In this document: positions 1 to 64,000 of the stretch, piece by piece | How positions within the stretch are numbered: position 1 is the stretch's first letter | Layout of the letters: each line of letters starts with the position of its first letter | NCBI GenBank assembly: GCA_023451265.1 | Contig: JAEYAG010000059.1 | Span: 1,189-65,188 of the forward strand | Origin: Actinomycetes bacterium | Lineage (GTDB): Bacteria; Actinomycetota; Actinomycetes; Actinomycetales; Microbacteriaceae | DNA: 64,000 nucleotides | Reading direction: 5' to 3' | Notes under the pieces: generated by a model | Databases searched by the model: none | Told to the model about the DNA's origin: nothing | What the model saw: only the letters and a program-made list of their open reading frames with translations | Made by a program: the position numbers and the translations under genes

Positions 1-297
1 GGCCTCCTGCGGAGCGTCCGGCCCCTCATGACCCTTCGCGAAGCCGGGCATGCCGGGGAAGCCGACCTGCAGGTTCTCGATCGGCGCGCGACTGGCGATC
101 GCGACGCCGTTCCACTGGTTCAGACCGTGCGCCTCGACGGTGTAGCCCGCCGCCTCGAACTCGGCGTAGGGGAACTGCTCGGGCTTGCACTTGATCTCCT
201 GCATCGCCAGCACGTCGATGTCCTCGCGCACGGCGAAGTCGACGGTGCGGACGACGCGGGCACGGATCGAGTTGACGTTCCAGGTGGCCACACGCAT
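1..297 (-). CDS. xthA: Exodeoxyribonuclease III family nuclease, N-terminal 99 codons only (gene runs off the left edge)
   Basis: Own translation of minus strand from ATG 297-295 gives MRVATWNVNSIRARVVRTVDFAVREDIDVLAMQEIKCKPEQFPYAEFEAAGY..., the classical ExoIII/AP-endonuclease N-terminus. The frame is open to base 1. It is absent from the ORF track because the window edge truncates it. Confidence 0.8.
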   Translation of the reverse strand, partial: MRVATWNVNSIRARVVRTVDFAVREDIDVLAMQEIKCKPEQFPYAEFEAAGYTVEAHGLNQWNGVAIASRAPIENLQVGFPGMPGFAKGHEGPDAPQEA

Positions 298-304
298 GGC
301 ATCC

Positions 305-310
305 AGCGTA
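305..310 (-). promoter_or_regulatory. -10-like TACGCT, 7 nt before xthA ATG (leaderless-type)
   Basis: Minus strand reads TACGCT GGATGCC ATG. Confidence 0.5.
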
Positions 311-330
311 TTCGCCGCCGCCGACAGCGC

Positions 331-384
331 GCGCCGCTACCCCCGTCCCGCCAGCGGGCGCCGCTACCGCCGTCCCGCCAGCGG
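331..384. repeat. 27-bp direct tandem duplication (2 copies, 1 mismatch)
   Basis: GCGCCGCTACCCCCGTCCCGCCAGCGG followed by GCGCCGCTACCGCCGTCCCGCCAGCGG. The second copy contains the carboxypeptidase stop codon. Confidence 0.9.
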
Positions 385-1716
385 GCCGTTGAGTTCGAGC
401 GGGTGGGTGAGACGCCACCAGTCGTCGGGCATCGCGATGTCGGCGTCGAGTACGAGGTCGGTCGACAGGGTGCGCGGCCCGGCCGTCCACGTGATCGTCC
501 CCACCTTCTCGCCGGCGCGCCCGGTGGTCAGCGGGCTCGTGGTCATCTCGGCGGTGATGGGTGTGTCCGACCACGTCAGCACCGCGGCATCCGCCGCGAC
601 CACCATCTGCGCCTCGGCTCCCCACGGCGTCTCGTAGCTGCCGTACACCTCGCCGCGGCGGGCGAGCGAGACGGCGTGGAAGCCGGAGCGGATGCTCCCC
701 AGCATCCGCTCGACGTCGCTGTTCACGCTGTCGCGGTCCGCGCCGCCGAGCACGGCGCCCGTGATCGTCAGCGGTGCGTCGATGCCGACGTCGAGCAGTG
801 ACGAGAACAGCAGGTTCGACCCCTCGAGCGTCCCGGTCTTGATGCCGCGGACCCCGTCGGTGCCGAGCAGTGAGTTCGTGTTGCTGCCGGTGAAGCCAGG
901 CACGTCGAGCGTGCTCATCCCGACGATCCCGGCGATCGTCTCGTTGCTCATCGCGATGGTGCCGAGCGTGATGAGGTCGCGCGCCGTGGCGGTGTTGCGG
1001 GCGTCGAGGCCGGTCGGCTCGACCACGGTGATGCCCGCCAGTCCGTTGCGCTCCAGCCAGGCGTCGGTCGCGCGCAGGAACGCCCCGCGCGCGCCGTACG
1101 CCCACGTCGAGACGGCGTCGGCGTAGTTGCTCGCCGAGATCACGAGCATGAGCTCCAGCGCGTCGCGCAGGCTCATCGTGCTGCCGGTCGGCATGGCGGC
1201 GATCGTCGCGCCCTGCACGTAGTACTGGTCGTACAGCGCGTGGTCGGCCTTGCTGAAAGTCAGGACGGGTCCGGGGTCGTCGGGGCCGGACAGCGGGTGC
1301 GCGTCGAGCACGACGAGGGCGGTCACGAGTTTCGTGATGCTCGCCATCGGGAGGGGACCCGGGGCGCCGGATGCCGCGGCGAGCCCGTCGGTGCCGAGGA
1401 ACTCCGCCCCGCCGGTGACCTGCACCGCCGATGCGCCCGCGGGCATCGCCAGGGCCACCGGGGCGCCCGCCGCCGGCTGCGGCGTGCGCGTCACTGCGGC
1501 GGGGAGGGCGACCGGGGTGGTCAGGGCGTACGCGGCGTACCCTCCCGCCAGACCCATCAGCACGAGCGCGACGACCGCGGTCGTGATCGCCGTCCGCAGC
1601 CGGCGACGGCGACGGCGTGCCCGCTCGGCGGGATCGATGACCGGCGCCGGGGCGTCGGCATCCGCGGTGTCGAGGAGATCGGCGAACGACGTCAGCTCGT
1701 CGTCGTGCGTCTCCAT
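364..1716 (-). CDS. D-alanyl-D-alanine carboxypeptidase (S11 low-molecular-weight PBP) with N-terminal membrane anchor
   Basis: ORF 364..1827. SxxK (SITK), SxN (SASN) and KTG (KTGT) occur in the expected order. An Arg-rich stretch plus a hydrophobic helix sits near the N-terminus. Start moved to ATG 1716 (METHDDEL, GAGGA 8 nt upstream) because the longer ORF would overlap pntB; the start is uncertain. Confidence 0.8.
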   Translation of the reverse strand: METHDDELTSFADLLDTADADAPAPVIDPAERARRRRRRLRTAITTAVVALVLMGLAGGYAAYALTTPVALPAAVTRTPQPAAGAPVALAMPAGASAVQVTGGAEFLGTDGLAAASGAPGPLPMASITKLVTALVVLDAHPLSGPDDPGPVLTFSKADHALYDQYYVQGATIAAMPTGSTMSLRDALELMLVISASNYADAVSTWAYGARGAFLRATDAWLERNGLAGITVVEPTGLDARNTATARDLITLGTIAMSNETIAGIVGMSTLDVPGFTGSNTNSLLGTDGVRGIKTGTLEGSNLLFSSLLDVGIDAPLTITGAVLGGADRDSVNSDVERMLGSIRSGFHAVSLARRGEVYGSYETPWGAEAQMVVAADAAVLTWSDTPITAEMTTSPLTTGRAGEKVGTITWTAGPRTLSTDLVLDADIAMPDDWWRLTHPLELNGPLAGRR

Positions 1717-1783
1717 GCCTCCGATCCTCGCACGCTCCCGTGCGCGTCCGCGTTGCGCCTGCACCTCGCGCTGTAGAGGCGGG

Positions 1784-3223
1784 CTACAGCGCCCGCAGGA
1801 TGTCCTCGACCCGCTCCTTGGCGTCACCGAACAGCATCTGGGTGTTGTCGCGGAAGAACAGCGGGTTCTGCACGCCCGCGTACCCCGAGGCCATCGACCG
1901 CTTGAACACGACGACGTTCCGCGCCTCCCACACGTGCAGCACCGGCATTCCTGCGATGGGCGAGCCCGGATCCTCCGCGGCAGCGGGGTTGACGGTGTCG
2001 TTCGCGCCGATCACCAGCACGACGTCGGTGTCGGCGAAGTCCTGGTTGATCTCGTCGAGCTCGAGCACGATGTCGTACGGCACTTTCGCCTCGGCCAGCA
2101 GCACGTTCATGTGTCCCGGGAGCCGTCCCGCGACGGGATGGATGCCGAAGCGCACCGTCGCACCGCGCTCGCGCAGCCGTCTCGTGAGATCGGCGACCGG
2201 GTACTGCGCCTGCGCGACGGCCATGCCGTAGCCGGGCGTGATGATGACCGACCGGGCGTCGCGGAGCAGAGCGGACACGGCGCCGGCATCCGTCTCGTGG
2301 ATCTCACCCTGCTCCTCGTCGGCGGTGCGCGGCGCCTCGATGCCGAACCCGCCGGCGATGACCGACAGGAACGACCGGTTCATCGCCTTGCACATGATGT
2401 ACGACAGGTACGCACCGCTCGATCCGACGAGCGCGCCCGTCACGATCAGCAAGTCGTTGTTCAGCAGGAAGCCGGCCGCCGCCGCCGCCCAGCCGGAGTA
2501 GCTGTTGAGCATCGAGACGACGACGGGCATGTCGCCGCCGCCGATGGATGCCACGAGGTGCCATCCCAGCGCCAGCGCGAGCAGGGTGACGACGATCAGC
2601 AGCCAGAGGTCGGGGGTGATGACGTACCAGACCGTCAGCACGACGAACAGGACGAGCGCGCCCACGTTGAGCGCGTTCTTGCCGGGCAGCATGAGCGGCT
2701 TCGAGCTCATGCGCGCGGAGAGCTTGAGGAACGCCACGATCGACCCGGTGAAGGTGACCGCGCCGATGAACACGCCGATGAAGACCTCGGCGTGGTGGAT
2801 GCCGCTGAGTTCCGGGGCGACGCCCTCGGCATACAGGTGGCCGTTCCATCCGACGAGCACGGCCGCGAGGCCCACGAAGGAGTGCAGCAGCGCGATGAGC
2901 TCGGGCATGCCGGTCATCTCGACCACCCGTGCCCGCCACAGGCCGATCGCGCCGCCGACGACGATCGCGACGACGAGCAGGGTGAGGCCGAGGGCAGCGC
3001 CGCCCGTGAGCAGCGTGCCGCTCGCGACGACGAGGATGAGGGTTGCGACGAGCGCGATTGTCATGCCGGCGATGCCGTACACGATGCCCCGGCGGGCGGA
3101 CTCCTGCTTGCTGAGACCGGCGAGGGCGAGGATGAACAGCAGCGCCGCGACGATGTATGCCGCCGTGGCTATGGACTGCGCGAGGATCAGCGCCGTGGGG
3201 TCTCCGATGATCGCGCCGCTCAC
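1784..3223 (-). CDS. pntB: NAD(P) transhydrogenase subunit beta
   Basis: ORF 1784..3670 trimmed to GTG 3223, which overlaps the pntA stop (GTGA). A multi-helix membrane domain is followed by a soluble NADP(H) domain with [10 protein letters not shown] and [12 protein letters not shown] blocks typical of PntB. Confidence 0.9.
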
Positions 3224-4791
3224 TTCTGGTCGCCCTTCTGGAACATGGCGAGCATGCGCCGAGTGACGGCGAAGCCGCCGAAGATGTTGATGGATGCCAG
3301 CAGCACCGCCACCGCGGCGAGCACCTGCACGAGCGGGTTCGGCACGATGATCTGCGACATGGCGCCGACGATGATGATGCCGCTGATCGCGTTGGTGATG
3401 CTCATGAGCGGCGTGTGCAGGGCGTGCGCAACCTTGCCGATGACGTAGAACCCGATCACGACCGAGAGGGTGAGCACGAGGAAGTGCTGCGGCAGCGGCG
3501 CGGGCGCGAACGCGCAGATGAGGAACAGGGCGGCAATGCCGACCCCGGTGAGCACGGACGTCGTCCGGGTCGACAGCCCCTTGCGGGGCGCCGGTGCCGA
3601 TGCGGATGCCGCGGCATCCGGTTCGGGGGATGCCGGTGCCGCCGACACCTGCACCGGCGGGGGCGGCCACGTGACCTCGCCGGTCCGCACGACGGTGACG
3701 GCGCGCTGGACGACGTCGGTCTCGTCGATGACGAGGGCGCCGTCTTTCCCGGGCGTCAGGAGCGTCAGCAGGTTCAGCAGGTTCGTGCCGTAGAGCTGGG
3801 AGGCCTGCTGCGGGAGGCGACCGGCGAGGTCGGTGTACCCGAGGATCGTGACGCCGTTGGCCGTGACGACCTTCTCGCCGGCGACCGACCCCTCGACGTT
3901 GCCGCCCTGACCGTCGGCTCCGAGGCCTGCGGCCATATCGACGATGACGCTGCCCGGCGTCATGGCGGCGACGTCGGCGGCGGTGATCAGGCGCGGCGCG
4001 GGCCGGCCCGGGATGAGCGCCGTCGTGATGACGATGTCGACGTCGGCGGCCTGGTCGCGGTACAGCTGCGCGGCCGCGGCGTCGTACGCGGCGCTCGTGG
4101 CCTTCGCGTACCCGTCTGAGGAGACCTCCTTGGCCTCGTCGGGCACGACGACCGGCAGGTAGGTTCCGCCGATCGAGGCGACCTGGTCGGCGACCTCGGG
4201 GCGCGGATCGGTCGCGCGGACGATCGCGCCGAGCGACGATGCCGCGCCGATCGCCGCGAGCCCCGCGACGCCCGCGCCCGCGACGAGCACCTTCGCCGGC
4301 GGCACCTTGCCGGCCGCCGTGACCTGCCCGGTGAAGAACCGGCCGAACGCGTTCGCTGCCTCGACGACGGCGCGGTAGCCGGCGATGTTGGCCATCGAGG
4401 AGAGGACGTCCATCGACTGGGCGCGCGAGATGCGCGGCACGGCGTCGAGCGCGAGCGCCGTCACGCCGCGCGCCGCAAGCGCGTCGAGCAGGTCGGGACG
4501 CAGGGCCGGGCTCAGCAGACCCACGAGCGTCGCGCCGGGCTGCAGGAGCGCGATCTCGTCGGCGGTGGGCACGGCCACTTTCAGCACGATGTCCGAGGCC
4601 CAGGCCGTGTCCCGGTCGGCGATGGTCGCGCCGGCGGCGATGTACTCGGCATCCGGGAACGACGAGCGCTCGCCGGCGCCGGCCTGCACGACGACCTCGT
4701 AGCCGAGTCCGCCGATGCGGCCCACCGTGGTCGGCGACGCGGCTACGCGTGTCTCGCCGGGCAACTCGGTGACGATGCCGATGCGGGCCAT
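3220..4791 (-). CDS. pntA: NAD(P) transhydrogenase subunit alpha (fused PntAA+PntAB)
   Basis: ORF 3220..5037 trimmed to ATG 4791 ([26 protein letters not shown] upstream). It has an alanine-dehydrogenase/PNT N-domain, a [13 protein letters not shown] dinucleotide fold and C-terminal TM helices. Confidence 0.9.
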
Positions 4792-4917
4792 GGTGCTCCT
4801 CGGTTCGCGGCGGGCGACGGATGCCGCGGCTCGGGCGCCGGCGACGTTCCCGACTCTAGGGCCACACCGTGCGCGTCGGCGGCGGACGGCGCGTGAAAAA
4901 CGGCGACGGGGCGTCCG

Positions 4918-4923
4918 TAGACT
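4918..4923 (+). promoter_or_regulatory. -10-like TAGACT, 7 nt before pyrE ATG
   Basis: TAGACT GCTGGGC ATG. Confidence 0.5.
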
Positions 4924-4930
4924 GCTGGGC

Positions 4931-5506
4931 ATGACCGTCGCCTCCACGCCCGAGCTCGAAGCACAGCGCCAGGACCTCATCGCCCTGATCGGCGAGGAGG
5001 CGGTGTTCCACGGCGATTTCACGCTGTCCAGCGGCAAGAAGGCGACGTACTACGTCGACATGCGCAAGCTCACCCTCGACCACCGCGCGGCCCCCGCGAT
5101 CGGCCGGCTCGTGCTCGATCTCGTGCGGGACCTCGAGGTCGACGCCGTCGGGGGTCTCACCCTCGGCGCCGACCCGATCGCGAACGCCGTGCTGCACGCG
5201 TCGGTCGCCGCCGGCACCCCCGTCGACGCGTTCGTCGTGCGCAAGGAGCCGAAGGACCACGGCCGCGGGCGTCAGATCGAGGGTGCCGAGGTCGCCGGCA
5301 AGCGCGTCGTGATCGTCGAAGACACCTCGACCACCGGCGGCTCGCCGCTGAAGGCGGCTACCGTCGTCCGCGACGCCGGTGCCGACGTCGTCGCCGTCGT
5401 GACGGTCGTCGACCGCAAGACCGGCGCGCAGGCCGCCGTCGAGGACGCCGGCTTCACCTGGCGCTCGGTCATCGACCTCGACGACCTGGGGCTCGCCGCG
5501 CAGTAG
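4931..5506 (+). CDS. pyrE: Orotate phosphoribosyltransferase
   Basis: ORF 4715..5506 trimmed to ATG 4931. Sequence reads [21 protein letters not shown], with the PRPP loop [19 protein letters not shown] lies 7 nt upstream of the ATG. Confidence 0.9.
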
Positions 5507-5561
5507 GCCTGCCCTCGGGCGCCGGGCGGGCGGATGCTGGCCGGGCGGATGCCGGGCGAGC

Positions 5562-5741
5562 TCAGCGGAAGACGGGCAGCTGCGATGCCAGAGCCAGGAC
5601 GAGCCCGACGACCGTGAGCAGCGCGATCCCGCGGCCGTTGGGCAGCGGCGTGCCCTGCGGGGCATCCCTGCGCCCGCGGAGGAAGAGCAGGAGCGCCGCG
5701 ATGAGCAGCGCGAGAGCCGTGATGACGAGGAAGAGCGCCAT
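5562..5741 (-). CDS. Small two-helix membrane protein (59 aa), hypothetical
   Basis: Own translation: MALFLVITALALLIAALLLFLRGRRDAPQGTPLPNGRGIALLTVVGLVLALASQLPVFR. It falls just below the ORF-track size cutoff. Third codon positions are almost all G/C. Its ATG overlaps the stop of the preceding mini-ORF (ATGA). Confidence 0.4.
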   Translation of the reverse strand: MALFLVITALALLIAALLLFLRGRRDAPQGTPLPNGRGIALLTVVGLVLALASQLPVFR

Positions 5742-5857
5742 CAGCGGTCCTTCCGGCGACCGCGCCCGCGGACGTACTGCACGACCACGACGACCAGCGT
5801 CGTCAGGATCATGAGCGCGGACGTCACCAGGAGCAGCGTCTGCTCGAAGGGGTTCAC
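5741..5857 (-). CDS. Small single-helix membrane protein (38 aa), hypothetical
   Basis: Own translation: VNPFEQTLLLVTSALMILTTLVVVVVQYVRGRGRRKDR. The GTG overlaps the HAD gene stop (GTGA). G/C-rich third positions. It is the tail of shadow ORF 5741..8176. Confidence 0.35.
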   Translation of the reverse strand: MNPFEQTLLLVTSALMILTTLVVVVVQYVRGRGRRKDR

Positions 5858-6663
5858 AGGCCCTCCGGCATCTCCGACTCGACGGGCTCGGCGGTCACGA
5901 GGTCGGCGACCGAGTCGAGGATCTCGTCGGGGCGGAACGGATACCGCTCGATCTCGGCGTCGTCGGAGATTCCGGTGCGCACCAGGATCGTGTGCAGACC
6001 CGCTTCGATGCCCGCCACGACGTCGGTGTCCATGCGGTCGCCGATCATGCCGGTGTTCTCCGAGTGCGCGCCGATCCGGTTCATCGCGGAGCGGAACATC
6101 ATCGGGTTGGGCTTGCCCACGACGTACGGCGCCTTGCCGGTCGCGTGGGTGATGAGCGCCGCGAACGACCCGGTCGCCGGGACGATTCCCGAGGGCGTCG
6201 GGCCCGTGGCATCCGGGTTCGTGATGATGAACCGCGCACCGGCGTTGATGAAGCGGATCGCCTGGGTGATCCGGTCGAACGAGTAGTTGCGCGTCTCGCC
6301 GATGACGACGTAGTCCGGCTGGGTCTCGGTCATGACGTATCCGGCCTCGTGCAGCGCCGTCGTCAGTCCCGCCTCGCCGATGACGAACGCCGTGCCGCCG
6401 GGATGCTGGGAGCGCAGGAACTCCGCCGTCGCGAGCGCCGAGGTCCAGATGCGGTCCTCCGGCACCTCGAGACCCGAGATCCGCAGCCGGGCACTCAGGT
6501 CCCGCGGCGTGTAGAAGGGGTTGTTCGTCAGCACGAGGAACGGAATCCCGGCATCCCGCCACTGCGCGAGCAGGTCGGCGGCCCCCGGGATGGGCTTGTT
6601 CTCGTGGACGAGAACGCCGTCCATGTCCGTGAGCCAGCACTCGATATCGGCGCGTGTCCGCAT
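5854..6663 (-). CDS. HAD-superfamily subfamily IIA hydrolase (NagD-like phosphatase)
   Basis: ORF 5854..6663. DMDGVL nucleophile motif near the N-terminus, a LTNN block and a C-terminal GDRMDTDV motif. Confidence 0.85.
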   Translation of the reverse strand: MRTRADIECWLTDMDGVLVHENKPIPGAADLLAQWRDAGIPFLVLTNNPFYTPRDLSARLRISGLEVPEDRIWTSALATAEFLRSQHPGGTAFVIGEAGLTTALHEAGYVMTETQPDYVVIGETRNYSFDRITQAIRFINAGARFIITNPDATGPTPSGIVPATGSFAALITHATGKAPYVVGKPNPMMFRSAMNRIGAHSENTGMIGDRMDTDVVAGIEAGLHTILVRTGISDDAEIERYPFRPDEILDSVADLVTAEPVESEMPEGL

Positions 6664-6669
6664 GCGGCC

Positions 6670-6675
6670 AGCCTA
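6670..6675 (-). promoter_or_regulatory. -10-like TAGGCT, 6 nt before HAD-IIA ATG
   Basis: Minus strand reads TAGGCT GGCCGC ATG. Confidence 0.5.
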
Positions 6676-6711
6676 TCGGGGAGTCGCCAGCCGAACGGGC
6701 GCTCGCGGCCC

Positions 6712-6717
6712 TAGTGT
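6712..6717 (+). promoter_or_regulatory. -10-like TAGTGT, 7 nt before SDR GTG 6725
   Basis: TAGTGT CGAGCAT GTG. Confidence 0.45.
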
Positions 6718-6724
6718 CGAGCAT

Positions 6725-7687
6725 GTGGCACGCGACGACTGGGACCCCGAGCGCCTGCCCGACCTGAGCGGTCGGCGCTACCTCGTCACAGGATCCACAG
6801 CGGGCCTCGGGTTCTTCTCCTCGCTGCAGCTGGCCGGCGCCGGTGCGCACGTCATCATGACGGGGCGCAACCCCAACCGGCTGGCCGCCGCGCGTGCGGC
6901 GGTGCTGCGGAACGCGAAGGATGCCGACATCACGACGCTGCTGCTGGACACGAGCAACCTGGGCTCGGTGCGTGCCGCCGCCGCGACGGTCCGCGGGCGG
7001 GCGGGGCTGCACGGGCTGCTGCTGAACGCCGGCATCGTCCACCCGCCGCGGCACCGGCAGACCACCGCCGACGGGCACGAGATCGTGTTCGCGACGAACG
7101 CGCTCGGTCACTACGCCCTCGCCGGCGAGCTGCTGCTGCCGCTCGCGGCGGGCCGCGGCCGCATGGTGTGGGTGGGATCGATGTCGACCTCGATGTGGGC
7201 GTACGACCCGATCGACCCGGAGCTCGAGAACGGCTACACGCCCTGGCGCGCGTACGTGCAGTCGAAGGTGGCCACGACGGCGCTCGGCTTCGAGGCCGAC
7301 CGTCGGCTGCGCGCCGCGAGCGTGCCGATCGCGAGCCTCGTCGCCCACCCGGGCTACTCGATCAGCGGCCGCACCCGCGGCATCCTCGGCGTCAACGAGC
7401 CCTCGCGTCTCAAGCGCTTCGGCGACAACCTGCAGGCCCCGATCACGCAGTCCAAGGAGCGCGGGGCGTGGCCGCTCGTGCGCGCCCTCGTCGACCCGGA
7501 TGCCGACGGCGGGCAGTTCTGGGGGCCGTCGCGCGTCGTCAGCGGCGCACCGAAGCTGGCAACGGCGGGTCGCATCACCCGCGACGAGGAGATCGCGGCG
7601 CGGCTGTGGAACTACTGCGAGCACGCGGTCGGGGCGCCATGGCCGTACCTGAAGGCGGCGAAGACCCGCCGCGCCCGCCGGCCATGA
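6725..7687 (+). CDS. Classical SDR family oxidoreductase (retinol-dehydrogenase-like)
   Basis: ORF 6521..7687 trimmed to in-frame GTG 6725, preceded by TAGTGT-N7. LVTGSTAGLGF (TGxxxGxG) and YVQSK (YxxxK). Confidence 0.8.
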   Translation: MARDDWDPERLPDLSGRRYLVTGSTAGLGFFSSLQLAGAGAHVIMTGRNPNRLAAARAAVLRNAKDADITTLLLDTSNLGSVRAAAATVRGRAGLHGLLLNAGIVHPPRHRQTTADGHEIVFATNALGHYALAGELLLPLAAGRGRMVWVGSMSTSMWAYDPIDPELENGYTPWRAYVQSKVATTALGFEADRRLRAASVPIASLVAHPGYSISGRTRGILGVNEPSRLKRFGDNLQAPITQSKERGAWPLVRALVDPDADGGQFWGPSRVVSGAPKLATAGRITRDEEIAARLWNYCEHAVGAPWPYLKAAKTRRARRP

Positions 7688-7963
7688 GTGCGGCGCCGGG
7701 CGCGCCGCGGTCATGGCAGCGGCTGCGGGTATGCGATCGCGTTCGCGCTCGGAGCGGCGGTGCCGTTGCTGATCACGTGGCTCGCGCCGGTCGCGATCGA
7801 GACGACGGCGATCGTCTTGGCCGTCGTGCTCTCCCTGGTGCTGACGTCGCTGGTCGCCGCGCGGGCGGGACACCTCATGCTGCGGCGTGTGCTCGTGCGG
7901 ACGCTCGTCGTGGGCCTCGGCACGATGGGGGTCAGCTACGTCGCCGGGCTCGCGTTCTTCTGA
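7688..7963 (+). pseudogene. VIT1/CCC1 (vacuolar iron transporter-like) family, C-terminal two-helix remnant only
   Basis: ORF 7688..7963. YAIAFALGAAVPLL...LVAARAGH...VGLGTMGVSYVAGLAFF matches only the last ~80 residues of VIT-family proteins. No room for the N-terminal part and no SD. It begins the codon after the SDR stop, in the same frame. Confidence 0.45.
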
Positions 7964-8016
7964 CCCCTCGCGGGCTCGCGCTCTTCTGACCTGGCCGGGG
8001 TCGCGTTCTGCGGACC
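7946..8016. repeat. About 26-bp tandem repeat, 3 degenerate copies; the first is the 3' end and stop of the VIT remnant
   Basis: GGGCTCGCGTTCTTCTGACC, GGGCTCGCGCTCTTCTGACC, GGGGTCGCGTTCTGCGGACC. Confidence 0.8.
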
Positions 8017-8021
8017 TCCCC

Positions 8022-8083
8022 GAAGAGAAGGGGGCGCAAACGGCGGCCTCCCAAAGGAAAAGGGGGCGCGAGCGGCGGCCTCC
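8022..8083. repeat. About 31-bp tandem repeat, 2 copies
   Basis: GAAGAGAAGGGGGCGCAAACGGCGGCCTCC followed by CAAAGGAAAAGGGGGCGCGAGCGGCGGCCTCC. Confidence 0.75.
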
Positions 8084-8153
8084 GCGAGGCCGAGGTGGTC
8101 GATTGCGCCACCTGTTCCGTCCGCCGACGAGGGCGGGGGATGCCGCGGGGTGC

Positions 8154-8798
8154 TCAGACGGTGAGCCACACGGCATCGGCGGCGCCGGCGGGAAGCTCCA
8201 CCGTCGCGCCGCCGTCGACGCGCACGGCGTCGCGCCCCGCGACGACCAGGGTGTGGCCGACGTCGATGCCGTGCCCCTCGAGCGCGCGCAGCAGGGCCGG
8301 GTCGCGGTCGCTCACGCGCAGCACCTGCCCGCTGTGACCGATGTGCGCTGCCGCCAGGCGCACGAACGGGGCGCGGTCGACGGCGCCCTCGGCATCCGGG
8401 ATCGCGTCGCCGTGCGGATCGAACCGGGGGTGGCCCAGCCGCGCGTCGATCCCCGCCAGCAGGCGGTCGCTGATCGTGTGCTCGAGAACTTCGGCCTCGT
8501 CGTGCACCTCGTCCCAGGCGTAGCCGAACTCCCGCACGAGCCACGTCTCGATGAGCCGATGGCGTCGAATGATGGATGCCGCGCGCAGCCGTCCGGCCTC
8601 GGTCAGCGAGACCGGCCCGTACGGGCGGTGCGACACGAGGCCCTGCGCGGCGAGCTTCTGCACCATCTCGGTCACCGTCGAGGGCGCGAGCGAGAGCTCC
8701 CCGGCGAGCCGCGACGGGGTGATCGGGTCGTTCTGCCACTCGGTGTGGTGGTAGATCGTCTTCAGGTAGTCGTCGATCGCGACGGAGTTTCCGGCCAC
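8154..8798 (-). CDS. mntR: DtxR/MntR family metal-dependent transcriptional regulator with C-terminal FeoA/SH3-like domain
   Basis: ORF 8154..10031 trimmed to GTG 8798 (VAGNSVAIDDYLKTIYHH...). Winged HTH, a metal-site region (RRHRLIETWL...HDEAEVLEH) and a C-terminal SH3-like domain. It lies 23 bp downstream of mntH; the symbol is inferred from that context. Confidence 0.8.
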   Translation of the reverse strand: MAGNSVAIDDYLKTIYHHTEWQNDPITPSRLAGELSLAPSTVTEMVQKLAAQGLVSHRPYGPVSLTEAGRLRAASIIRRHRLIETWLVREFGYAWDEVHDEAEVLEHTISDRLLAGIDARLGHPRFDPHGDAIPDAEGAVDRAPFVRLAAAHIGHSGQVLRVSDRDPALLRALEGHGIDVGHTLVVAGRDAVRVDGGATVELPAGAADAVWLTV

Positions 8799-8821
8799 GG
8801 TGTCAGGGTATCCGGCGCGGG

Positions 8822-10186
8822 CTATGCGCCGGACAGCACCAGCCACAGCAGCACGCCGTTGAGCGCGACGAGGAAGGCCGCGGCGACCACCCCGGCCGCC
8901 GTCGTCCACCATCGGTTGCGGTGCGCTCCGAGCACGCTCGCGCGCGCCGTCAAGGCGACCAGCGGGATGAGCGCGAACGGGATGCCGAAGCTCAGCACGA
9001 CCTGGCTGAGGATGAGCGCCCAGGTCGGGTCGACGCCGGCTGCGAGAAGCGCGATCGCCGGCACGAGGGTGACCAGGCGTCGCGCCAGCAGGGGGATGCG
9101 CACCCGCAGCAGGCCCTGCATGATCTCCGCACCCGCGTACGCGCCGACGGCGGTGCTCGCCAGTCCGCTCGCGAGGAGTCCGACCGCGAAGAGGGTCGCC
9201 ACGACGGCGCCGAGGCCCGACTGCAGCGCGTGGTAGGCGCCCTCGAGGCTGTCGGTGCCCGGCACGCCCGCGAGGTTCGCCGCGGCCAGCAGCAGGATGC
9301 AGAGGTTCACGGTGCCGGCGATGACGAGGGCGATCGTGACATCCCACCGCGTGGCGCGCAGCAGCCGCGACGTGCCTGCCGCGCGGTCGGCGGCGTGGGC
9401 GCCGGGGGCCGTGAACCGGTCGCGGGCGAGCGCGCTGTGGGCGTAGATCGCGTGCGGCATGATCGTCGCGCCGAGGATGGATGCCGCGAGCAGCACCGAT
9501 TCGGCACCGTCGAAGCGGGGGAGGAGTCCCGCCGCGATGCCCGCGGCATCCGGCGGCGCGATGAACACGCCGTACGAGAATCCGAGCGCAATGACGGCGA
9601 GCAGTCCGATGACGACGAACTCGAACGCGCGGGCGCCGCGCCGCTGCTGGACGAGCAGCAGCGCGATCGAGACGGCGCCGGTGATGAGGCCGCCGATCGG
9701 CAGCGGCACGCCGAACAGCAGCCACAGCGCGACGGCGCCGCCGATGACCTCGGCGATGTCGGTGGCCATCGCGACCAGCTCCGCCTGCAGCCAGTACGCG
9801 CGCCGGCCCCACGGGCTGCGGATGCGGGTGCCGAGGGTCTCGGCGAGGCTCTGCCCGGTGACGATGCCGAGCTTCGCGGAAAGGTACTGGATGAGCCAGG
9901 CCATCGTGTTGCCGAGCACGACGACCCAGACGAGCAGGTAGCCGAAGCGGGCGCCCGCGGTCATGTTGCTCGCGACGTTTCCGGGGTCGAGGTACGCGAC
10001 GCCCGCGACCAGGGCGGGGCCGAGCAGCCACGCCGCCCGCCGGGTGCGGGCGGGGGGAGACGGCCGGCTGCGTCCGCGCGAACCCTCACCCGCGGACCCA
10101 GCCCTCACTCCCAGAGCGTCCTGGGTGCGAGGGTTCGGTCCAGGCGCGAGGGTTCGGCGGGCGGGGAGGTCGCCAGATTTCGGCAT
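8822..10186 (-). CDS. mntH: Nramp family divalent metal (Mn2+/Fe2+):proton symporter
   Basis: ORF 8822..10186. AYLDPGNVASNMTAG (DPGN motif). About 11 hydrophobic helices. Confidence 0.9.
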   Translation of the reverse strand: MPKSGDLPARRTLAPGPNPRTQDALGVRAGSAGEGSRGRSRPSPPARTRRAAWLLGPALVAGVAYLDPGNVASNMTAGARFGYLLVWVVVLGNTMAWLIQYLSAKLGIVTGQSLAETLGTRIRSPWGRRAYWLQAELVAMATDIAEVIGGAVALWLLFGVPLPIGGLITGAVSIALLLVQQRRGARAFEFVVIGLLAVIALGFSYGVFIAPPDAAGIAAGLLPRFDGAESVLLAASILGATIMPHAIYAHSALARDRFTAPGAHAADRAAGTSRLLRATRWDVTIALVIAGTVNLCILLLAAANLAGVPGTDSLEGAYHALQSGLGAVVATLFAVGLLASGLASTAVGAYAGAEIMQGLLRVRIPLLARRLVTLVPAIALLAAGVDPTWALILSQVVLSFGIPFALIPLVALTARASVLGAHRNRWWTTAAGVVAAAFLVALNGVLLWLVLSGA

Positions 10187-10225
10187 ACCGAAAACTGTAG
10201 CAGGGGATTTTTCGGTCGGCCGAAA
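10178..10225. promoter_or_regulatory. Two 16-bp palindromes TTTCGG-N4-CCGAAA, candidate MntR operators over the mntH start and -35 region
   Basis: TTTCGGCATACCGAAA at 10178-10193 contains the mntH ATG. TTTCGGTCGGCCGAAA lies at 10210-10225. The centres are 32 bp apart. Confidence 0.55.
10194..10199 (-). promoter_or_regulatory. -10-like TACAGT, 7 nt before mntH ATG
   Basis: Minus strand reads TACAGT TTTCGGT ATG. Confidence 0.55.
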
Positions 10226-10278
10226 GGTGGGATGCGCCGAGCGTGCACCGTGTGCGCCGGCGGCGCCCGGCGCGCCGG

Positions 10279-10284
10279 TAGCGT
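10279..10284 (+). promoter_or_regulatory. -10-like TAGCGT, 6 nt before trmH-like GTG
   Basis: TAGCGT GGGAGC GTG. Confidence 0.45.
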
Positions 10285-10290
10285 GGGAGC

Positions 10291-10923
10291 GTGAGCGAGA
10301 CGGATGCCGCCGAGCCCGAGCTGCCGGTCGGAGTGGGGCCGTGGCCCGGCGGGCCGGAGGACTGGCCCGACGACCCGCGCTACGACCGGGAGCTGCTCGC
10401 CGCGGGAGACCGGCGCAACGTCGTCGACCGGTATCGGTACTGGACGATGGACGCGATCGTCGCCGATCTCGACGAGCACCGCCACGCGTTCCACGTCGCG
10501 ATCGAGAACTGGCAGCACGATATGAACATCGGCTCGATCGTCCGCAGCGCCAACGCCTTCGGCGCCGCGGAGGTGCACATCATCGGCCGCCGCCGCTGGA
10601 ACCGCCGCGGGGCGATGGTCACCGACCGCTACCAGCACGTGCGTCACCACGAGGACGTCGCGGCGTTCACCGCGTGGGCGCAGGATGCCGGCATCCCGAT
10701 CATCGCGGTCGACAACGTCGACGGGTCGGTCGCGGTCGACCGGGCGGAGCTACCGGAGCGGTGCGTGCTGCTGTTCGGGCAGGAAGGGCCGGGACTGTCT
10801 CCGGAGGCGCTGGCCGCGGCATCCGGTGTCGTCGAGATCACTCAGTACGGCTCGACACGCTCGATCAACGCGAGCGCCGCCGCCGCCGTCGTCATGTACG
10901 AGTGGTGCCGCCGCTGGGCGTGA
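10291..10923 (+). CDS. SpoU/TrmH family RNA 2'-O-methyltransferase
   Basis: ORF 10291..10923 (GTG). LLFGQEGPGLS and GSTRSINASAAAAVVMYEW SPOUT motifs. Confidence 0.8.
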   Translation: MSETDAAEPELPVGVGPWPGGPEDWPDDPRYDRELLAAGDRRNVVDRYRYWTMDAIVADLDEHRHAFHVAIENWQHDMNIGSIVRSANAFGAAEVHIIGRRRWNRRGAMVTDRYQHVRHHEDVAAFTAWAQDAGIPIIAVDNVDGSVAVDRAELPERCVLLFGQEGPGLSPEALAAASGVVEITQYGSTRSINASAAAAVVMYEWCRRWA

Positions 10924-11017
10924 GCGGATCCGTCGCGGCCGGTGCCAAAGGTCGGGCGCATGAGCGCGTGCGCGTCGCGGTCGCGGCTGCCGAGTCGCGC
11001 GTCCGGTCGCCCGGTTG

Positions 11018-12337
11018 TCAGGCGCCTGCGGTCAGCCAGTCCGGGCGGCGCACCCGCCAGCCGAGGGTCGCGAGGCGCGCGAGCATGTACACACCGAAGA
11101 AGCAGACCGCGAGCCACAGCAGACCCGTCGCGTCCGTCGGATGCAGCAGCCACACCACCACGAGCGCCGGCAGGTACGGCACCAGGTTCAGCCCGCCGGC
11201 GATCGCGAGGTACCGCACGTCGCCGGCGCCCATCAGCACACCGTCGAGCACGAACACGATGCCGCACACCGGCTGCGCCACGGCGAGCACCAGCAGGGCC
11301 GGCTGCACGAGAGCCGCGACCTCGGCATCCCCCGTGAAGACGAGTCCGATGACGCCCGACAGCGCCGCGATCGCGGCGCCCACAACGACGCCGAACCACG
11401 CGCCCCACGCGACGGTGCGCCCGAGCACCCGCCGCACGAACGGCTCGTCCTGCGCGCCGAGTCCGCGGCCGATGAGCGCCTGCGCGGCGATCGCGAGGGC
11501 GTCGAGGGCGAAAGCCGCCGTCGAGAAGATCGTGAACGCGACCTGCCAGCCGGCGAGCTCGTCGGTGCCGAGCCCCGTCGCGACGAACACCGTCGCGAGG
11601 AGCGCCGCCCGCAGCGACACCGTCCGCAGGAACAGCCAGCCGCCGGACCGCGCCGATCCCCGCAGTCCCTCCCGCTGCGGCCGGACGGATGCCGCGTGCC
11701 GCCGCGCCAGACGGCCCACCACGACCGCGTACGCACCGACCATCGCCCACTGCGCGACGACGGTGCCGGCCGCGGAACCGGCGATGCCCCAGCCGAAGCC
11801 GTAGATGAACACCCAGTTCAGCAGGGCGTTCAGGCCGAAGCCGAGCCCGGCGATCCACAGCGGCGTGACGGTGTCCTGCATTCCGCGCAGGAGGCCCGTC
11901 GCCGCGAAGACGATGAGCATCGCGGGCAGCCCCCACATCGACAGCTGCAGGTAGATCACGGCCTGCTCGGCGACGTCGGCCGAGGCGCCGAACAGCGACA
12001 CCAGCCACGGGGTCAGCAGCGACCCGGCGACCGCGAGCACGGCGCCGAGGCCGAGGGCGAGCCACAGTCCGTCGATGCCGGCACGCACGGCGCTGGAATG
12101 ATCGCCCGCGCCGAACCGTCGTGCGACGGCCGGGGTCGTGGAGTAGGCGAGGAACACCATCAACCCGACGATGGTCTGCAGCACCGCCGACGCGATGCCG
12201 AGACCCGCCAGCGGCACCACGCCGAGATGGCCCACGAGCGCGGAGTCGACGATGAGGAACATCGGCTCGGCGATCAGGGCGCCGAGCGCCGGCACCGCCA
12301 ACCGCAGGATCTCGCGGTTGAGGGTGGGCGCGGGCAT
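11018..12337 (-). CDS. MATE family efflux transporter (DinF-like)
   Basis: ORF 11018..12337. N-terminus ILRLAVPALGALIAEPMFLIVDSALVGHLG. Twelve-helix pattern. Confidence 0.85.
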   Translation of the reverse strand: MPAPTLNREILRLAVPALGALIAEPMFLIVDSALVGHLGVVPLAGLGIASAVLQTIVGLMVFLAYSTTPAVARRFGAGDHSSAVRAGIDGLWLALGLGAVLAVAGSLLTPWLVSLFGASADVAEQAVIYLQLSMWGLPAMLIVFAATGLLRGMQDTVTPLWIAGLGFGLNALLNWVFIYGFGWGIAGSAAGTVVAQWAMVGAYAVVVGRLARRHAASVRPQREGLRGSARSGGWLFLRTVSLRAALLATVFVATGLGTDELAGWQVAFTIFSTAAFALDALAIAAQALIGRGLGAQDEPFVRRVLGRTVAWGAWFGVVVGAAIAALSGVIGLVFTGDAEVAALVQPALLVLAVAQPVCGIVFVLDGVLMGAGDVRYLAIAGGLNLVPYLPALVVVWLLHPTDATGLLWLAVCFFGVYMLARLATLGWRVRRPDWLTAGA

Positions 12338-12343
12338 GACCCG

Positions 12344-12349
12344 AGCCTA
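12344..12349 (-). promoter_or_regulatory. -10-like TAGGCT, 6 nt before MATE ATG
   Basis: Minus strand reads TAGGCT CGGGTC ATG. Confidence 0.5.
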
Positions 12350-12385
12350 TGGGCTGGGGCGGACGCGGGAGCCCGCACCCCGCTT

Positions 12386-12391
12386 TAGCCT
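12386..12391 (+). promoter_or_regulatory. -10-like TAGCCT, 6 nt before DUF308-lipase ATG
   Basis: TAGCCT TGAGGG ATG. Confidence 0.5.
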
Positions 12392-12397
12392 TGAGGG

Positions 12398-14200
12398 ATG
12401 GCGCGCACCAGCATCCTGCACCGCCTCCCGCTCGGGAGGGTGCACTCCGGCATGCCGGAGTGGATGCGGGTGGCGCTCGCGATCGTGACGCTCGTCGTGG
12501 GCGCCGTCATCGTCATCCGGCCGACCACGGCGCTCGACGTGCTCGCCGTGCTGCTGGGCGGCGGCATGGTGCTCACCGGCGTGGTCGAGGCGACGAGCCG
12601 TCCCGAGGAGGGAACCCGTCGCTGGTGGCGCCACCTGATGGCCGCCGGTTGGGTGGGCGTCGGCGTCTTCGTGCTGCTGTGGCCGGCGCTGACGGTGCGC
12701 GCCGTTGCCGTGATCACCGGCATCCTGCTGCTCGTCAACGGCGCCGCCGGGATCGTCGGCGCGTTCCGGCGCGGTCGCGGCTGGGACGCGCGCATCGCGG
12801 ACGTCGCGTTCGGGGCGACCGGGATCATCTTCGGCGTGCTCGCGCTCGGGTGGCCCGACATCACGCTGCTGGTCGTCGCCGTGGTGTTCGGATCCTGGCT
12901 GATCATGCGCGGCGTCACCGACCTGTGGACGGCGATCCGCCGGCGCCGCGACGCCGGGCGGGCCGAGACGGATGCTGCGCCGCGCCGCCGCTGGGGACGC
13001 ACCGTCATGGCGGTCGGGTCGGTGGCGCTCGCCGTCGCGACCGTGCTGGTCACCGCCCCGCTGCGGGAGGGGTCGACGGTCGTCGACGAGTTCTACGCCG
13101 CGCCTCGCGACATCCCCGACGAACCGGGGCAGTTGATCCGCGCCGAGGAGTTCACGCGCGAGGTCCCCGCCGACGCGCAGGGCTGGCGCATCCTGTACAC
13201 GACGACCGGCGTCGACGGGAAGGTGCGGGTCGCCAGCGGCCTCGTCGTCACGCCGCAGGGTGGCGATGACGACACCCGGTGGCCGGTCATCGACTGGAAC
13301 CACGGCACGACGGGGTACGCGCAGCACTGCGCGCCCTCGCTGCAGGAGCGCCCGTTCTGGGCCGGCGCGCTGTACTTTCCGCGCAAAGTGATCGCCGGGG
13401 GGTGGGCGATCGTCGCGCCCGACTACATCGGGCTCGGCACGCAGGGACCGCACCCGTACCTGTTCGGGGAACCCAGTGCGTACGCGTCGCTCGACGCGGT
13501 CCGCGCGGCGCGGCAGCTCGACGAGGCGCGGCTCGACCGCCGCACCGTCATCTGGGGCCACTCGCAGGGCGGTCACGCGGCCCTGTGGGCGGGAGCGCTC
13601 GCCCAGACCTACGCGCCGGAGGTGTGGGTGCGCGGGGTCGCGGCGCTCGCGCCCGCGAGCGACCTGCCGACGATCGTGCGGCACGTCGACGACGTCACCG
13701 GCGGCAGCATCTTCGCGTCGTACGCGTTCGCCGCGTACGCGGCCATCGAGCCCGACGTGACGTACGACCGCTACGTGCGCCCCGGCGCGCAGACGTTCGT
13801 CCGGTCGATGGCCCAGCGCTGCCTCACCGACCCCGACATGGCGCTGTCGATCCTCGCCGTGCTCGGCACGACGCAGGATCCCGACGTGTTCGCCGAGGAC
13901 CCGACCACCGGCCCGCTCGGTGCGGCGCTGCGCGCGAATGCCGCCCCGACTCTCATCGGCCCGCCCGTGCTGGTCGGGCAGGGAGCGGCCGACTCGATCG
14001 TGCTGCCGAGCGTGCAGGACGACTTCGTCGCGCGGATGTGCGAAGCGGGCCAGCGCGTGGACTACCGCCGCTATGCCGGTTTCCAGCACGCCCAGGTCAT
14101 GGAGGGCTACTCGCCGCTGGCGGCCGACCTGCTCGAATGGACACGCGGCCGCTTCGCCGCGACGGACGCGGGCCTCGGCTGCACGGTGACCGAGAAGTGA
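12398..14200 (+). CDS. Membrane-anchored secretory-lipase (LIP) family alpha/beta hydrolase with N-terminal HdeD/DUF308-like multi-helix domain
   Basis: ORF 12398..14200. The first ~190 aa are repeated hydrophobic helices, followed by DEFYAAPRDIPDEPGQLIRAEEF...WRILYTTTG and a GHSQGG nucleophile elbow. Confidence 0.75.
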   Translation: MARTSILHRLPLGRVHSGMPEWMRVALAIVTLVVGAVIVIRPTTALDVLAVLLGGGMVLTGVVEATSRPEEGTRRWWRHLMAAGWVGVGVFVLLWPALTVRAVAVITGILLLVNGAAGIVGAFRRGRGWDARIADVAFGATGIIFGVLALGWPDITLLVVAVVFGSWLIMRGVTDLWTAIRRRRDAGRAETDAAPRRRWGRTVMAVGSVALAVATVLVTAPLREGSTVVDEFYAAPRDIPDEPGQLIRAEEFTREVPADAQGWRILYTTTGVDGKVRVASGLVVTPQGGDDDTRWPVIDWNHGTTGYAQHCAPSLQERPFWAGALYFPRKVIAGGWAIVAPDYIGLGTQGPHPYLFGEPSAYASLDAVRAARQLDEARLDRRTVIWGHSQGGHAALWAGALAQTYAPEVWVRGVAALAPASDLPTIVRHVDDVTGGSIFASYAFAAYAAIEPDVTYDRYVRPGAQTFVRSMAQRCLTDPDMALSILAVLGTTQDPDVFAEDPTTGPLGAALRANAAPTLIGPPVLVGQGAADSIVLPSVQDDFVARMCEAGQRVDYRRYAGFQHAQVMEGYSPLAADLLEWTRGRFAATDAGLGCTVTEK

Positions 14201-14250
14201 CCTCGACGTGACCGGCGGGCTCGGCCGGATCGGCCGCGGGCGGCGGCGCG

Positions 14251-14256
14251 TATCCT
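14251..14256 (+). promoter_or_regulatory. -10-like TATCCT, 7 nt before pepO ATG
   Basis: TATCCT GTTACGC ATG. Confidence 0.5.
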
Positions 14257-14263
14257 GTTACGC

Positions 14264-16243
14264 ATGACCGCGACCCCCCTGCGCTCGGGTATCGAGCTGT
14301 CCGAGCTGAGCCCCGGCATCCGCCCCCAGGACGACCTCTTCCGCCACGTCAACGGGGCGTGGTTGGAGCGCACCGAGATCCCCGAGGACAAGGCCCGGTG
14401 GGGGTCGTTCCACCTCATCGCGGAGCAGGCCGAGAAGGACGTGCGCGCGATCATCGAAGAGGTGGTGGATGCCGAGCCGGGCACCGAGGCCCGCAAGATC
14501 GGCGACCTGTTCACGAGCTTCATGGATACCGAGCGCATCGAGGCGCTCGGCGCCGCCCCGCTGCAGGACCAGCTGGCGCGGGTCGACGCGATCGACTCGA
14601 TCCCGGCGCTCCTGCGGGTGGTCGGCGAACTGGAGCGCGAGGGTGTCGGCGGCATCGTCGGCACCTACATCGAGCCCGACCCCGGCAACCCCGAGCGCTA
14701 CGTCGTGTTCTTCGTGCAGTCCGGGCTGTCGCTGCCGGACGAGAGCTACTACCGCCTGGAGAACTTCGACAAGACGCGGGTCGCGTTCCGCGGGTACGTG
14801 CACACCGTGCTGGGTCTGGCCGGTATCGCGGATGCCGATGCGCAGGCTGACCGCGTGCTCGCGCTGGAGACCGAGCTCGCCACCCACCACTGGGACAACG
14901 TGCGCACGCGCGACGCCGTCGCGACCTACAACCTCATGACGTGGGACGACGTGCAGCGGCTCATCGGCGTCGACCTCGACCCGTGGCTCGAGGCCGTGGC
15001 TCCCGCGCACCGCGACGGGTTCGCCGAGATCAACGTCAACGAGCCGAGCTACCTCGAGGGCCTCGGGACGCTGCTCGTGGACGACCGCCTCGAGGACTGG
15101 AAGGCGTGGCTGCGGCTGCACGTCGTCCGGGCGAACGCGGCGTTCCTGTCGAGCGCCTTCGTCGACGCGAACTTCGCGTTCTACGGCACCGAGCTGACGG
15201 GTGTCCCCGTCAACCGCGAGCGCTGGAAACGGGGCGTGAGCTTCGTCGAGGCGGCGATGGGCGAGGCCGTCGGCAAGGTGTACGTGGAGCGGCACTTCCC
15301 GCCGGCGGCGAAGACGGCGATGGACGAACTCGTCGGGAACCTGATCGAGGCCTACCGGCAGTCGATCTCGCAGCTGGAGTGGATGACGCCGGCCACGCGC
15401 GAGCGCGCGCTGGAGAAGCTCGCCGCCTTCACCCCGAAGGTCGGCTACCCGGTGAAATGGAAGGACTACAGCGCGCTCGAGGTCGACCCTGCCGACCTCA
15501 TCGGCAACGTCCGTCGCACCAACACCTGGGAGCACGAGCGGCAGCTGGCCAAGCTCGGCCAGCCGATCGACCGCGACGAGTGGTACATGACCCCGCAGAC
15601 GGTCAACGCGTACTACAACCCGCTCATGAACGAGATCGTCTTCCCGGCCGCGATCCTCCAGCATCCGTTCTTCGAAGTGGATCGGGATGCCGCGGCCAAC
15701 TACGGCGGCATCGGCGCGGTCATCGGGCACGAGATCGGCCACGGCTTCGACGACCAGGGGTCGGCGTTCGACGGCACCGGGGCGCTCCACGACTGGTGGA
15801 CCGATGAGGACCGCGCCGCCTTCCAGGAGCGCACCGGCGCCCTGATCGCCCAGTACGACGCCCTCGTGCCGCAGGGTCTCGCGCCGGAGCACCACGTCAA
15901 CGGCGCGCTCACGATCGGCGAGAACATCGGCGACCTCGGCGGGCTCGGGATCGCCATCAAGGCATACCGCCTGCACCTGGCCGCCACCGGCGCCGAGGGT
16001 GACGGTCCCGTGATCGACGGGTTCACCGGCATCCAGCGCCTGCTGCTGAGCTGGGGGCAGATCTGGCAGCAGAAGGGGCGGGATGCCGAGACGATCCGGC
16101 TGCTGACGATCGACCCGCACTCGCCCAACGAGTTCCGCTGCAACCAGATCGTGCGCAACGTCGACGAGTTCTACCGCGCGTTCGACGTCACCGAAGGGGA
16201 CGTGCTCTGGCTCGACCCCGAACAGCGCGTCACGATCTGGTGA
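14264..16243 (+). CDS. pepO: M13 family zinc metallopeptidase (PepO/neprilysin-like)
   Basis: ORF 14264..16243. HEIGHGFD (HExxH), GENIGDLGG (ExxxD region) and a C-terminal CNQIVRNVDEFYRAF...W tail. Confidence 0.9.
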   Translation: MTATPLRSGIELSELSPGIRPQDDLFRHVNGAWLERTEIPEDKARWGSFHLIAEQAEKDVRAIIEEVVDAEPGTEARKIGDLFTSFMDTERIEALGAAPLQDQLARVDAIDSIPALLRVVGELEREGVGGIVGTYIEPDPGNPERYVVFFVQSGLSLPDESYYRLENFDKTRVAFRGYVHTVLGLAGIADADAQADRVLALETELATHHWDNVRTRDAVATYNLMTWDDVQRLIGVDLDPWLEAVAPAHRDGFAEINVNEPSYLEGLGTLLVDDRLEDWKAWLRLHVVRANAAFLSSAFVDANFAFYGTELTGVPVNRERWKRGVSFVEAAMGEAVGKVYVERHFPPAAKTAMDELVGNLIEAYRQSISQLEWMTPATRERALEKLAAFTPKVGYPVKWKDYSALEVDPADLIGNVRRTNTWEHERQLAKLGQPIDRDEWYMTPQTVNAYYNPLMNEIVFPAAILQHPFFEVDRDAAANYGGIGAVIGHEIGHGFDDQGSAFDGTGALHDWWTDEDRAAFQERTGALIAQYDALVPQGLAPEHHVNGALTIGENIGDLGGLGIAIKAYRLHLAATGAEGDGPVIDGFTGIQRLLLSWGQIWQQKGRDAETIRLLTIDPHSPNEFRCNQIVRNVDEFYRAFDVTEGDVLWLDPEQRVTIW

Positions 16244-17241
16244 CCGGCACCGAGTCGAACGAGCCGGGACCCCGGCGCCGGTCGTCGGCGCGCGAGGCCG
16301 GACCGATCGACGCGGCCGCCACGGAAGAGCCGATGCGCACCGCGCGCGAGACCCAGAGCCTGCGCGGCAACACCCGAGCGGCGCTGCGGCGGCCGCGGCG
16401 ACCGGCCAGTTCCGGCCGCTCGTTCGACGCGACGCTGCGGGCCCTGCACGAGCTGGCGGTCTCCGGGGCGAAGGTCTCGGTGCGGGTGACCGACCTCGAC
16501 CGGGACACCGTCGTGTTCGCCGGCGACGACCACCAGCTGCTGCCGGTGGCCGGCCTCGGGGTGGTGCCGCTGCTGATCGAGGTGGCCGCTGCGTTCGAGG
16601 ACGGCGCCCTCGACCCGCTCGAGATCGCCGACCGCGCCGGGGTCGAGCCGGTCGGCATCGCCGGCATCTGGCAGCACCTGAAGGCACCGGCGCTGCCGCT
16701 GTGCGACCTCGCCGTGCTCGTGGCGGCCACCGGTGACGCGCTCGCCGCGAACATGCTGCTCGAACGCGTGGGCCTGGACGCGGTGCGCCGACGCATCGGA
16801 CAGCTGGGCCTGGAGCACCTTGCGCTGCTCGACGGCTTCCGCGACCACCGTGGGCCCGACGACGCCCCCCAGGTGGCGCTGGGCACGGCCGGTGAACTGG
16901 CGGCCGTGTTCGCCGCGCTCGTCAACTCGCGCCTCGTCTCGCCCGCTGTCAGCGCCCAGGTCTCCGAGTGGCTGAGCCTCAACCACGACCTGTCGCTGGT
17001 GGCATCCGTCACCGGACTCGATCCGTTCGCGCACGACGACGACCGGCACGATCTGCTGTTCATCAACAAGACCGGCCGGGCCGACGGCATCCGTGCCGAG
17101 GCGGGCGTGCTCGCCGGTCCCCGCGCCGGGGTCGCCTACGCCCTCGTCGTGGCCTTCGACGACCTGTCGATCGCGCACCGGCTGCGCGTGCACGACGCGT
17201 TCCGCACGTTCGGGGTCGACCTCATGGACCACGTGTTCTGA
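16240..17241 (+). CDS. Class-A beta-lactamase-fold protein lacking the catalytic residues (annotated-type: serine hydrolase)
   Basis: ORF 16240..17241. The GTG overlaps the pepO stop (GTGA). The KTG box is kept (INKTGRADG). The SxxK position reads GLGV and the SDN position reads GDA by eye alignment to TEM/BlaC. Confidence 0.7.
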   Translation: MTGTESNEPGPRRRSSAREAGPIDAAATEEPMRTARETQSLRGNTRAALRRPRRPASSGRSFDATLRALHELAVSGAKVSVRVTDLDRDTVVFAGDDHQLLPVAGLGVVPLLIEVAAAFEDGALDPLEIADRAGVEPVGIAGIWQHLKAPALPLCDLAVLVAATGDALAANMLLERVGLDAVRRRIGQLGLEHLALLDGFRDHRGPDDAPQVALGTAGELAAVFAALVNSRLVSPAVSAQVSEWLSLNHDLSLVASVTGLDPFAHDDDRHDLLFINKTGRADGIRAEAGVLAGPRAGVAYALVVAFDDLSIAHRLRVHDAFRTFGVDLMDHVF

Positions 17242-17295
17242 CGCGGCGACCGCGTGGCCGGACGCGGCCCGCCGGCGGTTTCGGGTCTCGGCCGG

Positions 17296-17805
17296 TCAGG
17301 ACTCCGGGTCGAGCGCCAGCCGGCGCAGCAGAGCCAGCACCGTGTCCCGCTCGGCGGGCGACAGCGGCGCGACCAGCTCGGCATGCGCCTGCTCGAGCGC
17401 GTCACCGGCGTCGGCCGCGACGCGCCGCCCGGACGCGGTGGCGCAGATGAGGGTGACGCGGCGGTCGGCCGCGTCGCGCCGGCGCACCACGAGGTCGCGG
17501 GCGGCCAGCCGGTCGACCAGCCGCAGCACGTTGCTCGGATCGAGGCACATGATGCGCCCCAGCTCCCGCTGCGACATGCCCGCACCGACCGTCGACAGCT
17601 CGAGCACGGTGTACTCGCGGATCGACAGGTCGAGCGGCTCGAGCGCGCGATGGCCGGCCTTGGCGGCGGCGTAGCTGAGCCGCGCGGCGAGGAACCCGAT
17701 GTTGTCGGTGAGGCGTCCGACGTCGTCTGCCCGGCTTCGGGCGGAGCCGGCGGAACGGGCGGCGCCCACGCGGCGGACAGAGGTCGACGGCGACACGGTG
17801 GACAT
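17296..17805 (-). CDS. MarR family transcriptional regulator
   Basis: ORF 17296..17805. Winged-helix block SQRELGRIMCLDPSNVLRLVDRLAARDLVVRRRDAADRR. Confidence 0.85.
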   Translation of the reverse strand: MSTVSPSTSVRRVGAARSAGSARSRADDVGRLTDNIGFLAARLSYAAAKAGHRALEPLDLSIREYTVLELSTVGAGMSQRELGRIMCLDPSNVLRLVDRLAARDLVVRRRDAADRRVTLICATASGRRVAADAGDALEQAHAELVAPLSPAERDTVLALLRRLALDPES

Positions 17806-17811
17806 CCCGGG

Positions 17812-17817
17812 AGTCTA
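17812..17817 (-). promoter_or_regulatory. -10-like TAGACT, 6 nt before MarR ATG 17805
   Basis: Minus strand reads TAGACT CCCGGG ATG. Confidence 0.5.
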
Positions 17818-17846
17818 GCCACCGCGTGCGCGCCGCGACCACGCTG

Positions 17847-17902
17847 ATTGCGCATTGCAACCATTGCCAAGACCAACGATTGCCCGCTACGTTGGCGCCA
17901 AC
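17847..17902. promoter_or_regulatory. Candidate MarR operator region: four ATTGC repeats plus 12-bp perfect palindrome GTTGGCGCCAAC
   Basis: ATTGC at 17847, 17854, 17863 and 17879. GTTGGCGCCAAC at 17891-17902. It lies between the divergent MarR and tannase genes. Confidence 0.4.
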
Positions 17903-18020
17903 GCGCGGCGATGACGCCGCCGGGCCGTCGTGCGATGGGGCACAGGCGGCGTGACGCAGAGAGGAAAACGATGTTCTCCACGATCATGTATCCGACCTCC
18001 CGAGGTGCGGGAGGGGCGAG

Positions 18021-20234
18021 GTGAACCGCCGGAAGGCGGCCGGTCTGGCCGCGTCGACGGTGGCGCTGGCAGCGCTGCTGCTGAGCGGGATGACCGCGAC
18101 CGCGAGCGCGACGCCGGCCGGTCCGCTGCCGGCCGCACAGCCCGGCACGCTGCAGGAGTGCGTGCAGCTGGCGGACTTCACCTATCCGCAGACCACCATC
18201 ACCCGCGCCGAAGAAGTGGATGCCGGCCTCGTACAGGGGGTCTCCGTCAGCGCGCACTGTCTCGTGCAGGGCCGCATGAACGAACGGGTCAGCGCGGTCG
18301 ACGGGCAGACCTACGCCATCGGGTTCGAGATGCGGCTGCCCGTCGATTGGAACGGCCGCTACCTCTACCAGGCCAACGGCGGCATGGACGGCGCGGTGGC
18401 GCCCGCGCTCGGCGGCGTCGGCGGCGGCGAGAGCGGTCTGCAGATGGGCTTCGCGGTGATCAGCTCGGATGCCGGGCACTCCGGCGCACAGAACCCGACG
18501 TTCGGTCTCGACCCGCAGGCGCGACTCGACTACGGGTACCAGGCGGTGGGCACCCTCACGCCCATGGCCAAGGCGCTCATCACCGCCGGCTACGACCGCG
18601 GACCCGACCGCTCGTACATGACCGGCGGCTCCAACGGCGGGCGGCACACGATGGTGGGCGCCGCGCGATACGCCGACGAGTACGATGGCTTCCTCGCGCT
18701 GGCCCCCGGGTTCAATCTGCCGCAGGCCGCGGTGGCGCAGCTGTGGGGTGCGCAGCAGTACGCGACGGTGGCGACCGACCCCGCCGACCTGAACACCGCG
18801 TTCACGCCTGCCGAGCGCCGCGTCGTGGCCGAGAGCATCCTCACCCGCTGCGACGGGCTCGACGGACTCGCCGACGGCATGGTGCAGGCCCTCGACCGCT
18901 GCCAGGCGGCCTTCGACGTGGAACGCGACGTGCCCACCTGCGACGGCGACCGCGACGGCACCTGCCTCACGGCGGCGCAGCAGGCGGTCGTCGCCGCCAT
19001 CTTCGCGGGAGCACGCACCAGCGACGGGGAGGAGATCTACAGCTCCTTCCCGTTCGATCCGGGCCTGGTGCAGGGCGGCTGGGGCTTCTGGGAGTTCTTC
19101 GCCGCGGTGGCGCTGGACCCCTCCGCGGTCGGCTACGTGTTCGGCACCCCGCCGGACGCACCGGCGCTGAACGCCCTGCCGCAGTACGCCCTGTCGGTGG
19201 ACATCGACCGCGTCGCGCGGCAGATCTATGACACCGACGGCATCTACACCGAGAGCGCGATGTCGTTCATGACCCCGCCGGACCCGACCGACCTCGACAC
19301 ACTGCGCGACCGCGGCGGGAAGATGATCATCACGCACGGCGCCTCGGACGGCGTGTTCTCGCCCGACGACACCGCGGCATGGTTCGACGCGCTCGACGCG
19401 AACTACGGCGGCGCCGCCGAGGAGTTCGTCCGCTACTACGAAGTGCCCGGCATGGGGCACGTCAGCGGCGGCCCCGCCACCGACCGGTATGCGGCCCTGG
19501 CCGCTCTCGTCGCGTGGGTCGAGCAGGGCGTCGCCCCCGAGGCGCTGGTCGCGACGGTGAACCCCGGCAACCCCGAGCTGCCCGCCGACTGGTCCGACAC
19601 CCGCAGCCGGCCGCTGTGCGTGTACCCGGCCGTCGCGGTCTACACCGGCGGCGATCCGGAGTCGGCCGCGAGCTTCACCTGCTCGACGTCCCAGGCGCCG
19701 ATCGTCATCGTCGACCCGTCGATCGCCGGCACCCCGCAGGTGGGGAAGATGCTCACGGCATCGGCCGGCGACTGGAGCGGGACGGACATCACGTACCGCT
19801 ACCAGTGGCTGCGCGATGGTGAGCCGATCCGCGGCGCGCACCGCGCCGACTACCGGGTGCGGCCGGGCGACCAGGGCCATGCCCTGAGCGTCCGCGTGAC
19901 CGCGACGAACGCCGACGGCACGGCGGAGACCGTCAGCGCCGAGGTGCAGGTGCGCCACGCGGCGGTGGCGATTGTGACCGCGAAGCCGGTCGTCGTCTCG
20001 CGCGGCACGCCGGTCACCGTCACCGTGCGGATCCTGCCGTCCCGGGTGGACGCCGACGGGCCGGTCACCGTGACGGTCGGCGGCACGACCTTCGAGGGCA
20101 CCGTCGCCGACGGCATCGCGACCATCGAGGTGGGCGCGCTGCCGCGCGGTGTGCACCGCATCACCGCCGCCTACGCCGGCTCCGACACCGTCGCCCCGGC
20201 CACCGGGCACGGTCTGGTGATCGTGCTGAGGTGA
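18021..20234 (+). CDS. Secreted tannase/feruloyl-esterase family alpha/beta hydrolase with two C-terminal Ig-like domains
   Basis: ORF 18021..20234 (GTG, GGGAGGGG upstream). Signal peptide ...ATASATPAG. LPVDWNGRYLYQANGG and GGSNGGR nucleophile region. C-terminal IAGTPQVGKMLTASAGDWSG...YQWLRDGEPIRGA repeat-type Ig domain plus a Big_3-like domain. Confidence 0.85.
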   Translation: MNRRKAAGLAASTVALAALLLSGMTATASATPAGPLPAAQPGTLQECVQLADFTYPQTTITRAEEVDAGLVQGVSVSAHCLVQGRMNERVSAVDGQTYAIGFEMRLPVDWNGRYLYQANGGMDGAVAPALGGVGGGESGLQMGFAVISSDAGHSGAQNPTFGLDPQARLDYGYQAVGTLTPMAKALITAGYDRGPDRSYMTGGSNGGRHTMVGAARYADEYDGFLALAPGFNLPQAAVAQLWGAQQYATVATDPADLNTAFTPAERRVVAESILTRCDGLDGLADGMVQALDRCQAAFDVERDVPTCDGDRDGTCLTAAQQAVVAAIFAGARTSDGEEIYSSFPFDPGLVQGGWGFWEFFAAVALDPSAVGYVFGTPPDAPALNALPQYALSVDIDRVARQIYDTDGIYTESAMSFMTPPDPTDLDTLRDRGGKMIITHGASDGVFSPDDTAAWFDALDANYGGAAEEFVRYYEVPGMGHVSGGPATDRYAALAALVAWVEQGVAPEALVATVNPGNPELPADWSDTRSRPLCVYPAVAVYTGGDPESAASFTCSTSQAPIVIVDPSIAGTPQVGKMLTASAGDWSGTDITYRYQWLRDGEPIRGAHRADYRVRPGDQGHALSVRVTATNADGTAETVSAEVQVRHAAVAIVTAKPVVVSRGTPVTVTVRILPSRVDADGPVTVTVGGTTFEGTVADGIATIEVGALPRGVHRITAAYAGSDTVAPATGHGLVIVLR

Positions 20235-20238
20235 CAGC

Positions 20239-20270
20239 GGTGGGCCCGGCTCCCCGGGGCCGGGCCCACC
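20239..20270 (+). terminator. Intrinsic-terminator-like hairpin after the tannase gene
   Basis: GGTGGGCCCGGC tccccggg GCCGGGCCCACC, followed by GTTTCGT. Confidence 0.6.
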
Positions 20271-20315
20271 GTTTCGTCCGGTGACGGGGTACACCGCGTG
20301 CCCAGACGCCCGGCG

Positions 20316-20321
20316 TAGGCT
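20316..20321 (+). promoter_or_regulatory. -10-like TAGGCT, 6 nt before MetE-like ATG
   Basis: TAGGCT CGACTC ATG. Confidence 0.5.
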
Positions 20322-20327
20322 CGACTC

Positions 20328-21437
20328 ATGCCTGTCCCGCCGTACCGCGCCGACATCGTCGGCAGCTTCCTGCGCCCCGCCGTCCTCGCCGACATCCGTC
20401 GCCGCCACGCCGCCGGCGAAGTGGATGCCGATGCCCTGCGCATCGCGGAGGACACCGCCATCGGTGAGCTCGTGCAGAAGGAGTCCGAGGCCGGGCTCCA
20501 GGTCGCGACCGACGGCGAGTTCCGCCGCTCCTGGTGGCACTTCGACTTCTTCGGGTTCCTCGACGGGGTCGAGATCGTCGAGCTCGACCACGGCATCCAG
20601 TTCACCGGTGTCGAGACCAAGCCGCGGGGCGTCGAGGTCGCCGGCCGGATCGGCTTCAGCGACACCCACCCGTTCCTCGCGCACTTCCGCTCGCTCAAGG
20701 ATCTGCTGGCCCGCTCCACCGGCGCCACCCCGAAGTTCACGATCCCCTCACCCACCGTGCTCGACTTCCGCCTCGAGCCCGACCACATCGGCGGCGGCTA
20801 CGCCGGGCGCGACGACATCGTCGACGACCTCGTCCAGGCCTACCGCGACGCCGTCGCCGCGTTCTACGACGCCGGCGCCCGCTACCTGCAGTTCGACGAC
20901 ACCGCCTGGGCCTACCTGTGCAGCGAGACCGAGCTGGCCAAGGCGCGGGACCGCGGCATCCGCACCGAGGGGATTGCCGAGCGGTACGCCGATATCGTCA
21001 ACCGGATCCTCGACGGCAAGCCCGACGACCTGACGGTGACCACGCATGTGTGCCGCGGTAACTTCCGCTCGACGTGGATCTCCTCGGGCGGGTACGAGCC
21101 GGTCGCCGAACAGCTGCTGGCGGGCACCGCCTACGACGGCTACTTCCTCGAGTAGGACTGTGAACGCGCCGGCGGCTTCGAGCCGCTGCGGTTCCTGCCC
21201 GCGGGGGACAAGACCGTCGTCCTGGGGCTGATCACGACCAAGTCCGGGCAGCTCGAAGACGTGGCCGCTGTGAAGGCGCGCGTCGACGAGGCGGCCCGCT
21301 TCGCCCCGCTCGAGCAGCTCGCGCTCAGCCCGCAGTGCGGGTTCGCGTCGACCGAAGAGGGAAACGAGCTGACCGAAGACGAGCAGTGGGCCAAGGTCCG
21401 CGAGGTCGTCGACATCGCCGCCGACGTCTGGCGCTGA
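20328..21437 (+). pseudogene. MetE C-terminal-domain-like (cobalamin-independent methionine synthase II / YxjG-like) gene interrupted by an in-frame TAG at 21153-21155
   Basis: ORF 20328..21155 ends ...AYDGYFLE*. Own translation continues in the same frame as DCERAGGFEPLRFLPAGDKTVVLGLITTKSGQLED...LALSPQCGFASTEEGNELTEDEQWAKV...VWR* to 21437. The HVCRGN and SPQCGF zinc-ligand blocks are therefore split by the stop. Confidence 0.75.
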
Positions 21438-21490
21438 CCCCGCGGGGCCGCGCTGCGTGGGGCCCCGAATTGCGCGAAACGCCTATCCTC

Positions 21491-21556
21491 GTGCGAGCCG
21501 CCTACGACCGGACCGTCCGAGAGTAGGCGTCTCGGCCGAAGGTGGGCGTCTCGGCG
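21491..21556. repeat. REP-like element cluster, locus 1 (GCGAGCCGCC-type units)
   Basis: Forward GTGCGAGCCGCCTAC, then degenerate inverted units GTAGGCGTCTCGG and GTGGGCGTCTCGG. It lies in a convergent intergenic region. Confidence 0.6.
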
Positions 21557-21586
21557 GAGGTGATGGAGAAGGCAGAGGGGCGGCGG

Positions 21587-22441
21587 TCAGTGGCCTTCGA
21601 GCGCGCGGCGGTCGATCTCCTCCTGGTCGGCGACGAAGGGCGTGCCGTGGGTGTGGAAGGTTGCGACCGTCTTCATCCCCCACGCCTGGCCCTTCGCGCG
21701 TTCGGCCTGACTCCACTCCACGACCGGCCAGTCGGGGTCGAGGATGAGCCGCGCCTGCGCGTTGGCGAACTCGATGCGGTTGCCGCCCGGCTCCCACACA
21801 TACAGGAAGAACGTCTGGTTGATGGCGTGCTTGTACGGCCCGTACTCGATGTAGACCCCGTTCTCGAAGCAGATGTCCGCGGCCTTGAGGATGTCCTCGC
21901 GCGAATCGGGGGCGAACGCGAAGTGGTGGAACCGGCCGCGCTCGCCTGTCCAGTCGTCGGAGTACACGACGTCGTACGACTTCTGGTGGAACCGGAACCA
22001 CCACGCGCCGTAGCGGCCGTCGTCCAGCCGCACCCGCTCGGACTCCCGCGCGAACATGACGTCGCGCCAGAACTCGCCGGCGGCGTTCACATCCGAGGCG
22101 AGATAGTTGATGTGGTCCATCCAGCGGGCGTTGATGCCGCGGCCGGGATAGGCCGACGCCTGGTTCTTCAGGGCCGGGCGGTCCTCGTCGTCGGGCACGT
22201 AGTGCTCGGTGTCGAAGTACAGGCCGATCAGGTGCCCGTCCGGGTCCTCGAACTCGTACGAGCGGCCCACGCCCACCTCGGCGTCGCGCCAGCCGTGGCC
22301 GAGCCCCGCCGCCTCGATCGCCGCGACCCGCCGCTGCAGGGCCTGTTCGCTGCTCGCGCGGAACAGCGTGCGTCCGACGCCGTTCGTGTCGGACGCGGTG
22401 AGCTTGAGCGTGTACAGCTGGTACACGTCCCAGCAGCGCAG
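21587..22441 (-). pseudogene. Catechol 2,3-dioxygenase (type I extradiol, VOC fold), 5'-truncated
   Basis: This is the low-coordinate end of ORF 21587..24067. Homology by eye starts at LRCWDVYQLYTLKL (equivalent to YLKAWTEVDKFSLVL of XylE) and runs to the stop. The first ~40 residues of the family are absent, and the sequence upstream is the antisense of the ALDH gene. Confidence 0.65.
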
Positions 22442-23911
22442 GTGAGGACCGGCCTGTTCATCGGCGGGCAGGAGCGCCCCACCGCGGAGACGCTCGCGGT
22501 CGCCGACCCCGGCAAGCCCGGAGTGATCGTGGGCCATGCGGCCGCGGCCTCGCCCGCCGACGTCGCCGACGCGATCGCGGCCGCGCGCGACGCGTATCCG
22601 GGGTGGGCGGCGCTGAGCCCGCAGGAACGCGCGCACCAGATGACTCAGGCCATCGCCGGCATCGCCGACGACCGCGACACCGACGCCGCGATCCTGTCGC
22701 AGGAGAACGGCAAGATCCGCATGGAGGCGTGGATCGACGCACTCGTGTTCGAGATCCGGTGGAACCTCGCGCTCATGCACGCCGATGAGGTCGACGCGGT
22801 CACGACGCTGCCGGTGGTGCCCGGCGCCATCCCGGTCTCGACCGACGTCGGCTACCAGGCTCTGGGCGTGGTGACGATCATCGTGCCGTTCAACTGGCCG
22901 ATCGCGATCCTCGGCGCCTCGCTGCCGCACGCGCTGCTGGCCGGCAACACCGTCATCGTGAAGCCGCCGCCCACGACGCCGCTGGCGATCACGCGGCTCG
23001 TGCAGCGGGTGGCCGAGAAGCTGCCGGCGGGCGTGCTGAACATCGTCACCGGTCGCGACGAGGACATGGCCGCGCTCATCGAGAGCCCCGATGTGGCCAA
23101 GGTGTGCTTCACCGGCAGTGTCAACGGCGGCAAGCGCATCATGGCGATGGCGGCGAACTCGCTCACCCGGGTCACGCTGGAGCTCGGTGGCAACGACGCC
23201 GCCGTGTTCCTCGAGGACGCGATCCTGGACGACGAGCACCTCGACCGGCTGTTCGCGGCGATCTACGACACGACCGGGCAGATCTGCATGAACGCCAAGC
23301 GCGTCTATGTGCACCGGTCGCGGCAGGCCGAGCTGGTCGCCGGGCTCGAAGCGCGGCTGCAGAAGGTCACGCTGGGCTACGGCCTCGACGAGGGCACGAC
23401 GATGGGTCCGCTCCACCAGGCCGCGCAGAAGGCGTTCGTCGACGAGATCATCCAAGAGGCCAAGGATGCCGGTGCCGACGTGCGCGAGTTCGGAGAGCTG
23501 CCCGGCGGTGACCTGGCCGGCGGCAACCTCGTGCGGCCCGCGCTCGTGGTCGACCCCGACCCGCAGCTGCGCGTCGTGACACAGGAGCAGTTCGGCCCCG
23601 TCATCCCCGTGATCGCGTTCGACACCGAGGAGGAGGCCGTCCAGATGGCCAACGACACCTGGGGCGGGCTGTGCGGCTCGGTGTGGACCGCGTCGCCCGA
23701 GGCGGCTCAGCGCGTGGGCTCGCAACTGGTGTGCGGCTACGTGTGGGTCAACGACCACGGCGCCACGCGCCTCGACCTGCGCGCGCCGTTCGGTGGCATG
23801 AAGTCCTCGGGCTTCGGCCGCGAGCAGGGCCTCGCGGGTATCCGGGCCTTCCAGGACACCCGCTCGATCGCCACCATCGACCCCGAGGCCCTCGCCGGCA
23901 TGGCCCACTGA
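22442..23911 (+). CDS. NAD(P)-dependent aldehyde dehydrogenase
   Basis: ORF 21542..23911 trimmed to the first in-frame start, GTG 22442 (VRTGLFIGGQ...). ELGGND and FTGSVNGGK blocks and the catalytic Cys region TTGQICMNAKRVYV. No SD or promoter room upstream. Confidence 0.8.
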   Translation: MRTGLFIGGQERPTAETLAVADPGKPGVIVGHAAAASPADVADAIAAARDAYPGWAALSPQERAHQMTQAIAGIADDRDTDAAILSQENGKIRMEAWIDALVFEIRWNLALMHADEVDAVTTLPVVPGAIPVSTDVGYQALGVVTIIVPFNWPIAILGASLPHALLAGNTVIVKPPPTTPLAITRLVQRVAEKLPAGVLNIVTGRDEDMAALIESPDVAKVCFTGSVNGGKRIMAMAANSLTRVTLELGGNDAAVFLEDAILDDEHLDRLFAAIYDTTGQICMNAKRVYVHRSRQAELVAGLEARLQKVTLGYGLDEGTTMGPLHQAAQKAFVDEIIQEAKDAGADVREFGELPGGDLAGGNLVRPALVVDPDPQLRVVTQEQFGPVIPVIAFDTEEEAVQMANDTWGGLCGSVWTASPEAAQRVGSQLVCGYVWVNDHGATRLDLRAPFGGMKSSGFGREQGLAGIRAFQDTRSIATIDPEALAGMAH

Positions 23912-23924
23912 GCCACTCACTCCC

Positions 23925-24005
23925 CGCGAGCCGTCCAGCTCTGTACGAGACGCCCACCTGTGGACCGTACGAACCTGGGCGGCTCGTACGAAGGTAGGCG
24001 GCTCG
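23925..24005. repeat. REP-like element cluster, locus 2
   Basis: CGCGAGCCGTCCA and GTACGAGACGCCCA forward; TGGGCGGCTCGTAC and GTAGGCGGCTCGG inverted. 14-bp arms with one mismatch around a 19-nt loop. Convergent intergenic region. Confidence 0.65.
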
Positions 24006-24021
24006 GCGAAGCGGGCCGGGC

Positions 24022-24603
24022 TCAGCCCTCGATGCGGTCGACGAGCTCGAGGCCGCGCCGCGCCCACTCGATCTCAACGCGGGCGCGCGCGGCGAGCCCC
24101 TCGTAGGTGAACCGCTTGTAGGCGATCGTGCGCTCGTGCTCGGCGGGCGGCGTCACCGAGAGGCGGCGGGACAGCATCGCGCTGCTCATCTGCTCGATGG
24201 CGTCGAGCTGCCCCTGGAACTGCGCGAGCTCGTCCTCCCACACGGCGATGTGCCGCTGCAGGAAGTCCCGCGCGGCTTCGGGCGTCGTGGTCGCCAGATA
24301 GGCGGCGCGCAGATGGGCGGGGTCGCGCACGCGCTGATAGTCCAGCGGCGAGGCCATCCACTCCTCGAACGCCGCGTTCCCGGCCGGCGTCACGTGGTAC
24401 ACGCGCCGGGTGCCGCGCTCGCCGCGCGCCTGCTCCTCGCCCTCGATGAGCCCGAGCGAGGCCATCTTGCGCAGCTCGGGGTAGATCTGCGAGTCCGGGG
24501 CGTGCCAGACGTGCCCGACCGACTGGGCGAACTGCTTTTGCAGGTCGTACCCCGACAGGGGGCCGACACGCAGGATCGCCAGCAGCGCGTAGCGCAGACT
24601 CAT
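24022..24603 (-). CDS. PadR family transcriptional regulator (VanR-like by context)
   Basis: ORF 24022..24603. MSLRYALLAILRVGPLSGYDLQKQF...IYPELRKMASLGLIEGE. GGAAGGAG SD. It is the last gene of the ligM operon. Confidence 0.85.
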   Translation of the reverse strand: MSLRYALLAILRVGPLSGYDLQKQFAQSVGHVWHAPDSQIYPELRKMASLGLIEGEEQARGERGTRRVYHVTPAGNAAFEEWMASPLDYQRVRDPAHLRAAYLATTTPEAARDFLQRHIAVWEDELAQFQGQLDAIEQMSSAMLSRRLSVTPPAEHERTIAYKRFTYEGLAARARVEIEWARRGLELVDRIEG

Positions 24604-24680
24604 GGGGGCTCCTTCCGCCAGACGAGCGTAGCGAGTTCGAGGGGCCCGGGCTGACCCGGACCCCTCGATGCGGCGAAGGA

Positions 24681-27005
<2,325 letters not shown>

Positions 27006-27009
<4 letters not shown>

Positions 27010-27881
27010 GAGTTCGCGGCGACGTAGTCGCGCGCCCACTCAGAGGTGGCCAGCAGGCCGCCGAACGTGTAGAAGTGCAGGCTCACCTCGCCCGACGACG
27101 GCTCCTGCGCCAGCAGTTGCGACAGGTCGCCCACGAAGCGGTCGGGGCCGGCGGTGCCCATGAGGTTGGTCAGGCTGAAGCCGTACTTCTTCACGATCAT
27201 CGCGTTGGCGCCCACGCCGAACCGGCGCGCGAAGTTGATGAGGCGCTTGATGCCGGCCGGCCCGGGCGTGCCGATGCGGATCGGGGTGTGGATGCCGCGG
27301 TCGCGCACGGCGGTGATCCAGGCGAGCACCGGGTCGGTGTCGAAGGCGAACTGGGTGAGGATGACGGCATCCAGCCCCTGGTCGGCCAGCGCGGCGGACT
27401 TGTCCTCGAGGTGGCGCCACAGCACGTCGTCGGCGATGTCGGGGTGGCCCTCGGGGTAACCGGCGATCGACACCTCCTTCACGCCGTACTGCTGCAGGAT
27501 GCCGGAACGGATCACGCTCAGCGAGTCGGGGTAGGGCCCTTCGGGCTCGGCCGGGTCGCCGCCGACGACGAACACGTGGTCGGTCGCGCCGACCGCCTGC
27601 AGGGCGGCGAGGAACTCCTCGAGCTGCGTCTGCGACCCGAGGCGCCGGGCGGAGATGTGCGGCACCGGGGTGAAGCCGAGATCCTTGACGGCCTTGGCCG
27701 CCGCCACCCGCATCTCGAGGTCCTCGTTGCCGAGGAAGGTGACGTTGATCTTCGTGCCGGCCGGGATGACCGGTGCGGCCTCTTCGAGCCCCGGCACATC
27801 CTTGCCGGTCATCTCGATAGAGAAGCCGTCGACGAGGCGGAGAGCGGCCGCCCGATCGGGGGCGGGGGAGATGGATGCCAC
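27006..27881 (-). CDS. metF: 5,10-methylenetetrahydrofolate reductase family protein
   Basis: ORF 27006..27881 (GTG, AAGGGA upstream). MetF-family blocks VFVVGGDP, IAGYPEGHP, and TQFAFD followed by PIRIGTPG. Confidence 0.85.
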
Positions 27882-27926
27882 AGCGAGTCCCTTTCGGAGC
27901 GCTTCGTCGCGCCCTCCCTCGTCACG

Positions 27927-27946
27927 TTACCTATGGAGATAGGTAA
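27927..27946. promoter_or_regulatory. 20-bp AT-rich perfect inverted repeat TTACCTAT-GGAG-ATAGGTAA upstream of metF-purU-ligM-padR
   Basis: Read directly. It is the only strongly AT-rich element in the 224-bp gap between the VOC and metF genes. Confidence 0.55.
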
Positions 27947-28105
27947 TCGCAAGAGGGAAATTCTTCCCGGCCCCCGAGCGCACCATCCCCGCGAGGGAAC
28001 AACGGGCGGACGAGGGTGCGGGTGATCCCCGTTCTCTCGGCGTCCCATTGTTCTCTCGCCGATCGGCGGATGCCGGGGGCGCGGGCCCGCGCGGCGGCGC
28101 GGGGG

Positions 28106-28459
28106 TCAGCGCGGGAGCGGCGAGTAGAAGACCAGGCCGTTGCCCTGGCTGTCGTACGCGACGGCGCGGCGTTCGTGCGCGTCGTTGTAGGGGCCGCGCG
28201 CCAGTCCGCCGCCGTTGTCGTCGACGGCCTGGACCGCGGCATCCACATCGTCGGTCTTGATGCCCACCACGACCTGGCCCGGGATCGGGTGGTCGATCGC
28301 GGTGGCCAGGGCGATGGTCACCGTGCCGCCGTCGAGCGCGGCGAAGTGGTTGCTGTCGCGGAACTTCAGCGGGAAGCCGAGGGTCTCGGTGTAGAACCGG
28401 ATCGACTCGTCGAGGTCTTCGGTCGACAGCACGATCATCTTCACCTGGTGGCTGGTCAT
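28106..28459 (-). CDS. VOC (glyoxalase/bleomycin-resistance/dioxygenase) family protein
   Basis: ORF 28106..28459. IVLSTEDLDESIRFYTETLGFPLKF beta-alpha-beta-beta-beta module. GAGGAG SD. Confidence 0.8.
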   Translation of the reverse strand: MTSHQVKMIVLSTEDLDESIRFYTETLGFPLKFRDSNHFAALDGGTVTIALATAIDHPIPGQVVVGIKTDDVDAAVQAVDDNGGGLARGPYNDAHERRAVAYDSQGNGLVFYSPLPR

Positions 28460-28607
28460 CAGCGTCTCCTCACGCAGCGGGTGCGCACGGCGAGCCCGCG
28501 CATCCCGGCGGATGCGCGGCGGTGCGCTCGCTGATCACGGTAGTGCGCAGACGGTCCCGGCGTCCGGCGACAAGACCGGGTCAAAGGCTGCGACGGGAGC
28601 CACCGGG

Positions 28608-29822
28608 TCAGGGCGTGCGCTCGCGCGAAGCGGCGAACAGGGCCGCGCCGATGCCGATCGCGGCGAACGCTGTCATCACGACGGTCGCGGGCACCGCGGT
28701 GGCCGTTCCCGCCAGGCCGCCGAGCGGTGACGCGCCCGCGCCGAAGACGAACTGCGCGAAGCCCAGCAGGGCCGATCCCGCGCCGGCCGTCCCGGCGGCG
28801 TGGCCGACCGCGAGGGCCGACGCGCTCGACATCACCGCCCCGCAGCCGGCCGCGAACAGGCAGGCCAGCAGCAGATACGACCAAAGGACGAGGACATCCG
28901 ACAGTGCCAGCACCGCGAGGGCTGCCGCCGCGGACACCACGAGCAGCTGCGCGGCGCGCAGCGTGGGCGGTGCTCCCCACCGCGCCGCGATGCGACCGTT
29001 GAGCCAGGCGCCGGTCATCACCGCCACCGACGTCGCCGAGAAGGTCAGGCCGTAGGTGAGGGCGGTGTGGCCCAGCGCATCCTGCACGATGAACGACGAC
29101 GAACTGATGTAGGTCATCAGGGCGGCGTACCCCGCACCGTACGCGAGCACGTACCCCAGGTACACGGGGCGGCGCAGCAGCCGACCGATGTTGCCGGAGA
29201 GCGCCGCCAGGGTGAAGGGATGCCGCTGCTCGCGCGGCAGGCTCTCCGGGACGGCGAGGATCGCGACCGCCAGCATCGCCGCGCCGATCACCGCCAGTCC
29301 GCCCAGCGTCGCCCGCCAACCGCCCCATTGGGCCAACAGCGCACCCAGGGGGCTGGCCACCGCCGGTCCCAGGGCGATCATCACGAACAGGGTGCTGAAG
29401 GCACGGACCGCGCGCTCATGCGACACGAGGTCGGCGATGACGGCCCGGGACAGCACCGCGCCGGCCGCCCCGGCGAAGCCCTGCACCGCCCGGATGGCGA
29501 TGAGCGCCGACAGGGTCGGGCTGAAGGCGGCCCCCAGCGCGCACGCCGAGAACAGGGCGAGCGCCGCGATCAGCGTGCGGCGTCGCCCCAGCGCGTCGGA
29601 GATCGACCCGATGATCAGCTGCCCGAACGCCGAGCCGATGAGGAACGCGGTGAGCGTCAGCTGCACCGCCGAGGCCGCCGCGCCCAGGTCGTCGGCCATC
29701 GACGGGAAGGCCGGCAGGTACATGTCGGTCGACAGCGACGCTGTCATCGACACGAACCCGAGCGCGTAGATCCGGCCGCCGCCCAGCGGGTCGCGGCGGC
29801 CGGATGCGGCGGCGTCGGTCAC
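28608..29822 (-). CDS. MFS transporter, DHA1 Bcr/CflA-like
   Basis: ORF 28608..29822. The GTG overlaps the ABC ATPase stop (GTGA). Twelve helices and an ISDALGRRR motif-A-like loop. Confidence 0.85.
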   Translation of the reverse strand: MTDAAASGRRDPLGGGRIYALGFVSMTASLSTDMYLPAFPSMADDLGAAASAVQLTLTAFLIGSAFGQLIIGSISDALGRRRTLIAALALFSACALGAAFSPTLSALIAIRAVQGFAGAAGAVLSRAVIADLVSHERAVRAFSTLFVMIALGPAVASPLGALLAQWGGWRATLGGLAVIGAAMLAVAILAVPESLPREQRHPFTLAALSGNIGRLLRRPVYLGYVLAYGAGYAALMTYISSSSFIVQDALGHTALTYGLTFSATSVAVMTGAWLNGRIAARWGAPPTLRAAQLLVVSAAAALAVLALSDVLVLWSYLLLACLFAAGCGAVMSSASALAVGHAAGTAGAGSALLGFAQFVFGAGASPLGGLAGTATAVPATVVMTAFAAIGIGAALFAASRERTP

Positions 29823-30676
29823 GAGGCGGTCACGGCGTCGGGCCGGAACCCCTTCTTCGCGAGCTGGATCTGCTCGTACACGTGGTGGCGCAGCTCGGTG
29901 AACCGCGGCAGCGACCGCGTCTCGAGCTGGTCCCGCTCGGCCGGCAGATCGATCTCAAGGTCCTCCTGCACCACCGTCGGCGAGCTCGACAGGATGATGA
30001 CCCGCTCGCCGAGGTACACCGACTCGTCGATGTCGTGGGTGACGAACAGCACCGACAGGCCCAGCGACTTGCGCACGCTGCGCACCAGGTCCTCGAGGTC
30101 GGCGCGGGTCTGCGCGTCGACGGCCGCGAACGGCTCATCCATCAACAGCACCTCGGGCTGGTAGGCGATGGCACGGGCGATCGCCACCCGCTGCTGCATG
30201 CCGCCCGACAGCTGCCAGGGGTACGACTGCGGCACGTGGTCCAGGCCCACGTTGACGAGCGCCTCTTCGACGAGCTCCTTGCGGCGGGCCTTCGGCACGC
30301 CCGCGTTGCGCAACGGCAGTTCGACGTTGTCGGCCACGCGCAGCCACGGGAACAGCGACCGGCCATACTCCTGGAAGACGACGGCCATCTTCTTCGGCGG
30401 CCCGGTCACGGGCTTGCCGTCGAGCACGACCTCGCCGCTGGTGGGTTCGAGCAGCCCCGCGATGCACTTGAGCAGGGTGGTCTTGCCCGACCCGGACGGG
30501 CCGACCAGGCAGGTGAGCTCGTTCTTGCCGAGGTCGAAGGTCAGGTCGCGGACGGCTTCGATGTCGCCCCCGTCGGTGTGGTAGATCTTCTGCAGCCCGC
30601 GCACCGACAGCAGCGTGTCCTCGGCGGCGAGGGTGCGGCCGCGGCCGACGAGCGGCGGGGTGTTCTCAAGAGGCAT
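29819..30676 (-). CDS. ABC transporter ATP-binding protein (NitT/TauT nitrate/sulfonate/bicarbonate-type)
   Basis: ORF 29819..30676. Walker A GPSGSGKTT, signature LSGGMQQRVAIARA, Walker B LLMDEPF. Confidence 0.9.
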   Translation of the reverse strand: MPLENTPPLVGRGRTLAAEDTLLSVRGLQKIYHTDGGDIEAVRDLTFDLGKNELTCLVGPSGSGKTTLLKCIAGLLEPTSGEVVLDGKPVTGPPKKMAVVFQEYGRSLFPWLRVADNVELPLRNAGVPKARRKELVEEALVNVGLDHVPQSYPWQLSGGMQQRVAIARAIAYQPEVLLMDEPFAAVDAQTRADLEDLVRSVRKSLGLSVLFVTHDIDESVYLGERVIILSSSPTVVQEDLEIDLPAERDQLETRSLPRFTELRHHVYEQIQLAKKGFRPDAVTAS

Positions 30677-31442
30677 TCTCGATGTCCTTCAGTCCGTAGT
30701 ACCAGCGGAGGATGCGGCGCTCGACGTACTTGAACAGCACCGAGACGGCGATGCCGATCAGTCCCAGCATCAGGATCCCCGACCACATCTCGGGGATCGC
30801 GAAGCGCCGCTGGAATTGGATGATCGAGAAGCCCAGCCCCGAGGAGGAGAAGAACATCTCGCTGATCACCATGAGGATGATGCCGATGGGCAGCGCCTGG
30901 CGCACCCCGGCGAGGATCTGCGGGGCCGCCGACGGCAGCACCTGATAGCGCACCCGGGAGAACCCGTGGATGCCGTATGACCGGCTCGTCTCGGTCTGCA
31001 CCGAGTCGGTGGCGCGCACGCCTTCGATCGTGTTCAGCAGCACCGGCCAGATCGCACCGGCGGCGATGACGACGATCTTCATCGTGTCGTCGACGCCGAT
31101 CAGCAGCCCGAAGATCGGGATGAGCACCGGCGGCGGGATCGCACGGAAGAACTCGAAGATCGGCTCGGTGAAGGCGCGCAGGTCGCGGTTCAGGCCGATC
31201 AGCAGGCCCAGCACGGCGCCGAGGACGATCGCGACACCGGTGCCGACGGCGAACCGGCCGAGCGAGGGCAGCACATCGCTGAAGAAGCGCTCGCCGACCC
31301 AGGTCTCGAAGAACTCGGCGACCAGTTCCGCGGGCTTGGGCACGAAGATGCTCGTCGCGTTCAGGCTCAGCAGCCACCAGAGGGCGATGAGGATGATCGG
31401 GAGCCCGACCGCGTAGGCCGCGGCGATGAGGAACTTCTTCAT
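30666..31442 (-). CDS. ABC transporter permease (NitT/TauT-type)
   Basis: ORF 30666..31733 trimmed to ATG 31442 (MKKFLIAAAY...), which overlaps the upstream permease stop (ATGA). Six-helix BPD-type permease. Confidence 0.85.
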   Translation of the reverse strand: MKKFLIAAAYAVGLPIILIALWWLLSLNATSIFVPKPAELVAEFFETWVGERFFSDVLPSLGRFAVGTGVAIVLGAVLGLLIGLNRDLRAFTEPIFEFFRAIPPPVLIPIFGLLIGVDDTMKIVVIAAGAIWPVLLNTIEGVRATDSVQTETSRSYGIHGFSRVRYQVLPSAAPQILAGVRQALPIGIILMVISEMFFSSSGLGFSIIQFQRRFAIPEMWSGILMLGLIGIAVSVLFKYVERRILRWYYGLKDIENAS

Positions 31443-32268
31443 ACGACCGCCTCCCCGCGCACCGACTGGTGCCAGCTCAGCAGCCGGCGCTCCAGCAGTC
31501 GCACGCCCACGTTGATGACCAGGCCCAGCAGGCCGGTGGCCAGGACCAGGGCGTACGTCGACTCGTACAGTCCGACGTTGCGCGACAGGGCGATCTGGTT
31601 GCCGAGCCCCGGCGTGCCGATGACCAGCTCTGCGGTCACCGCCAGGATCAGCGCGACGGCCGCCGCCAGGCGCAGCCCCGTGAGCAGGTACGGCAGCATC
31701 GTGGGGAACACGACGTCGCGCACGCGCTGCCACCAGGTGAAGCCGAAGCTGCGGGCGGTGTTCATGGCGACGGTGTCGACGTCGGCGACGCCGTAGAGCA
31801 CCTGGATGAAGATCTGCCAGAACGCGCCGTAGGTGATGATCAGCAGGCTCTGCTGCAGCGGGACGGCGAACAGCAGCACCGCCAGCGGGATGAGACCGAC
31901 CGAGGGGATCGGCCGCAGGAACTCGACGGTCGTGCGCGTCGCCTTCTGCAGGAACGACGACAGGCCGATGAGCACCCCCAGCGGCAGCGCCAGTACGAGC
32001 GCCAGTCCGATGCCGAGCGCCCAGCTGGTCACGGTCTGCCCGACCGCCTCCCAGAAGCCGGTGAGCGTCGCGTTCTGCGCGAGGGTGACCAGAACGGTGG
32101 ATGCCGGGGGCAGATACGTCGGGTCGACGATGCCGGTGCGGGAGGCGATCTCCCAGACGGCGAGGAACGTGAGCACCCCCGCCGCACCCAGCAGCATCCG
32201 GCGTGGCCGGAACCGGCGGCGCCGGCGCCGGGCGTTCGCGACGGCGACCGTGCGTGTGATGGTGTCGG

Positions 32269-32272
<4 letters not shown>
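31439..32272 (-). CDS. ABC transporter permease (NitT/TauT-type)
   Basis: ORF 31439..32491 trimmed to ATG 32272 (MTDTITRTVAV...), which overlaps the CoA-ligase stop (ATGA). Confidence 0.85.
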
Positions 32273-33819
<1,547 letters not shown>

Positions 33820-33899
33820 TCGGTGTGCCTCGTTGCTGTAGCGGGATTGCAGGACAGGGGCGGGTGCCGCCGGGCGGCGCCCGCCCCCGTCCGAGCGGA

Positions 33900-34901
33900 T
33901 TACGGGATGATCACCGTGTCGAGGTCGGGCTCGGCGTCCATGAAGTCGTACTTCAGGGCGAGGTCGCTCAGGTCGATCAGCACCTGCGGGTCGAGGTCGG
34001 CCGACAGCCGCTCGAGGCGCAGGTCCATGGCGGCGGCCTCGGGGAGTGGGGTGAGCTCGGCGATCGCGGCGGCCAGGCCCTCGCGGTCGTCGTTGGCGGC
34101 ATCGAGGGTCTCGCCCAGGGCGGCACGCCACTTCTCGAGCGTGTCCGCGTCTTCGGCGACAGCGCCCGAGGTGAACGTGACCATCGTGGGCAGGCCCGGG
34201 ATGGTGTTCTGGTTCGGGTAGCCGAGCACCGAGTACTTCTCCGGGTCGGCGATGGCTGCTGACATGAACGGCTCCGGGATCCACACAGCGTCGACGTTGT
34301 TGCCGTCGAGCTGTGCCAGCGCGTCGGCGAAGCCGATCTCGATGAAGTTCACCGCGTCGGGGTCGCCGCCGTCCTTGGCGACGGACTCCTTGATGGTGAG
34401 GTCGCCCTGCGTGTTGACGGCGTTGACCGACACGCGCTTCCCCTCGAGGTCGGCCCAGCTGTCGATGCCGTCACCGGCGCGGGTGACGACGGCGTTGATG
34501 TCGTCGCCCTCGGCGAGCGAGAACGAGTAGCCGGTCGCGACGCGGACGTCGACACCCTGGCTGGAGGCGACCAGCACCGAGAGCGGGTTGCCGACGCCGA
34601 AGTCGAGCTGACCGGTCGAGACGGCCGGCAGCATGGCGGCACCGCCCTCCTGGATGGTCACCTCCACATCGAGGCCGTGCTTCTCGAAGATGCCCTCGTT
34701 GATGCCGTAGGTGACGGCGGCCGACGGCGCGATGGCCAGCAGGCCGACGTTGATCGAGGTGAGCTCGTCGGTCGTGCCGGGGTCGGTGTCGCCGGTGGGG
34801 TCCGGGTCGCCGCTGGGCGAACCGGACGTGCACGCGGAGAGCAGGAGCACACCGGCGGTGGCCAGGGCCGCCAGACCGGTGAAGCGGGTACGTCGTGACA
34901 T
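33900..34901 (-). CDS. ABC transporter substrate-binding lipoprotein (NMT1/SsuA/TauA-like)
   Basis: ORF 33900..35297 trimmed to ATG 34901 (AAGGAG SD). Lipobox LLLSAC followed by a low-complexity linker. Confidence 0.85.
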   Translation of the reverse strand: MSRRTRFTGLAALATAGVLLLSACTSGSPSGDPDPTGDTDPGTTDELTSINVGLLAIAPSAAVTYGINEGIFEKHGLDVEVTIQEGGAAMLPAVSTGQLDFGVGNPLSVLVASSQGVDVRVATGYSFSLAEGDDINAVVTRAGDGIDSWADLEGKRVSVNAVNTQGDLTIKESVAKDGGDPDAVNFIEIGFADALAQLDGNNVDAVWIPEPFMSAAIADPEKYSVLGYPNQNTIPGLPTMVTFTSGAVAEDADTLEKWRAALGETLDAANDDREGLAAAIAELTPLPEAAAMDLRLERLSADLDPQVLIDLSDLALKYDFMDAEPDLDTVIIP

Positions 34902-34969
34902 TTCAGTGACTCCTTTGTAACTGCGGGTGGTTGCTGTGCGATGTTCAGTTGTGGAGGGCCCGGCTCGAG

Positions 34970-35422
34970 TCAGGCGTAGAAGCGGTACAGGCCCCGTGCG
35001 ACCACGGCGGGCTTGGTGCCGCCGTCGATCTCGATGGTCTGGTCGACGGCGAACTGATAGCCCCCGGGCACCTCGGTGACCTCGGCGATGACGGCTCCGC
35101 CGCGCACGCGGTCGCCGACCTTGACCGGCGACACGAAGCGGACCTTGTCGAGGCCGTAGTTGACCTTGGTCGTCACGCCCTCGAGGTCGAACAGCTCCGA
35201 CCAGAACTTGACCGTCAGCGACAGCGACAGGAATCCGTGGGCGATCGGGCCGCCGAACGGGCCGTCCTTGGCGCGCTCGGGGTCGACGTGGATCCACTGG
35301 TGGTCGTCGGTGGCGTCGGCGAACAGGTTCACGCGGTCCTGCGTCACCTCGGTCCAGTCGCTGAACCCGAGGTCGGTGCCGGCGAGGGTGGCGGCGTCGG
35401 CGTAGGCGGCGGTGGTGGTCAT
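34970..35422 (-). CDS. MaoC-like (R)-specific enoyl-CoA hydratase (PhdE/CouM-like by context)
   Basis: ORF 34970..35422. Hot-dog hydratase motif region ADATDDHQWIHVDPERAK...GPIAHG. Confidence 0.85.
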   Translation of the reverse strand: MTTTAAYADAATLAGTDLGFSDWTEVTQDRVNLFADATDDHQWIHVDPERAKDGPFGGPIAHGFLSLSLTVKFWSELFDLEGVTTKVNYGLDKVRFVSPVKVGDRVRGGAVIAEVTEVPGGYQFAVDQTIEIDGGTKPAVVARGLYRFYA

Positions 35423-35438
35423 AGGTGGGCCTTTCGTG

Positions 35439-36626
35439 TCAGACGAATGCGGCCACGCCGGTCAGGGCGCGTCCGACGATGAGGGAGTTGATCTCGTGGG
35501 TGCCTTCGTAGGAGTAGACGGCTTCGGCGTCGGCGAAGAACCGCGCGACGTCGTGCTCGAGGAGGATGCCGTTGCCGCCGAGCACTTCGCGGCCCAGCGC
35601 CACCGTCTCGCGGGCCAGCCGCGCCGTGGTCATCTTCGCCAGCGCGGAGTTCGTGTCGCTGAAGTCCCCGGCATCCTGCCGCTGCGACAGCTGCACCGCC
35701 ATGCCCAGCGACGCGACGGCGTTGCCGAGCATGCGGGCCAGCTTCTCCTGCACGAGCTGGAAGCCGCCGACAGGGCGCCCGAACTGCTCGCGGGTGCGGA
35801 CGTACCGCACAGCGGCCTCGAGGGCACCGGCCTGCAGGCCGGCTGCGATCCACGCGACATCCGAGCGCATCGTGCGCAGGATCCGCGACACGTCCCGCCA
35901 TGAGTCCACGTTCTGCAGGCGCCGGGCCTCGGGCACGCGGACATCCTCGAGCGTGATGACGGCGTTCTGCATGGGGCGCAGTGACACCTTGCCGGTGATG
36001 GTCTCCAGGTGGATGCCGGTGGCGACGCGGTCGACGAGGAAGAGCTTGATCTCGCCGTCGGCGGTGGCGCGGGCGAAGACGGCGAGCACGTCGGCGGTGT
36101 CGGCGCCGCCGATCCAGCGTTTGCGACCCGACAGCACCCAGTCGTCCCCGTCGCGGCGGGCGGTCGTGGCCAGGCCGCCAGCGATGTCGGAGCCGTGGTC
36201 GGGCTCGGTGAGGGCGAACACCCCGGTCAGCGCGAACGTGCGCACGAGCGGGTCGAGTTCGGCGACCTGCGTCGCGGACCCGCCCAGCCGCACCGCGGCG
36301 CGGAACAGGCCGGACTGTGCGTTGTAGAGCGTCGCGACCGACACGTCGGCGCGGGCGAGCACATAGTTGCGGAACCCGTTGAACATGGACGAGTCGGCCT
36401 CTTCGGCGGGAACGCCCTCGGGCGCCATGAGATCCAGCGGCACGAGCGCCTCGAGTACGGCGGCGGGCATCGTCGCCGTCTCCCAGGCGTCGCGCATGAG
36501 CGGAGCGATCTCGCGTTCGAGCGTGGCGGCCAGGCCGGCCAGGGCGGCGCGCGCGGTCTCGCTGAGGTGCGTCTGCGCGTACCCGTACGGGTCCAGGCCG
36601 ATCGCGTCGTCGCGGGCGAGGGTCAT
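35439..36626 (-). CDS. Acyl-CoA dehydrogenase (PhdD-like by context)
   Basis: ORF 35439..36896 trimmed to ATG 36626 (TGATG overlap with the amidohydrolase stop). LTEPDHGSD, REQFGRPVGGFQLVQEKLA, YEGTHEIN. Confidence 0.85.
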   Translation of the reverse strand: MTLARDDAIGLDPYGYAQTHLSETARAALAGLAATLEREIAPLMRDAWETATMPAAVLEALVPLDLMAPEGVPAEEADSSMFNGFRNYVLARADVSVATLYNAQSGLFRAAVRLGGSATQVAELDPLVRTFALTGVFALTEPDHGSDIAGGLATTARRDGDDWVLSGRKRWIGGADTADVLAVFARATADGEIKLFLVDRVATGIHLETITGKVSLRPMQNAVITLEDVRVPEARRLQNVDSWRDVSRILRTMRSDVAWIAAGLQAGALEAAVRYVRTREQFGRPVGGFQLVQEKLARMLGNAVASLGMAVQLSQRQDAGDFSDTNSALAKMTTARLARETVALGREVLGGNGILLEHDVARFFADAEAVYSYEGTHEINSLIVGRALTGVAAFV

Positions 36627-37516
36627 CACGTGCCTCCGAGGCGAAGGAGCCGGGCGGCGTTGTCCTTGAGGATGCCGGGGAGGACCTCGGGCTTGAACAG
36701 TTCGGCCGCCGCCGCATCGCGCTGCCAGCGGTCGGGCGTCAGCAGCGGGAAGTCCGAACCGAACAGCACGCGGCCCTTGAGGTAGGAGTTGGCGGCGCGC
36801 ACCAGCGACTCCGGGAAGTAATTCGGGCTCCAGCCCGACAGGTCGATCCAGGTGTTGTGCTTGTGTGTCGCGACCGACAGGGCTTCGTCCTGCCACGGCA
36901 CGGACGGGTGGGCCATGATGATCTGCAGGTCGGGGAAGTCGGCGGCGACCCCGTCCAGCAGCATGGGGTTCGACAGCGCCAGACGGAAGCCCCGCCCGCC
37001 AGGCATGCCGGCGCCGATCCCGGTCTGTCCGGTGTGGAACAGGGCGGTCACCCCGGCATCCTGCAGCGCGGCGTACAGCCCGTAGTGCTGCTCGTCGCTC
37101 GGGTCGAAGCCCTGCACGGTGGGGTGGAACTTGAACCCCCGCACGCCGTGGTCCTCGATGAGGCGCCGGGCGCGGTCGACGGCGTCGGTGCGGCGCGGGT
37201 CGACCGAGCCGAACGGGATCAGCACGTCGTTGTTACGGGCCGCGCCCTCGGCGATCTCCTCGTTCGACAGCGGCGGGTGGTCCAGTTGCGTCTGCGCGTC
37301 GACCGTGAACACGACGGCGGCCATCTTCCGCTCGCGGTAGTACGCGGCGACGCTGTCGAGGTCGGGCCGGGGGCCCTCCGCCGAGAAGTACTTCGACGCG
37401 GCCTCGGACAGATCCGCCGGCAGCGACGAGCGGCCGTGCGCGTCGACCTCGATGTGCACGTGCACGTCGATCGCGGTGAGGGCGTCGAGGTCGATCGCGG
37501 GTTCGTAGCGGGTCAT
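36626..37516 (-). CDS. Amidohydrolase-2 superfamily metal hydrolase (PhdC/CouO-like 3-oxoacyl-CoA ketohydrolase by context)
   Basis: ORF 36626..37516. IDVHVHI (HxH) near the N-terminus, FHPTVQGF, and a FGSDFP metal-ligand Asp near the C-terminus. Confidence 0.8.
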   Translation of the reverse strand: MTRYEPAIDLDALTAIDVHVHIEVDAHGRSSLPADLSEAASKYFSAEGPRPDLDSVAAYYRERKMAAVVFTVDAQTQLDHPPLSNEEIAEGAARNNDVLIPFGSVDPRRTDAVDRARRLIEDHGVRGFKFHPTVQGFDPSDEQHYGLYAALQDAGVTALFHTGQTGIGAGMPGGRGFRLALSNPMLLDGVAADFPDLQIIMAHPSVPWQDEALSVATHKHNTWIDLSGWSPNYFPESLVRAANSYLKGRVLFGSDFPLLTPDRWQRDAAAAELFKPEVLPGILKDNAARLLRLGGT

Positions 37517-37556
37517 GGCTTCGGGTGCTCGGGTCTCCGGTCGGGGTGGGCGGTGG

Positions 37557-38474
37557 TCAGCGCTGGAGGTCTTCGGGCAGCGGCGGGAACGACTCGCCGA
37601 CCGACTGGAGGTGGCCGCCGATGACGTCGGCGCCGCGCTCGATCAGCGCGTCGTAGGTCCAGCCGCCCTCGCGGTACTCGGTCGTGGCGGCCTCCGGGTG
37701 CGACCACACCTGCAGGCGGTCGCCGCCGATGCCGATGGCCTGACCGGTGATCCCGGCCGCCTCGTCGGACGCGAGGTAGGCGATGAGTCCGGCGACATCG
37801 GCCGCGGTGCCGAAGCCCAGGTCGTGGCGGAAGAACGCGGGCATGGCCTCGCCCTTCGCGTCGGCCTCGACGGCGGCGGCGAAGAAGGGCACGGTCGCCG
37901 TCATCGCGGTGGCGGCCACGGGGATGACGGCGTTGGCGGTGATGCCGGCCTTCTTCAGCTCGAGGGCCCACGTGCGGACCATGCCGACGATGCCGGCCTT
38001 CGCGGCCGCGTAGTTGGTCTGGCCGAAGTTGCCGCGCTGGCCGGTCGGCGAGCCGATCGTGATGATGCGGCCGGCGATCTGGTTCTCGCGCATGTAGGTG
38101 GCGGCCGCGCGGACGGTGGTGAACGTGCCGCGCAGGTGCACGCCGATGACGGTGTCGAAGTCCTCGTCGCTCATCTTCCAGAGCACCGTGTCGCGCAGCA
38201 CGCCGGCGTTGGTGACGAGGATGTCGAGCCGCCCGAACGTGTCGACGGCGGTCTGGACGAGCGTGTCGGCGGTCTCGGTCGGGCCGACCGGGGCCACGAC
38301 GGCGACCGCGCGTCCGCCGGCGTCGGTGATGGATGCCACGGCGGCGGCCGCAGTGGCCTCGTCGACGTCGTTGACCACGACCGCCGCGCCCTGGCGGGCG
38401 AGCTCCTGGGCGTAGGCGAGACCGAGTCCGCGGCCCGATCCGGTGACGATGGCGACTTTGCCGTCAAGGCTCAT
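37557..38474 (-). CDS. SDR family 3-hydroxyacyl-CoA dehydrogenase-like oxidoreductase (PhdB/CouN-like by context)
   Basis: ORF 37557..38531 trimmed to ATG 38474 (GAAGGAG SD). VTGSGRGLGLAYA and NYAAAKAG (YxxxK). Confidence 0.85.
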   Translation of the reverse strand: MSLDGKVAIVTGSGRGLGLAYAQELARQGAAVVVNDVDEATAAAAVASITDAGGRAVAVVAPVGPTETADTLVQTAVDTFGRLDILVTNAGVLRDTVLWKMSDEDFDTVIGVHLRGTFTTVRAAATYMRENQIAGRIITIGSPTGQRGNFGQTNYAAAKAGIVGMVRTWALELKKAGITANAVIPVAATAMTATVPFFAAAVEADAKGEAMPAFFRHDLGFGTAADVAGLIAYLASDEAAGITGQAIGIGGDRLQVWSHPEAATTEYREGGWTYDALIERGADVIGGHLQSVGESFPPLPEDLQR

Positions 38475-38501
38475 GGGGTGCTCCTTCACACGTGATGCCC
38501 T

Positions 38502-38549
38502 CATTGAAGTGGACATAGTTGAAATTGTCAATGGTTTCTGAGCTCAATG
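38502..38549. promoter_or_regulatory. Three CATTGA/TCAATG half-sites in the AT-rich divergent promoter region of the phd-like operon and its MarR
   Basis: CATTGA at 38502-38507, TCAATG at 38528-38533 (inside ATTGTCAAT) and TCAATG at 38544-38549. Confidence 0.45.
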
Positions 38550-38557
38550 AACTGCTC

Positions 38558-38563
38558 TAGGAT
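38558..38563 (+). promoter_or_regulatory. -10-like TAGGAT, 7 nt before MarR ATG 38571
   Basis: TAGGAT GAGTGCC ATG. Confidence 0.5.
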
Positions 38564-38570
38564 GAGTGCC

Positions 38571-39062
38571 ATGTCGAAGACGACGCGAAGGCCTGCGCCG
38601 GTGCTCCCGGCGTCGGCGGACGACCGCCTCTGGCAGTCCTCCGTCGGCGGGGGCCTGAGCTTCGTGCTCGCGCGGGCCAACGCGCTGTCGCTGGCCGGCG
38701 TGCATGCGGCCCTGGCCGAGCATGGGCTGCGGGTGCGGCAGTACTCCGTGCTGGCGATCGCGGCCGGGGGCCTGCGCCCGTCGCAGCGCGAGCTGTCGGA
38801 CTTCCTGCGGCTGGACCCCAGTCAGATCGTCGCCGTCGTCGACCACCTCGAATCGCGCGACCTCGTGCGCCGCGAGCCCGACCCCACCGATCGCCGGGCC
38901 AAGGTCGTGGTGGCCACCGAGGCCGGCAAGGCGCTGTTCCGCCGCGCGCGGGCGGCGGCCGATCAGGCGGACGAGGAGTTCCTCGCCCGGCTCGACGCCG
39001 CCGAGGTCGCGGCCCTGGCCCCCGCCCTGCGCAAACTCGCCTGGGCCCCCGCCGTCGACTGA
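38571..39062 (+). CDS. MarR family transcriptional regulator (PhdR/CouR-like by context)
   Basis: ORF 38547..39062. Start placed at ATG 38571 because TAGGAT lies 7 nt upstream (leaderless pattern) and ATG 38547 sits inside an operator-like repeat; 38547 and 38562 remain possible. Winged-helix block SQRELSDFLRLDPSQIVAVVDHLESRDLVRREPDPTDRR. Confidence 0.8.
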   Translation: MSKTTRRPAPVLPASADDRLWQSSVGGGLSFVLARANALSLAGVHAALAEHGLRVRQYSVLAIAAGGLRPSQRELSDFLRLDPSQIVAVVDHLESRDLVRREPDPTDRRAKVVVATEAGKALFRRARAAADQADEEFLARLDAAEVAALAPALRKLAWAPAVD

Positions 39063-39085
39063 CCTGCGGGCGCTGTCGCCCTTCG

Positions 39086-39231
39086 CGAGCCGCGCCGCCC
39101 CCCGGCATCCCCACCTTCGGCGATCCGCCTACTTCTGTGCGAGCCCTTCCGCGAGACGCCTGCCTCTGTGCGAGCCGCCCAGCTGTGGGCGGTACACACA
39201 TGGGCGGCTCGCACGCGGGTAGGCGGCTCGG
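39086..39231. repeat. REP-like element cluster, locus 3 (best copy)
   Basis: Forward units GCGAGCCGCGCC, GTGCGAGCCCTTCC, GCGAGACGCCTGCC and GTGCGAGCCGCCCA. Inverted units TGGGCGGCTCGCAC (a perfect 14-bp complement, 39168-39181 vs 39201-39214) and GTAGGCGGCTCGG. Convergent intergenic region. Confidence 0.7.
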
Positions 39232-39274
39232 GAAACGGGGGCGCGCGGCTGCGGAAGCGCAGCGCGCGCGGGGG

Positions 39275-40519
39275 TCAGCGGCGTTCGAGTACGAAGCGCG
39301 GGCGTCCGGCGAAGAAGCCCGTGACGGTGAGCAGCACCAGTACGACCAGCAGCAGCGCGAGCGACGCGGTCCAGCCGCCGGTGAGTGAGTGCAGGGAGCC
39401 GAAGGCGATGGGTCCGAGCGCGGCGATCAGATAGCCCACCGACTGCGACATGCCCGACAGGGCGCTGGACGCGTCGTGGTCGCGGGCGCGCTGCGCCATC
39501 AGGGTCAGTGACATGCCGAGGGTGGACCCCGAGGACAGGCCGAGCAGCACGGCCCAGAGCGTGATGGCCGCAGGAGCCGCCATGAGGCCGATCGTGCCGA
39601 CGATCGCCAGCGCCGGGATGAGCGCGGGGATGTAGCGCTCGACGCGGCCGCGCAGCAGGAACGGCAGCGTCGTCGCCCCCGCCAGCGACATGAGCTGGTA
39701 GACCATGACGTCGATGCCGGCGACGACCTCCGAGCGTCCGGTCGACATCGAGATCGCCGCGAGCCACGTCACGAGCATGTAGAACATCGCCGACTGGAAG
39801 CCCATGTAGGCGGCGACCAGCCACGCCACCGGGTCTGTCCAGATGCCGGTGCGACCGCGGTGCGTCGACGAACGGACGTGCACATGGCGTGGGCCGCGGT
39901 GGGTCAGCCACCACGCCAGGATCGCGAGAGGCAGCAGGGCGGCGCCGGTGGCCAGCAGCGCCACCCGCCAGCCGGCCGGGTCGCCGCCCACGTCGAGGTG
40001 CGAGATCGGCACGACGACGCCCGACGAGATCGCGCCGAAGCCGCCGAGCAGGGCTGTGTACATCGCGGTGACCAGGGCCACCCGGCCGGGGAACTCGCGC
40101 TTGACCACGGCGGGCATGAGCACGTTGATAACCGCGATCCCGAGGCCGATGACGGCTGTCCCGAGCCACAGCCAGACCACCTGGCCGAGGCCGTCGCCCA
40201 CGCCGGGCAGCGACCGGACGACTGTGCCCGCGAGCAGGACGAGGAGCGAGCCCAGCAGCACGCGCGGTTGCCCGAACCGCCGGCTCAGCGTGTGCGCGAG
40301 GGGTGAGAACCGCGCCCACGCCACCAGCGGCACGGCCGCGAGCACGCCCAGCGCGTCGATCGACATCCCTGTGTCCGCGCCGATCTGGTCCAGCAGCGGC
40401 CCGAGCCCGGTGATGGCCGGCCGCATGTTCGCCGCGACCAGGCACACCGCGACCACCAGCATCGCGACCGCGGCGCCGCGCGCCGGCGGCGGAGGTGTCG
40501 TCCGCGACGGTGAGGCCAT
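39275..40519 (-). CDS. MFS transporter (CynX/cyanate-permease-like subfamily)
   Basis: ORF 39275..40723 trimmed to ATG 40519 (MASPSRTT...). Twelve helices. The ORF part upstream of 40519 runs through a 76-bp tandem repeat and is not periodic in frame. Confidence 0.8.
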   Translation of the reverse strand: MASPSRTTPPPPARGAAVAMLVVAVCLVAANMRPAITGLGPLLDQIGADTGMSIDALGVLAAVPLVAWARFSPLAHTLSRRFGQPRVLLGSLLVLLAGTVVRSLPGVGDGLGQVVWLWLGTAVIGLGIAVINVLMPAVVKREFPGRVALVTAMYTALLGGFGAISSGVVVPISHLDVGGDPAGWRVALLATGAALLPLAILAWWLTHRGPRHVHVRSSTHRGRTGIWTDPVAWLVAAYMGFQSAMFYMLVTWLAAISMSTGRSEVVAGIDVMVYQLMSLAGATTLPFLLRGRVERYIPALIPALAIVGTIGLMAAPAAITLWAVLLGLSSGSTLGMSLTLMAQRARDHDASSALSGMSQSVGYLIAALGPIAFGSLHSLTGGWTASLALLLVVLVLLTVTGFFAGRPRFVLERR

Positions 40520-40544
40520 GAGTACGGACGATATCCCAGCCGCG

Positions 40545-40800
40545 CACAAAGCCCGCATCGCCGCAGCCCCACTCACCGGGTGTGTGACCCGGAACTCACA
40601 TGGACTGCGAGGGGGATGCCAGCTCCGCGGCGATGCTGAGCGTCCAACCCTCCGGGTGTGTGCCTCGGAACTCACATGGACTGCGAGGGGGATGCCGGCC
40701 CCGCGGCGATGCTGAGCGTCCACTCCCCCCGGGCGTGTGACCCGGAACTCACGCAGCCTGCGACGGGGATGCCGGTCCGCCGCGGATCAGCGCCGTCAGG
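40545..40800. repeat. 76-77-bp tandem repeat, about 3.3 copies, non-coding
   Basis: Units start at 40578, 40654 and 40731 (GGGTGTGTGACCCGGAACTCACATGGACTGCGAGGGGGATGCC...GCGATGCTGAGCGTCC...), with a partial unit before 40578. Confidence 0.85.
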
Positions 40801-41980
40801 CGAGGCCCTCCAGCGGCCACCCGGTGTACGCCTCGGCGAGATAGCGGCGGCCGGCCTCCGACTCGACGACCGAGCGCAGCTCACCCAGCTGGCGCTGCCG
40901 GTCGAAGTCCGACGCGTCGGGCGCGACGTGCAGCATGTTCGTCATCCACCACGAGAAGTGCTGCGCCTTCCAGATGCGGCGCGACGCCGTCTCCGGGAAC
41001 GCCTCGATCAGGCGCGCGTCGCCGTCGAGCAGCAGGGCGCGCAGCGCCTGTTCGAGCACGACGACGTCGGCGACGGCCAGGTTCATGCCCTTCGCTCCGG
41101 TCGGCGGCACCGTGTGGGCGGCATCGCCGATGAGCGCCGCACGACCGTGCAGCAGCTCGTGGGCGACGAAGCTGCGGAAACGCAACACGTCGCGCTGGAA
41201 GATCGGCCCCTCCTTGAGCGTCGTGCCCGGCACGCGGGACTGCAGCTCGTGCCACAGCTGCTCCTCGCTCAGCGCGTCCGGATCCGCCTCCGGGTCGCAC
41301 TGGAAGTACATGCGCTGCACCGTCGCACTGCGCTGGCTGATCAGCGCGAAGCCGTGGGGGGAGTTGCTGTAGATGAGCTCGTGCGCGCTCGGCGGCGCCT
41401 CGGTGAGGATGCCGAACCACGCGAACGGGTACTCGCGGAAGAACCCGCCGGTGCGCGATCCCGTCACCGCCTCGCGCACCACGCTGTGGGACCCGTCGGC
41501 ACCCACCACGAACTCGGCCTCGATCACGACCTCATCGCCGTCGGGGCCGGTCGCGATGACACGTGGCAGATCCGTCTCGACCCCTTCGACGCGCACCGCC
41601 GTCACGCCGAAGCGGAGGTCCTGGCCCTTGGCCAGCCGCACGGCGATGAGATCCTTCAACACCTCGTGCTGCGGGTAGAGGTACACGCCGCGGCCGACGA
41701 GGTCGGCGAAGTCGATGCGATGGCCGGCGCCGGCGAACCGCAACTCGATACCGTCGTGGCGCTGGCCGACCGTGCGCACACGCGAGGACGCCCCGGACTG
41801 GTCGAGGATCTCGACGGTGCCCTGCTCGAGGATGCCGGCGCGGATCGTCGTCTCGATCTGTTCGCGCATGCGCTGGTCGATGACGACGGAGTCGATGCCG
41901 GCGATGCCCAGCAGATGCGCCAGCAGCAGGCCGGCCGGGCCGGCGCCGACGATCGCGACACGGGTGCGGGTGGTGGTCAT
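40796..41980 (-). CDS. pobA: 4-hydroxybenzoate 3-monooxygenase
   Basis: ORF 40796..41980. VAIVGAGPAGLLLAHLL, GADGSHS, and a C-terminal block like PobA. GAAGGAG SD. Confidence 0.9.
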   Translation of the reverse strand: MTTTRTRVAIVGAGPAGLLLAHLLGIAGIDSVVIDQRMREQIETTIRAGILEQGTVEILDQSGASSRVRTVGQRHDGIELRFAGAGHRIDFADLVGRGVYLYPQHEVLKDLIAVRLAKGQDLRFGVTAVRVEGVETDLPRVIATGPDGDEVVIEAEFVVGADGSHSVVREAVTGSRTGGFFREYPFAWFGILTEAPPSAHELIYSNSPHGFALISQRSATVQRMYFQCDPEADPDALSEEQLWHELQSRVPGTTLKEGPIFQRDVLRFRSFVAHELLHGRAALIGDAAHTVPPTGAKGMNLAVADVVVLEQALRALLLDGDARLIEAFPETASRRIWKAQHFSWWMTNMLHVAPDASDFDRQRQLGELRSVVESEAGRRYLAEAYTGWPLEGLA

Positions 41981-42102
41981 GACGTCTCCTTCGACGTGAA
42001 GTCTCGTGCGCCCCTAGTGTGCCGCGCCGTCGGCGAACTAGGCTGAGATCCCTGTTCAATGGGAAACGATGGAAGCGAGAGACGCGGCCGTGCCGTCGAG
42101 TG

Positions 42103-42855
42103 TCAGCGGCGCGCGGTGCGCAATGCGGCTTCGACGCCTCCCGCAGCCTCCCGCAGTGCCGCGATCGCCGCAGCCGGATCCGCGTCCCGCGGCAGCACGA
42201 CCGACAGGGCCGCCACCACCTCGCCGGCGTCGCGCACCGGCACAGCCACCCCCGTCGACACGGTCTCGATCGACCCCGGGGCGACGGTGACGCCGCTGCG
42301 CCGGATGTCGGTGAGCACGCGACGGAGCCGGCCGGCATCCGTCACCGTCTCGGGGGAGACCGCACGCAGCGGCCCGGCCAGGATCCGCTCGCGGAGCGCT
42401 GCCGAGGCGAAGGCGAGCAGCACAAGCCCCGAAGACGACGCGTGCAGGGGGAGCCGTCCGGCGATGCGGGTGATGTTGGCGCCCGCCTCGGGGTGCGACA
42501 GCCGCTCGAGGAACAGAGCCTCATCCTGCTCGAGCACCGCGAGCTGGGTGTGCTCGCGCACGACGGCCTGCACCTGCTCCATGAACGGCAGGGCAGCCTG
42601 CCGCAGCCGCAGCGCCGTCGAGCCGCGCAGGGCCAGCTCCCACAGACGCATCCCCAGATGCACCCGACGGTCCTGGTCGCGTTCGAGCAGCCCGGCGGCG
42701 ACCAGTTCGTCGACGATGCGGTGCGCCGTCGACGACGGCAGTCCGGCGTGCCGTCCGATCTCGGAAGCGGTCTGCATCGTCCGGTCGGCGGTGAACGTCT
42801 CGAGCACCCGCACGATGCGGTCGGTCATCGAGTCGCCGGAGGGCGAGTTGGCCAT
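42103..42855 (-). CDS. IclR family transcriptional regulator (PobR-like by position)
   Basis: ORF 42103..42855. N-terminal HTH ASEIGRHAGLPSSTAHRIVDELV plus a C-terminal IclR effector domain. Confidence 0.85.
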   Translation of the reverse strand: MANSPSGDSMTDRIVRVLETFTADRTMQTASEIGRHAGLPSSTAHRIVDELVAAGLLERDQDRRVHLGMRLWELALRGSTALRLRQAALPFMEQVQAVVREHTQLAVLEQDEALFLERLSHPEAGANITRIAGRLPLHASSSGLVLLAFASAALRERILAGPLRAVSPETVTDAGRLRRVLTDIRRSGVTVAPGSIETVSTGVAVPVRDAGEVVAALSVVLPRDADPAAAIAALREAAGGVEAALRTARR

Positions 42856-42904
42856 GCGCCCACTGTCTCATGGGCCGCGGCCGGTAACCTCACAGGCAGG
42901 AGGG

Positions 42905-43666
42905 ATGATGGCCGACGGTGAGGGTGTGCTCGAACGCGTGCTGCGCGTGCTGGGCTGTTTCTCCGAAGACGAGCCGGCGGTCGCCGCCGCCGCTCTCGCC
43001 CACCGCACGGGCCTGGCCTCGTCGACGCTGCACCGGCTGCTGGCAACCCTCGTCGCCGAAGGACTGCTCACGCGCGGCCCCGGACACACCTATGCGGTCG
43101 GCTCGCGGCTGTGGGAGCTCGGGGAGCTGTCCCCCCTGTCGCTGCGACTGCGTGAGACCGCACTGCCGCACATGGTGCGCCTGTACGAAGCCACCGGCGA
43201 GAACGTCCACCTCGCCGTGCTCGACGGCCCCACCCCCGAGACCTCCAGCGCCCTGTTCGTGGGGCGCCTCACCGGTCGGCAGTCCATTCCGACCCTCAGC
43301 CGCATGGGCGGGCGCAACCCCCTGCATGTCACAGGCGTCGGCAAGGCGCTGCTGGCCGAGCGCGACGAAGACTGGCTCGCCCGGTACTTCCGCGCGCCGC
43401 TCGAGCGCGAGACCGTGCACTCGATCACCTCCGAGACCCGCCTGCGCGCCGAACTGGCCCGCGCCCGCACGCTCGGCTACGCGACCACGCGCGAGGAGAT
43501 GACCCTGGGCAACGTGTCGGTCGCCGCGGCGGTGGGGCGCGTCGACGGCCTGCCGCCAGCGGCCATCGGCCTGGTCGTCCACCTCGAGCGCGCCGACGAG
43601 CGGCGCCTGGCCCCCCTGGTCGTGCAGGCCGCCAAGGAACTGCATCACGAGCTGCGGACCGCCTGA
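42905..43666 (+). CDS. IclR family transcriptional regulator
   Basis: ORF 42059..43666 trimmed to ATG 42905 (or 42908), just after AGGAGG. HTH LAHRTGLASSTLHRLLATLV. Confidence 0.85.
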   Translation: MMADGEGVLERVLRVLGCFSEDEPAVAAAALAHRTGLASSTLHRLLATLVAEGLLTRGPGHTYAVGSRLWELGELSPLSLRLRETALPHMVRLYEATGENVHLAVLDGPTPETSSALFVGRLTGRQSIPTLSRMGGRNPLHVTGVGKALLAERDEDWLARYFRAPLERETVHSITSETRLRAELARARTLGYATTREEMTLGNVSVAAAVGRVDGLPPAAIGLVVHLERADERRLAPLVVQAAKELHHELRTA

Positions 43667-43689
43667 GCGGCCGCGCCCACCGGCATCCG

Positions 43690-43706
43690 TTCTCACTGAA
43701 TGAGAA
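43690..43706. promoter_or_regulatory. Inverted repeat TTCTCA-N5-TGAGAA upstream of pcaH
   Basis: TTCTCACTGAATGAGAA lies 74 bp before the pcaH ATG, in an otherwise GC-rich spacer. Confidence 0.45.
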
Positions 43707-43779
43707 TCAGACATGCGGGTCGCCGCGTCGGGTGCGAACCTGGACGCGACCCGTCTGTCCGGGTGTCGAAGGAGACCTC

Positions 43780-44643
43780 ATGACCCAGCCTGAACAAGGT
43801 TCGGAAGCGTTCTCGTCGTCGGTGATCATCGACCAGACCCAGACCGTGGCCGCGCCCGAGACCCTCCTCGCGTCGGCCGACATGCCGCCGCAGTCGCAGA
43901 TCACGCAGGAGATCATCGACCTGCACGCCGAGGCCAACGCCCGTGAAGAGGCGGGGGAGTCGGTGCCCTCGACGCTGTACGACTTCCCGCCGTACCGCTC
44001 CAGCATCCTGCGCCACCCGACGAAGAACCCGCGCCTGGTCGACCCCGAGTCGATCGAGCTGTGGTCGCCGGCGTACGGCCAGCGCGATGTGGCCGCGATC
44101 GAGGCCGACCTCACCTTGCAGCACAGCGGCGAGCCGCAGGGCGAACGCATCACCGTCGAGGGCCGGCTGCTCGACTCATGGGGCCGCCCGCTGCGCAACC
44201 AGCTCGTGGAGATCTGGCAGGCCAACGCCGCCGGCCGGTACATCCACCAGCGCGACCAGCACCCCGCGCCGCTGGACCCGAACTTCACCGGCGCCGGCCG
44301 CATCGTCACCAACGACAACGGCGAGTACAAGTTCACGACCATCAAGCCCGGCCCCTACCCGTGGAAGAACCACATCAACGCGTGGCGGCCGGCGCACATC
44401 CACTTCTCGCTGTTCGGCACCGGGTTCACCCAGCGCATCGTCACCCAGATGTACTTCCCGGGCGACCCGCTGTTCGCCCTCGACCCGATCTACAACACCA
44501 TCCGGCGCCAGCGCGACCGGGATGCCCTGATCGCGACCTACGACCACGACCTGACGGTGCCCGAGTTCTCGATGGGCTACCGCTGGGACATCGTCGTCGA
44601 CGGTCCCGATGCCACCTGGTTCGAGCCCGAGGGAGAGCACTGA
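43780..44643 (+). CDS. pcaH: Protocatechuate 3,4-dioxygenase beta subunit
   Basis: ORF 43732..44643 trimmed to ATG 43780 (GAAGGAG SD). EIWQANAAGRYIH, RPAHIHFSLFG. The N-terminus is longer than I expect for the family. Confidence 0.9.
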   Translation: MTQPEQGSEAFSSSVIIDQTQTVAAPETLLASADMPPQSQITQEIIDLHAEANAREEAGESVPSTLYDFPPYRSSILRHPTKNPRLVDPESIELWSPAYGQRDVAAIEADLTLQHSGEPQGERITVEGRLLDSWGRPLRNQLVEIWQANAAGRYIHQRDQHPAPLDPNFTGAGRIVTNDNGEYKFTTIKPGPYPWKNHINAWRPAHIHFSLFGTGFTQRIVTQMYFPGDPLFALDPIYNTIRRQRDRDALIATYDHDLTVPEFSMGYRWDIVVDGPDATWFEPEGEH

Positions 44644-45221
44644 TGGCTGCCCAGCCCCCCGCCGCGTGGGGTCCCAAGACCCACGCCCCGACCGCCGGTC
44701 AGACCGTCGGCCCGTTCTTCGCGTTCGGCACCGAGTTCGACCGTATGAACGAGATCGCCTTCCCGCACAGCCCCGGCGCTATCGTCGTCGGCGGCACTGT
44801 GTACGACGGGGCCGGCAACCCGATCCCCGACTCGATCATCGAGATCTGGGGCGCCGACACCGACGGCACGATCTCCCGTGCCCGCGGCTCGCTCAAGCGC
44901 GACGGGCACACCTTCACCGGGTTCGGCCGCACATTCACGACCGACGAGGGTCACTACGAGTTCTGGACCCGCAACCCGGGTGCCGAGCCGGGCAAGGCGC
45001 CGTTCTTCGCCGCGATCGTTTATGCCCGGGGTCTGCCGAACAAGCTGCACACGCGCATCTACCTGCCCGACAACGAGGAGCTTCTGGCGGTCGACCCGCT
45101 GCTGTCCTCGCTCGACGCCGACGAGCGCGCTACGCTCATCGCGACGCGCACCCCCGAGGGGTACCTGCAGCACGACTTCCACCTGCAGGGCGAGAAGGAG
45201 ACCGTCTTCCTTGCATTCTGA
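44643..45221 (+). CDS. pcaG: Protocatechuate 3,4-dioxygenase alpha subunit
   Basis: Own start call: ATG 44643 overlaps the pcaH stop (TGATG). TAGQTVGPFF, IEIWGAD, YARGLPNKLHTRIYLPD. Confidence 0.9.
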   Translation: MAAQPPAAWGPKTHAPTAGQTVGPFFAFGTEFDRMNEIAFPHSPGAIVVGGTVYDGAGNPIPDSIIEIWGADTDGTISRARGSLKRDGHTFTGFGRTFTTDEGHYEFWTRNPGAEPGKAPFFAAIVYARGLPNKLHTRIYLPDNEELLAVDPLLSSLDADERATLIATRTPEGYLQHDFHLQGEKETVFLAF

Positions 45222-46680
45222 GGCACGTGGTGGCAGCTCGATCGATGTCGGGCTGCTCTCACCCGTGACCGTCGGGCGCGACGCGGTCGTGTCGGATGCC
45301 GCCGTGCGCGACGCCCTCGTGGCCGCCGAGGTGGCGCTGACCCGCGCGGGTGCGCGGGTGGGGATGGTGCCGGATGCCGCGGCCGAGGCCATCGCGGCCG
45401 TCGCCGATCCTGCCGCGATCGACCTCGACGCGCTCGCGGCCGCCGCGGTCGCCGGCGGCAACCCGGTCATCCCACTGGTGAAGCTGCTGAAGGCGCAGAT
45501 GCCCGACCCGGCCCGTGCATGGGTGCACCGGGGCGCGACGAGTCAGGACATCCTCGACACCGCGCTCATGCTCCTCGCGCGCCGCGCCGCCGTCGAAGTG
45601 CTGGCCTCGCTCGCGGCCGTCGACGTCACCCTGACGGCCTTCGCGGCCGCGCACCGGGACGAAGTGGCCGCTGCGCGCACCCTGACCCAGCACGCCGTGC
45701 CCACCACGATCGGTCTGCGCGCCACGACCTGGCTGCGCGGGGTGCGCCGGGCGGCCGACCGCCTCGCCGACGCGCGCGACCAGCTGCCCGCACAGCTGGG
45801 GGGAGCCGCCGGCACCCTCGCCTCGTTCACCGAGCTGGGCGGGGTCGACGCCGCGGCCGCACTGCCGGCGGCCTTCGCCGAGGAGCTGGGCCTGGCGGTG
45901 CCGGAGGCGCCGTGGCACACCACCCGGTGGCCGGTCACCGAGCTGGGTGATGCGCTCGTGCAGGCCATCGGCGCCCTCGGTGTCATCGCCGGCGACGTCG
46001 CGACCGGCAGCCGCACCGAGATCGGCGAACTCGCCGAAGGCACCGGCGGCGGATCGTCGGCGATGCCGCAGAAGCAGAACCCGGCGGCATCCGTGCTGAT
46101 CCGCTCGGCCGCGCTGCGGGCACCACACCTGGGCGCGACACTGCACTCGGCCGCGGCCCTCGCCGTCGACGAACGACCCGACGGCGCCTGGCACGCCGAA
46201 TGGCCCACGCTGCGCGAGCTGCTGCGGCTCGCGCTCGGCGCCTCCGCGCACGCGGCCACACTGGTGGCCGGGCTCCGGGTCGACAGCGGCGCCGTCGCCC
46301 GCACCCTCGCCGTCACCGGGGGGCTCCTTGTCGCTGAACGACTCTCGATCGTGCTCGGCCCCGTGCTCGGCTTCGACCGCGTGTCGGCCCTGGTGGCCGA
46401 GGCCGCCGCCGGCGGCGATCTCGCCGCCGCGCTGACCAGTGACCCCGACGTCGCCGCCTTCGCGCGCGGGCGCGACCTCGACCCCGCGGCGTTCGTCACC
46501 GACCTGCTCGACCCCGCCCGCTACACCGGCCTGGCCGGCCGGCTCGTCGACGACGCCGTCGGCTCCGGGGCGACCGGTGACGGCGCGGGCGGATCCGACC
46601 TCGCCGACCTCGTCCGCGCGGCGGGCTCCTCGCCCGCAGACGCTTCACCCCCGGACCCCGACCCGAAGGAGACCGCGTGA
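45211..46680 (+). CDS. pcaB: 3-carboxy-cis,cis-muconate cycloisomerase
   Basis: ORF 44878..46680. GGGSSAMPQKQNP fumarate-lyase signature. Start set to TTG 45211 (GAAGGAG 10 nt upstream) because the conserved GLLSPV lies before the first GTG (45265); the start is uncertain. Confidence 0.8.
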   Translation: MHSEARGGSSIDVGLLSPVTVGRDAVVSDAAVRDALVAAEVALTRAGARVGMVPDAAAEAIAAVADPAAIDLDALAAAAVAGGNPVIPLVKLLKAQMPDPARAWVHRGATSQDILDTALMLLARRAAVEVLASLAAVDVTLTAFAAAHRDEVAAARTLTQHAVPTTIGLRATTWLRGVRRAADRLADARDQLPAQLGGAAGTLASFTELGGVDAAAALPAAFAEELGLAVPEAPWHTTRWPVTELGDALVQAIGALGVIAGDVATGSRTEIGELAEGTGGGSSAMPQKQNPAASVLIRSAALRAPHLGATLHSAAALAVDERPDGAWHAEWPTLRELLRLALGASAHAATLVAGLRVDSGAVARTLAVTGGLLVAERLSIVLGPVLGFDRVSALVAEAAAGGDLAAALTSDPDVAAFARGRDLDPAAFVTDLLDPARYTGLAGRLVDDAVGSGATGDGAGGSDLADLVRAAGSSPADASPPDPDPKETA

Positions 46681-47453
46681 CCATCGCCGCCATCTCGCTC
46701 GCCGAGCCCGTCGGCCCCGACGGCGCCCCGCTGCTGGTCCTCGGCCCGTCGCTGGGCACGTCCACGCTGCTGTGGTCGACGACCATCCCGGCCCTCGCCG
46801 AGCGGTACCGCGTCATCGCGTGGGATCTGCCCGGCCACGGTGCCGCGCCCGCCGCGACCGCGGGCTTCACCGTGGGGGAGCTCGCCGACGCCGTGGCATC
46901 CGCCGTCGACGCGCCGTTCCTCTACGCCGGCGTCTCGCTCGGCGGCAGCGTCGGACTCGAGCTGCTGGTGCGCCACCCGGACCGGGTGCGCGCCGCCGCG
47001 ATCGTGTGCTCAGGCGCTGCGATCGGCGAACCCGAGGCCTGGCACGAGCGCGCGGCACAGGTGCGCGCGCAGAGCACGTCGACACTCATCGCCGGCTCGG
47101 CGCAGCGGTGGTTCGCTCCGGGCTCGATCGAGCGCAACCCCGACATCACCGGCCGGCTGCTGCACGCGCTGCAGGACGCCGACGACGAGTCGTACGCGCT
47201 GTGCTGCGAAGCGCTCGCGACCTTCGACGTGCGCGACCGACTCGGTGAGATCGCCGTGCCGGTGCTGGCGGTGTGGGGTGCCTACGACGGCGTGACCCCG
47301 GAGACGTCGGCGGTCGAGATCGCCGAAGGCGTCCAGCGCGGCCGCGCCGTCGGCATCCCGAACGCGTCGCATCTGGCGCCGGCCGACGACCCGGTCGCGA
47401 CCGCCGCCGCCCTGCGCGACTTCTTCGACCCGGTCGTGGGAGGCGCCGCGTGA
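46677..47453 (+). CDS. pcaD: 3-oxoadipate enol-lactonase (alpha/beta hydrolase)
   Basis: ORF 46677..47453. The GTG overlaps the pcaB stop (GTGA). GVSLGG nucleophile elbow and a C-terminal NASHLAP His region. Confidence 0.85.
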   Translation: MTIAAISLAEPVGPDGAPLLVLGPSLGTSTLLWSTTIPALAERYRVIAWDLPGHGAAPAATAGFTVGELADAVASAVDAPFLYAGVSLGGSVGLELLVRHPDRVRAAAIVCSGAAIGEPEAWHERAAQVRAQSTSTLIAGSAQRWFAPGSIERNPDITGRLLHALQDADDESYALCCEALATFDVRDRLGEIAVPVLAVWGAYDGVTPETSAVEIAEGVQRGRAVGIPNASHLAPADDPVATAAALRDFFDPVVGGAA

Positions 47454-47851
47454 CCCGCCCGGCCGGGGAGGGCCTGAGCGATCAGGAGCGCTACGACCAG
47501 GGGATGACGGTGCGCCGTGAGGTGCTGTCCGACGCGCACGTCGACCGGTCGATCGCCAACACGACCGAGCTGACCGCCGACTTCCAGGACTTCATCACCC
47601 GCGTGGCGTGGGGCGACGTGTGGTCACGGCCGGGGCTCGATCGCCGGTCGCGGTCGGTCGCGGTGCTGTCGTCGCTGATCGCGCTCGGTCACCACGGGGA
47701 GCTGGCGATGCACCTGCGCGCCGCCCGCCGCAACGGCCTGACGCTCGACGAGGTCAAGGAAGTCATCCTGCAGTCCGCGATCTACGCGGGTGTGCCCGCC
47801 GCCAACACCGCGTTCCGCATCGCCGCCGAGGTCTTCGCCGCCGACCAGTAG
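47450..47851 (+). CDS. pcaC: 4-carboxymuconolactone decarboxylase
   Basis: ORF 47273..47851 trimmed to GTG 47450, which overlaps the pcaD stop (GTGA). Carboxymuconolactone-decarboxylase blocks VAWGDVWSRPGLDRRSRS and AIYAGVPAANTA. Confidence 0.85.
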   Translation: MTRPAGEGLSDQERYDQGMTVRREVLSDAHVDRSIANTTELTADFQDFITRVAWGDVWSRPGLDRRSRSVAVLSSLIALGHHGELAMHLRAARRNGLTLDEVKEVILQSAIYAGVPAANTAFRIAAEVFAADQ

Positions 47852-47864
47852 CCCGCGGCGCGGG

Positions 47865-49757
47865 TCAGCGCTGGGGCAGCATGCTCTGCGCGATGAAGTC
47901 GGTCAGCTCGGTGTGGGCCGTCAGCGGCAGGATGTGCGCGACGTACTGGTCGGGCCGCACCACGACCAGGGCGCCGCCGCGGTCGATGCCGCGCGCCTCG
48001 AAGATGTCGTCCTCGGGCAGCGTCGCGTACACCTTCTCGTAGTCGCGCACCTGGAACGGACCCACGCGCGGGAAGAACAGCTCCGGTGCGTCGGTGATCT
48101 GCACCTGATCCAGCGGCTGCTGGTAGATCACCTTCACATCGAAGACGCTGTCGACATCGGCACCGGCGGGCGTGAACCGGATGATCGGCGAGTCCGGGGA
48201 CGTCGCCGCCCACTCCGCCCAGTCGCGCAGCGCCGAGGCCTCGGTGGGCGCGGCGGCGTCGGCGAACGCGTAGATGCGCCAGCGTCCGTCGGCGCGGTGG
48301 TGGTGCCCGAGGTGCACGGGGTTGCTGTCGCCGACGCGCGTGGCCTGCGCCGACTTGAAGCGCTTGCCGATCGGGAAACCGGTCGCGAGGTCCTGGTGGG
48401 TCTTCTCCCCGGTGATGGGGGAGGGCTGGTACTCGGTCATGAATCCGGCGGGGAACTCCGCCGTCGAGGTGTAGAACTCGGCCAGCTCGGTCGGGCTCGC
48501 GAAGTCCTCGGGCTTGCGCGCCATCATCGTGGACCATTCGCGGTCGAAGTCGATGAGGTTCTGCGCGATGACCTGGCGCTCGCCGGAGTACGTCGTCAGC
48601 AGCGACGCGGGGCTGCGGCCCTCGAGCACCTGGCCGAGCTTCCAGCCGAGGTTGAACCCGTCCTGCATCGACACGTTCATGCCCTGACCGGCCTTGGCGC
48701 TGTGCGTGTGGCAGGCGTCGCCGGCGATGAACACGCGCGGATCGCGGCGGCCGGTGTCCTCCACCGACACGTCGTCGAACTTGTCGGTGACGCGGTGGCC
48801 CACCTCGTACACGCTGTGCCACGCGACGTTGCGCACGTCGAGCGTGTACGGCGAGATGATGCGATTCGCCTTGGCGACGATCTCCTCGAACGGCGTGGTG
48901 CGCACCTTGCCGTTGTCGTCTTCGGGCACCTCGCCGAGGTCCACGTACATGCGGAACAGGTAGCCGCCCTCCCGCGGGATCAGCAGGATGCTGCCTTCGT
49001 CGTGCGACTGGATCGCGCACTTGGTGCGGATGTCGGGGAAGTCGGTGTCGGCCAGGATGTCCATGACCCCCCAGGCGTGGTACGAGACGGCGCCCACGTG
49101 CTTGCGGCCGATCGCCTCCCGCACGCGGCTGCGGGCTCCGTCGCACCCGACGACATACTTCGCACGGACGATGCGCTCCGTCCCTTCGTCGTCGCCGGCG
49201 CTGCGCCGCAGAGTGACCTTCACCGGGTGGTCGCCCGCGGCATCCACGGTCAGGGTCACGAACTCCCAGCCGTAGTCGGGAGTGACGCGGGCGGGCGCGT
49301 TCGCGGCGGCCTCGGCGAAGTAGTCGAGCACGCGCGCCTGGTTGACGATCAGGTGCGGGAACTCGCTCACGCCGGCAGGGTCGTCCTTCTCCCGGGCGGT
49401 GCGGATGATGCTCGAGGGATCGGCGGGGTCGGGCGACCAGAAGTTCATCGAGGTGAGCCAGTACGCCTCGGAGACGATGCGCTCGGCGAACCCGAACGCC
49501 TGAAAGGTCTCGACGCTGCGGGCCTGGATCCCATCGGCCTGACCGATCTCGAGCCGTCCACCGCGACGCTCGACCAGGCGTGTCGTGATGCTCGGGAACT
49601 GGGCCAGCTGCGCGGCCAGCAGCATGCCCGCGGGGCCCGACCCGACGATGAGGACGTCCATCTCGTCGGGGAGTTCGTCAGGGCGGTGGATGCCGGTGCC
49701 CGACGCCGGCTGCACGCGCGGGTCGCCGGACACGTAACCGTGGTGGTGGAACCGCAT
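47865..49757 (-). CDS. Two-domain FAD-dependent aromatic hydroxylase (phenol 2-monooxygenase / 3-hydroxybenzoate 4-monooxygenase MobA-like)
   Basis: ORF 47865..50213 trimmed to ATG 49757 (GGAGAGGAA SD). VLIVGSGPAGMLLA, GCDGARSRVR, FIAGDACHTHSAKAGQGMN, and a C-terminal thioredoxin-like domain. Confidence 0.8.
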   Translation of the reverse strand: MRFHHHGYVSGDPRVQPASGTGIHRPDELPDEMDVLIVGSGPAGMLLAAQLAQFPSITTRLVERRGGRLEIGQADGIQARSVETFQAFGFAERIVSEAYWLTSMNFWSPDPADPSSIIRTAREKDDPAGVSEFPHLIVNQARVLDYFAEAAANAPARVTPDYGWEFVTLTVDAAGDHPVKVTLRRSAGDDEGTERIVRAKYVVGCDGARSRVREAIGRKHVGAVSYHAWGVMDILADTDFPDIRTKCAIQSHDEGSILLIPREGGYLFRMYVDLGEVPEDDNGKVRTTPFEEIVAKANRIISPYTLDVRNVAWHSVYEVGHRVTDKFDDVSVEDTGRRDPRVFIAGDACHTHSAKAGQGMNVSMQDGFNLGWKLGQVLEGRSPASLLTTYSGERQVIAQNLIDFDREWSTMMARKPEDFASPTELAEFYTSTAEFPAGFMTEYQPSPITGEKTHQDLATGFPIGKRFKSAQATRVGDSNPVHLGHHHRADGRWRIYAFADAAAPTEASALRDWAEWAATSPDSPIIRFTPAGADVDSVFDVKVIYQQPLDQVQITDAPELFFPRVGPFQVRDYEKVYATLPEDDIFEARGIDRGGALVVVRPDQYVAHILPLTAHTELTDFIAQSMLPQR

Positions 49758-49810
49758 CGTCGTCGATTCCTCTCCCCGGACGACTTCGTCGGGTGCTTGA
49801 CGGACGAGCA

Positions 49811-49841
49811 GAACGAGTTCTATATTCGAACAGGCTGTTTC
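49811..49841. promoter_or_regulatory. AT-rich cluster of GAAC/GTTC half-sites between the hydroxylase and its divergent IclR gene
   Basis: GAACGAGTTC TATAT TCGAACAGGCTGTTTC. Confidence 0.4.
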
Positions 49842-49909
49842 TACTATTGGACAGATCGTATACGAAGTGATGTCGATCGCGCAAGCATGCCCGGTCGCGG
49901 AGGTGGGGC

Positions 49910-50656
49910 ATGGTCGCGACGGGTGCACAGACGCGCGGGGGCGACGCCCAGGTCTCGGGCGGGACGGCGCCGGCCTCCCAGACGCTGAGCCGTGGCATCC
50001 AGATCCTCGAGGCGCTGGCCGACGCGGGTGTGCCGCTGTCCATCGACGAGTTGTCCGCCCGCCTGGGCGTGCACCGGTCGATCGCCTATCGCCTGCTGCG
50101 CACGTTGGAGCACCACGGGCTCGTCGAACGGGACTCGGCCGGCAAGGCGACGCTCGGCGGGCGCATGGCCGCGCTCGCCGCGGGCGTCGCGCCCGACCTC
50201 CAGGCCGAAGCACTGCCGGAACTGACCGCGATCGCCAACGAACTGGCGGCCACGTGCTTCCTCGGCGTGCTCGAGCGCGATCAGTGCATCACCCTGGCCA
50301 GCGTCGAGCCGCGCCACGCCGTCGCCTCGGTCGCCCAGCGCCCCGGGGCCCAGCATCCGGTGACCGTCGGGGCGCCGGGCAAGGCGATCCTGTCGCTGCT
50401 GCCCGAGGCCGAGTGGCCGGCCGGGGTGTCCGACCGCCTGCGCGCCGAGGTCGCCGAGGTCGCGGTGCGCGGGTATGCGACGAGCCACGACGAGGTCATC
50501 CCGACCGTGAAGGCGGTGGCGGTGCCCCTCGCGCTGCGGGGACGCCGGCCGGCTGCGCTCGCGGTCGTGTACGTCGACCCGTCGCACGAACCCGCGGCGA
50601 TCGCCGAGCGCCTGGCGCGCTCCGCGGCCGTGATCCGCGACGCCCTCGGCGGCTGA
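49910..50656 (+). CDS. IclR family transcriptional regulator
   Basis: ORF 49910..50656. HTH LSARLGVHRSIAYRLLRTLE. GGAGG SD. Confidence 0.85.
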   Translation: MVATGAQTRGGDAQVSGGTAPASQTLSRGIQILEALADAGVPLSIDELSARLGVHRSIAYRLLRTLEHHGLVERDSAGKATLGGRMAALAAGVAPDLQAEALPELTAIANELAATCFLGVLERDQCITLASVEPRHAVASVAQRPGAQHPVTVGAPGKAILSLLPEAEWPAGVSDRLRAEVAEVAVRGYATSHDEVIPTVKAVAVPLALRGRRPAALAVVYVDPSHEPAAIAERLARSAAVIRDALGG

Positions 50657-50707
50657 GCGGGTTTCGGCCCCTCGCCAACTCCATCGCCTCGCGGTAGACT
50701 ATCCGCA

Positions 50708-50733
50708 GAACGCACACGCGTTCGCAGAGCGAA
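50708..50733. promoter_or_regulatory. GAACGC-N4-GCGTTC palindrome plus third half-site GCGAAC upstream of pcaIJF
   Basis: GAACGCACACGCGTTCGCAGAGCGAAC, ending 15 bp before the pcaI GTG. Confidence 0.45.
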
Positions 50734-50747
50734 CACAGGAGGTCGGC

Positions 50748-51506
50748 GTGATCGACAAGACCGTGGCCGGTGTCGAGGAGGCGGTGGCCGGCATCGCCGA
50801 CGGCGCGACCGTGATGATCGGCGGCTTCGGCCGGGCCGGACAGCCGGTGGAACTCATCGACGCGCTGATCGCGCAGGGCGCGAGCGACCTCACCATCGTG
50901 AACAACAACGCCGGCAACGGCGACGAGGGCCTGGGGGCCCTGCTGGCGACCAAGCGCGTGCGCAAGATCATCTGCTCGTTCCCGCGCCAGCACGACTCCT
51001 GGGTGTTCGACGGGCTGTATCGCGCCGGCGAGATCGAACTCGAGCTCGTGCCGCAGGGAAACCTCGCCGAGCGCATCCGGGCCGCCGGCGCCGGCATCGG
51101 GGCGTTCTTCAGTCCCACCGGCGTCGGCACGCAGCTGGCCGAGGGCAAGGAGATCCGCGAGATCGACGGCCGCACCTACGCGCTCGAATACCCGATCAAG
51201 GCCGACGTCGCCCTCATCTCCGCCTACCGCGGCGACCGCTGGGGCAACCTCGTCTTCCGCGAGACCGCCCGCAACTTCGGTCCCATTATGGCCACGGCCG
51301 CGGCGACGACGATCGTCCAGGTCGACGAGATCGTGCCGCTGGGCACCCTCGACCCGGAGTCCGTGGTCACCCCCGGCATCTTCGTCGACCGCGTCGTCGC
51401 CGTCGGTGAGCGGCCCTGGCTGCGCGACGGCGAATTCATCGGCGGCGTCGACGTCGAAGGACGTCCGGCACCGGCATCCCCCACCGCGACGGAGGTCGAC
51501 CAATGA
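50748..51506 (+). CDS. pcaI: 3-oxoadipate CoA-transferase subunit A
   Basis: ORF 50748..51506 (GTG, AGGAGG SD). MIGGFGRAGQPVELIDAL, and QGNLAERIRAAGAGIGAFF. Confidence 0.9.
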   Translation: MIDKTVAGVEEAVAGIADGATVMIGGFGRAGQPVELIDALIAQGASDLTIVNNNAGNGDEGLGALLATKRVRKIICSFPRQHDSWVFDGLYRAGEIELELVPQGNLAERIRAAGAGIGAFFSPTGVGTQLAEGKEIREIDGRTYALEYPIKADVALISAYRGDRWGNLVFRETARNFGPIMATAAATTIVQVDEIVPLGTLDPESVVTPGIFVDRVVAVGERPWLRDGEFIGGVDVEGRPAPASPTATEVDQ

Positions 51507-52168
51507 CCCGTATCAGCCGCGACGAGGTCGCCCAGCGCATCGCCGCCGACATCCCCGAAGGATCTTTCGTGAACCTCGGCATCGGGGCGCCCACCAAGGT
51601 CGCCAACTACCTGCCGGCCGATCAGGAGATCATCCTCCACACCGAGAACGGCCTGCTGGGCATGGGCGCCGCCCCCGAGCCCGGCCGCATCGACCCCGAC
51701 CTCATCAACGCGGGCAAGCAGCCGGTCACCGCGCTGCCGGGCGCCGCCTACTTCCACCACGCCGACTCGTTCGCCATGATGCGCGGCGGTCATCTCGACG
51801 TCTGCGTGCTGGGGGCCTTCCAGGTCGCCCAGAACGGCGACCTCGCCAACTGGTCGACCGGTGCGCCCGGGGCCATCCCGGCCGTCGGCGGGGCGATGGA
51901 CCTCGCCATCGGCGCCAAGAACGTCTACGTCATGACCGACCTGCTCACCAAGACCGGCGATTCGAAGCTCGTGGCATCCTGCACCTACCCGCTCACCGGC
52001 GTCGGCTGCGTCACCCGCGTCTACACCGACCACGCCGTGTTCGACGTCACGCCCGACGGCTTCGCCGTGCGCGAGGCGTTCGGCGACAACACGGTCGCCT
52101 CGCTGAGTGAGCTCACCGGCCTGACCTTGGTGGATGCCGGTGCCCCGGCATCCGGATCGGAGGACTGA
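51503..52168 (+). CDS. pcaJ: 3-oxoadipate CoA-transferase subunit B
   Basis: ORF 51503..52168. ATGA overlap with pcaI. HTENGLLGMG catalytic-Glu motif. Confidence 0.9.
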   Translation: MTRISRDEVAQRIAADIPEGSFVNLGIGAPTKVANYLPADQEIILHTENGLLGMGAAPEPGRIDPDLINAGKQPVTALPGAAYFHHADSFAMMRGGHLDVCVLGAFQVAQNGDLANWSTGAPGAIPAVGGAMDLAIGAKNVYVMTDLLTKTGDSKLVASCTYPLTGVGCVTRVYTDHAVFDVTPDGFAVREAFGDNTVASLSELTGLTLVDAGAPASGSED

Positions 52169-52169
52169 C

Positions 52170-53345
52170 ATGTCCGCATCGTTCGTGTACGACGCCGTCC
52201 GCACCCCCTTCGGGCGGGCTGGCGGCGCACTGTCGGGTGTCCGCCCCGACGACCTCGCTGCCGTCGTGATGAAGGCCACGATCGAGCGCACGGGCCTGGA
52301 TCCGGCGCGCATCGACGACGTCGTGTTCGGCGACGCGAACCAGGCGGGGGAGGACAACCGCAACGTGGCACGGTTCGGCGCGCTGCTGGCCGGATTCCCC
52401 ACGAGTGTGACGGGCGTCACCGTCAACCGGCTGTGCGCGTCGAGCGTCGAGGCGGTCGTGCAGGGGTCGCGGGCGATTGAGGCCGGCGACGCCGACATCA
52501 TCCTCGCCGGTGGTGTCGAGTCGATGAGCCGGGCGCCGTTCGTGGTCGAGAAGTCGGCGCGGCCGTGGCCGGCGACCGGCAACCAGACGCTGTGGAACAC
52601 GGCGATCGGCTGGCGCATGGTCAACAAGGCGCTGCCGACGCACTGGACGATCAGCAACGGCGAGTCGGCCGAGAAGGTCGCGCGCGAATGGGGCATCAGC
52701 CGCGAGGCGCAGGACGCCTTCGCGGTGCGGTCGCACCGGCTCGCCGCGCAGGCATGGGCCGACGGCGTCTACGACGGCGAGATCGTGCAGGTTCCCGGCG
52801 CCGAGCTGGCGCGCGACGAGGGCATCCGCGACGACACGTCGATGGAGAAGCTCGCCGGCCTCAAGGCGCTGTTCGCCCCGGACGGCGACGGCAGCGTCAC
52901 CGCCGGCAACTCGTCCTCCATCAACGACGGTGCCTCCGCGGTGCTGCTGGGCGGGGAGGGCGTCCTCGACGCCGAACCGCTCGCGCGCATCGTCACCCGC
53001 GCCGTGCACGGCGTCGACCCGGACGTGTTCCCGCTGGCGCCCATCGAGGCGGCGAACAAGGCCCTGGCCCGTGCGGGCAAGACCTGGGACGACGTGGACT
53101 TCGTCGAACTCAACGAGGCCTTCGCGTCGCAGGCGCTCGCCGACATCGCCGGCTGGGAGAGCCTGGACCCCGAGAAGGTCAACATCCACGGCGGCGCCCT
53201 GGCGATCGGGCACCCCCTGGGCGCGTCGGGCGGTCGCATCATCGGGCACGCGGCGCACGAGCTGGCACGCCGCGGCCGTGGTGTCGCCGTCGCCGCGATC
53301 TGCATCGGCGTCGGCCAGGGCATGGCCGTCGTCCTGGAACGCTGA
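52170..53345 (+). CDS. pcaF: 3-oxoadipyl-CoA thiolase (acetyl-CoA C-acyltransferase)
   Basis: ORF 52134..53345 trimmed to ATG 52170 (GGAGGA SD). NRLCASS nucleophile, NEAFASQ, and GGALAIGHPLGASG. Confidence 0.9.
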   Translation: MSASFVYDAVRTPFGRAGGALSGVRPDDLAAVVMKATIERTGLDPARIDDVVFGDANQAGEDNRNVARFGALLAGFPTSVTGVTVNRLCASSVEAVVQGSRAIEAGDADIILAGGVESMSRAPFVVEKSARPWPATGNQTLWNTAIGWRMVNKALPTHWTISNGESAEKVAREWGISREAQDAFAVRSHRLAAQAWADGVYDGEIVQVPGAELARDEGIRDDTSMEKLAGLKALFAPDGDGSVTAGNSSSINDGASAVLLGGEGVLDAEPLARIVTRAVHGVDPDVFPLAPIEAANKALARAGKTWDDVDFVELNEAFASQALADIAGWESLDPEKVNIHGGALAIGHPLGASGGRIIGHAAHELARRGRGVAVAAICIGVGQGMAVVLER

Positions 53346-53379
53346 CCGCCGTGCCGCAGTCTGCACCCGGGGGCACACG

Positions 53380-54189
53380 ATGAGTGAAGTGGATGCCGCG
53401 GGCCCGGCCACCGGCGAAGGCGTCGCCGCGGCGACCGGCGACATCGTCCAGTCACTCGTGCGGGGCCTCGCCGTCATCCGTGCCTTCGACGCCGGGCACG
53501 CCGACCTGACGCTCAGCGATGTCGCCCGCCGTGCCGGCATCCCCCGGGCAGCGGCCGGCCGATTCCTGCGCACCCTCGAGCAGCTCGGGTACGTGCGCCG
53601 CGACGACAGCCGGTTCGCGCTGACCCCCCGCGTGCTCGAACTCGGGTTCAGCTACCTGTCGGCGCTGTCGATCCCCGAGATCGTGCAGCCGCACCTCGAG
53701 CGCCTGTCGCACGAAGTGGGGGAGAGCGTGTCGGCGGCCGTGCTCGACGGCGACGACATCGTCTACATCGCCCGCGTGCCGACCCGCCGCATCATGAGCG
53801 TGCGCATCACGATCGGCACCCGCTTCCCGGCGTTCGCGACGTCGATGGGCCGTGTGCTGCTGGCCGGCCTCGACGACGACGCGCTCGAGGCCGCACTGGC
53901 GGTCTCCGCCCACCCGGCGCTCACCCCGCGCACCGTGACCGACCGTGCCGCGCTGCGCGACGAGATCGCCACCGTGCGTGCGCAGGGGTGGGCGCTTGTG
54001 GACGGCGAGCTCGAGCCCGGGCTGCGGTCGGTCGCCGCGCCGGTGCACGACCGGCACGGCCGCGTCGTCGCCGCGGTGAACGTGTCGAGCTCGGCCACCC
54101 GCGACAGCGTCGACCACCTGATCGACCGGTACCTGCCCCGGCTGCGCGAGACCACCGCCGCCATCGACGCGGAACTGCGGCTGGTCTAG
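53380..54189 (+). CDS. pcaR: IclR family transcriptional regulator (PcaR-like)
   Basis: ORF 52930..54189 trimmed to ATG 53380. SLVRGLAVIRAF...LSDVARRAGIPRAAAGRFLRTLEQLGYV is very PcaR/PcaU-like. Confidence 0.85.
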   Translation: MSEVDAAGPATGEGVAAATGDIVQSLVRGLAVIRAFDAGHADLTLSDVARRAGIPRAAAGRFLRTLEQLGYVRRDDSRFALTPRVLELGFSYLSALSIPEIVQPHLERLSHEVGESVSAAVLDGDDIVYIARVPTRRIMSVRITIGTRFPAFATSMGRVLLAGLDDDALEAALAVSAHPALTPRTVTDRAALRDEIATVRAQGWALVDGELEPGLRSVAAPVHDRHGRVVAAVNVSSSATRDSVDHLIDRYLPRLRETTAAIDAELRLV

Positions 54190-54226
54190 CGGGACTAACC
54201 GCGGTCCCCGTACAGCGCCGCGCGCC

Positions 54227-55108
<882 letters not shown>

Positions 55109-55123
55109 GGATCGATTCTGCCC

Positions 55124-55178
55124 GATCGGACGGGGGGCGGATGCCGCGGCATCCGCAGCATCGGCCCCCCGTCCGATC
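55124..55178 (-). terminator. Long nested hairpin after the GH68 gene and just upstream of purU copy 2
   Basis: GATCGGACGGGGGGC ... GCCCCCCGTCCGATC (15-bp arms) enclosing GGATGCCGCGGCATCC. There is no clear U-tract. Confidence 0.45.
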
Positions 55179-55190
55179 CCCCCGCGCCGG

Positions 55191-56849
55191 TCAGAACGGG
55201 CGCGGATCCGGATCGGGACTGATGTCGTGCACCGTGTTGGCCGGGATGTCGGCGTACTCGCCCAGCCCGTCGACGCCATAGCTGCGGTCCACCGTCACGT
55301 CGTCGCCGTCGATGTTGACGCGAACCGTCGGCGCCAGCGTCCCGCCGCGACGGAAGTTGTCCTTCGTCCCGATCGTGTCGATGAACGACTGCACGAGCCC
55401 GTCGGGCATGACGTAGTGCGAGTACGCTTGGAACTGCCCAGGGTGCTGGTTGAAGTCCGGGTCGTACGGGAAGCCCGCCCAGAAGTTCAGGTTCGAGGGG
55501 CTGCCCAGCGCGAGACCCGACCCCCGGTTCACCGGCTGGAAGTCGCTCCGGATGCCGTTGCCGACGAACCCGTAGACGCCCTCCGGGCCATCGATCCCGG
55601 CCGCGAACGTGCCGCGGTGCGTGATCGTGAACAGGTAGTACTTGCCGTCCTTGATGTAGATCTGCGGTCGCTCGGTCTGATCGTTCACGCAGTTCGCCGA
55701 CAGGATCGGCGGGAGGAACGTCCAGTGCCGCAGCGCCTTGTCGGTGGCCACCGCGAGTCCGACGTTCGCCATCTGGAAGTGCGCCCCGGCATCCATCACC
55801 TCATCGGGCGTCTCGGTGTAGGGATCGCCCTCGCGGTAGCCCATGTCGGCCTCGGTGCAGGCCCGGTCGCCGCGCTCGACGGCCGTGTTGCCCTCGAAGA
55901 CCATGTAGGTCTGGCCCGGGTGGGCGGGGTCTTCGAAGGTGAACGGGTCGCGGAAGTTGAAGAACTCGTTCTGATCGCCGTTCTGGTAGTACGTCCCGTC
56001 GGCCTGCAGCAGTTGATGCTGGTCGCGGAAACCGGTCAGCCACACGCCGTTCTCGTCGGCGAAGATGCGCCCCTCGCTCTGCACGATCCGGGGGTCGTAC
56101 GGCTTGCGGTTGCTGCCGTCGTCGTTCCGGTAGAAGGCCACGTCGGTGTAGAAGATCCGCAGCTTGTTGCCGTCGAAGATGCGGGTCGACCCCGACCACT
56201 CGGTCTGATGGCTGAAGGACTGGTCCTCGAAGATCGCGCCGGACGCCCCGTCGGGGAACACGTGCCCGCCGTAGGTCCACCCGCCGTTCTCGGGACGCTC
56301 AGCGACATCGGCTTTCCGGTAGAAGAACCCGAGCCGCGCGTAGGTGTGCCGGTCGTCGAAGCCGAGACTGCGGTCGGCGACGAGGGAGAAGATGACCTCC
56401 CAGCCCTTGAAGCTCGGTTGGTCGGCGGCGCCGTCCGTCAGCGTCCAGGTGTCCCACACCCAGACCTGTTCATTGGACATGTCGGGGAAGTCCTGCGGGA
56501 TCGTCGGCATCGTGTACTCCTCGGGCATGGAGTTAGCCCGGGGGGGTGCGGTGGGATCGGACATCGCCTTCAATTGGCGTGCATCGGCGCGCGTCCAGCG
56601 CGACGTGAAGTCGTCGTCGGGGGCAAACGCCTCCTGCGAATGCTCGGTCGGGTCGGGGAATCCCGGCACCGCCGCGATCGCCGGCGCCCCGGCGATGCCC
56701 GTCGCGACCAGTCCTGCCGCGACGAGCGCAGCAATCCATCCGCGGCGGCGGCGTGTTCGGTTTGTGGTAATCACGATCCCTGCTTTCGTCGATGGGACGA
56801 ATCGTCGATCGTGGCGCTGCTCTCTGCCGCCAAGGGTAGGAGCCCGCAC
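55191..56849 (-). CDS. Glycoside hydrolase family 68 (levansucrase / beta-fructofuranosidase), Tat-type signal
   Basis: ORF 55191..56849. VWVWDTWTL (nucleophile Asp), FRDPFTF (RDP), DQTERPQ (acid/base Glu). NRTRRRRGWIAALVAAGLVATG twin-arginine leader. An alternative start is GTG 56774. Confidence 0.85.
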   Translation of the reverse strand: MRAPTLGGREQRHDRRFVPSTKAGIVITTNRTRRRRGWIAALVAAGLVATGIAGAPAIAAVPGFPDPTEHSQEAFAPDDDFTSRWTRADARQLKAMSDPTAPPRANSMPEEYTMPTIPQDFPDMSNEQVWVWDTWTLTDGAADQPSFKGWEVIFSLVADRSLGFDDRHTYARLGFFYRKADVAERPENGGWTYGGHVFPDGASGAIFEDQSFSHQTEWSGSTRIFDGNKLRIFYTDVAFYRNDDGSNRKPYDPRIVQSEGRIFADENGVWLTGFRDQHQLLQADGTYYQNGDQNEFFNFRDPFTFEDPAHPGQTYMVFEGNTAVERGDRACTEADMGYREGDPYTETPDEVMDAGAHFQMANVGLAVATDKALRHWTFLPPILSANCVNDQTERPQIYIKDGKYYLFTITHRGTFAAGIDGPEGVYGFVGNGIRSDFQPVNRGSGLALGSPSNLNFWAGFPYDPDFNQHPGQFQAYSHYVMPDGLVQSFIDTIGTKDNFRRGGTLAPTVRVNIDGDDVTVDRSYGVDGLGEYADIPANTVHDISPDPDPRPF

Positions 56850-56888
56850 GCGACCGGGTCAACCGCACCGTCACGCATTCGCGCCGGT

Positions 56889-56923
56889 ATGAGAGGTTTC
56901 TCATCTCGTGAGAGGTTTCTCAT
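56889..56923. promoter_or_regulatory. Tandem pair of palindromes (A/G)TGAGAGGTTTCTCAT between GH68 gene and surface-protein gene
   Basis: ATGAGAGGTTTCTCAT at 56889-56904 and GTGAGAGGTTTCTCAT at 56908-56923, offset by 19 bp. Confidence 0.5.
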
Positions 56924-57044
56924 CGTGCGGCGGCGCCGGGGTGGTCGACACCGCGGCCAGGCGTGCGTATATTCGCACTCGATTCGCCCCGTGGCACAGC
57001 TCTCTCCCACCCACGAAGCGCACCCGCGCGAACCCGGGAGAATC

Positions 57045-58130
<1,086 letters not shown>

Positions 58131-58157
58131 CCCGGCAGCCGCAGCCACAATGGACAC

Positions 58158-59714
58158 ATGGAACCGGCCCAGCGCAGGCGCCTCGCCCTAGGCGCGGTGG
58201 CGGCGGGCATCCTGCTCATCGCCGCGGTGGTCATCGGCATCGCGGCGTTGACGGGACGCCTGGCGCCTGCCCCGAGCGCGTCGCCGTCGACGACCCCGGA
58301 ACCCTCGACGGCGCCGTCCGACGTGTACCGTCCCGCCATCCACATCACGCCCGAGCAGCATTGGATGAACGACCCGCAGCGTCCTTTCTGGCGTGACGGG
58401 CGCTGGCACCTCTACTACCTCTACAACGCGGACTACCCGGAAGGCAACGGGACGGCGTGGTTCCACGTCACCTCCGAGGACCTGATCCACTGGCGGGACG
58501 AGGGCGTGGCGATCGAGAAGTACACCAACGGGCTGGGGGACATCCAGTCGGGCTCCGCCGTCGTCGACGAGAACGGCACGGCGGGGCACGGGGACGGCGC
58601 CGTGATCGCGATCGTCACGCAGCAGGATGCCGGCGTGCAGCGACAGTCGATGTTCTTCTCGACCGACGGCGGCTACACGTTCACATCCGACCCGGCCAAC
58701 CCCGTGCTGGACAACCCCGGGGTTACCGACTTCCGCGACCCCAAGGTGGTGTGGGACGGCGCGCAGTGGGTCATGGCCCTGGCCGAAGGCGACAAGATCG
58801 GCTTCTACACGTCGCCCGACCTGCGGGCGTGGACCTACCGGTCGGGCATGGTGCGGAATGATCTGGGGCTGCTGGAATGCCCCGACCTGTTCGTCATGTC
58901 GGTCGCCGGGGACCCGTCCCGCACCACTTGGGTGCTCGGTGCGAGCGCAGACGGCAGCGCCACCGGCCGCACGACGGGCTACGCCTACTGGACGGGGGAC
59001 TGGGACGGCGCCGCCTTCACGCCGGCCGCCGCCGAACCGCAGTGGCTCGACGACGGTGCGGACTTCTACGCGGCGGTGACGTGGCCTTCGACCGACGCTC
59101 CGGAGCAGGAGCGGTACGCCCTCGGGTGGGTGGCGAACTGGGCGTACGCGCGAGAGCTGCCCGCCCTCGACTGGCAGGGGGGGACGCAGTCGCTGGTGCG
59201 GAAGCTGACGCTCGACGACGGCCTCCGGCTGCGCGCCACCCCGATGCTCCCCGAGGCCGCGTCCGCGGACTACATGGGCGCGCTGACGCTGCAGCCGCAG
59301 GAGTGGGCGACGGTGGATGCCGCCTCCGAGGGCGCTCGACACCTGCGGCTCACGCTGGCCCGGGACGAGCTGGACGGCGGGACGGTGACCGTGCGGATCG
59401 GGGACGAGCTCGCGGATGCCCGCGTGGTGATCGACGCGGGCGCCGGGACGATCGGGATCGATCGGTCCGCGGATGCGGCGGCGGGGCGGCTGCCGGACAT
59501 CTACGCGCAGCCTCGCACGACCCTCGTCGCGTGGGACGACAGCCTCACCGTCGACATCGTCCTCGACGGGATCTCCCTCGAGGTGTTCGCGGGCGGCACG
59601 TCGCTCACCTCGCTCGTCTTCGTCCCGCGCCCCCAGATCGCCCTCACCGCCGACCGACCGGTCGTCATCGAGGGTGTCCTGCTCGAGCGGTATGCGGGCG
59701 CCGCGGCCCGGTGA
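58158..59714 (+). CDS. Glycoside hydrolase family 32 (levanase/exo-fructosidase-like) with N-terminal membrane anchor
   Basis: ORF 58158..59714. HWMNDPQRP (WMNDP nucleophile), FRDPKVV (RDP), LECPDLF (EC acid/base). C-terminal beta-sandwich. Confidence 0.85.
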   Translation: MEPAQRRRLALGAVAAGILLIAAVVIGIAALTGRLAPAPSASPSTTPEPSTAPSDVYRPAIHITPEQHWMNDPQRPFWRDGRWHLYYLYNADYPEGNGTAWFHVTSEDLIHWRDEGVAIEKYTNGLGDIQSGSAVVDENGTAGHGDGAVIAIVTQQDAGVQRQSMFFSTDGGYTFTSDPANPVLDNPGVTDFRDPKVVWDGAQWVMALAEGDKIGFYTSPDLRAWTYRSGMVRNDLGLLECPDLFVMSVAGDPSRTTWVLGASADGSATGRTTGYAYWTGDWDGAAFTPAAAEPQWLDDGADFYAAVTWPSTDAPEQERYALGWVANWAYARELPALDWQGGTQSLVRKLTLDDGLRLRATPMLPEAASADYMGALTLQPQEWATVDAASEGARHLRLTLARDELDGGTVTVRIGDELADARVVIDAGAGTIGIDRSADAAAGRLPDIYAQPRTTLVAWDDSLTVDIVLDGISLEVFAGGTSLTSLVFVPRPQIALTADRPVVIEGVLLERYAGAAAR

Positions 59715-59734
59715 GCGACGCGCCGGCATGCGCC

Positions 59735-59740
59735 TAGGCT
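59735..59740 (+). promoter_or_regulatory. -10-like TAGGCT, 6 nt before GntR ATG
   Basis: TAGGCT GAGCGC ATG. Confidence 0.5.
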
Positions 59741-59746
59741 GAGCGC

Positions 59747-60454
59747 ATGGCACAACGAGACGACCCGGAGGGCGATCTCGCGGCCGAGGTCCTGTCGGAG
59801 CGTGTCTACGCGCGACTGCGCGACGGCATCGTGTCCGGGGTCTACGCGCCCGGCAGCGGCCTGACCGAACGGGAGATCGCCGCCCGGCTCGGCGTCTCGC
59901 GCGCGCCCATCCGGGCGGCGATCAACCGGCTGGAGTTCACCGGATTCGTCCGACTCGCTCCGCGCCGGAAGGCCATCGTCACGGACGTCACGCGGGCCGA
60001 CGTCGAGCAGCTGTACGACCTGCGCGCGGCCCTCGAACCGGTCGCCGCGCGCGCCGCCGCCGCGAACGTCGCCGCTGGCGCCGACCCGGAACCCCTGGAG
60101 CGGGCGCTCGCCCGCGCGGCGCAGGCGATCTCGCAGGGCGAGAGCGCGGCGCTCGATCACGCCAACGCCGACCTCCATCACGCGATCACCACCCTCGCCG
60201 ACCATGCCCTGTTCGAACGCACCTTCGCGCCGCTGCAGGATCGGAGCGATCGGCTCAGCGCGATGACGATCGCCGCCGAACCCGCCCTGCGGCACGCAGA
60301 GCACCAGGCGCTCGTCGGCGCGATCGTCGCCGGCCAGCCCCGTCTGGCCGAGGCCTGCGCGTTCACGCACGTGGAACAGGGGCGTCTGCGCACGCTCGAT
60401 CTGCTCGTCGATCAGCGTGCCGGGGCGCGGATGCCGAGAGCGTCGAGCACGTAG
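59747..60454 (+). CDS. GntR family transcriptional regulator, FadR/FCD subfamily
   Basis: ORF 59747..60454. HTH LTEREIAARLGVSRAPIRAAINRLE, then a helical FCD domain. Confidence 0.85.
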   Translation: MAQRDDPEGDLAAEVLSERVYARLRDGIVSGVYAPGSGLTEREIAARLGVSRAPIRAAINRLEFTGFVRLAPRRKAIVTDVTRADVEQLYDLRAALEPVAARAAAANVAAGADPEPLERALARAAQAISQGESAALDHANADLHHAITTLADHALFERTFAPLQDRSDRLSAMTIAAEPALRHAEHQALVGAIVAGQPRLAEACAFTHVEQGRLRTLDLLVDQRAGARMPRASST

Positions 60455-61071
60455 GCGACGGCGCTCGGCACCGGTTGCACGATGCGGGTCACCCCGCTGC
60501 GGGCGAGAGCGTCGGCGGCCCGGCTGAGCGGACCGCCCCCGACGATGACCGCCTCGGCGCCGTCGATCCGCGTGCACAGCGCGGCGGCCGCGGCGAGCTC
60601 GCGCTCGGCCCGAGGGTCGTCGCCGGCGAGGGCTTCGGCCGGTGACGCGGTGAACCGGAGGCCCGTGAACGGCGCGGTCGCGTGCCGGTCGACGAGCGCG
60701 CGCAGGCCCGGTCCGAGCGGCACCGTCGAGGTGACCATCCCGAACGGCCGCCCCGACCGCGACGCCGCCCGTATCGACGCCTCACCGAGACCGACCACGG
60801 GGAGCATCGTGGCGGCCCGCACCGCGGCCACGCCGGGATCGCCGATCGCGGCGACGATGATGCCCCGGGTGGACGCCGTCACGGCGTGCCGCACGCGCGC
60901 GAGCACGTGCGGCCCGCTCGCCGCCAGATCGTCCGCACGCGTGATCACCCGCGGGCCGCTCGTCGCCGTGGCGGAGCGGACGCTCAGCCCGGTGTCCGCC
61001 AGCGCGAGGGCCGCCAGAGCGGTCACGGCCGTCGTCGTGTCTCCGTTGGTGTTCGGGTTGACGACGAGCAG
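60412..61071 (-). pseudogene. Asp/Glu/hydantoin racemase family gene without a canonical start codon
   Basis: This is the low-coordinate end of ORF 60412..63363. Homology begins at LLVVNPNTNGDTTTAV, equivalent to the (M)RILVINPNTS N-terminus of the family. The first retained codon is CTG 61071-61069. There is no in-frame ATG/GTG/TTG for ~60 codons upstream. Confidence 0.55.
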
Positions 61072-61386
61072 GTGGGCGGCACCGCGCCGGTGCCTCCCGC
61101 CCTCGCCGACGCGCCGGTCACCTATCCGGAGGTGGCGGAAGAGCGGCTGCCGGCGATGCTGCGCGGTGCGGCGACGACGGACTTCCCCGCCCCGTCGGTC
61201 GTGTCGGGCATCCAGACGCCGACCCTGATCCTCGCCTGGACGGGCGACCCGTCGCATCCGCTGCGCACCGCGACGCGGCTCGGCGAACTCATCGCGGGCA
61301 GCCGGCTCGTGGTCGCGCGGACCCCGTACGGCGTGATGGCGTGGCCGGGACTGTTCGCCGAGCACGTCATCACCGCGGCCGCGTAG
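61072..61386 (+). pseudogene. C-terminal fragment resembling an alpha/beta-hydrolase
   Basis: This is the tail of ORF 60682..61386. IQTPTLILAWTGDPSHPLRTATRLGELIAGSRLVV resembles the strand-Asp-helix region near the C-terminus of alpha/beta hydrolases. Everything N-terminal of it would overlap the racemase gene on the other strand. Confidence 0.35.
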
Positions 61387-61404
61387 GCGTCCACGCGACG
61401 GGGG

Positions 61405-61410
61405 TAGCGT
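61405..61410 (+). promoter_or_regulatory. -10-like TAGCGT, 6 nt before GNAT-like ATG
   Basis: TAGCGT TGCGGC ATG. Confidence 0.5.
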
Positions 61411-61416
61411 TGCGGC

Positions 61417-62133
61417 ATGACCACGATCCACGACCCATCGCCCGACGGCTTCACGATCCTGCCGTTGGAGAGCGTCGAGCAGGTGTTCGCGGCGTCGGCG
61501 GTGCTCGCCGAGGTATGGGGCGGCGACCGCAGCGGCATGCCGGCGAACCTGCTGCGGGCGCTCGCGCACTCGGGCAACTACGCGGTCGGCCTCTACGACG
61601 GGGAGCGGATGATCGGGGCATCCGTCGCCTTCTTCGCCGCCCCCGCAGAGCGCTCCATGCACTCGCACATCACGGGGATCCTCGCCGCGTACCGCTCGCG
61701 CGGTCTCGGGCGCCTCATCAAGCAGCATCAGCGGACGTGGGCGCTCGCCCGCGACGTGGGGCACATCACCTGGACCTTCGACCCGCTCGTGGCCCGCAAC
61801 GCCCATCTCAACCTGACGGTGCTCGGCACGCGCGTCACGGAGTACCTCATCGATCACTACGGGGCGATGGACGACGGGGTCAACCGCGGGGACGAGTCGG
61901 ATCGGCTCCTCGTGTCGTGGGCGCTCGCGGCACCGGCCGCCGCCCCGCGCGAGGAGGACGTGGTGACCGTCGTCGAGGTGCCGCGCGACATCGAGGGTTT
62001 GCGCCGCACCGCACCCGCCGAGGCGCTGGACTGGCGCTACCGCGTGCGCGACGCCTTCGCGGGGCTGCTGCAAGACGGGTTCGTCGTCGTCGGATTCGAC
62101 GACGACCGCGGCTACCTGTTCGGGCGGCGCTGA
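61417..62133 (+). CDS. GNAT-fold acetyltransferase-like conserved protein
   Basis: ORF 61417..62133. ...HITGILAAYRSRGLGRLIKQHQRTWAL...FDPLVARNAHLNL... resembles the actinobacterial GNAT-like family. TAGCGT lies 6 nt upstream of the ATG. Confidence 0.6.
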   Translation: MTTIHDPSPDGFTILPLESVEQVFAASAVLAEVWGGDRSGMPANLLRALAHSGNYAVGLYDGERMIGASVAFFAAPAERSMHSHITGILAAYRSRGLGRLIKQHQRTWALARDVGHITWTFDPLVARNAHLNLTVLGTRVTEYLIDHYGAMDDGVNRGDESDRLLVSWALAAPAAAPREEDVVTVVEVPRDIEGLRRTAPAEALDWRYRVRDAFAGLLQDGFVVVGFDDDRGYLFGRR

Positions 62134-62137
62134 CTCT

Positions 62138-62253
62138 CCCCGGTCGCCGAGCGCGGCGTCCCCCCCGGTCGTTGAGGGAGCGCAGCGTCCCCCCCGGTCG
62201 TTGAGCGAGCGCAGCGTCCCCCCGGTCGTTGAGCGAGCGCAGCGAGACGAAAC
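62138..62253. repeat. 28-29-bp tandem repeat, about 4 copies
   Basis: CCCCCGGTCGTTGAG(C/G)GAGCGCAGCGTC units at 62161, 62189 and 62218, with a degenerate first unit at 62138. The last copy ends ...GCGCAGCGAGACGAAACG. Confidence 0.85.
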
Positions 62254-62298
62254 GTGGTGACCGGAGCGAGCAGCGGGCGCCGTGGTGTGTAAGCCTCG

Positions 62299-62304
62299 TA
62301 CGCT
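62299..62304 (+). promoter_or_regulatory. -10-like TACGCT, 6 nt before cyclase-fold GTG
   Basis: TACGCT GAGCGG GTG. Confidence 0.45.
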
Positions 62305-62310
62305 GAGCGG

Positions 62311-63231
62311 GTGACCGACTACCGCGCGCACTTCGACTTCGACATCAGCTTCGCCAACGGGGGAGAGCTCTCCGGCACCGGATTCCGGCTCGACCTGCCC
62401 TCGCCCGAGGTCTCCGAGGCCGAGATCGGCCGACTGCTCGTGCAGCACCTGGGCCTCGCGCTCGTCGCCAACGTCGAACTGCGGGGGCTGCGCATCGTCG
62501 AGGAGCCGCACCGCGGCAGCCGCGGCGTAGAGGCCGCAGGTCCGGTGGCCGCGGCATCCCGCATCGTCGACCTCAGCCACCCGATCCGCGCCGGCCTCGT
62601 CACCTACCCGGGACTGCCGGCGCCCGTCATCACGCCGCACCTCACGCGCGAGGACTCGCGCGCGAACTACGCGCCGGGCACCGAGTTCGCGATGGACATC
62701 ATCACGATGATCGGCAACACCGGCACCTACCTCGACTCGCCGTTCCACCGCTACGCCGACGGGGCCGACCTCGCCGGGCTCGACCTGGCGACGCTCGTGG
62801 GGTTGCGTGCCGAGGTGTTCCACCTGACGGATGCCTGGACGCCGCAGCGCCGCGGCATCCGCCCTGAGACGCTCGCCGACCGCCACGTGAGGGGCGCCGC
62901 CGTGCTGCTGCACACCGGGTGGGATCGCCACTTCGGCACACCGGAGTACGGCGTCGGCGCGCCGTTCCTCACGGGAGAGGCCGCCCAGTGGCTGATCGAC
63001 GCGGGGGCCGCCCTCGTCGGTATCGACTCGGTCAACATCGACGACACGGCGGCGGATGCCGGGGGCGCGCGCCCCGCGCACACGCTGCTGCTCGGCGCCG
63101 GTGTGCACGTCGTCGAGCACCTGACGAACCTCGGTGACCTGCCGCCGTCGGGTGCGCGCTTCACCGCGGCGCCACCGGCGATCGAAGGCTTCGGCACGTT
63201 TCCAGTGCGCGCGTTCGCGGAGCTGCCGTGA
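62311..63231 (+). CDS. Putative cyclase / kynurenine-formamidase-fold protein with ~90-aa N-terminal extension and degenerate metal motif
   Basis: ORF 62311..63231 (GTG). The core starts at RIVDLSHPI. The motif position HxGTHxDxPxH reads NTGTYLDSPFH. C-terminal ARPAHTLLLGAGVHVVEHLTNL. Confidence 0.7.
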   Translation: MTDYRAHFDFDISFANGGELSGTGFRLDLPSPEVSEAEIGRLLVQHLGLALVANVELRGLRIVEEPHRGSRGVEAAGPVAAASRIVDLSHPIRAGLVTYPGLPAPVITPHLTREDSRANYAPGTEFAMDIITMIGNTGTYLDSPFHRYADGADLAGLDLATLVGLRAEVFHLTDAWTPQRRGIRPETLADRHVRGAAVLLHTGWDRHFGTPEYGVGAPFLTGEAAQWLIDAGAALVGIDSVNIDDTAADAGGARPAHTLLLGAGVHVVEHLTNLGDLPPSGARFTAAPPAIEGFGTFPVRAFAELP

Positions 63232-63626
63232 GCGCGGCCGAGGCGGGGCTGCCCGAGGACGCCATCCCGCACCGGCGCGACGACGGCGAATTGCTGGGGT
63301 GGATCCTTCCCGACGGCGACGACTGGCGCGCGATCGACGTGCTGGGGCGCGTCGTCGCGGCATCCGTCGACTGGCTCGACGCCGAGGCGGCGCTCGAGCA
63401 GCGCGGACTCGCCTTCCTCGCCGAGCCGTGGACGCTGGAGCGCGACGATGCGGCCCCGCTGCGCGTACGCCTGGTCGAGGTCACGCCGGCGCGCATCGTC
63501 GTGAAGGTCGACGACTTCGGCGACATGAGCCACGCGACCGCTCAGTACGTGCTGCCGTGGCCGCTCCCGGCCGAGCTGCGCGAGCCCCGGCCGGGCGACC
63601 CCGACGGGTTCACGCTCTTCCGCTGA
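63228..63626 (+). CDS. Hypothetical protein, translationally coupled to the cyclase-fold gene
   Basis: ORF 63228..63626. The GTG overlaps the upstream stop (GTGA). G/C-rich third positions. No motif I recognise. Confidence 0.5.
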   Translation: MSAAEAGLPEDAIPHRRDDGELLGWILPDGDDWRAIDVLGRVVAASVDWLDAEAALEQRGLAFLAEPWTLERDDAAPLRVRLVEVTPARIVVKVDDFGDMSHATAQYVLPWPLPAELREPRPGDPDGFTLFR

Positions 63627-63643
63627 TCGTCGATCTCTTGTGC

Positions 63644-63656
63644 GCAATTGAATTGC
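63644..63656. promoter_or_regulatory. Palindrome GCAATT-G-AATTGC upstream of the OhrR-like gene
   Basis: Read directly. It lies 17 bp before ATG 63673 and is followed by a third GCAAT. Confidence 0.45.
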
Positions 63657-63672
63657 GTGCAATGCTTTTCGC

Positions 63673-64000
63673 ATGACCTCGACGCTGGACGACTTCGTCT
63701 GCTTCGCGATGTACACCGCGTCCCACGCGACGACCCAGGCCTATCGCGAAGTGCTGAAGCCGTGGAGCCTCACCTACCCGCAGTACCTCGCGATCGTGGT
63801 GCTGGCCACGGGTGAGCGCACCGTGTCGACCCTCGGCGACGAGCTGGGCCTCGACTCCGGGACCCTCTCGCCGCTGCTGCGGCGTCTCGAGGGTCGCGGC
63901 CTCGTCTCGCGGCGACGCGGTGAGGCCGACGAGCGCGTCGTGCACGTGCGCCTCACCGAGGCGGGGCGCGCCGTCCACGCCGAGGTGACCGAGGCGGCGG
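63673..64000 (+). CDS. MarR family regulator, OhrR-like, N-terminal part (runs off the right edge)
   Basis: Own translation from ATG 63673: MTSTLDDFVCFAMYTASHATTQAYREVLKPWSLTYPQYLAIVVLATGERTVSTLGDELGLDSGTLSPLLRRLEGRGLVSRRR... The early Cys in a DxxxCFAxY context is typical of OhrR-type regulators. Confidence 0.75.
   Translation, partial: MTSTLDDFVCFAMYTASHATTQAYREVLKPWSLTYPQYLAIVVLATGERTVSTLGDELGLDSGTLSPLLRRLEGRGLVSRRRGEADERVVHVRLTEAGRAVHAEVTEAA

Follow-up and report, generated by a model that had tools for sequence, protein, structure and literature searches.

The window analysed here, a 64-kb stretch of Microbacterium DNA, contains a run of ten co-directional genes that we read, with a probability of about 0.72, as a CouR-type operon that would be derepressed by hydroxycinnamoyl-CoA and would serve both the import of hydroxycinnamic acids and the CoA-dependent β-oxidative deacetylation of their side chain. 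Gene content, homology, operator and synteny are the established part of this reading. The new element is the proposed assignment, from sequence comparison, of a TauT-class ABC importer to hydroxycinnamates, a description of which we did not find in a literature search. The first-pass annotation had considered this class of substrate-binding protein (SBP) new for aromatic acids altogether. That claim was overstated, since the TauT family already counts the phthalate importer OphFGH and has long been listed for aromatic import (phthalate by OphFGH, aromatic sulfonates; PMC3223731); its narrower form, limited to hydroxycinnamates, stands. Domain assignments were checked with Pfam and NCBIfam (Table 1).

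Table 1. Positions of the features in the 64-kb window
Feature	Position	Strand	Basis
LigM-type THF-dependent vanillate O-demethylase, co-directional, downstream	24681-26159	-	NF047885 872 bits, cut-off 580
PurU	26119-27039	-	TIGR00655 351 bits, above 286 cut-off
MetF-like gene	27006-27881	-	MTHFR Pfam match
Operon	28608-38474	-	Ten co-directional genes (host: Microbacterium, M. lacticum group)
Bcr/CflA-family (DHA1) MFS transporter	28608-29822	-	TIGR00710 248.6 bits, above 200.9 cut-off
ABC ATPase, TauB/NtrCD-like	29819-30676	-	ABC_tran 120 bits
ABC permease 2	30666-31442	-	32% identical to permease 1
ABC permease 1, TauC/SsuC/NtrB-like	31439-32272	-	BPD_transp_1
Hydroxycinnamate (feruloyl/p-coumaroyl)-CoA ligase, predicted	32269-33819	-	AMP-binding 312 bits
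GC-rich 18-bp stem-loop directly 3' of SBP stop codon	33852-33892	-	Without U tail
Lipoprotein SBP, NMT1/SsuA/ThiY fold, proposed hydroxycinnamate receptor	33900-34901	-	PF09084 83 bits
MaoC-type enoyl-CoA hydratase, CouM/PhdE-type	34970-35422	-	MaoC_dehydratas 95 bits
Acyl-CoA dehydrogenase (ACAD)	35439-36626	-	Acyl-CoA_dh middle and C-terminal domains
Amidohydro_2 β-ketoacyl-CoA ketohydrolase, CouO/PhdC-type	36626-37516	-	PF04909 168 bits
SDR 3-hydroxyacyl-CoA dehydrogenase, CouN/PhdB-type, first gene of operon	37557-38474	-	adh_short 158 bits
CouR-box-like operator, putative	38518-38532	.	GTTGAAATTGTCAAT on + strand; 72-nt MarR/SDR spacer
MarR-family repressor, CouR-like, divergent from operon	38547-39062	+	Pfam MarR/MarR_2
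CynX-type MFS gene, after PobA	39275-40723		CynX/NimT 287 bits, under the model's cut-off
4-Hydroxybenzoate 3-monooxygenase PobA	40796-41980	-	NF006091 494 bits, cut-off 351

All ten genes lie on the minus strand within the limits given by the first-pass annotation, and the five overlaps that it described are all present. The amidohydrolase and ACAD genes share one nucleotide (TGATG), permease 1 starts on the ligase stop codon (ATGA), the two permease genes also overlap by ATGA, permease 2 and the ATPase gene overlap by 11 nt, and the GTG start of the MFS gene lies on the ATPase stop codon (GTGA). The remaining junctions are spacers of 40 nt (SDR/amidohydrolase), 16 nt (ACAD/MaoC), 68 nt (MaoC/SBP) and 80 nt (SBP/ligase). 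The 11-nt overlap is found again in Myceligenerans and Sinomonas, and the gene neighbourhood is kept between genera. Since both features and the ATPase–MFS junction recur in other loci, the layout is not a product of chance. Neither a sigma-70-like promoter nor a canonical terminator was detected for the operon, and the co-directional run continues past 28608 to 24022 with genes for a glyoxalase, the MetF-like protein, PurU, LigM and PadR.

We compared the catabolic genes with a Rhodococcus cou locus (L085), whose CouR is 99% identical to that of R. jostii RHA1. The SDR shares 66% identity over 297 aa with CouN, the SDR beside couR; the amidohydrolase shares 61% with the CouO orthologue (293 aligned residues, both proteins 296 aa), MaoC 55% with the CouM orthologue and the ligase 41% with CouL. 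Judged by these identities the genes are true members of the Cou/Phd group, as had been suggested. The top PDB matches of the ligase are the actinobacterial structures 8WEU/8WEV, termed 'Feruloyl-CoA synthetase' (E 1e-155, 53% identity, full length). Fcs enzymes are normally paired with an Ech hydratase/aldolase that leads to vanillin by a non-oxidative route, whereas the ligase of the operon is paired with an oxidative set of MaoC, SDR and amidohydrolase. The ACAD is only ~31% identical to Rhodococcus CouH and thus, by sequence, not its orthologue but a member of a different subfamily. Its gene is flanked by those for the amidohydrolase and MaoC in 40 of 80 related loci, a place that the gene order given in the first-pass annotation assigns to phdD, and the enzyme may be the entry point for dihydro (saturated) phenylpropanoates. 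Some databases label Microbacterium orthologues of the amidohydrolase '4-hydroxyphenyl-beta-ketoacyl-CoA hydrolase'.

MarR-type control, cited earlier for the phd and cou genes, is supported here by a CouR-like repressor that adjoins a CouR-box-like operator. The repressor, which probably starts at ATG 38562 or 38571, is 39% identical to Rhodococcus CouR, and its top PDB matches are RHA1 CouR structures (5CYV/3FM5, E 2e-21; next match 2.6e-9). It keeps the LRVR motif (as LRVRQY) with CouR residues Arg36 and Arg38, the arginine pair that binds DNA and CoA. The putative operator is surrounded by outer half-sites TCATTGA (38501-38507) and TCAATGA (38544-38550). It is one mismatch away from the RHA1 CouR box, cATTGA-N5-TCAATg, which overlaps a -35 box (PMC4737184), and no other site in the window comes that close. 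The same TTGA-N7-TCAA core is found in most of 58 divergent MarR/SDR spacers from related loci; 18 match exactly, 20 with one mismatch and 20 with two, a few of them degenerate. The CouR-type repressor of RHA1 answers to hydroxycinnamoyl-CoA and not to benzoates (PMC4737184), and the predicted inducer of the operon is a hydroxycinnamoyl-CoA thioester.

Pfam, NCBIfam and fold comparisons agree with the proposed NitT/TauT-type importer class. The SBP has an LLSAC lipobox whose Cys24 is invariant in 14 orthologues, and it matches NMT1-type Pfam models only (NMT1, NMT1_2 and Phosphonate-bd). A Foldseek search with its AF2 model (pLDDT 85) places ThiY, SsuA and TauA on top (probability 1.0, ≤20% identity), and the PQQ-binding protein PqqT is also among the fold matches. 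No solved SBP is more than 20% identical to it, and none of them is a hydroxycinnamate binder. Every NCBIfam match of the SBP, permeases and ATPase falls below its curated cut-off, so that no characterised equivalog is passed: the SBP scores 82 bits against SsuA_fam (TIGR01728, cut-off 163.5), the ATPase 216 bits against the taurine ATPase model (cut-off 357), and permease 1 is closest to TauC and SaoP. We infer from the genetic context that the SBP ligand is a hydroxycinnamate.

This context was surveyed in 80 Micrococcales species. In 59 species an SBP orthologue and cou genes are no more than 10 kb apart, and in 40 the SBP gene stands directly between the MaoC and ligase genes; a CouR-like MarR is present at 60 of the 80 SBP loci, both permeases and the ATPase at 49, and the identical embedded gene order at nine, which belong to three genera and several MAGs. 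Only five species have a permease of the CouT type. Set against the SBP–cou linkage, this scarcity reads as a lineage-wide replacement of the transporter, in which the Micrococcales ABC system would fill the place of the MHS-type CouT/PhdT of Rhodococcus and Corynebacterium. At the other 21 loci there is no cou gene within 10 kb of the SBP orthologue, and at eight of these (L020 among them) the SBP gene stands beside LigM/MetF, which makes vanillate-type ligands possible for part of the SBP family. The identity of LigM is lower in some of these loci. The Sinomonas loci have no catabolic neighbours.

The last gene of the operon encodes, as annotated earlier, a Bcr/CflA-type MFS protein joined to the ATPase gene; its top PDB match is EmrD, and it has no similarity to CouT. 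No Shine-Dalgarno sequence precedes its GTG start. The gene begins -20 to +4 nt from the ATPase stop codon in all 12 Microbacterium and Leucobacter loci that have it; it is tight on that codon only in these two genera, is confined to Microbacteriaceae and is absent from the Micrococcaceae loci. We tentatively lean towards an overflow exporter, while a second importer is possible and a role unrelated to the pathway is doubtful.

The genes around the operon would, from their family assignments, complete a funnel to protocatechuate and beyond: a secreted tannase/feruloyl-esterase-family protein encoded nearby, LigM with THF recycling, PobA, and PcaH, PcaG, PcaB, PcaD and PcaC together with PcaIJ and PcaF, all encoded in the window. 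The corresponding cluster of Nesterenkonia has vanAB behind it. In the proposed route, the lipoprotein SBP would catch free ferulate or p-coumarate, of which the esterase-family protein may be a source, and the ABC translocator of two permeases and one ATPase would import it. The Fcs/CouL-type ligase would then form the CoA thioester, which would also dissociate MarR from its palindromic operator in the MarR/SDR spacer. MaoC, the SDR and the amidohydrolase ketohydrolase (CouM-, CouN- and CouO-type, respectively) would yield acetyl-CoA and 4-hydroxybenzoate or vanillate, with the ACAD admitting saturated phenylpropanoates to the same route, and PobA and LigM would turn these ring acids into protocatechuate, to be degraded by the enzymes that the adjacent pca genes encode.

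The cou-free loci bear on a different reading, in which catabolism is of the Cou type but the ABC system imports ring-acid products or methoxylated benzoates (vanillate, syringate, 4-hydroxybenzoate), hydroxycinnamates entering by diffusion or through the MFS protein. An SBP orthologue adjoins LigM/MetF/PurU/PadR with cou genes out of reach in L011, L013, L038, L053, L054 and L073, and in the window itself the LigM cluster is directly downstream. TauT-family systems for benzene-dicarboxylates such as OphFGH exist, and a 33%-identical SBP paralogue on pTC1 adjoins genes read as a terephthalate-type dioxygenase. We nevertheless consider this reading unlikely: MaoC and ligase are the commonest SBP neighbours (half of the loci), under a CouR-type repressor, and SBP–ligase pairs remain where other cou genes are missing (L044, L066, L080). 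Also, many Micrococcaceae have two or three SBP paralogues, with which a benzoate-specific role could sit.

A module that serves mainly aryl-alkenoic or aryl-alkanoic acids other than p-hydroxycinnamates, such as cinnamate, phenylpropionate or piperic-acid-like compounds, is quite unlikely. The ACAD would suit such substrates, and the specificities of ligase and SBP are predictions; but PobA (for 4-hydroxybenzoate), LigM (for vanillate) and the protocatechuate branch are exactly what the breakdown products of p-coumarate and ferulate call for, the ligase resembles a feruloyl-CoA synthetase of known structure, and a tannase/feruloyl-esterase-family gene is nearby. Very improbable is the chance inclusion in the operon of an importer for sulfonate, nitrate or thiamine precursors that has nothing to do with the pathway, as might be suspected from the nearest structures (ThiY, SsuA, TauA) and from database labels of orthologues such as 'thiamine biosynthesis protein' and 'sulfonate ABC transporter'. 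The linkage to cou outlasts several different rearrangements in at least eight genera, the ABC translocator genes are joined to the ligase gene and to each other by start–stop overlaps, the SBP stays under the SsuA subfamily cut-off, and no sulfur or thiamine genes are nearby in the window.

The cou genes of RHA1 (couR, couNOM, couT, couL, couH; PMC4737184) resemble the operon in SDR, amidohydrolase, MaoC and ligase and in regulation, with a divergent MarR and an ATTGA-N5-TCAAT-type operator. They form four transcription units instead of one co-directional run with the ACAD gene between those for the amidohydrolase and MaoC, have an ACAD of another subfamily, and rely for uptake on the MHS-type MFS permease CouT, a homologue of which is absent from the window, in place of a TauT-class ABC system and a Bcr/CflA MFS protein. 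The phd genes of Corynebacterium glutamicum (phdT, phdA, phdR, phdBCDE) cover equal functions, with a ligase, a hydratase, a 3-hydroxyacyl-CoA dehydrogenase, a 3-oxoacyl-CoA ketohydrolase and a MarR repressor, and cg0344-cg0347 have been deleted as a single block (PMC10576375, PMC13434420). PhdT is an MHS-family permease, whereas the operon has the ABC system, its SBP gene set between MaoC and ligase and the ligase included in the same run. The order SDR–amidohydrolase–ACAD–MaoC is presumably that of phdBCDE, as the first-pass annotation has it.

CouP of Rhodopseudomonas palustris, which we take to belong to the Leu/Ile/Val-type SBP class, differs from the NMT1-type SBP of the operon. CouPSTU (ABC) and TarPQM (TRAP) import hydroxycinnamates by SBP-dependent, high-affinity uptake of coumarate, ferulate and caffeate and are encoded with catabolic genes (PMC3610893), in an anaerobic, photoheterotrophic physiology unlike that of Microbacterium. 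OphFGH (Burkholderia, phthalate) and SsuABC (Pseudomonas putida, aromatic sulfonates) belong, like the operon importer, to the TauT family (TC 3.A.1.17; PMC3223731), and from the family description a like SBP fold and an aromatic acid substrate class are expected. Their substrates are a benzene-dicarboxylate or sulfonates rather than the phenylpropenoate proposed here, and the operon importer differs in its two distinct permease genes and its Gram-positive lipoprotein SBP.

The stem-loop that follows the SBP gene has an MFE of -47.5 kcal/mol (z-score -2.85). Nearly every locus with the ligase gene or a second SBP gene next after the SBP gene has a hairpin at this position too, though its sequence is unrelated, and the element may be an intra-operon RNA stabiliser or attenuator.

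The first-pass annotation had described a hydroxycinnamate operon with an embedded NitT/TauT importer and a coupled MFS pump, and its structural description of the locus holds throughout. Ten head-to-tail minus-strand genes lie exactly within the limits it gave, in the order SDR, Amidohydro_2, acyl-CoA dehydrogenase (ACAD), MaoC, lipoprotein substrate-binding protein (SBP), AMP-ligase, permease, permease, ATPase and MFS, and Pfam and NCBIfam confirmed every domain call. All five gene overlaps are present as described: TGATG at amidohydrolase/ACAD, ATGA at both ligase/permease 1 and permease 1/permease 2, 11 nt at permease 2/ATPase and GTGA at ATPase/MFS. At the other junctions the genes are 40, 16, 68 and 80 nt apart. 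A purine-rich stretch precedes the start codon of each gene apart from the MFS gene, whose start lacks one and would be compatible with termination-reinitiation. Consensus scans returned no promoter, and terminator-like sites on the wrong strand only; at the 71% G+C of this actinobacterial window, both scans are uninformative. The SBP shows 100% identity to a protein of Microbacterium lacticum, and the amidohydrolase 99% to one of Microbacterium sp. MC2.

Features of the window (coordinates in the 64,000-nt stretch)
Feature	Position	Strand	Remarks
Secreted tannase/feruloyl-esterase-family protein	17955-20234	+	PF07519, 434 bits; 8 kb from operon
MetE-like 5-methyl-THF:homocysteine methyltransferase gene	20319-21437	+	NF005085, 370 bits
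In-frame TAG in MetE-like gene	21153-21155	+	…GYFLE*DCERAGGFEPL…
Glyoxalase-fold gene, MetF-like gene, PurU, LigM, PadR	24022-28459	-	co-directional run past the MFS gene
Ten-gene operon	28608-38474	-	
Bcr/CflA-type MFS gene	28608-29822	-	last gene of operon
GC-rich hairpin	33852-33892	-	18 bp, after SBP stop codon; about -47 kcal/mol
SBP gene	33900-34901	-	
MarR gene	38547-39062	+	divergent from operon; CouR-like
pobA, CynX/NimT-type MFS gene and IclR pair	39275-43666		
IclR gene of pair facing apart	42103-42855	-	
IclR gene of pair facing apart	about 42929-43666	+	
pcaH, pcaG, pcaB, pcaD, pcaC, then pcaIJ, pcaF	43732-53345		complete protocatechuate branch
Phenol-2-monooxygenase-like large flavoprotein	47865-50288		NF006144, 1035 bits; inserted within pca genes
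Second PurU copy	54227-55294		

To place the enzymes, we compared them with the hydroxycinnamate (Cou) pathway of Rhodococcus, the counterpart of the Phd pathway of Corynebacterium glutamicum. The reference cou locus (L085) was reached from the CouR sequence in a PDB alignment, via its protein cluster, and its CouR is 99% identical to that of R. jostii RHA1. In this locus, couR adjoins an SDR-amidohydrolase-MaoC block, and genes for an MFS protein, a ligase and an ACAD lie farther along. Functions were assigned to CouN, CouM, CouH and CouT on the basis of their Pfam domains, their place in the gene order and the paper on CouR. The comparison with CouL, CouM, CouN and CouO proposed in the first-pass annotation yields identities of 41% over 504 aa (ligase), 55% over 144 aa (MaoC), 66% over 297 aa (SDR) and 61% over 293/296 residues (amidohydrolase, against the CouO orthologue encoded beside couR), so that a CouN-type SDR and a CouM-type MaoC hydratase are both present. 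The amidohydrolase also matches PF04909 with 168 bits, in agreement with the earlier claim that an amidohydrolase-superfamily ketohydrolase (CouO/PhdC) replaces thiolase; NCBIfam gave no match for it. At 31% identity to CouH, the ACAD belongs to another lineage. The ligase is closer to the solved feruloyl-CoA synthetase 8WEU/8WEV (53% identity, E 1e-155) than to CouL, and by its sequence would be a hydroxycinnamate:CoA ligase of the CouL/PhdA type. A tblastn search with CouT found no MHS-type permease (CouT/PhdT) in the window; since this permease is an accessory feature, enzymatic membership of the Cou/Phd pathway holds. The chemistry and regulation of that pathway are already known (PMC4737184, PMC13434420).

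The divergent MarR gene encodes a protein with 39% identity to Rhodococcus CouR. RHA1 CouR (PDB 5CYV/3FM5) is its best solved relative, with an E-value of 2e-21 versus 2.6e-9 for the next; NCBIfam gave no CouR model matching it. Its LRVR motif keeps the equivalents of Arg36 and Arg38, which in RHA1 CouR contact both DNA and CoA phosphates (PMC4737184). The MarR and SDR genes are separated by a 72-nt spacer that holds ATTGACAATTTCAAC (minus-strand reading); this sequence has one mismatch to the RHA1 CouR box cATTGA-N5-TCAATg (PMC4737184) and is the sole site so close to it in 64 kb. Outer half-sites (TCATTGA/TCAATGA) lie on either side of this candidate operator, and the TTGA-N7-TCAA core is kept in most of 58 divergent MarR-SDR spacers from related genomes. 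No further CouR box within two mismatches precedes the SBP or ligase genes. These features point to a CouR-type MarR repressor that would act on a palindromic operator at the divergent promoter. The longest MarR ORF begins at an ATG overlapping the outer operator half-site (window 38547-38571, + strand); the true start is probably the ATG at 38562 or the one at 38571, and the regulatory spacer would then grow to about 90 nt.

The assignment of the importer to the NitT/TauT class (TC 3.A.1.16/17, COG0715 SBP) is borne out at family level only. The SBP has the lipobox LLSAC and matches PF09084 (NMT1) with 83 bits (cut-off 20.5). It fails both subfamily models, scoring 82 bits on TIGR01728 (SsuA; cut-off 163.5) and 34.5 bits on TIGR01729 (TauA; cut-off 304), and is therefore no orthologue of the sulfonate or taurine SBPs. 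Identity between the two permeases is 32%; their best NCBIfam matches are TauC, SaoP, SsuC and NtrB, and that of the ATPase is the taurine ATPase (TauB). Since all these scores lie below the equivalog cut-offs, the system is a member of the family but the orthologue of no characterised transporter. The sequence likeness of the SBP to any solved structure is faint. Its AF2 model (pLDDT 85) matches ThiY (3IX1), SsuA (3KSX/2X26) and TauA (6SSY), each with a probability of 1.0, and the TM-scores are 0.67-0.73 (query-normalised) and 0.74-0.82 (target-normalised); PqqT appears lower in the list, and identity to any of these fold matches is at most 20%. The model thus predicts an NMT1/SsuA/ThiY fold. 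A tblastn search of the SBP against plasmids, aimed at PatD of RHA1, gave no R. jostii record among the 25 matches listed.

When a single genome was scanned for each species, 401 stretches proved to encode a relative of the SBP, and we mapped the window proteins onto the best 80 of these 401 to obtain neighbour counts. All 80 loci are from Micrococcales (Microbacterium, Leucobacter, Arthrobacter, Nesterenkonia, Paeniglutamicibacter, Cryobacterium, Citricoccus, Sinomonas and others), together with loosely labelled MAGs. Genes of the cou type lie no more than 10 kb from the SBP orthologue in 59 of the 80 loci, a CouR-like MarR is found in 60 and both permeases with the ATPase in 49. The SBP gene sits exactly between MaoC and ligase in half of them (40/80), and the full order of the window from SDR to ATPase (SDR-amidohydrolase-ACAD-MaoC-SBP-ligase-permease-permease-ATPase) recurs in nine. 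Most other Microbacterium have the ligase-to-SDR genes running one way and MarR-SBP-permease-permease-ATPase-MFS the opposite way, indicating that the linkage of SBP and cou genes has outlived rearrangement.

The orthologues of this SBP carry database names such as 'thiamine biosynthesis protein' or 'sulfonate-binding protein'. We rejected an importer of sulfonates or thiamine precursors on the grounds of the synteny and the failed subfamily cut-off. In several loci LigM genes, not cou genes, adjoin the SBP gene, and the Sinomonas loci have an SBP without catabolic neighbours, which leaves room for such ligands in part of the SBP family. A tblastn search with Rhodococcus CouT detects a CouT-type permease in just 5 of the 80 loci; since the window has none either, we read the ABC system, on this gene content, as a putative non-orthologous replacement of the CouT/PhdT permease in Micrococcales.

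In 39 of the 80 loci, the SBP is accompanied by one or two further paralogues with 30-36% identity. Two or three tandem SBPs, 30-36% identical to the orthologue, lie between MaoC and ligase in L004, L027, L030, L034, L043, L049, L065, L078 and other comparison loci, an arrangement suggesting that one translocator is fed by SBPs of several ligand specificities. In one of these, from Nesterenkonia lutea (L004), vanAB follows the cluster. Several Arthrobacter spp. (L057, L059, L063, L070, L075-L077, L081) have a reduced cluster, MarR divergent from SDR-MaoC-SBP-ligase, without amidohydrolase and ACAD; thioester cleavage, the last step, must there rely on genes at another place or take another form. 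A 33%-identical SBP paralogue on plasmid pTC1 of Paenarthrobacter aurescens TC1 (L087, 261064-279909) neighbours genes for ring-hydroxylating dioxygenase alpha and beta subunits, a PdxA-like dehydrogenase, a reductase, an IclR regulator and ABC proteins. We take this set to resemble a terephthalate/phthalate-type cluster, and it looks like another tie of the SBP branch to aromatic acids.

Hydroxycinnamates are major lignocellulose-derived aromatics whose uptake is limiting in strains engineered for 'biological funnelling'. The statement in the first-pass annotation that this SBP class had, to its knowledge, not been assigned to aromatic acids was too strong, since TauT is the very ABC family already recorded for the import of aromatics, namely phthalate (OphFGH) and aromatic sulfonates (PMC3223731). 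Dedicated hydroxycinnamate importers are also known: the MHS-type CouT/PhdT and, in R. palustris, TarPQM and CouPSTU, the latter an established case of ABC uptake of hydroxycinnamates (PMC3610893). Our literature search found no paper tying this SBP clade or gene arrangement to hydroxycinnamates. The computational evidence supports well that the novelty lies in the transporter variant, the catabolic chemistry being already known. If this is true, a conserved CouR-controlled TauT-class ABC importer would represent a third uptake solution, probably of high affinity; it would offer a portable set of SBP and translocator for engineering and correct the widespread thiamine biosynthesis and sulfonate-binding annotations.

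The assignment of the MFS protein to the Bcr/CflA type is confirmed by TIGR00710 (248.6 bits, cut-off 200.9; model positions 7-379 of 385), and EmrD is its best PDB match. We excluded that it is an orthologue of CouT/PhdT, to which it has no similarity. Among the best 80 of the 401 loci, the gene is found in Microbacterium and Leucobacter only (12 loci), and in all 12 it starts -20 to +4 nt from the ATPase stop, whatever the catabolic arrangement. This constant adjacency indicates that it goes with the transporter and not with the enzymes. NCBIfam models related to Bcr/CflA mostly have efflux names, but some have importer names (PunC, FslD), so that the direction of transport is not readable from family membership. 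A more far-reaching proposal is that importer and MFS protein form, in Microbacteriaceae, a fixed-ratio import/export pair bounding toxic acids or products in the cytoplasm, and that the SBP clade is a hydroxycinnamate-specific TauT branch and the main route of phenylpropanoid uptake in Micrococcales; we regard this combination as rather unlikely. Were it true, the pair would keep bounds on membrane-active acids while the CoA-dependent pathway runs, and the branch would often supply two or three paralogous SBPs per translocator.

The GC-rich hairpin behind the SBP gene has counterparts of unrelated sequence at the matching position in nearly every locus in which an SBP gene precedes the ligase gene or a second SBP gene. 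Loci with such a hairpin include L005, L026, L041, L047, L055-L058, L060 and L062; position is kept, sequence is not. This suggests a conserved RNA-level device, which might for example stabilise the upstream segment, or act as a partial terminator and so set how much SBP is made relative to the membrane components.

The operon is situated within an aromatic-acid funnel. A 148-nt gap without recognisable terminator separates the MFS gene from the co-directional run that includes LigM, a vanillate/3-O-methylgallate O-demethylase equivalog (872 bits, cut-off 580). Upstream of the operon are PobA (494 bits, cut-off 351), the CynX-type MFS gene and two IclR regulators. With PobA and LigM nearby, the next enzymes for 4-hydroxybenzoate (from p-coumarate) and vanillate (from ferulate) are encoded alongside. 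The MFS gene that follows pobA is not of the PcaK type, making its product a candidate for an unusual 4-hydroxybenzoate transporter. Another IclR gene is also inserted among the pca genes. In several further genera the MetF-PurU-LigM-PadR unit is a neighbour of the SBP gene or of ABC genes.

Eight kilobases from the operon, an aldehyde dehydrogenase gene accompanies the tannase-family gene. The tannase-family protein carries a signal peptide (…ALAALLLSGMTATASA) and, C-terminally, an Ig-like domain; judging from its domains, it could release free hydroxycinnamates for the operon. The MetE-like gene is interrupted by its in-frame TAG: it could be a pseudogene, or the codon could stem from a sequencing error or be read through. 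The position of the gene suggests a role in recycling the methyl-THF made by LigM.
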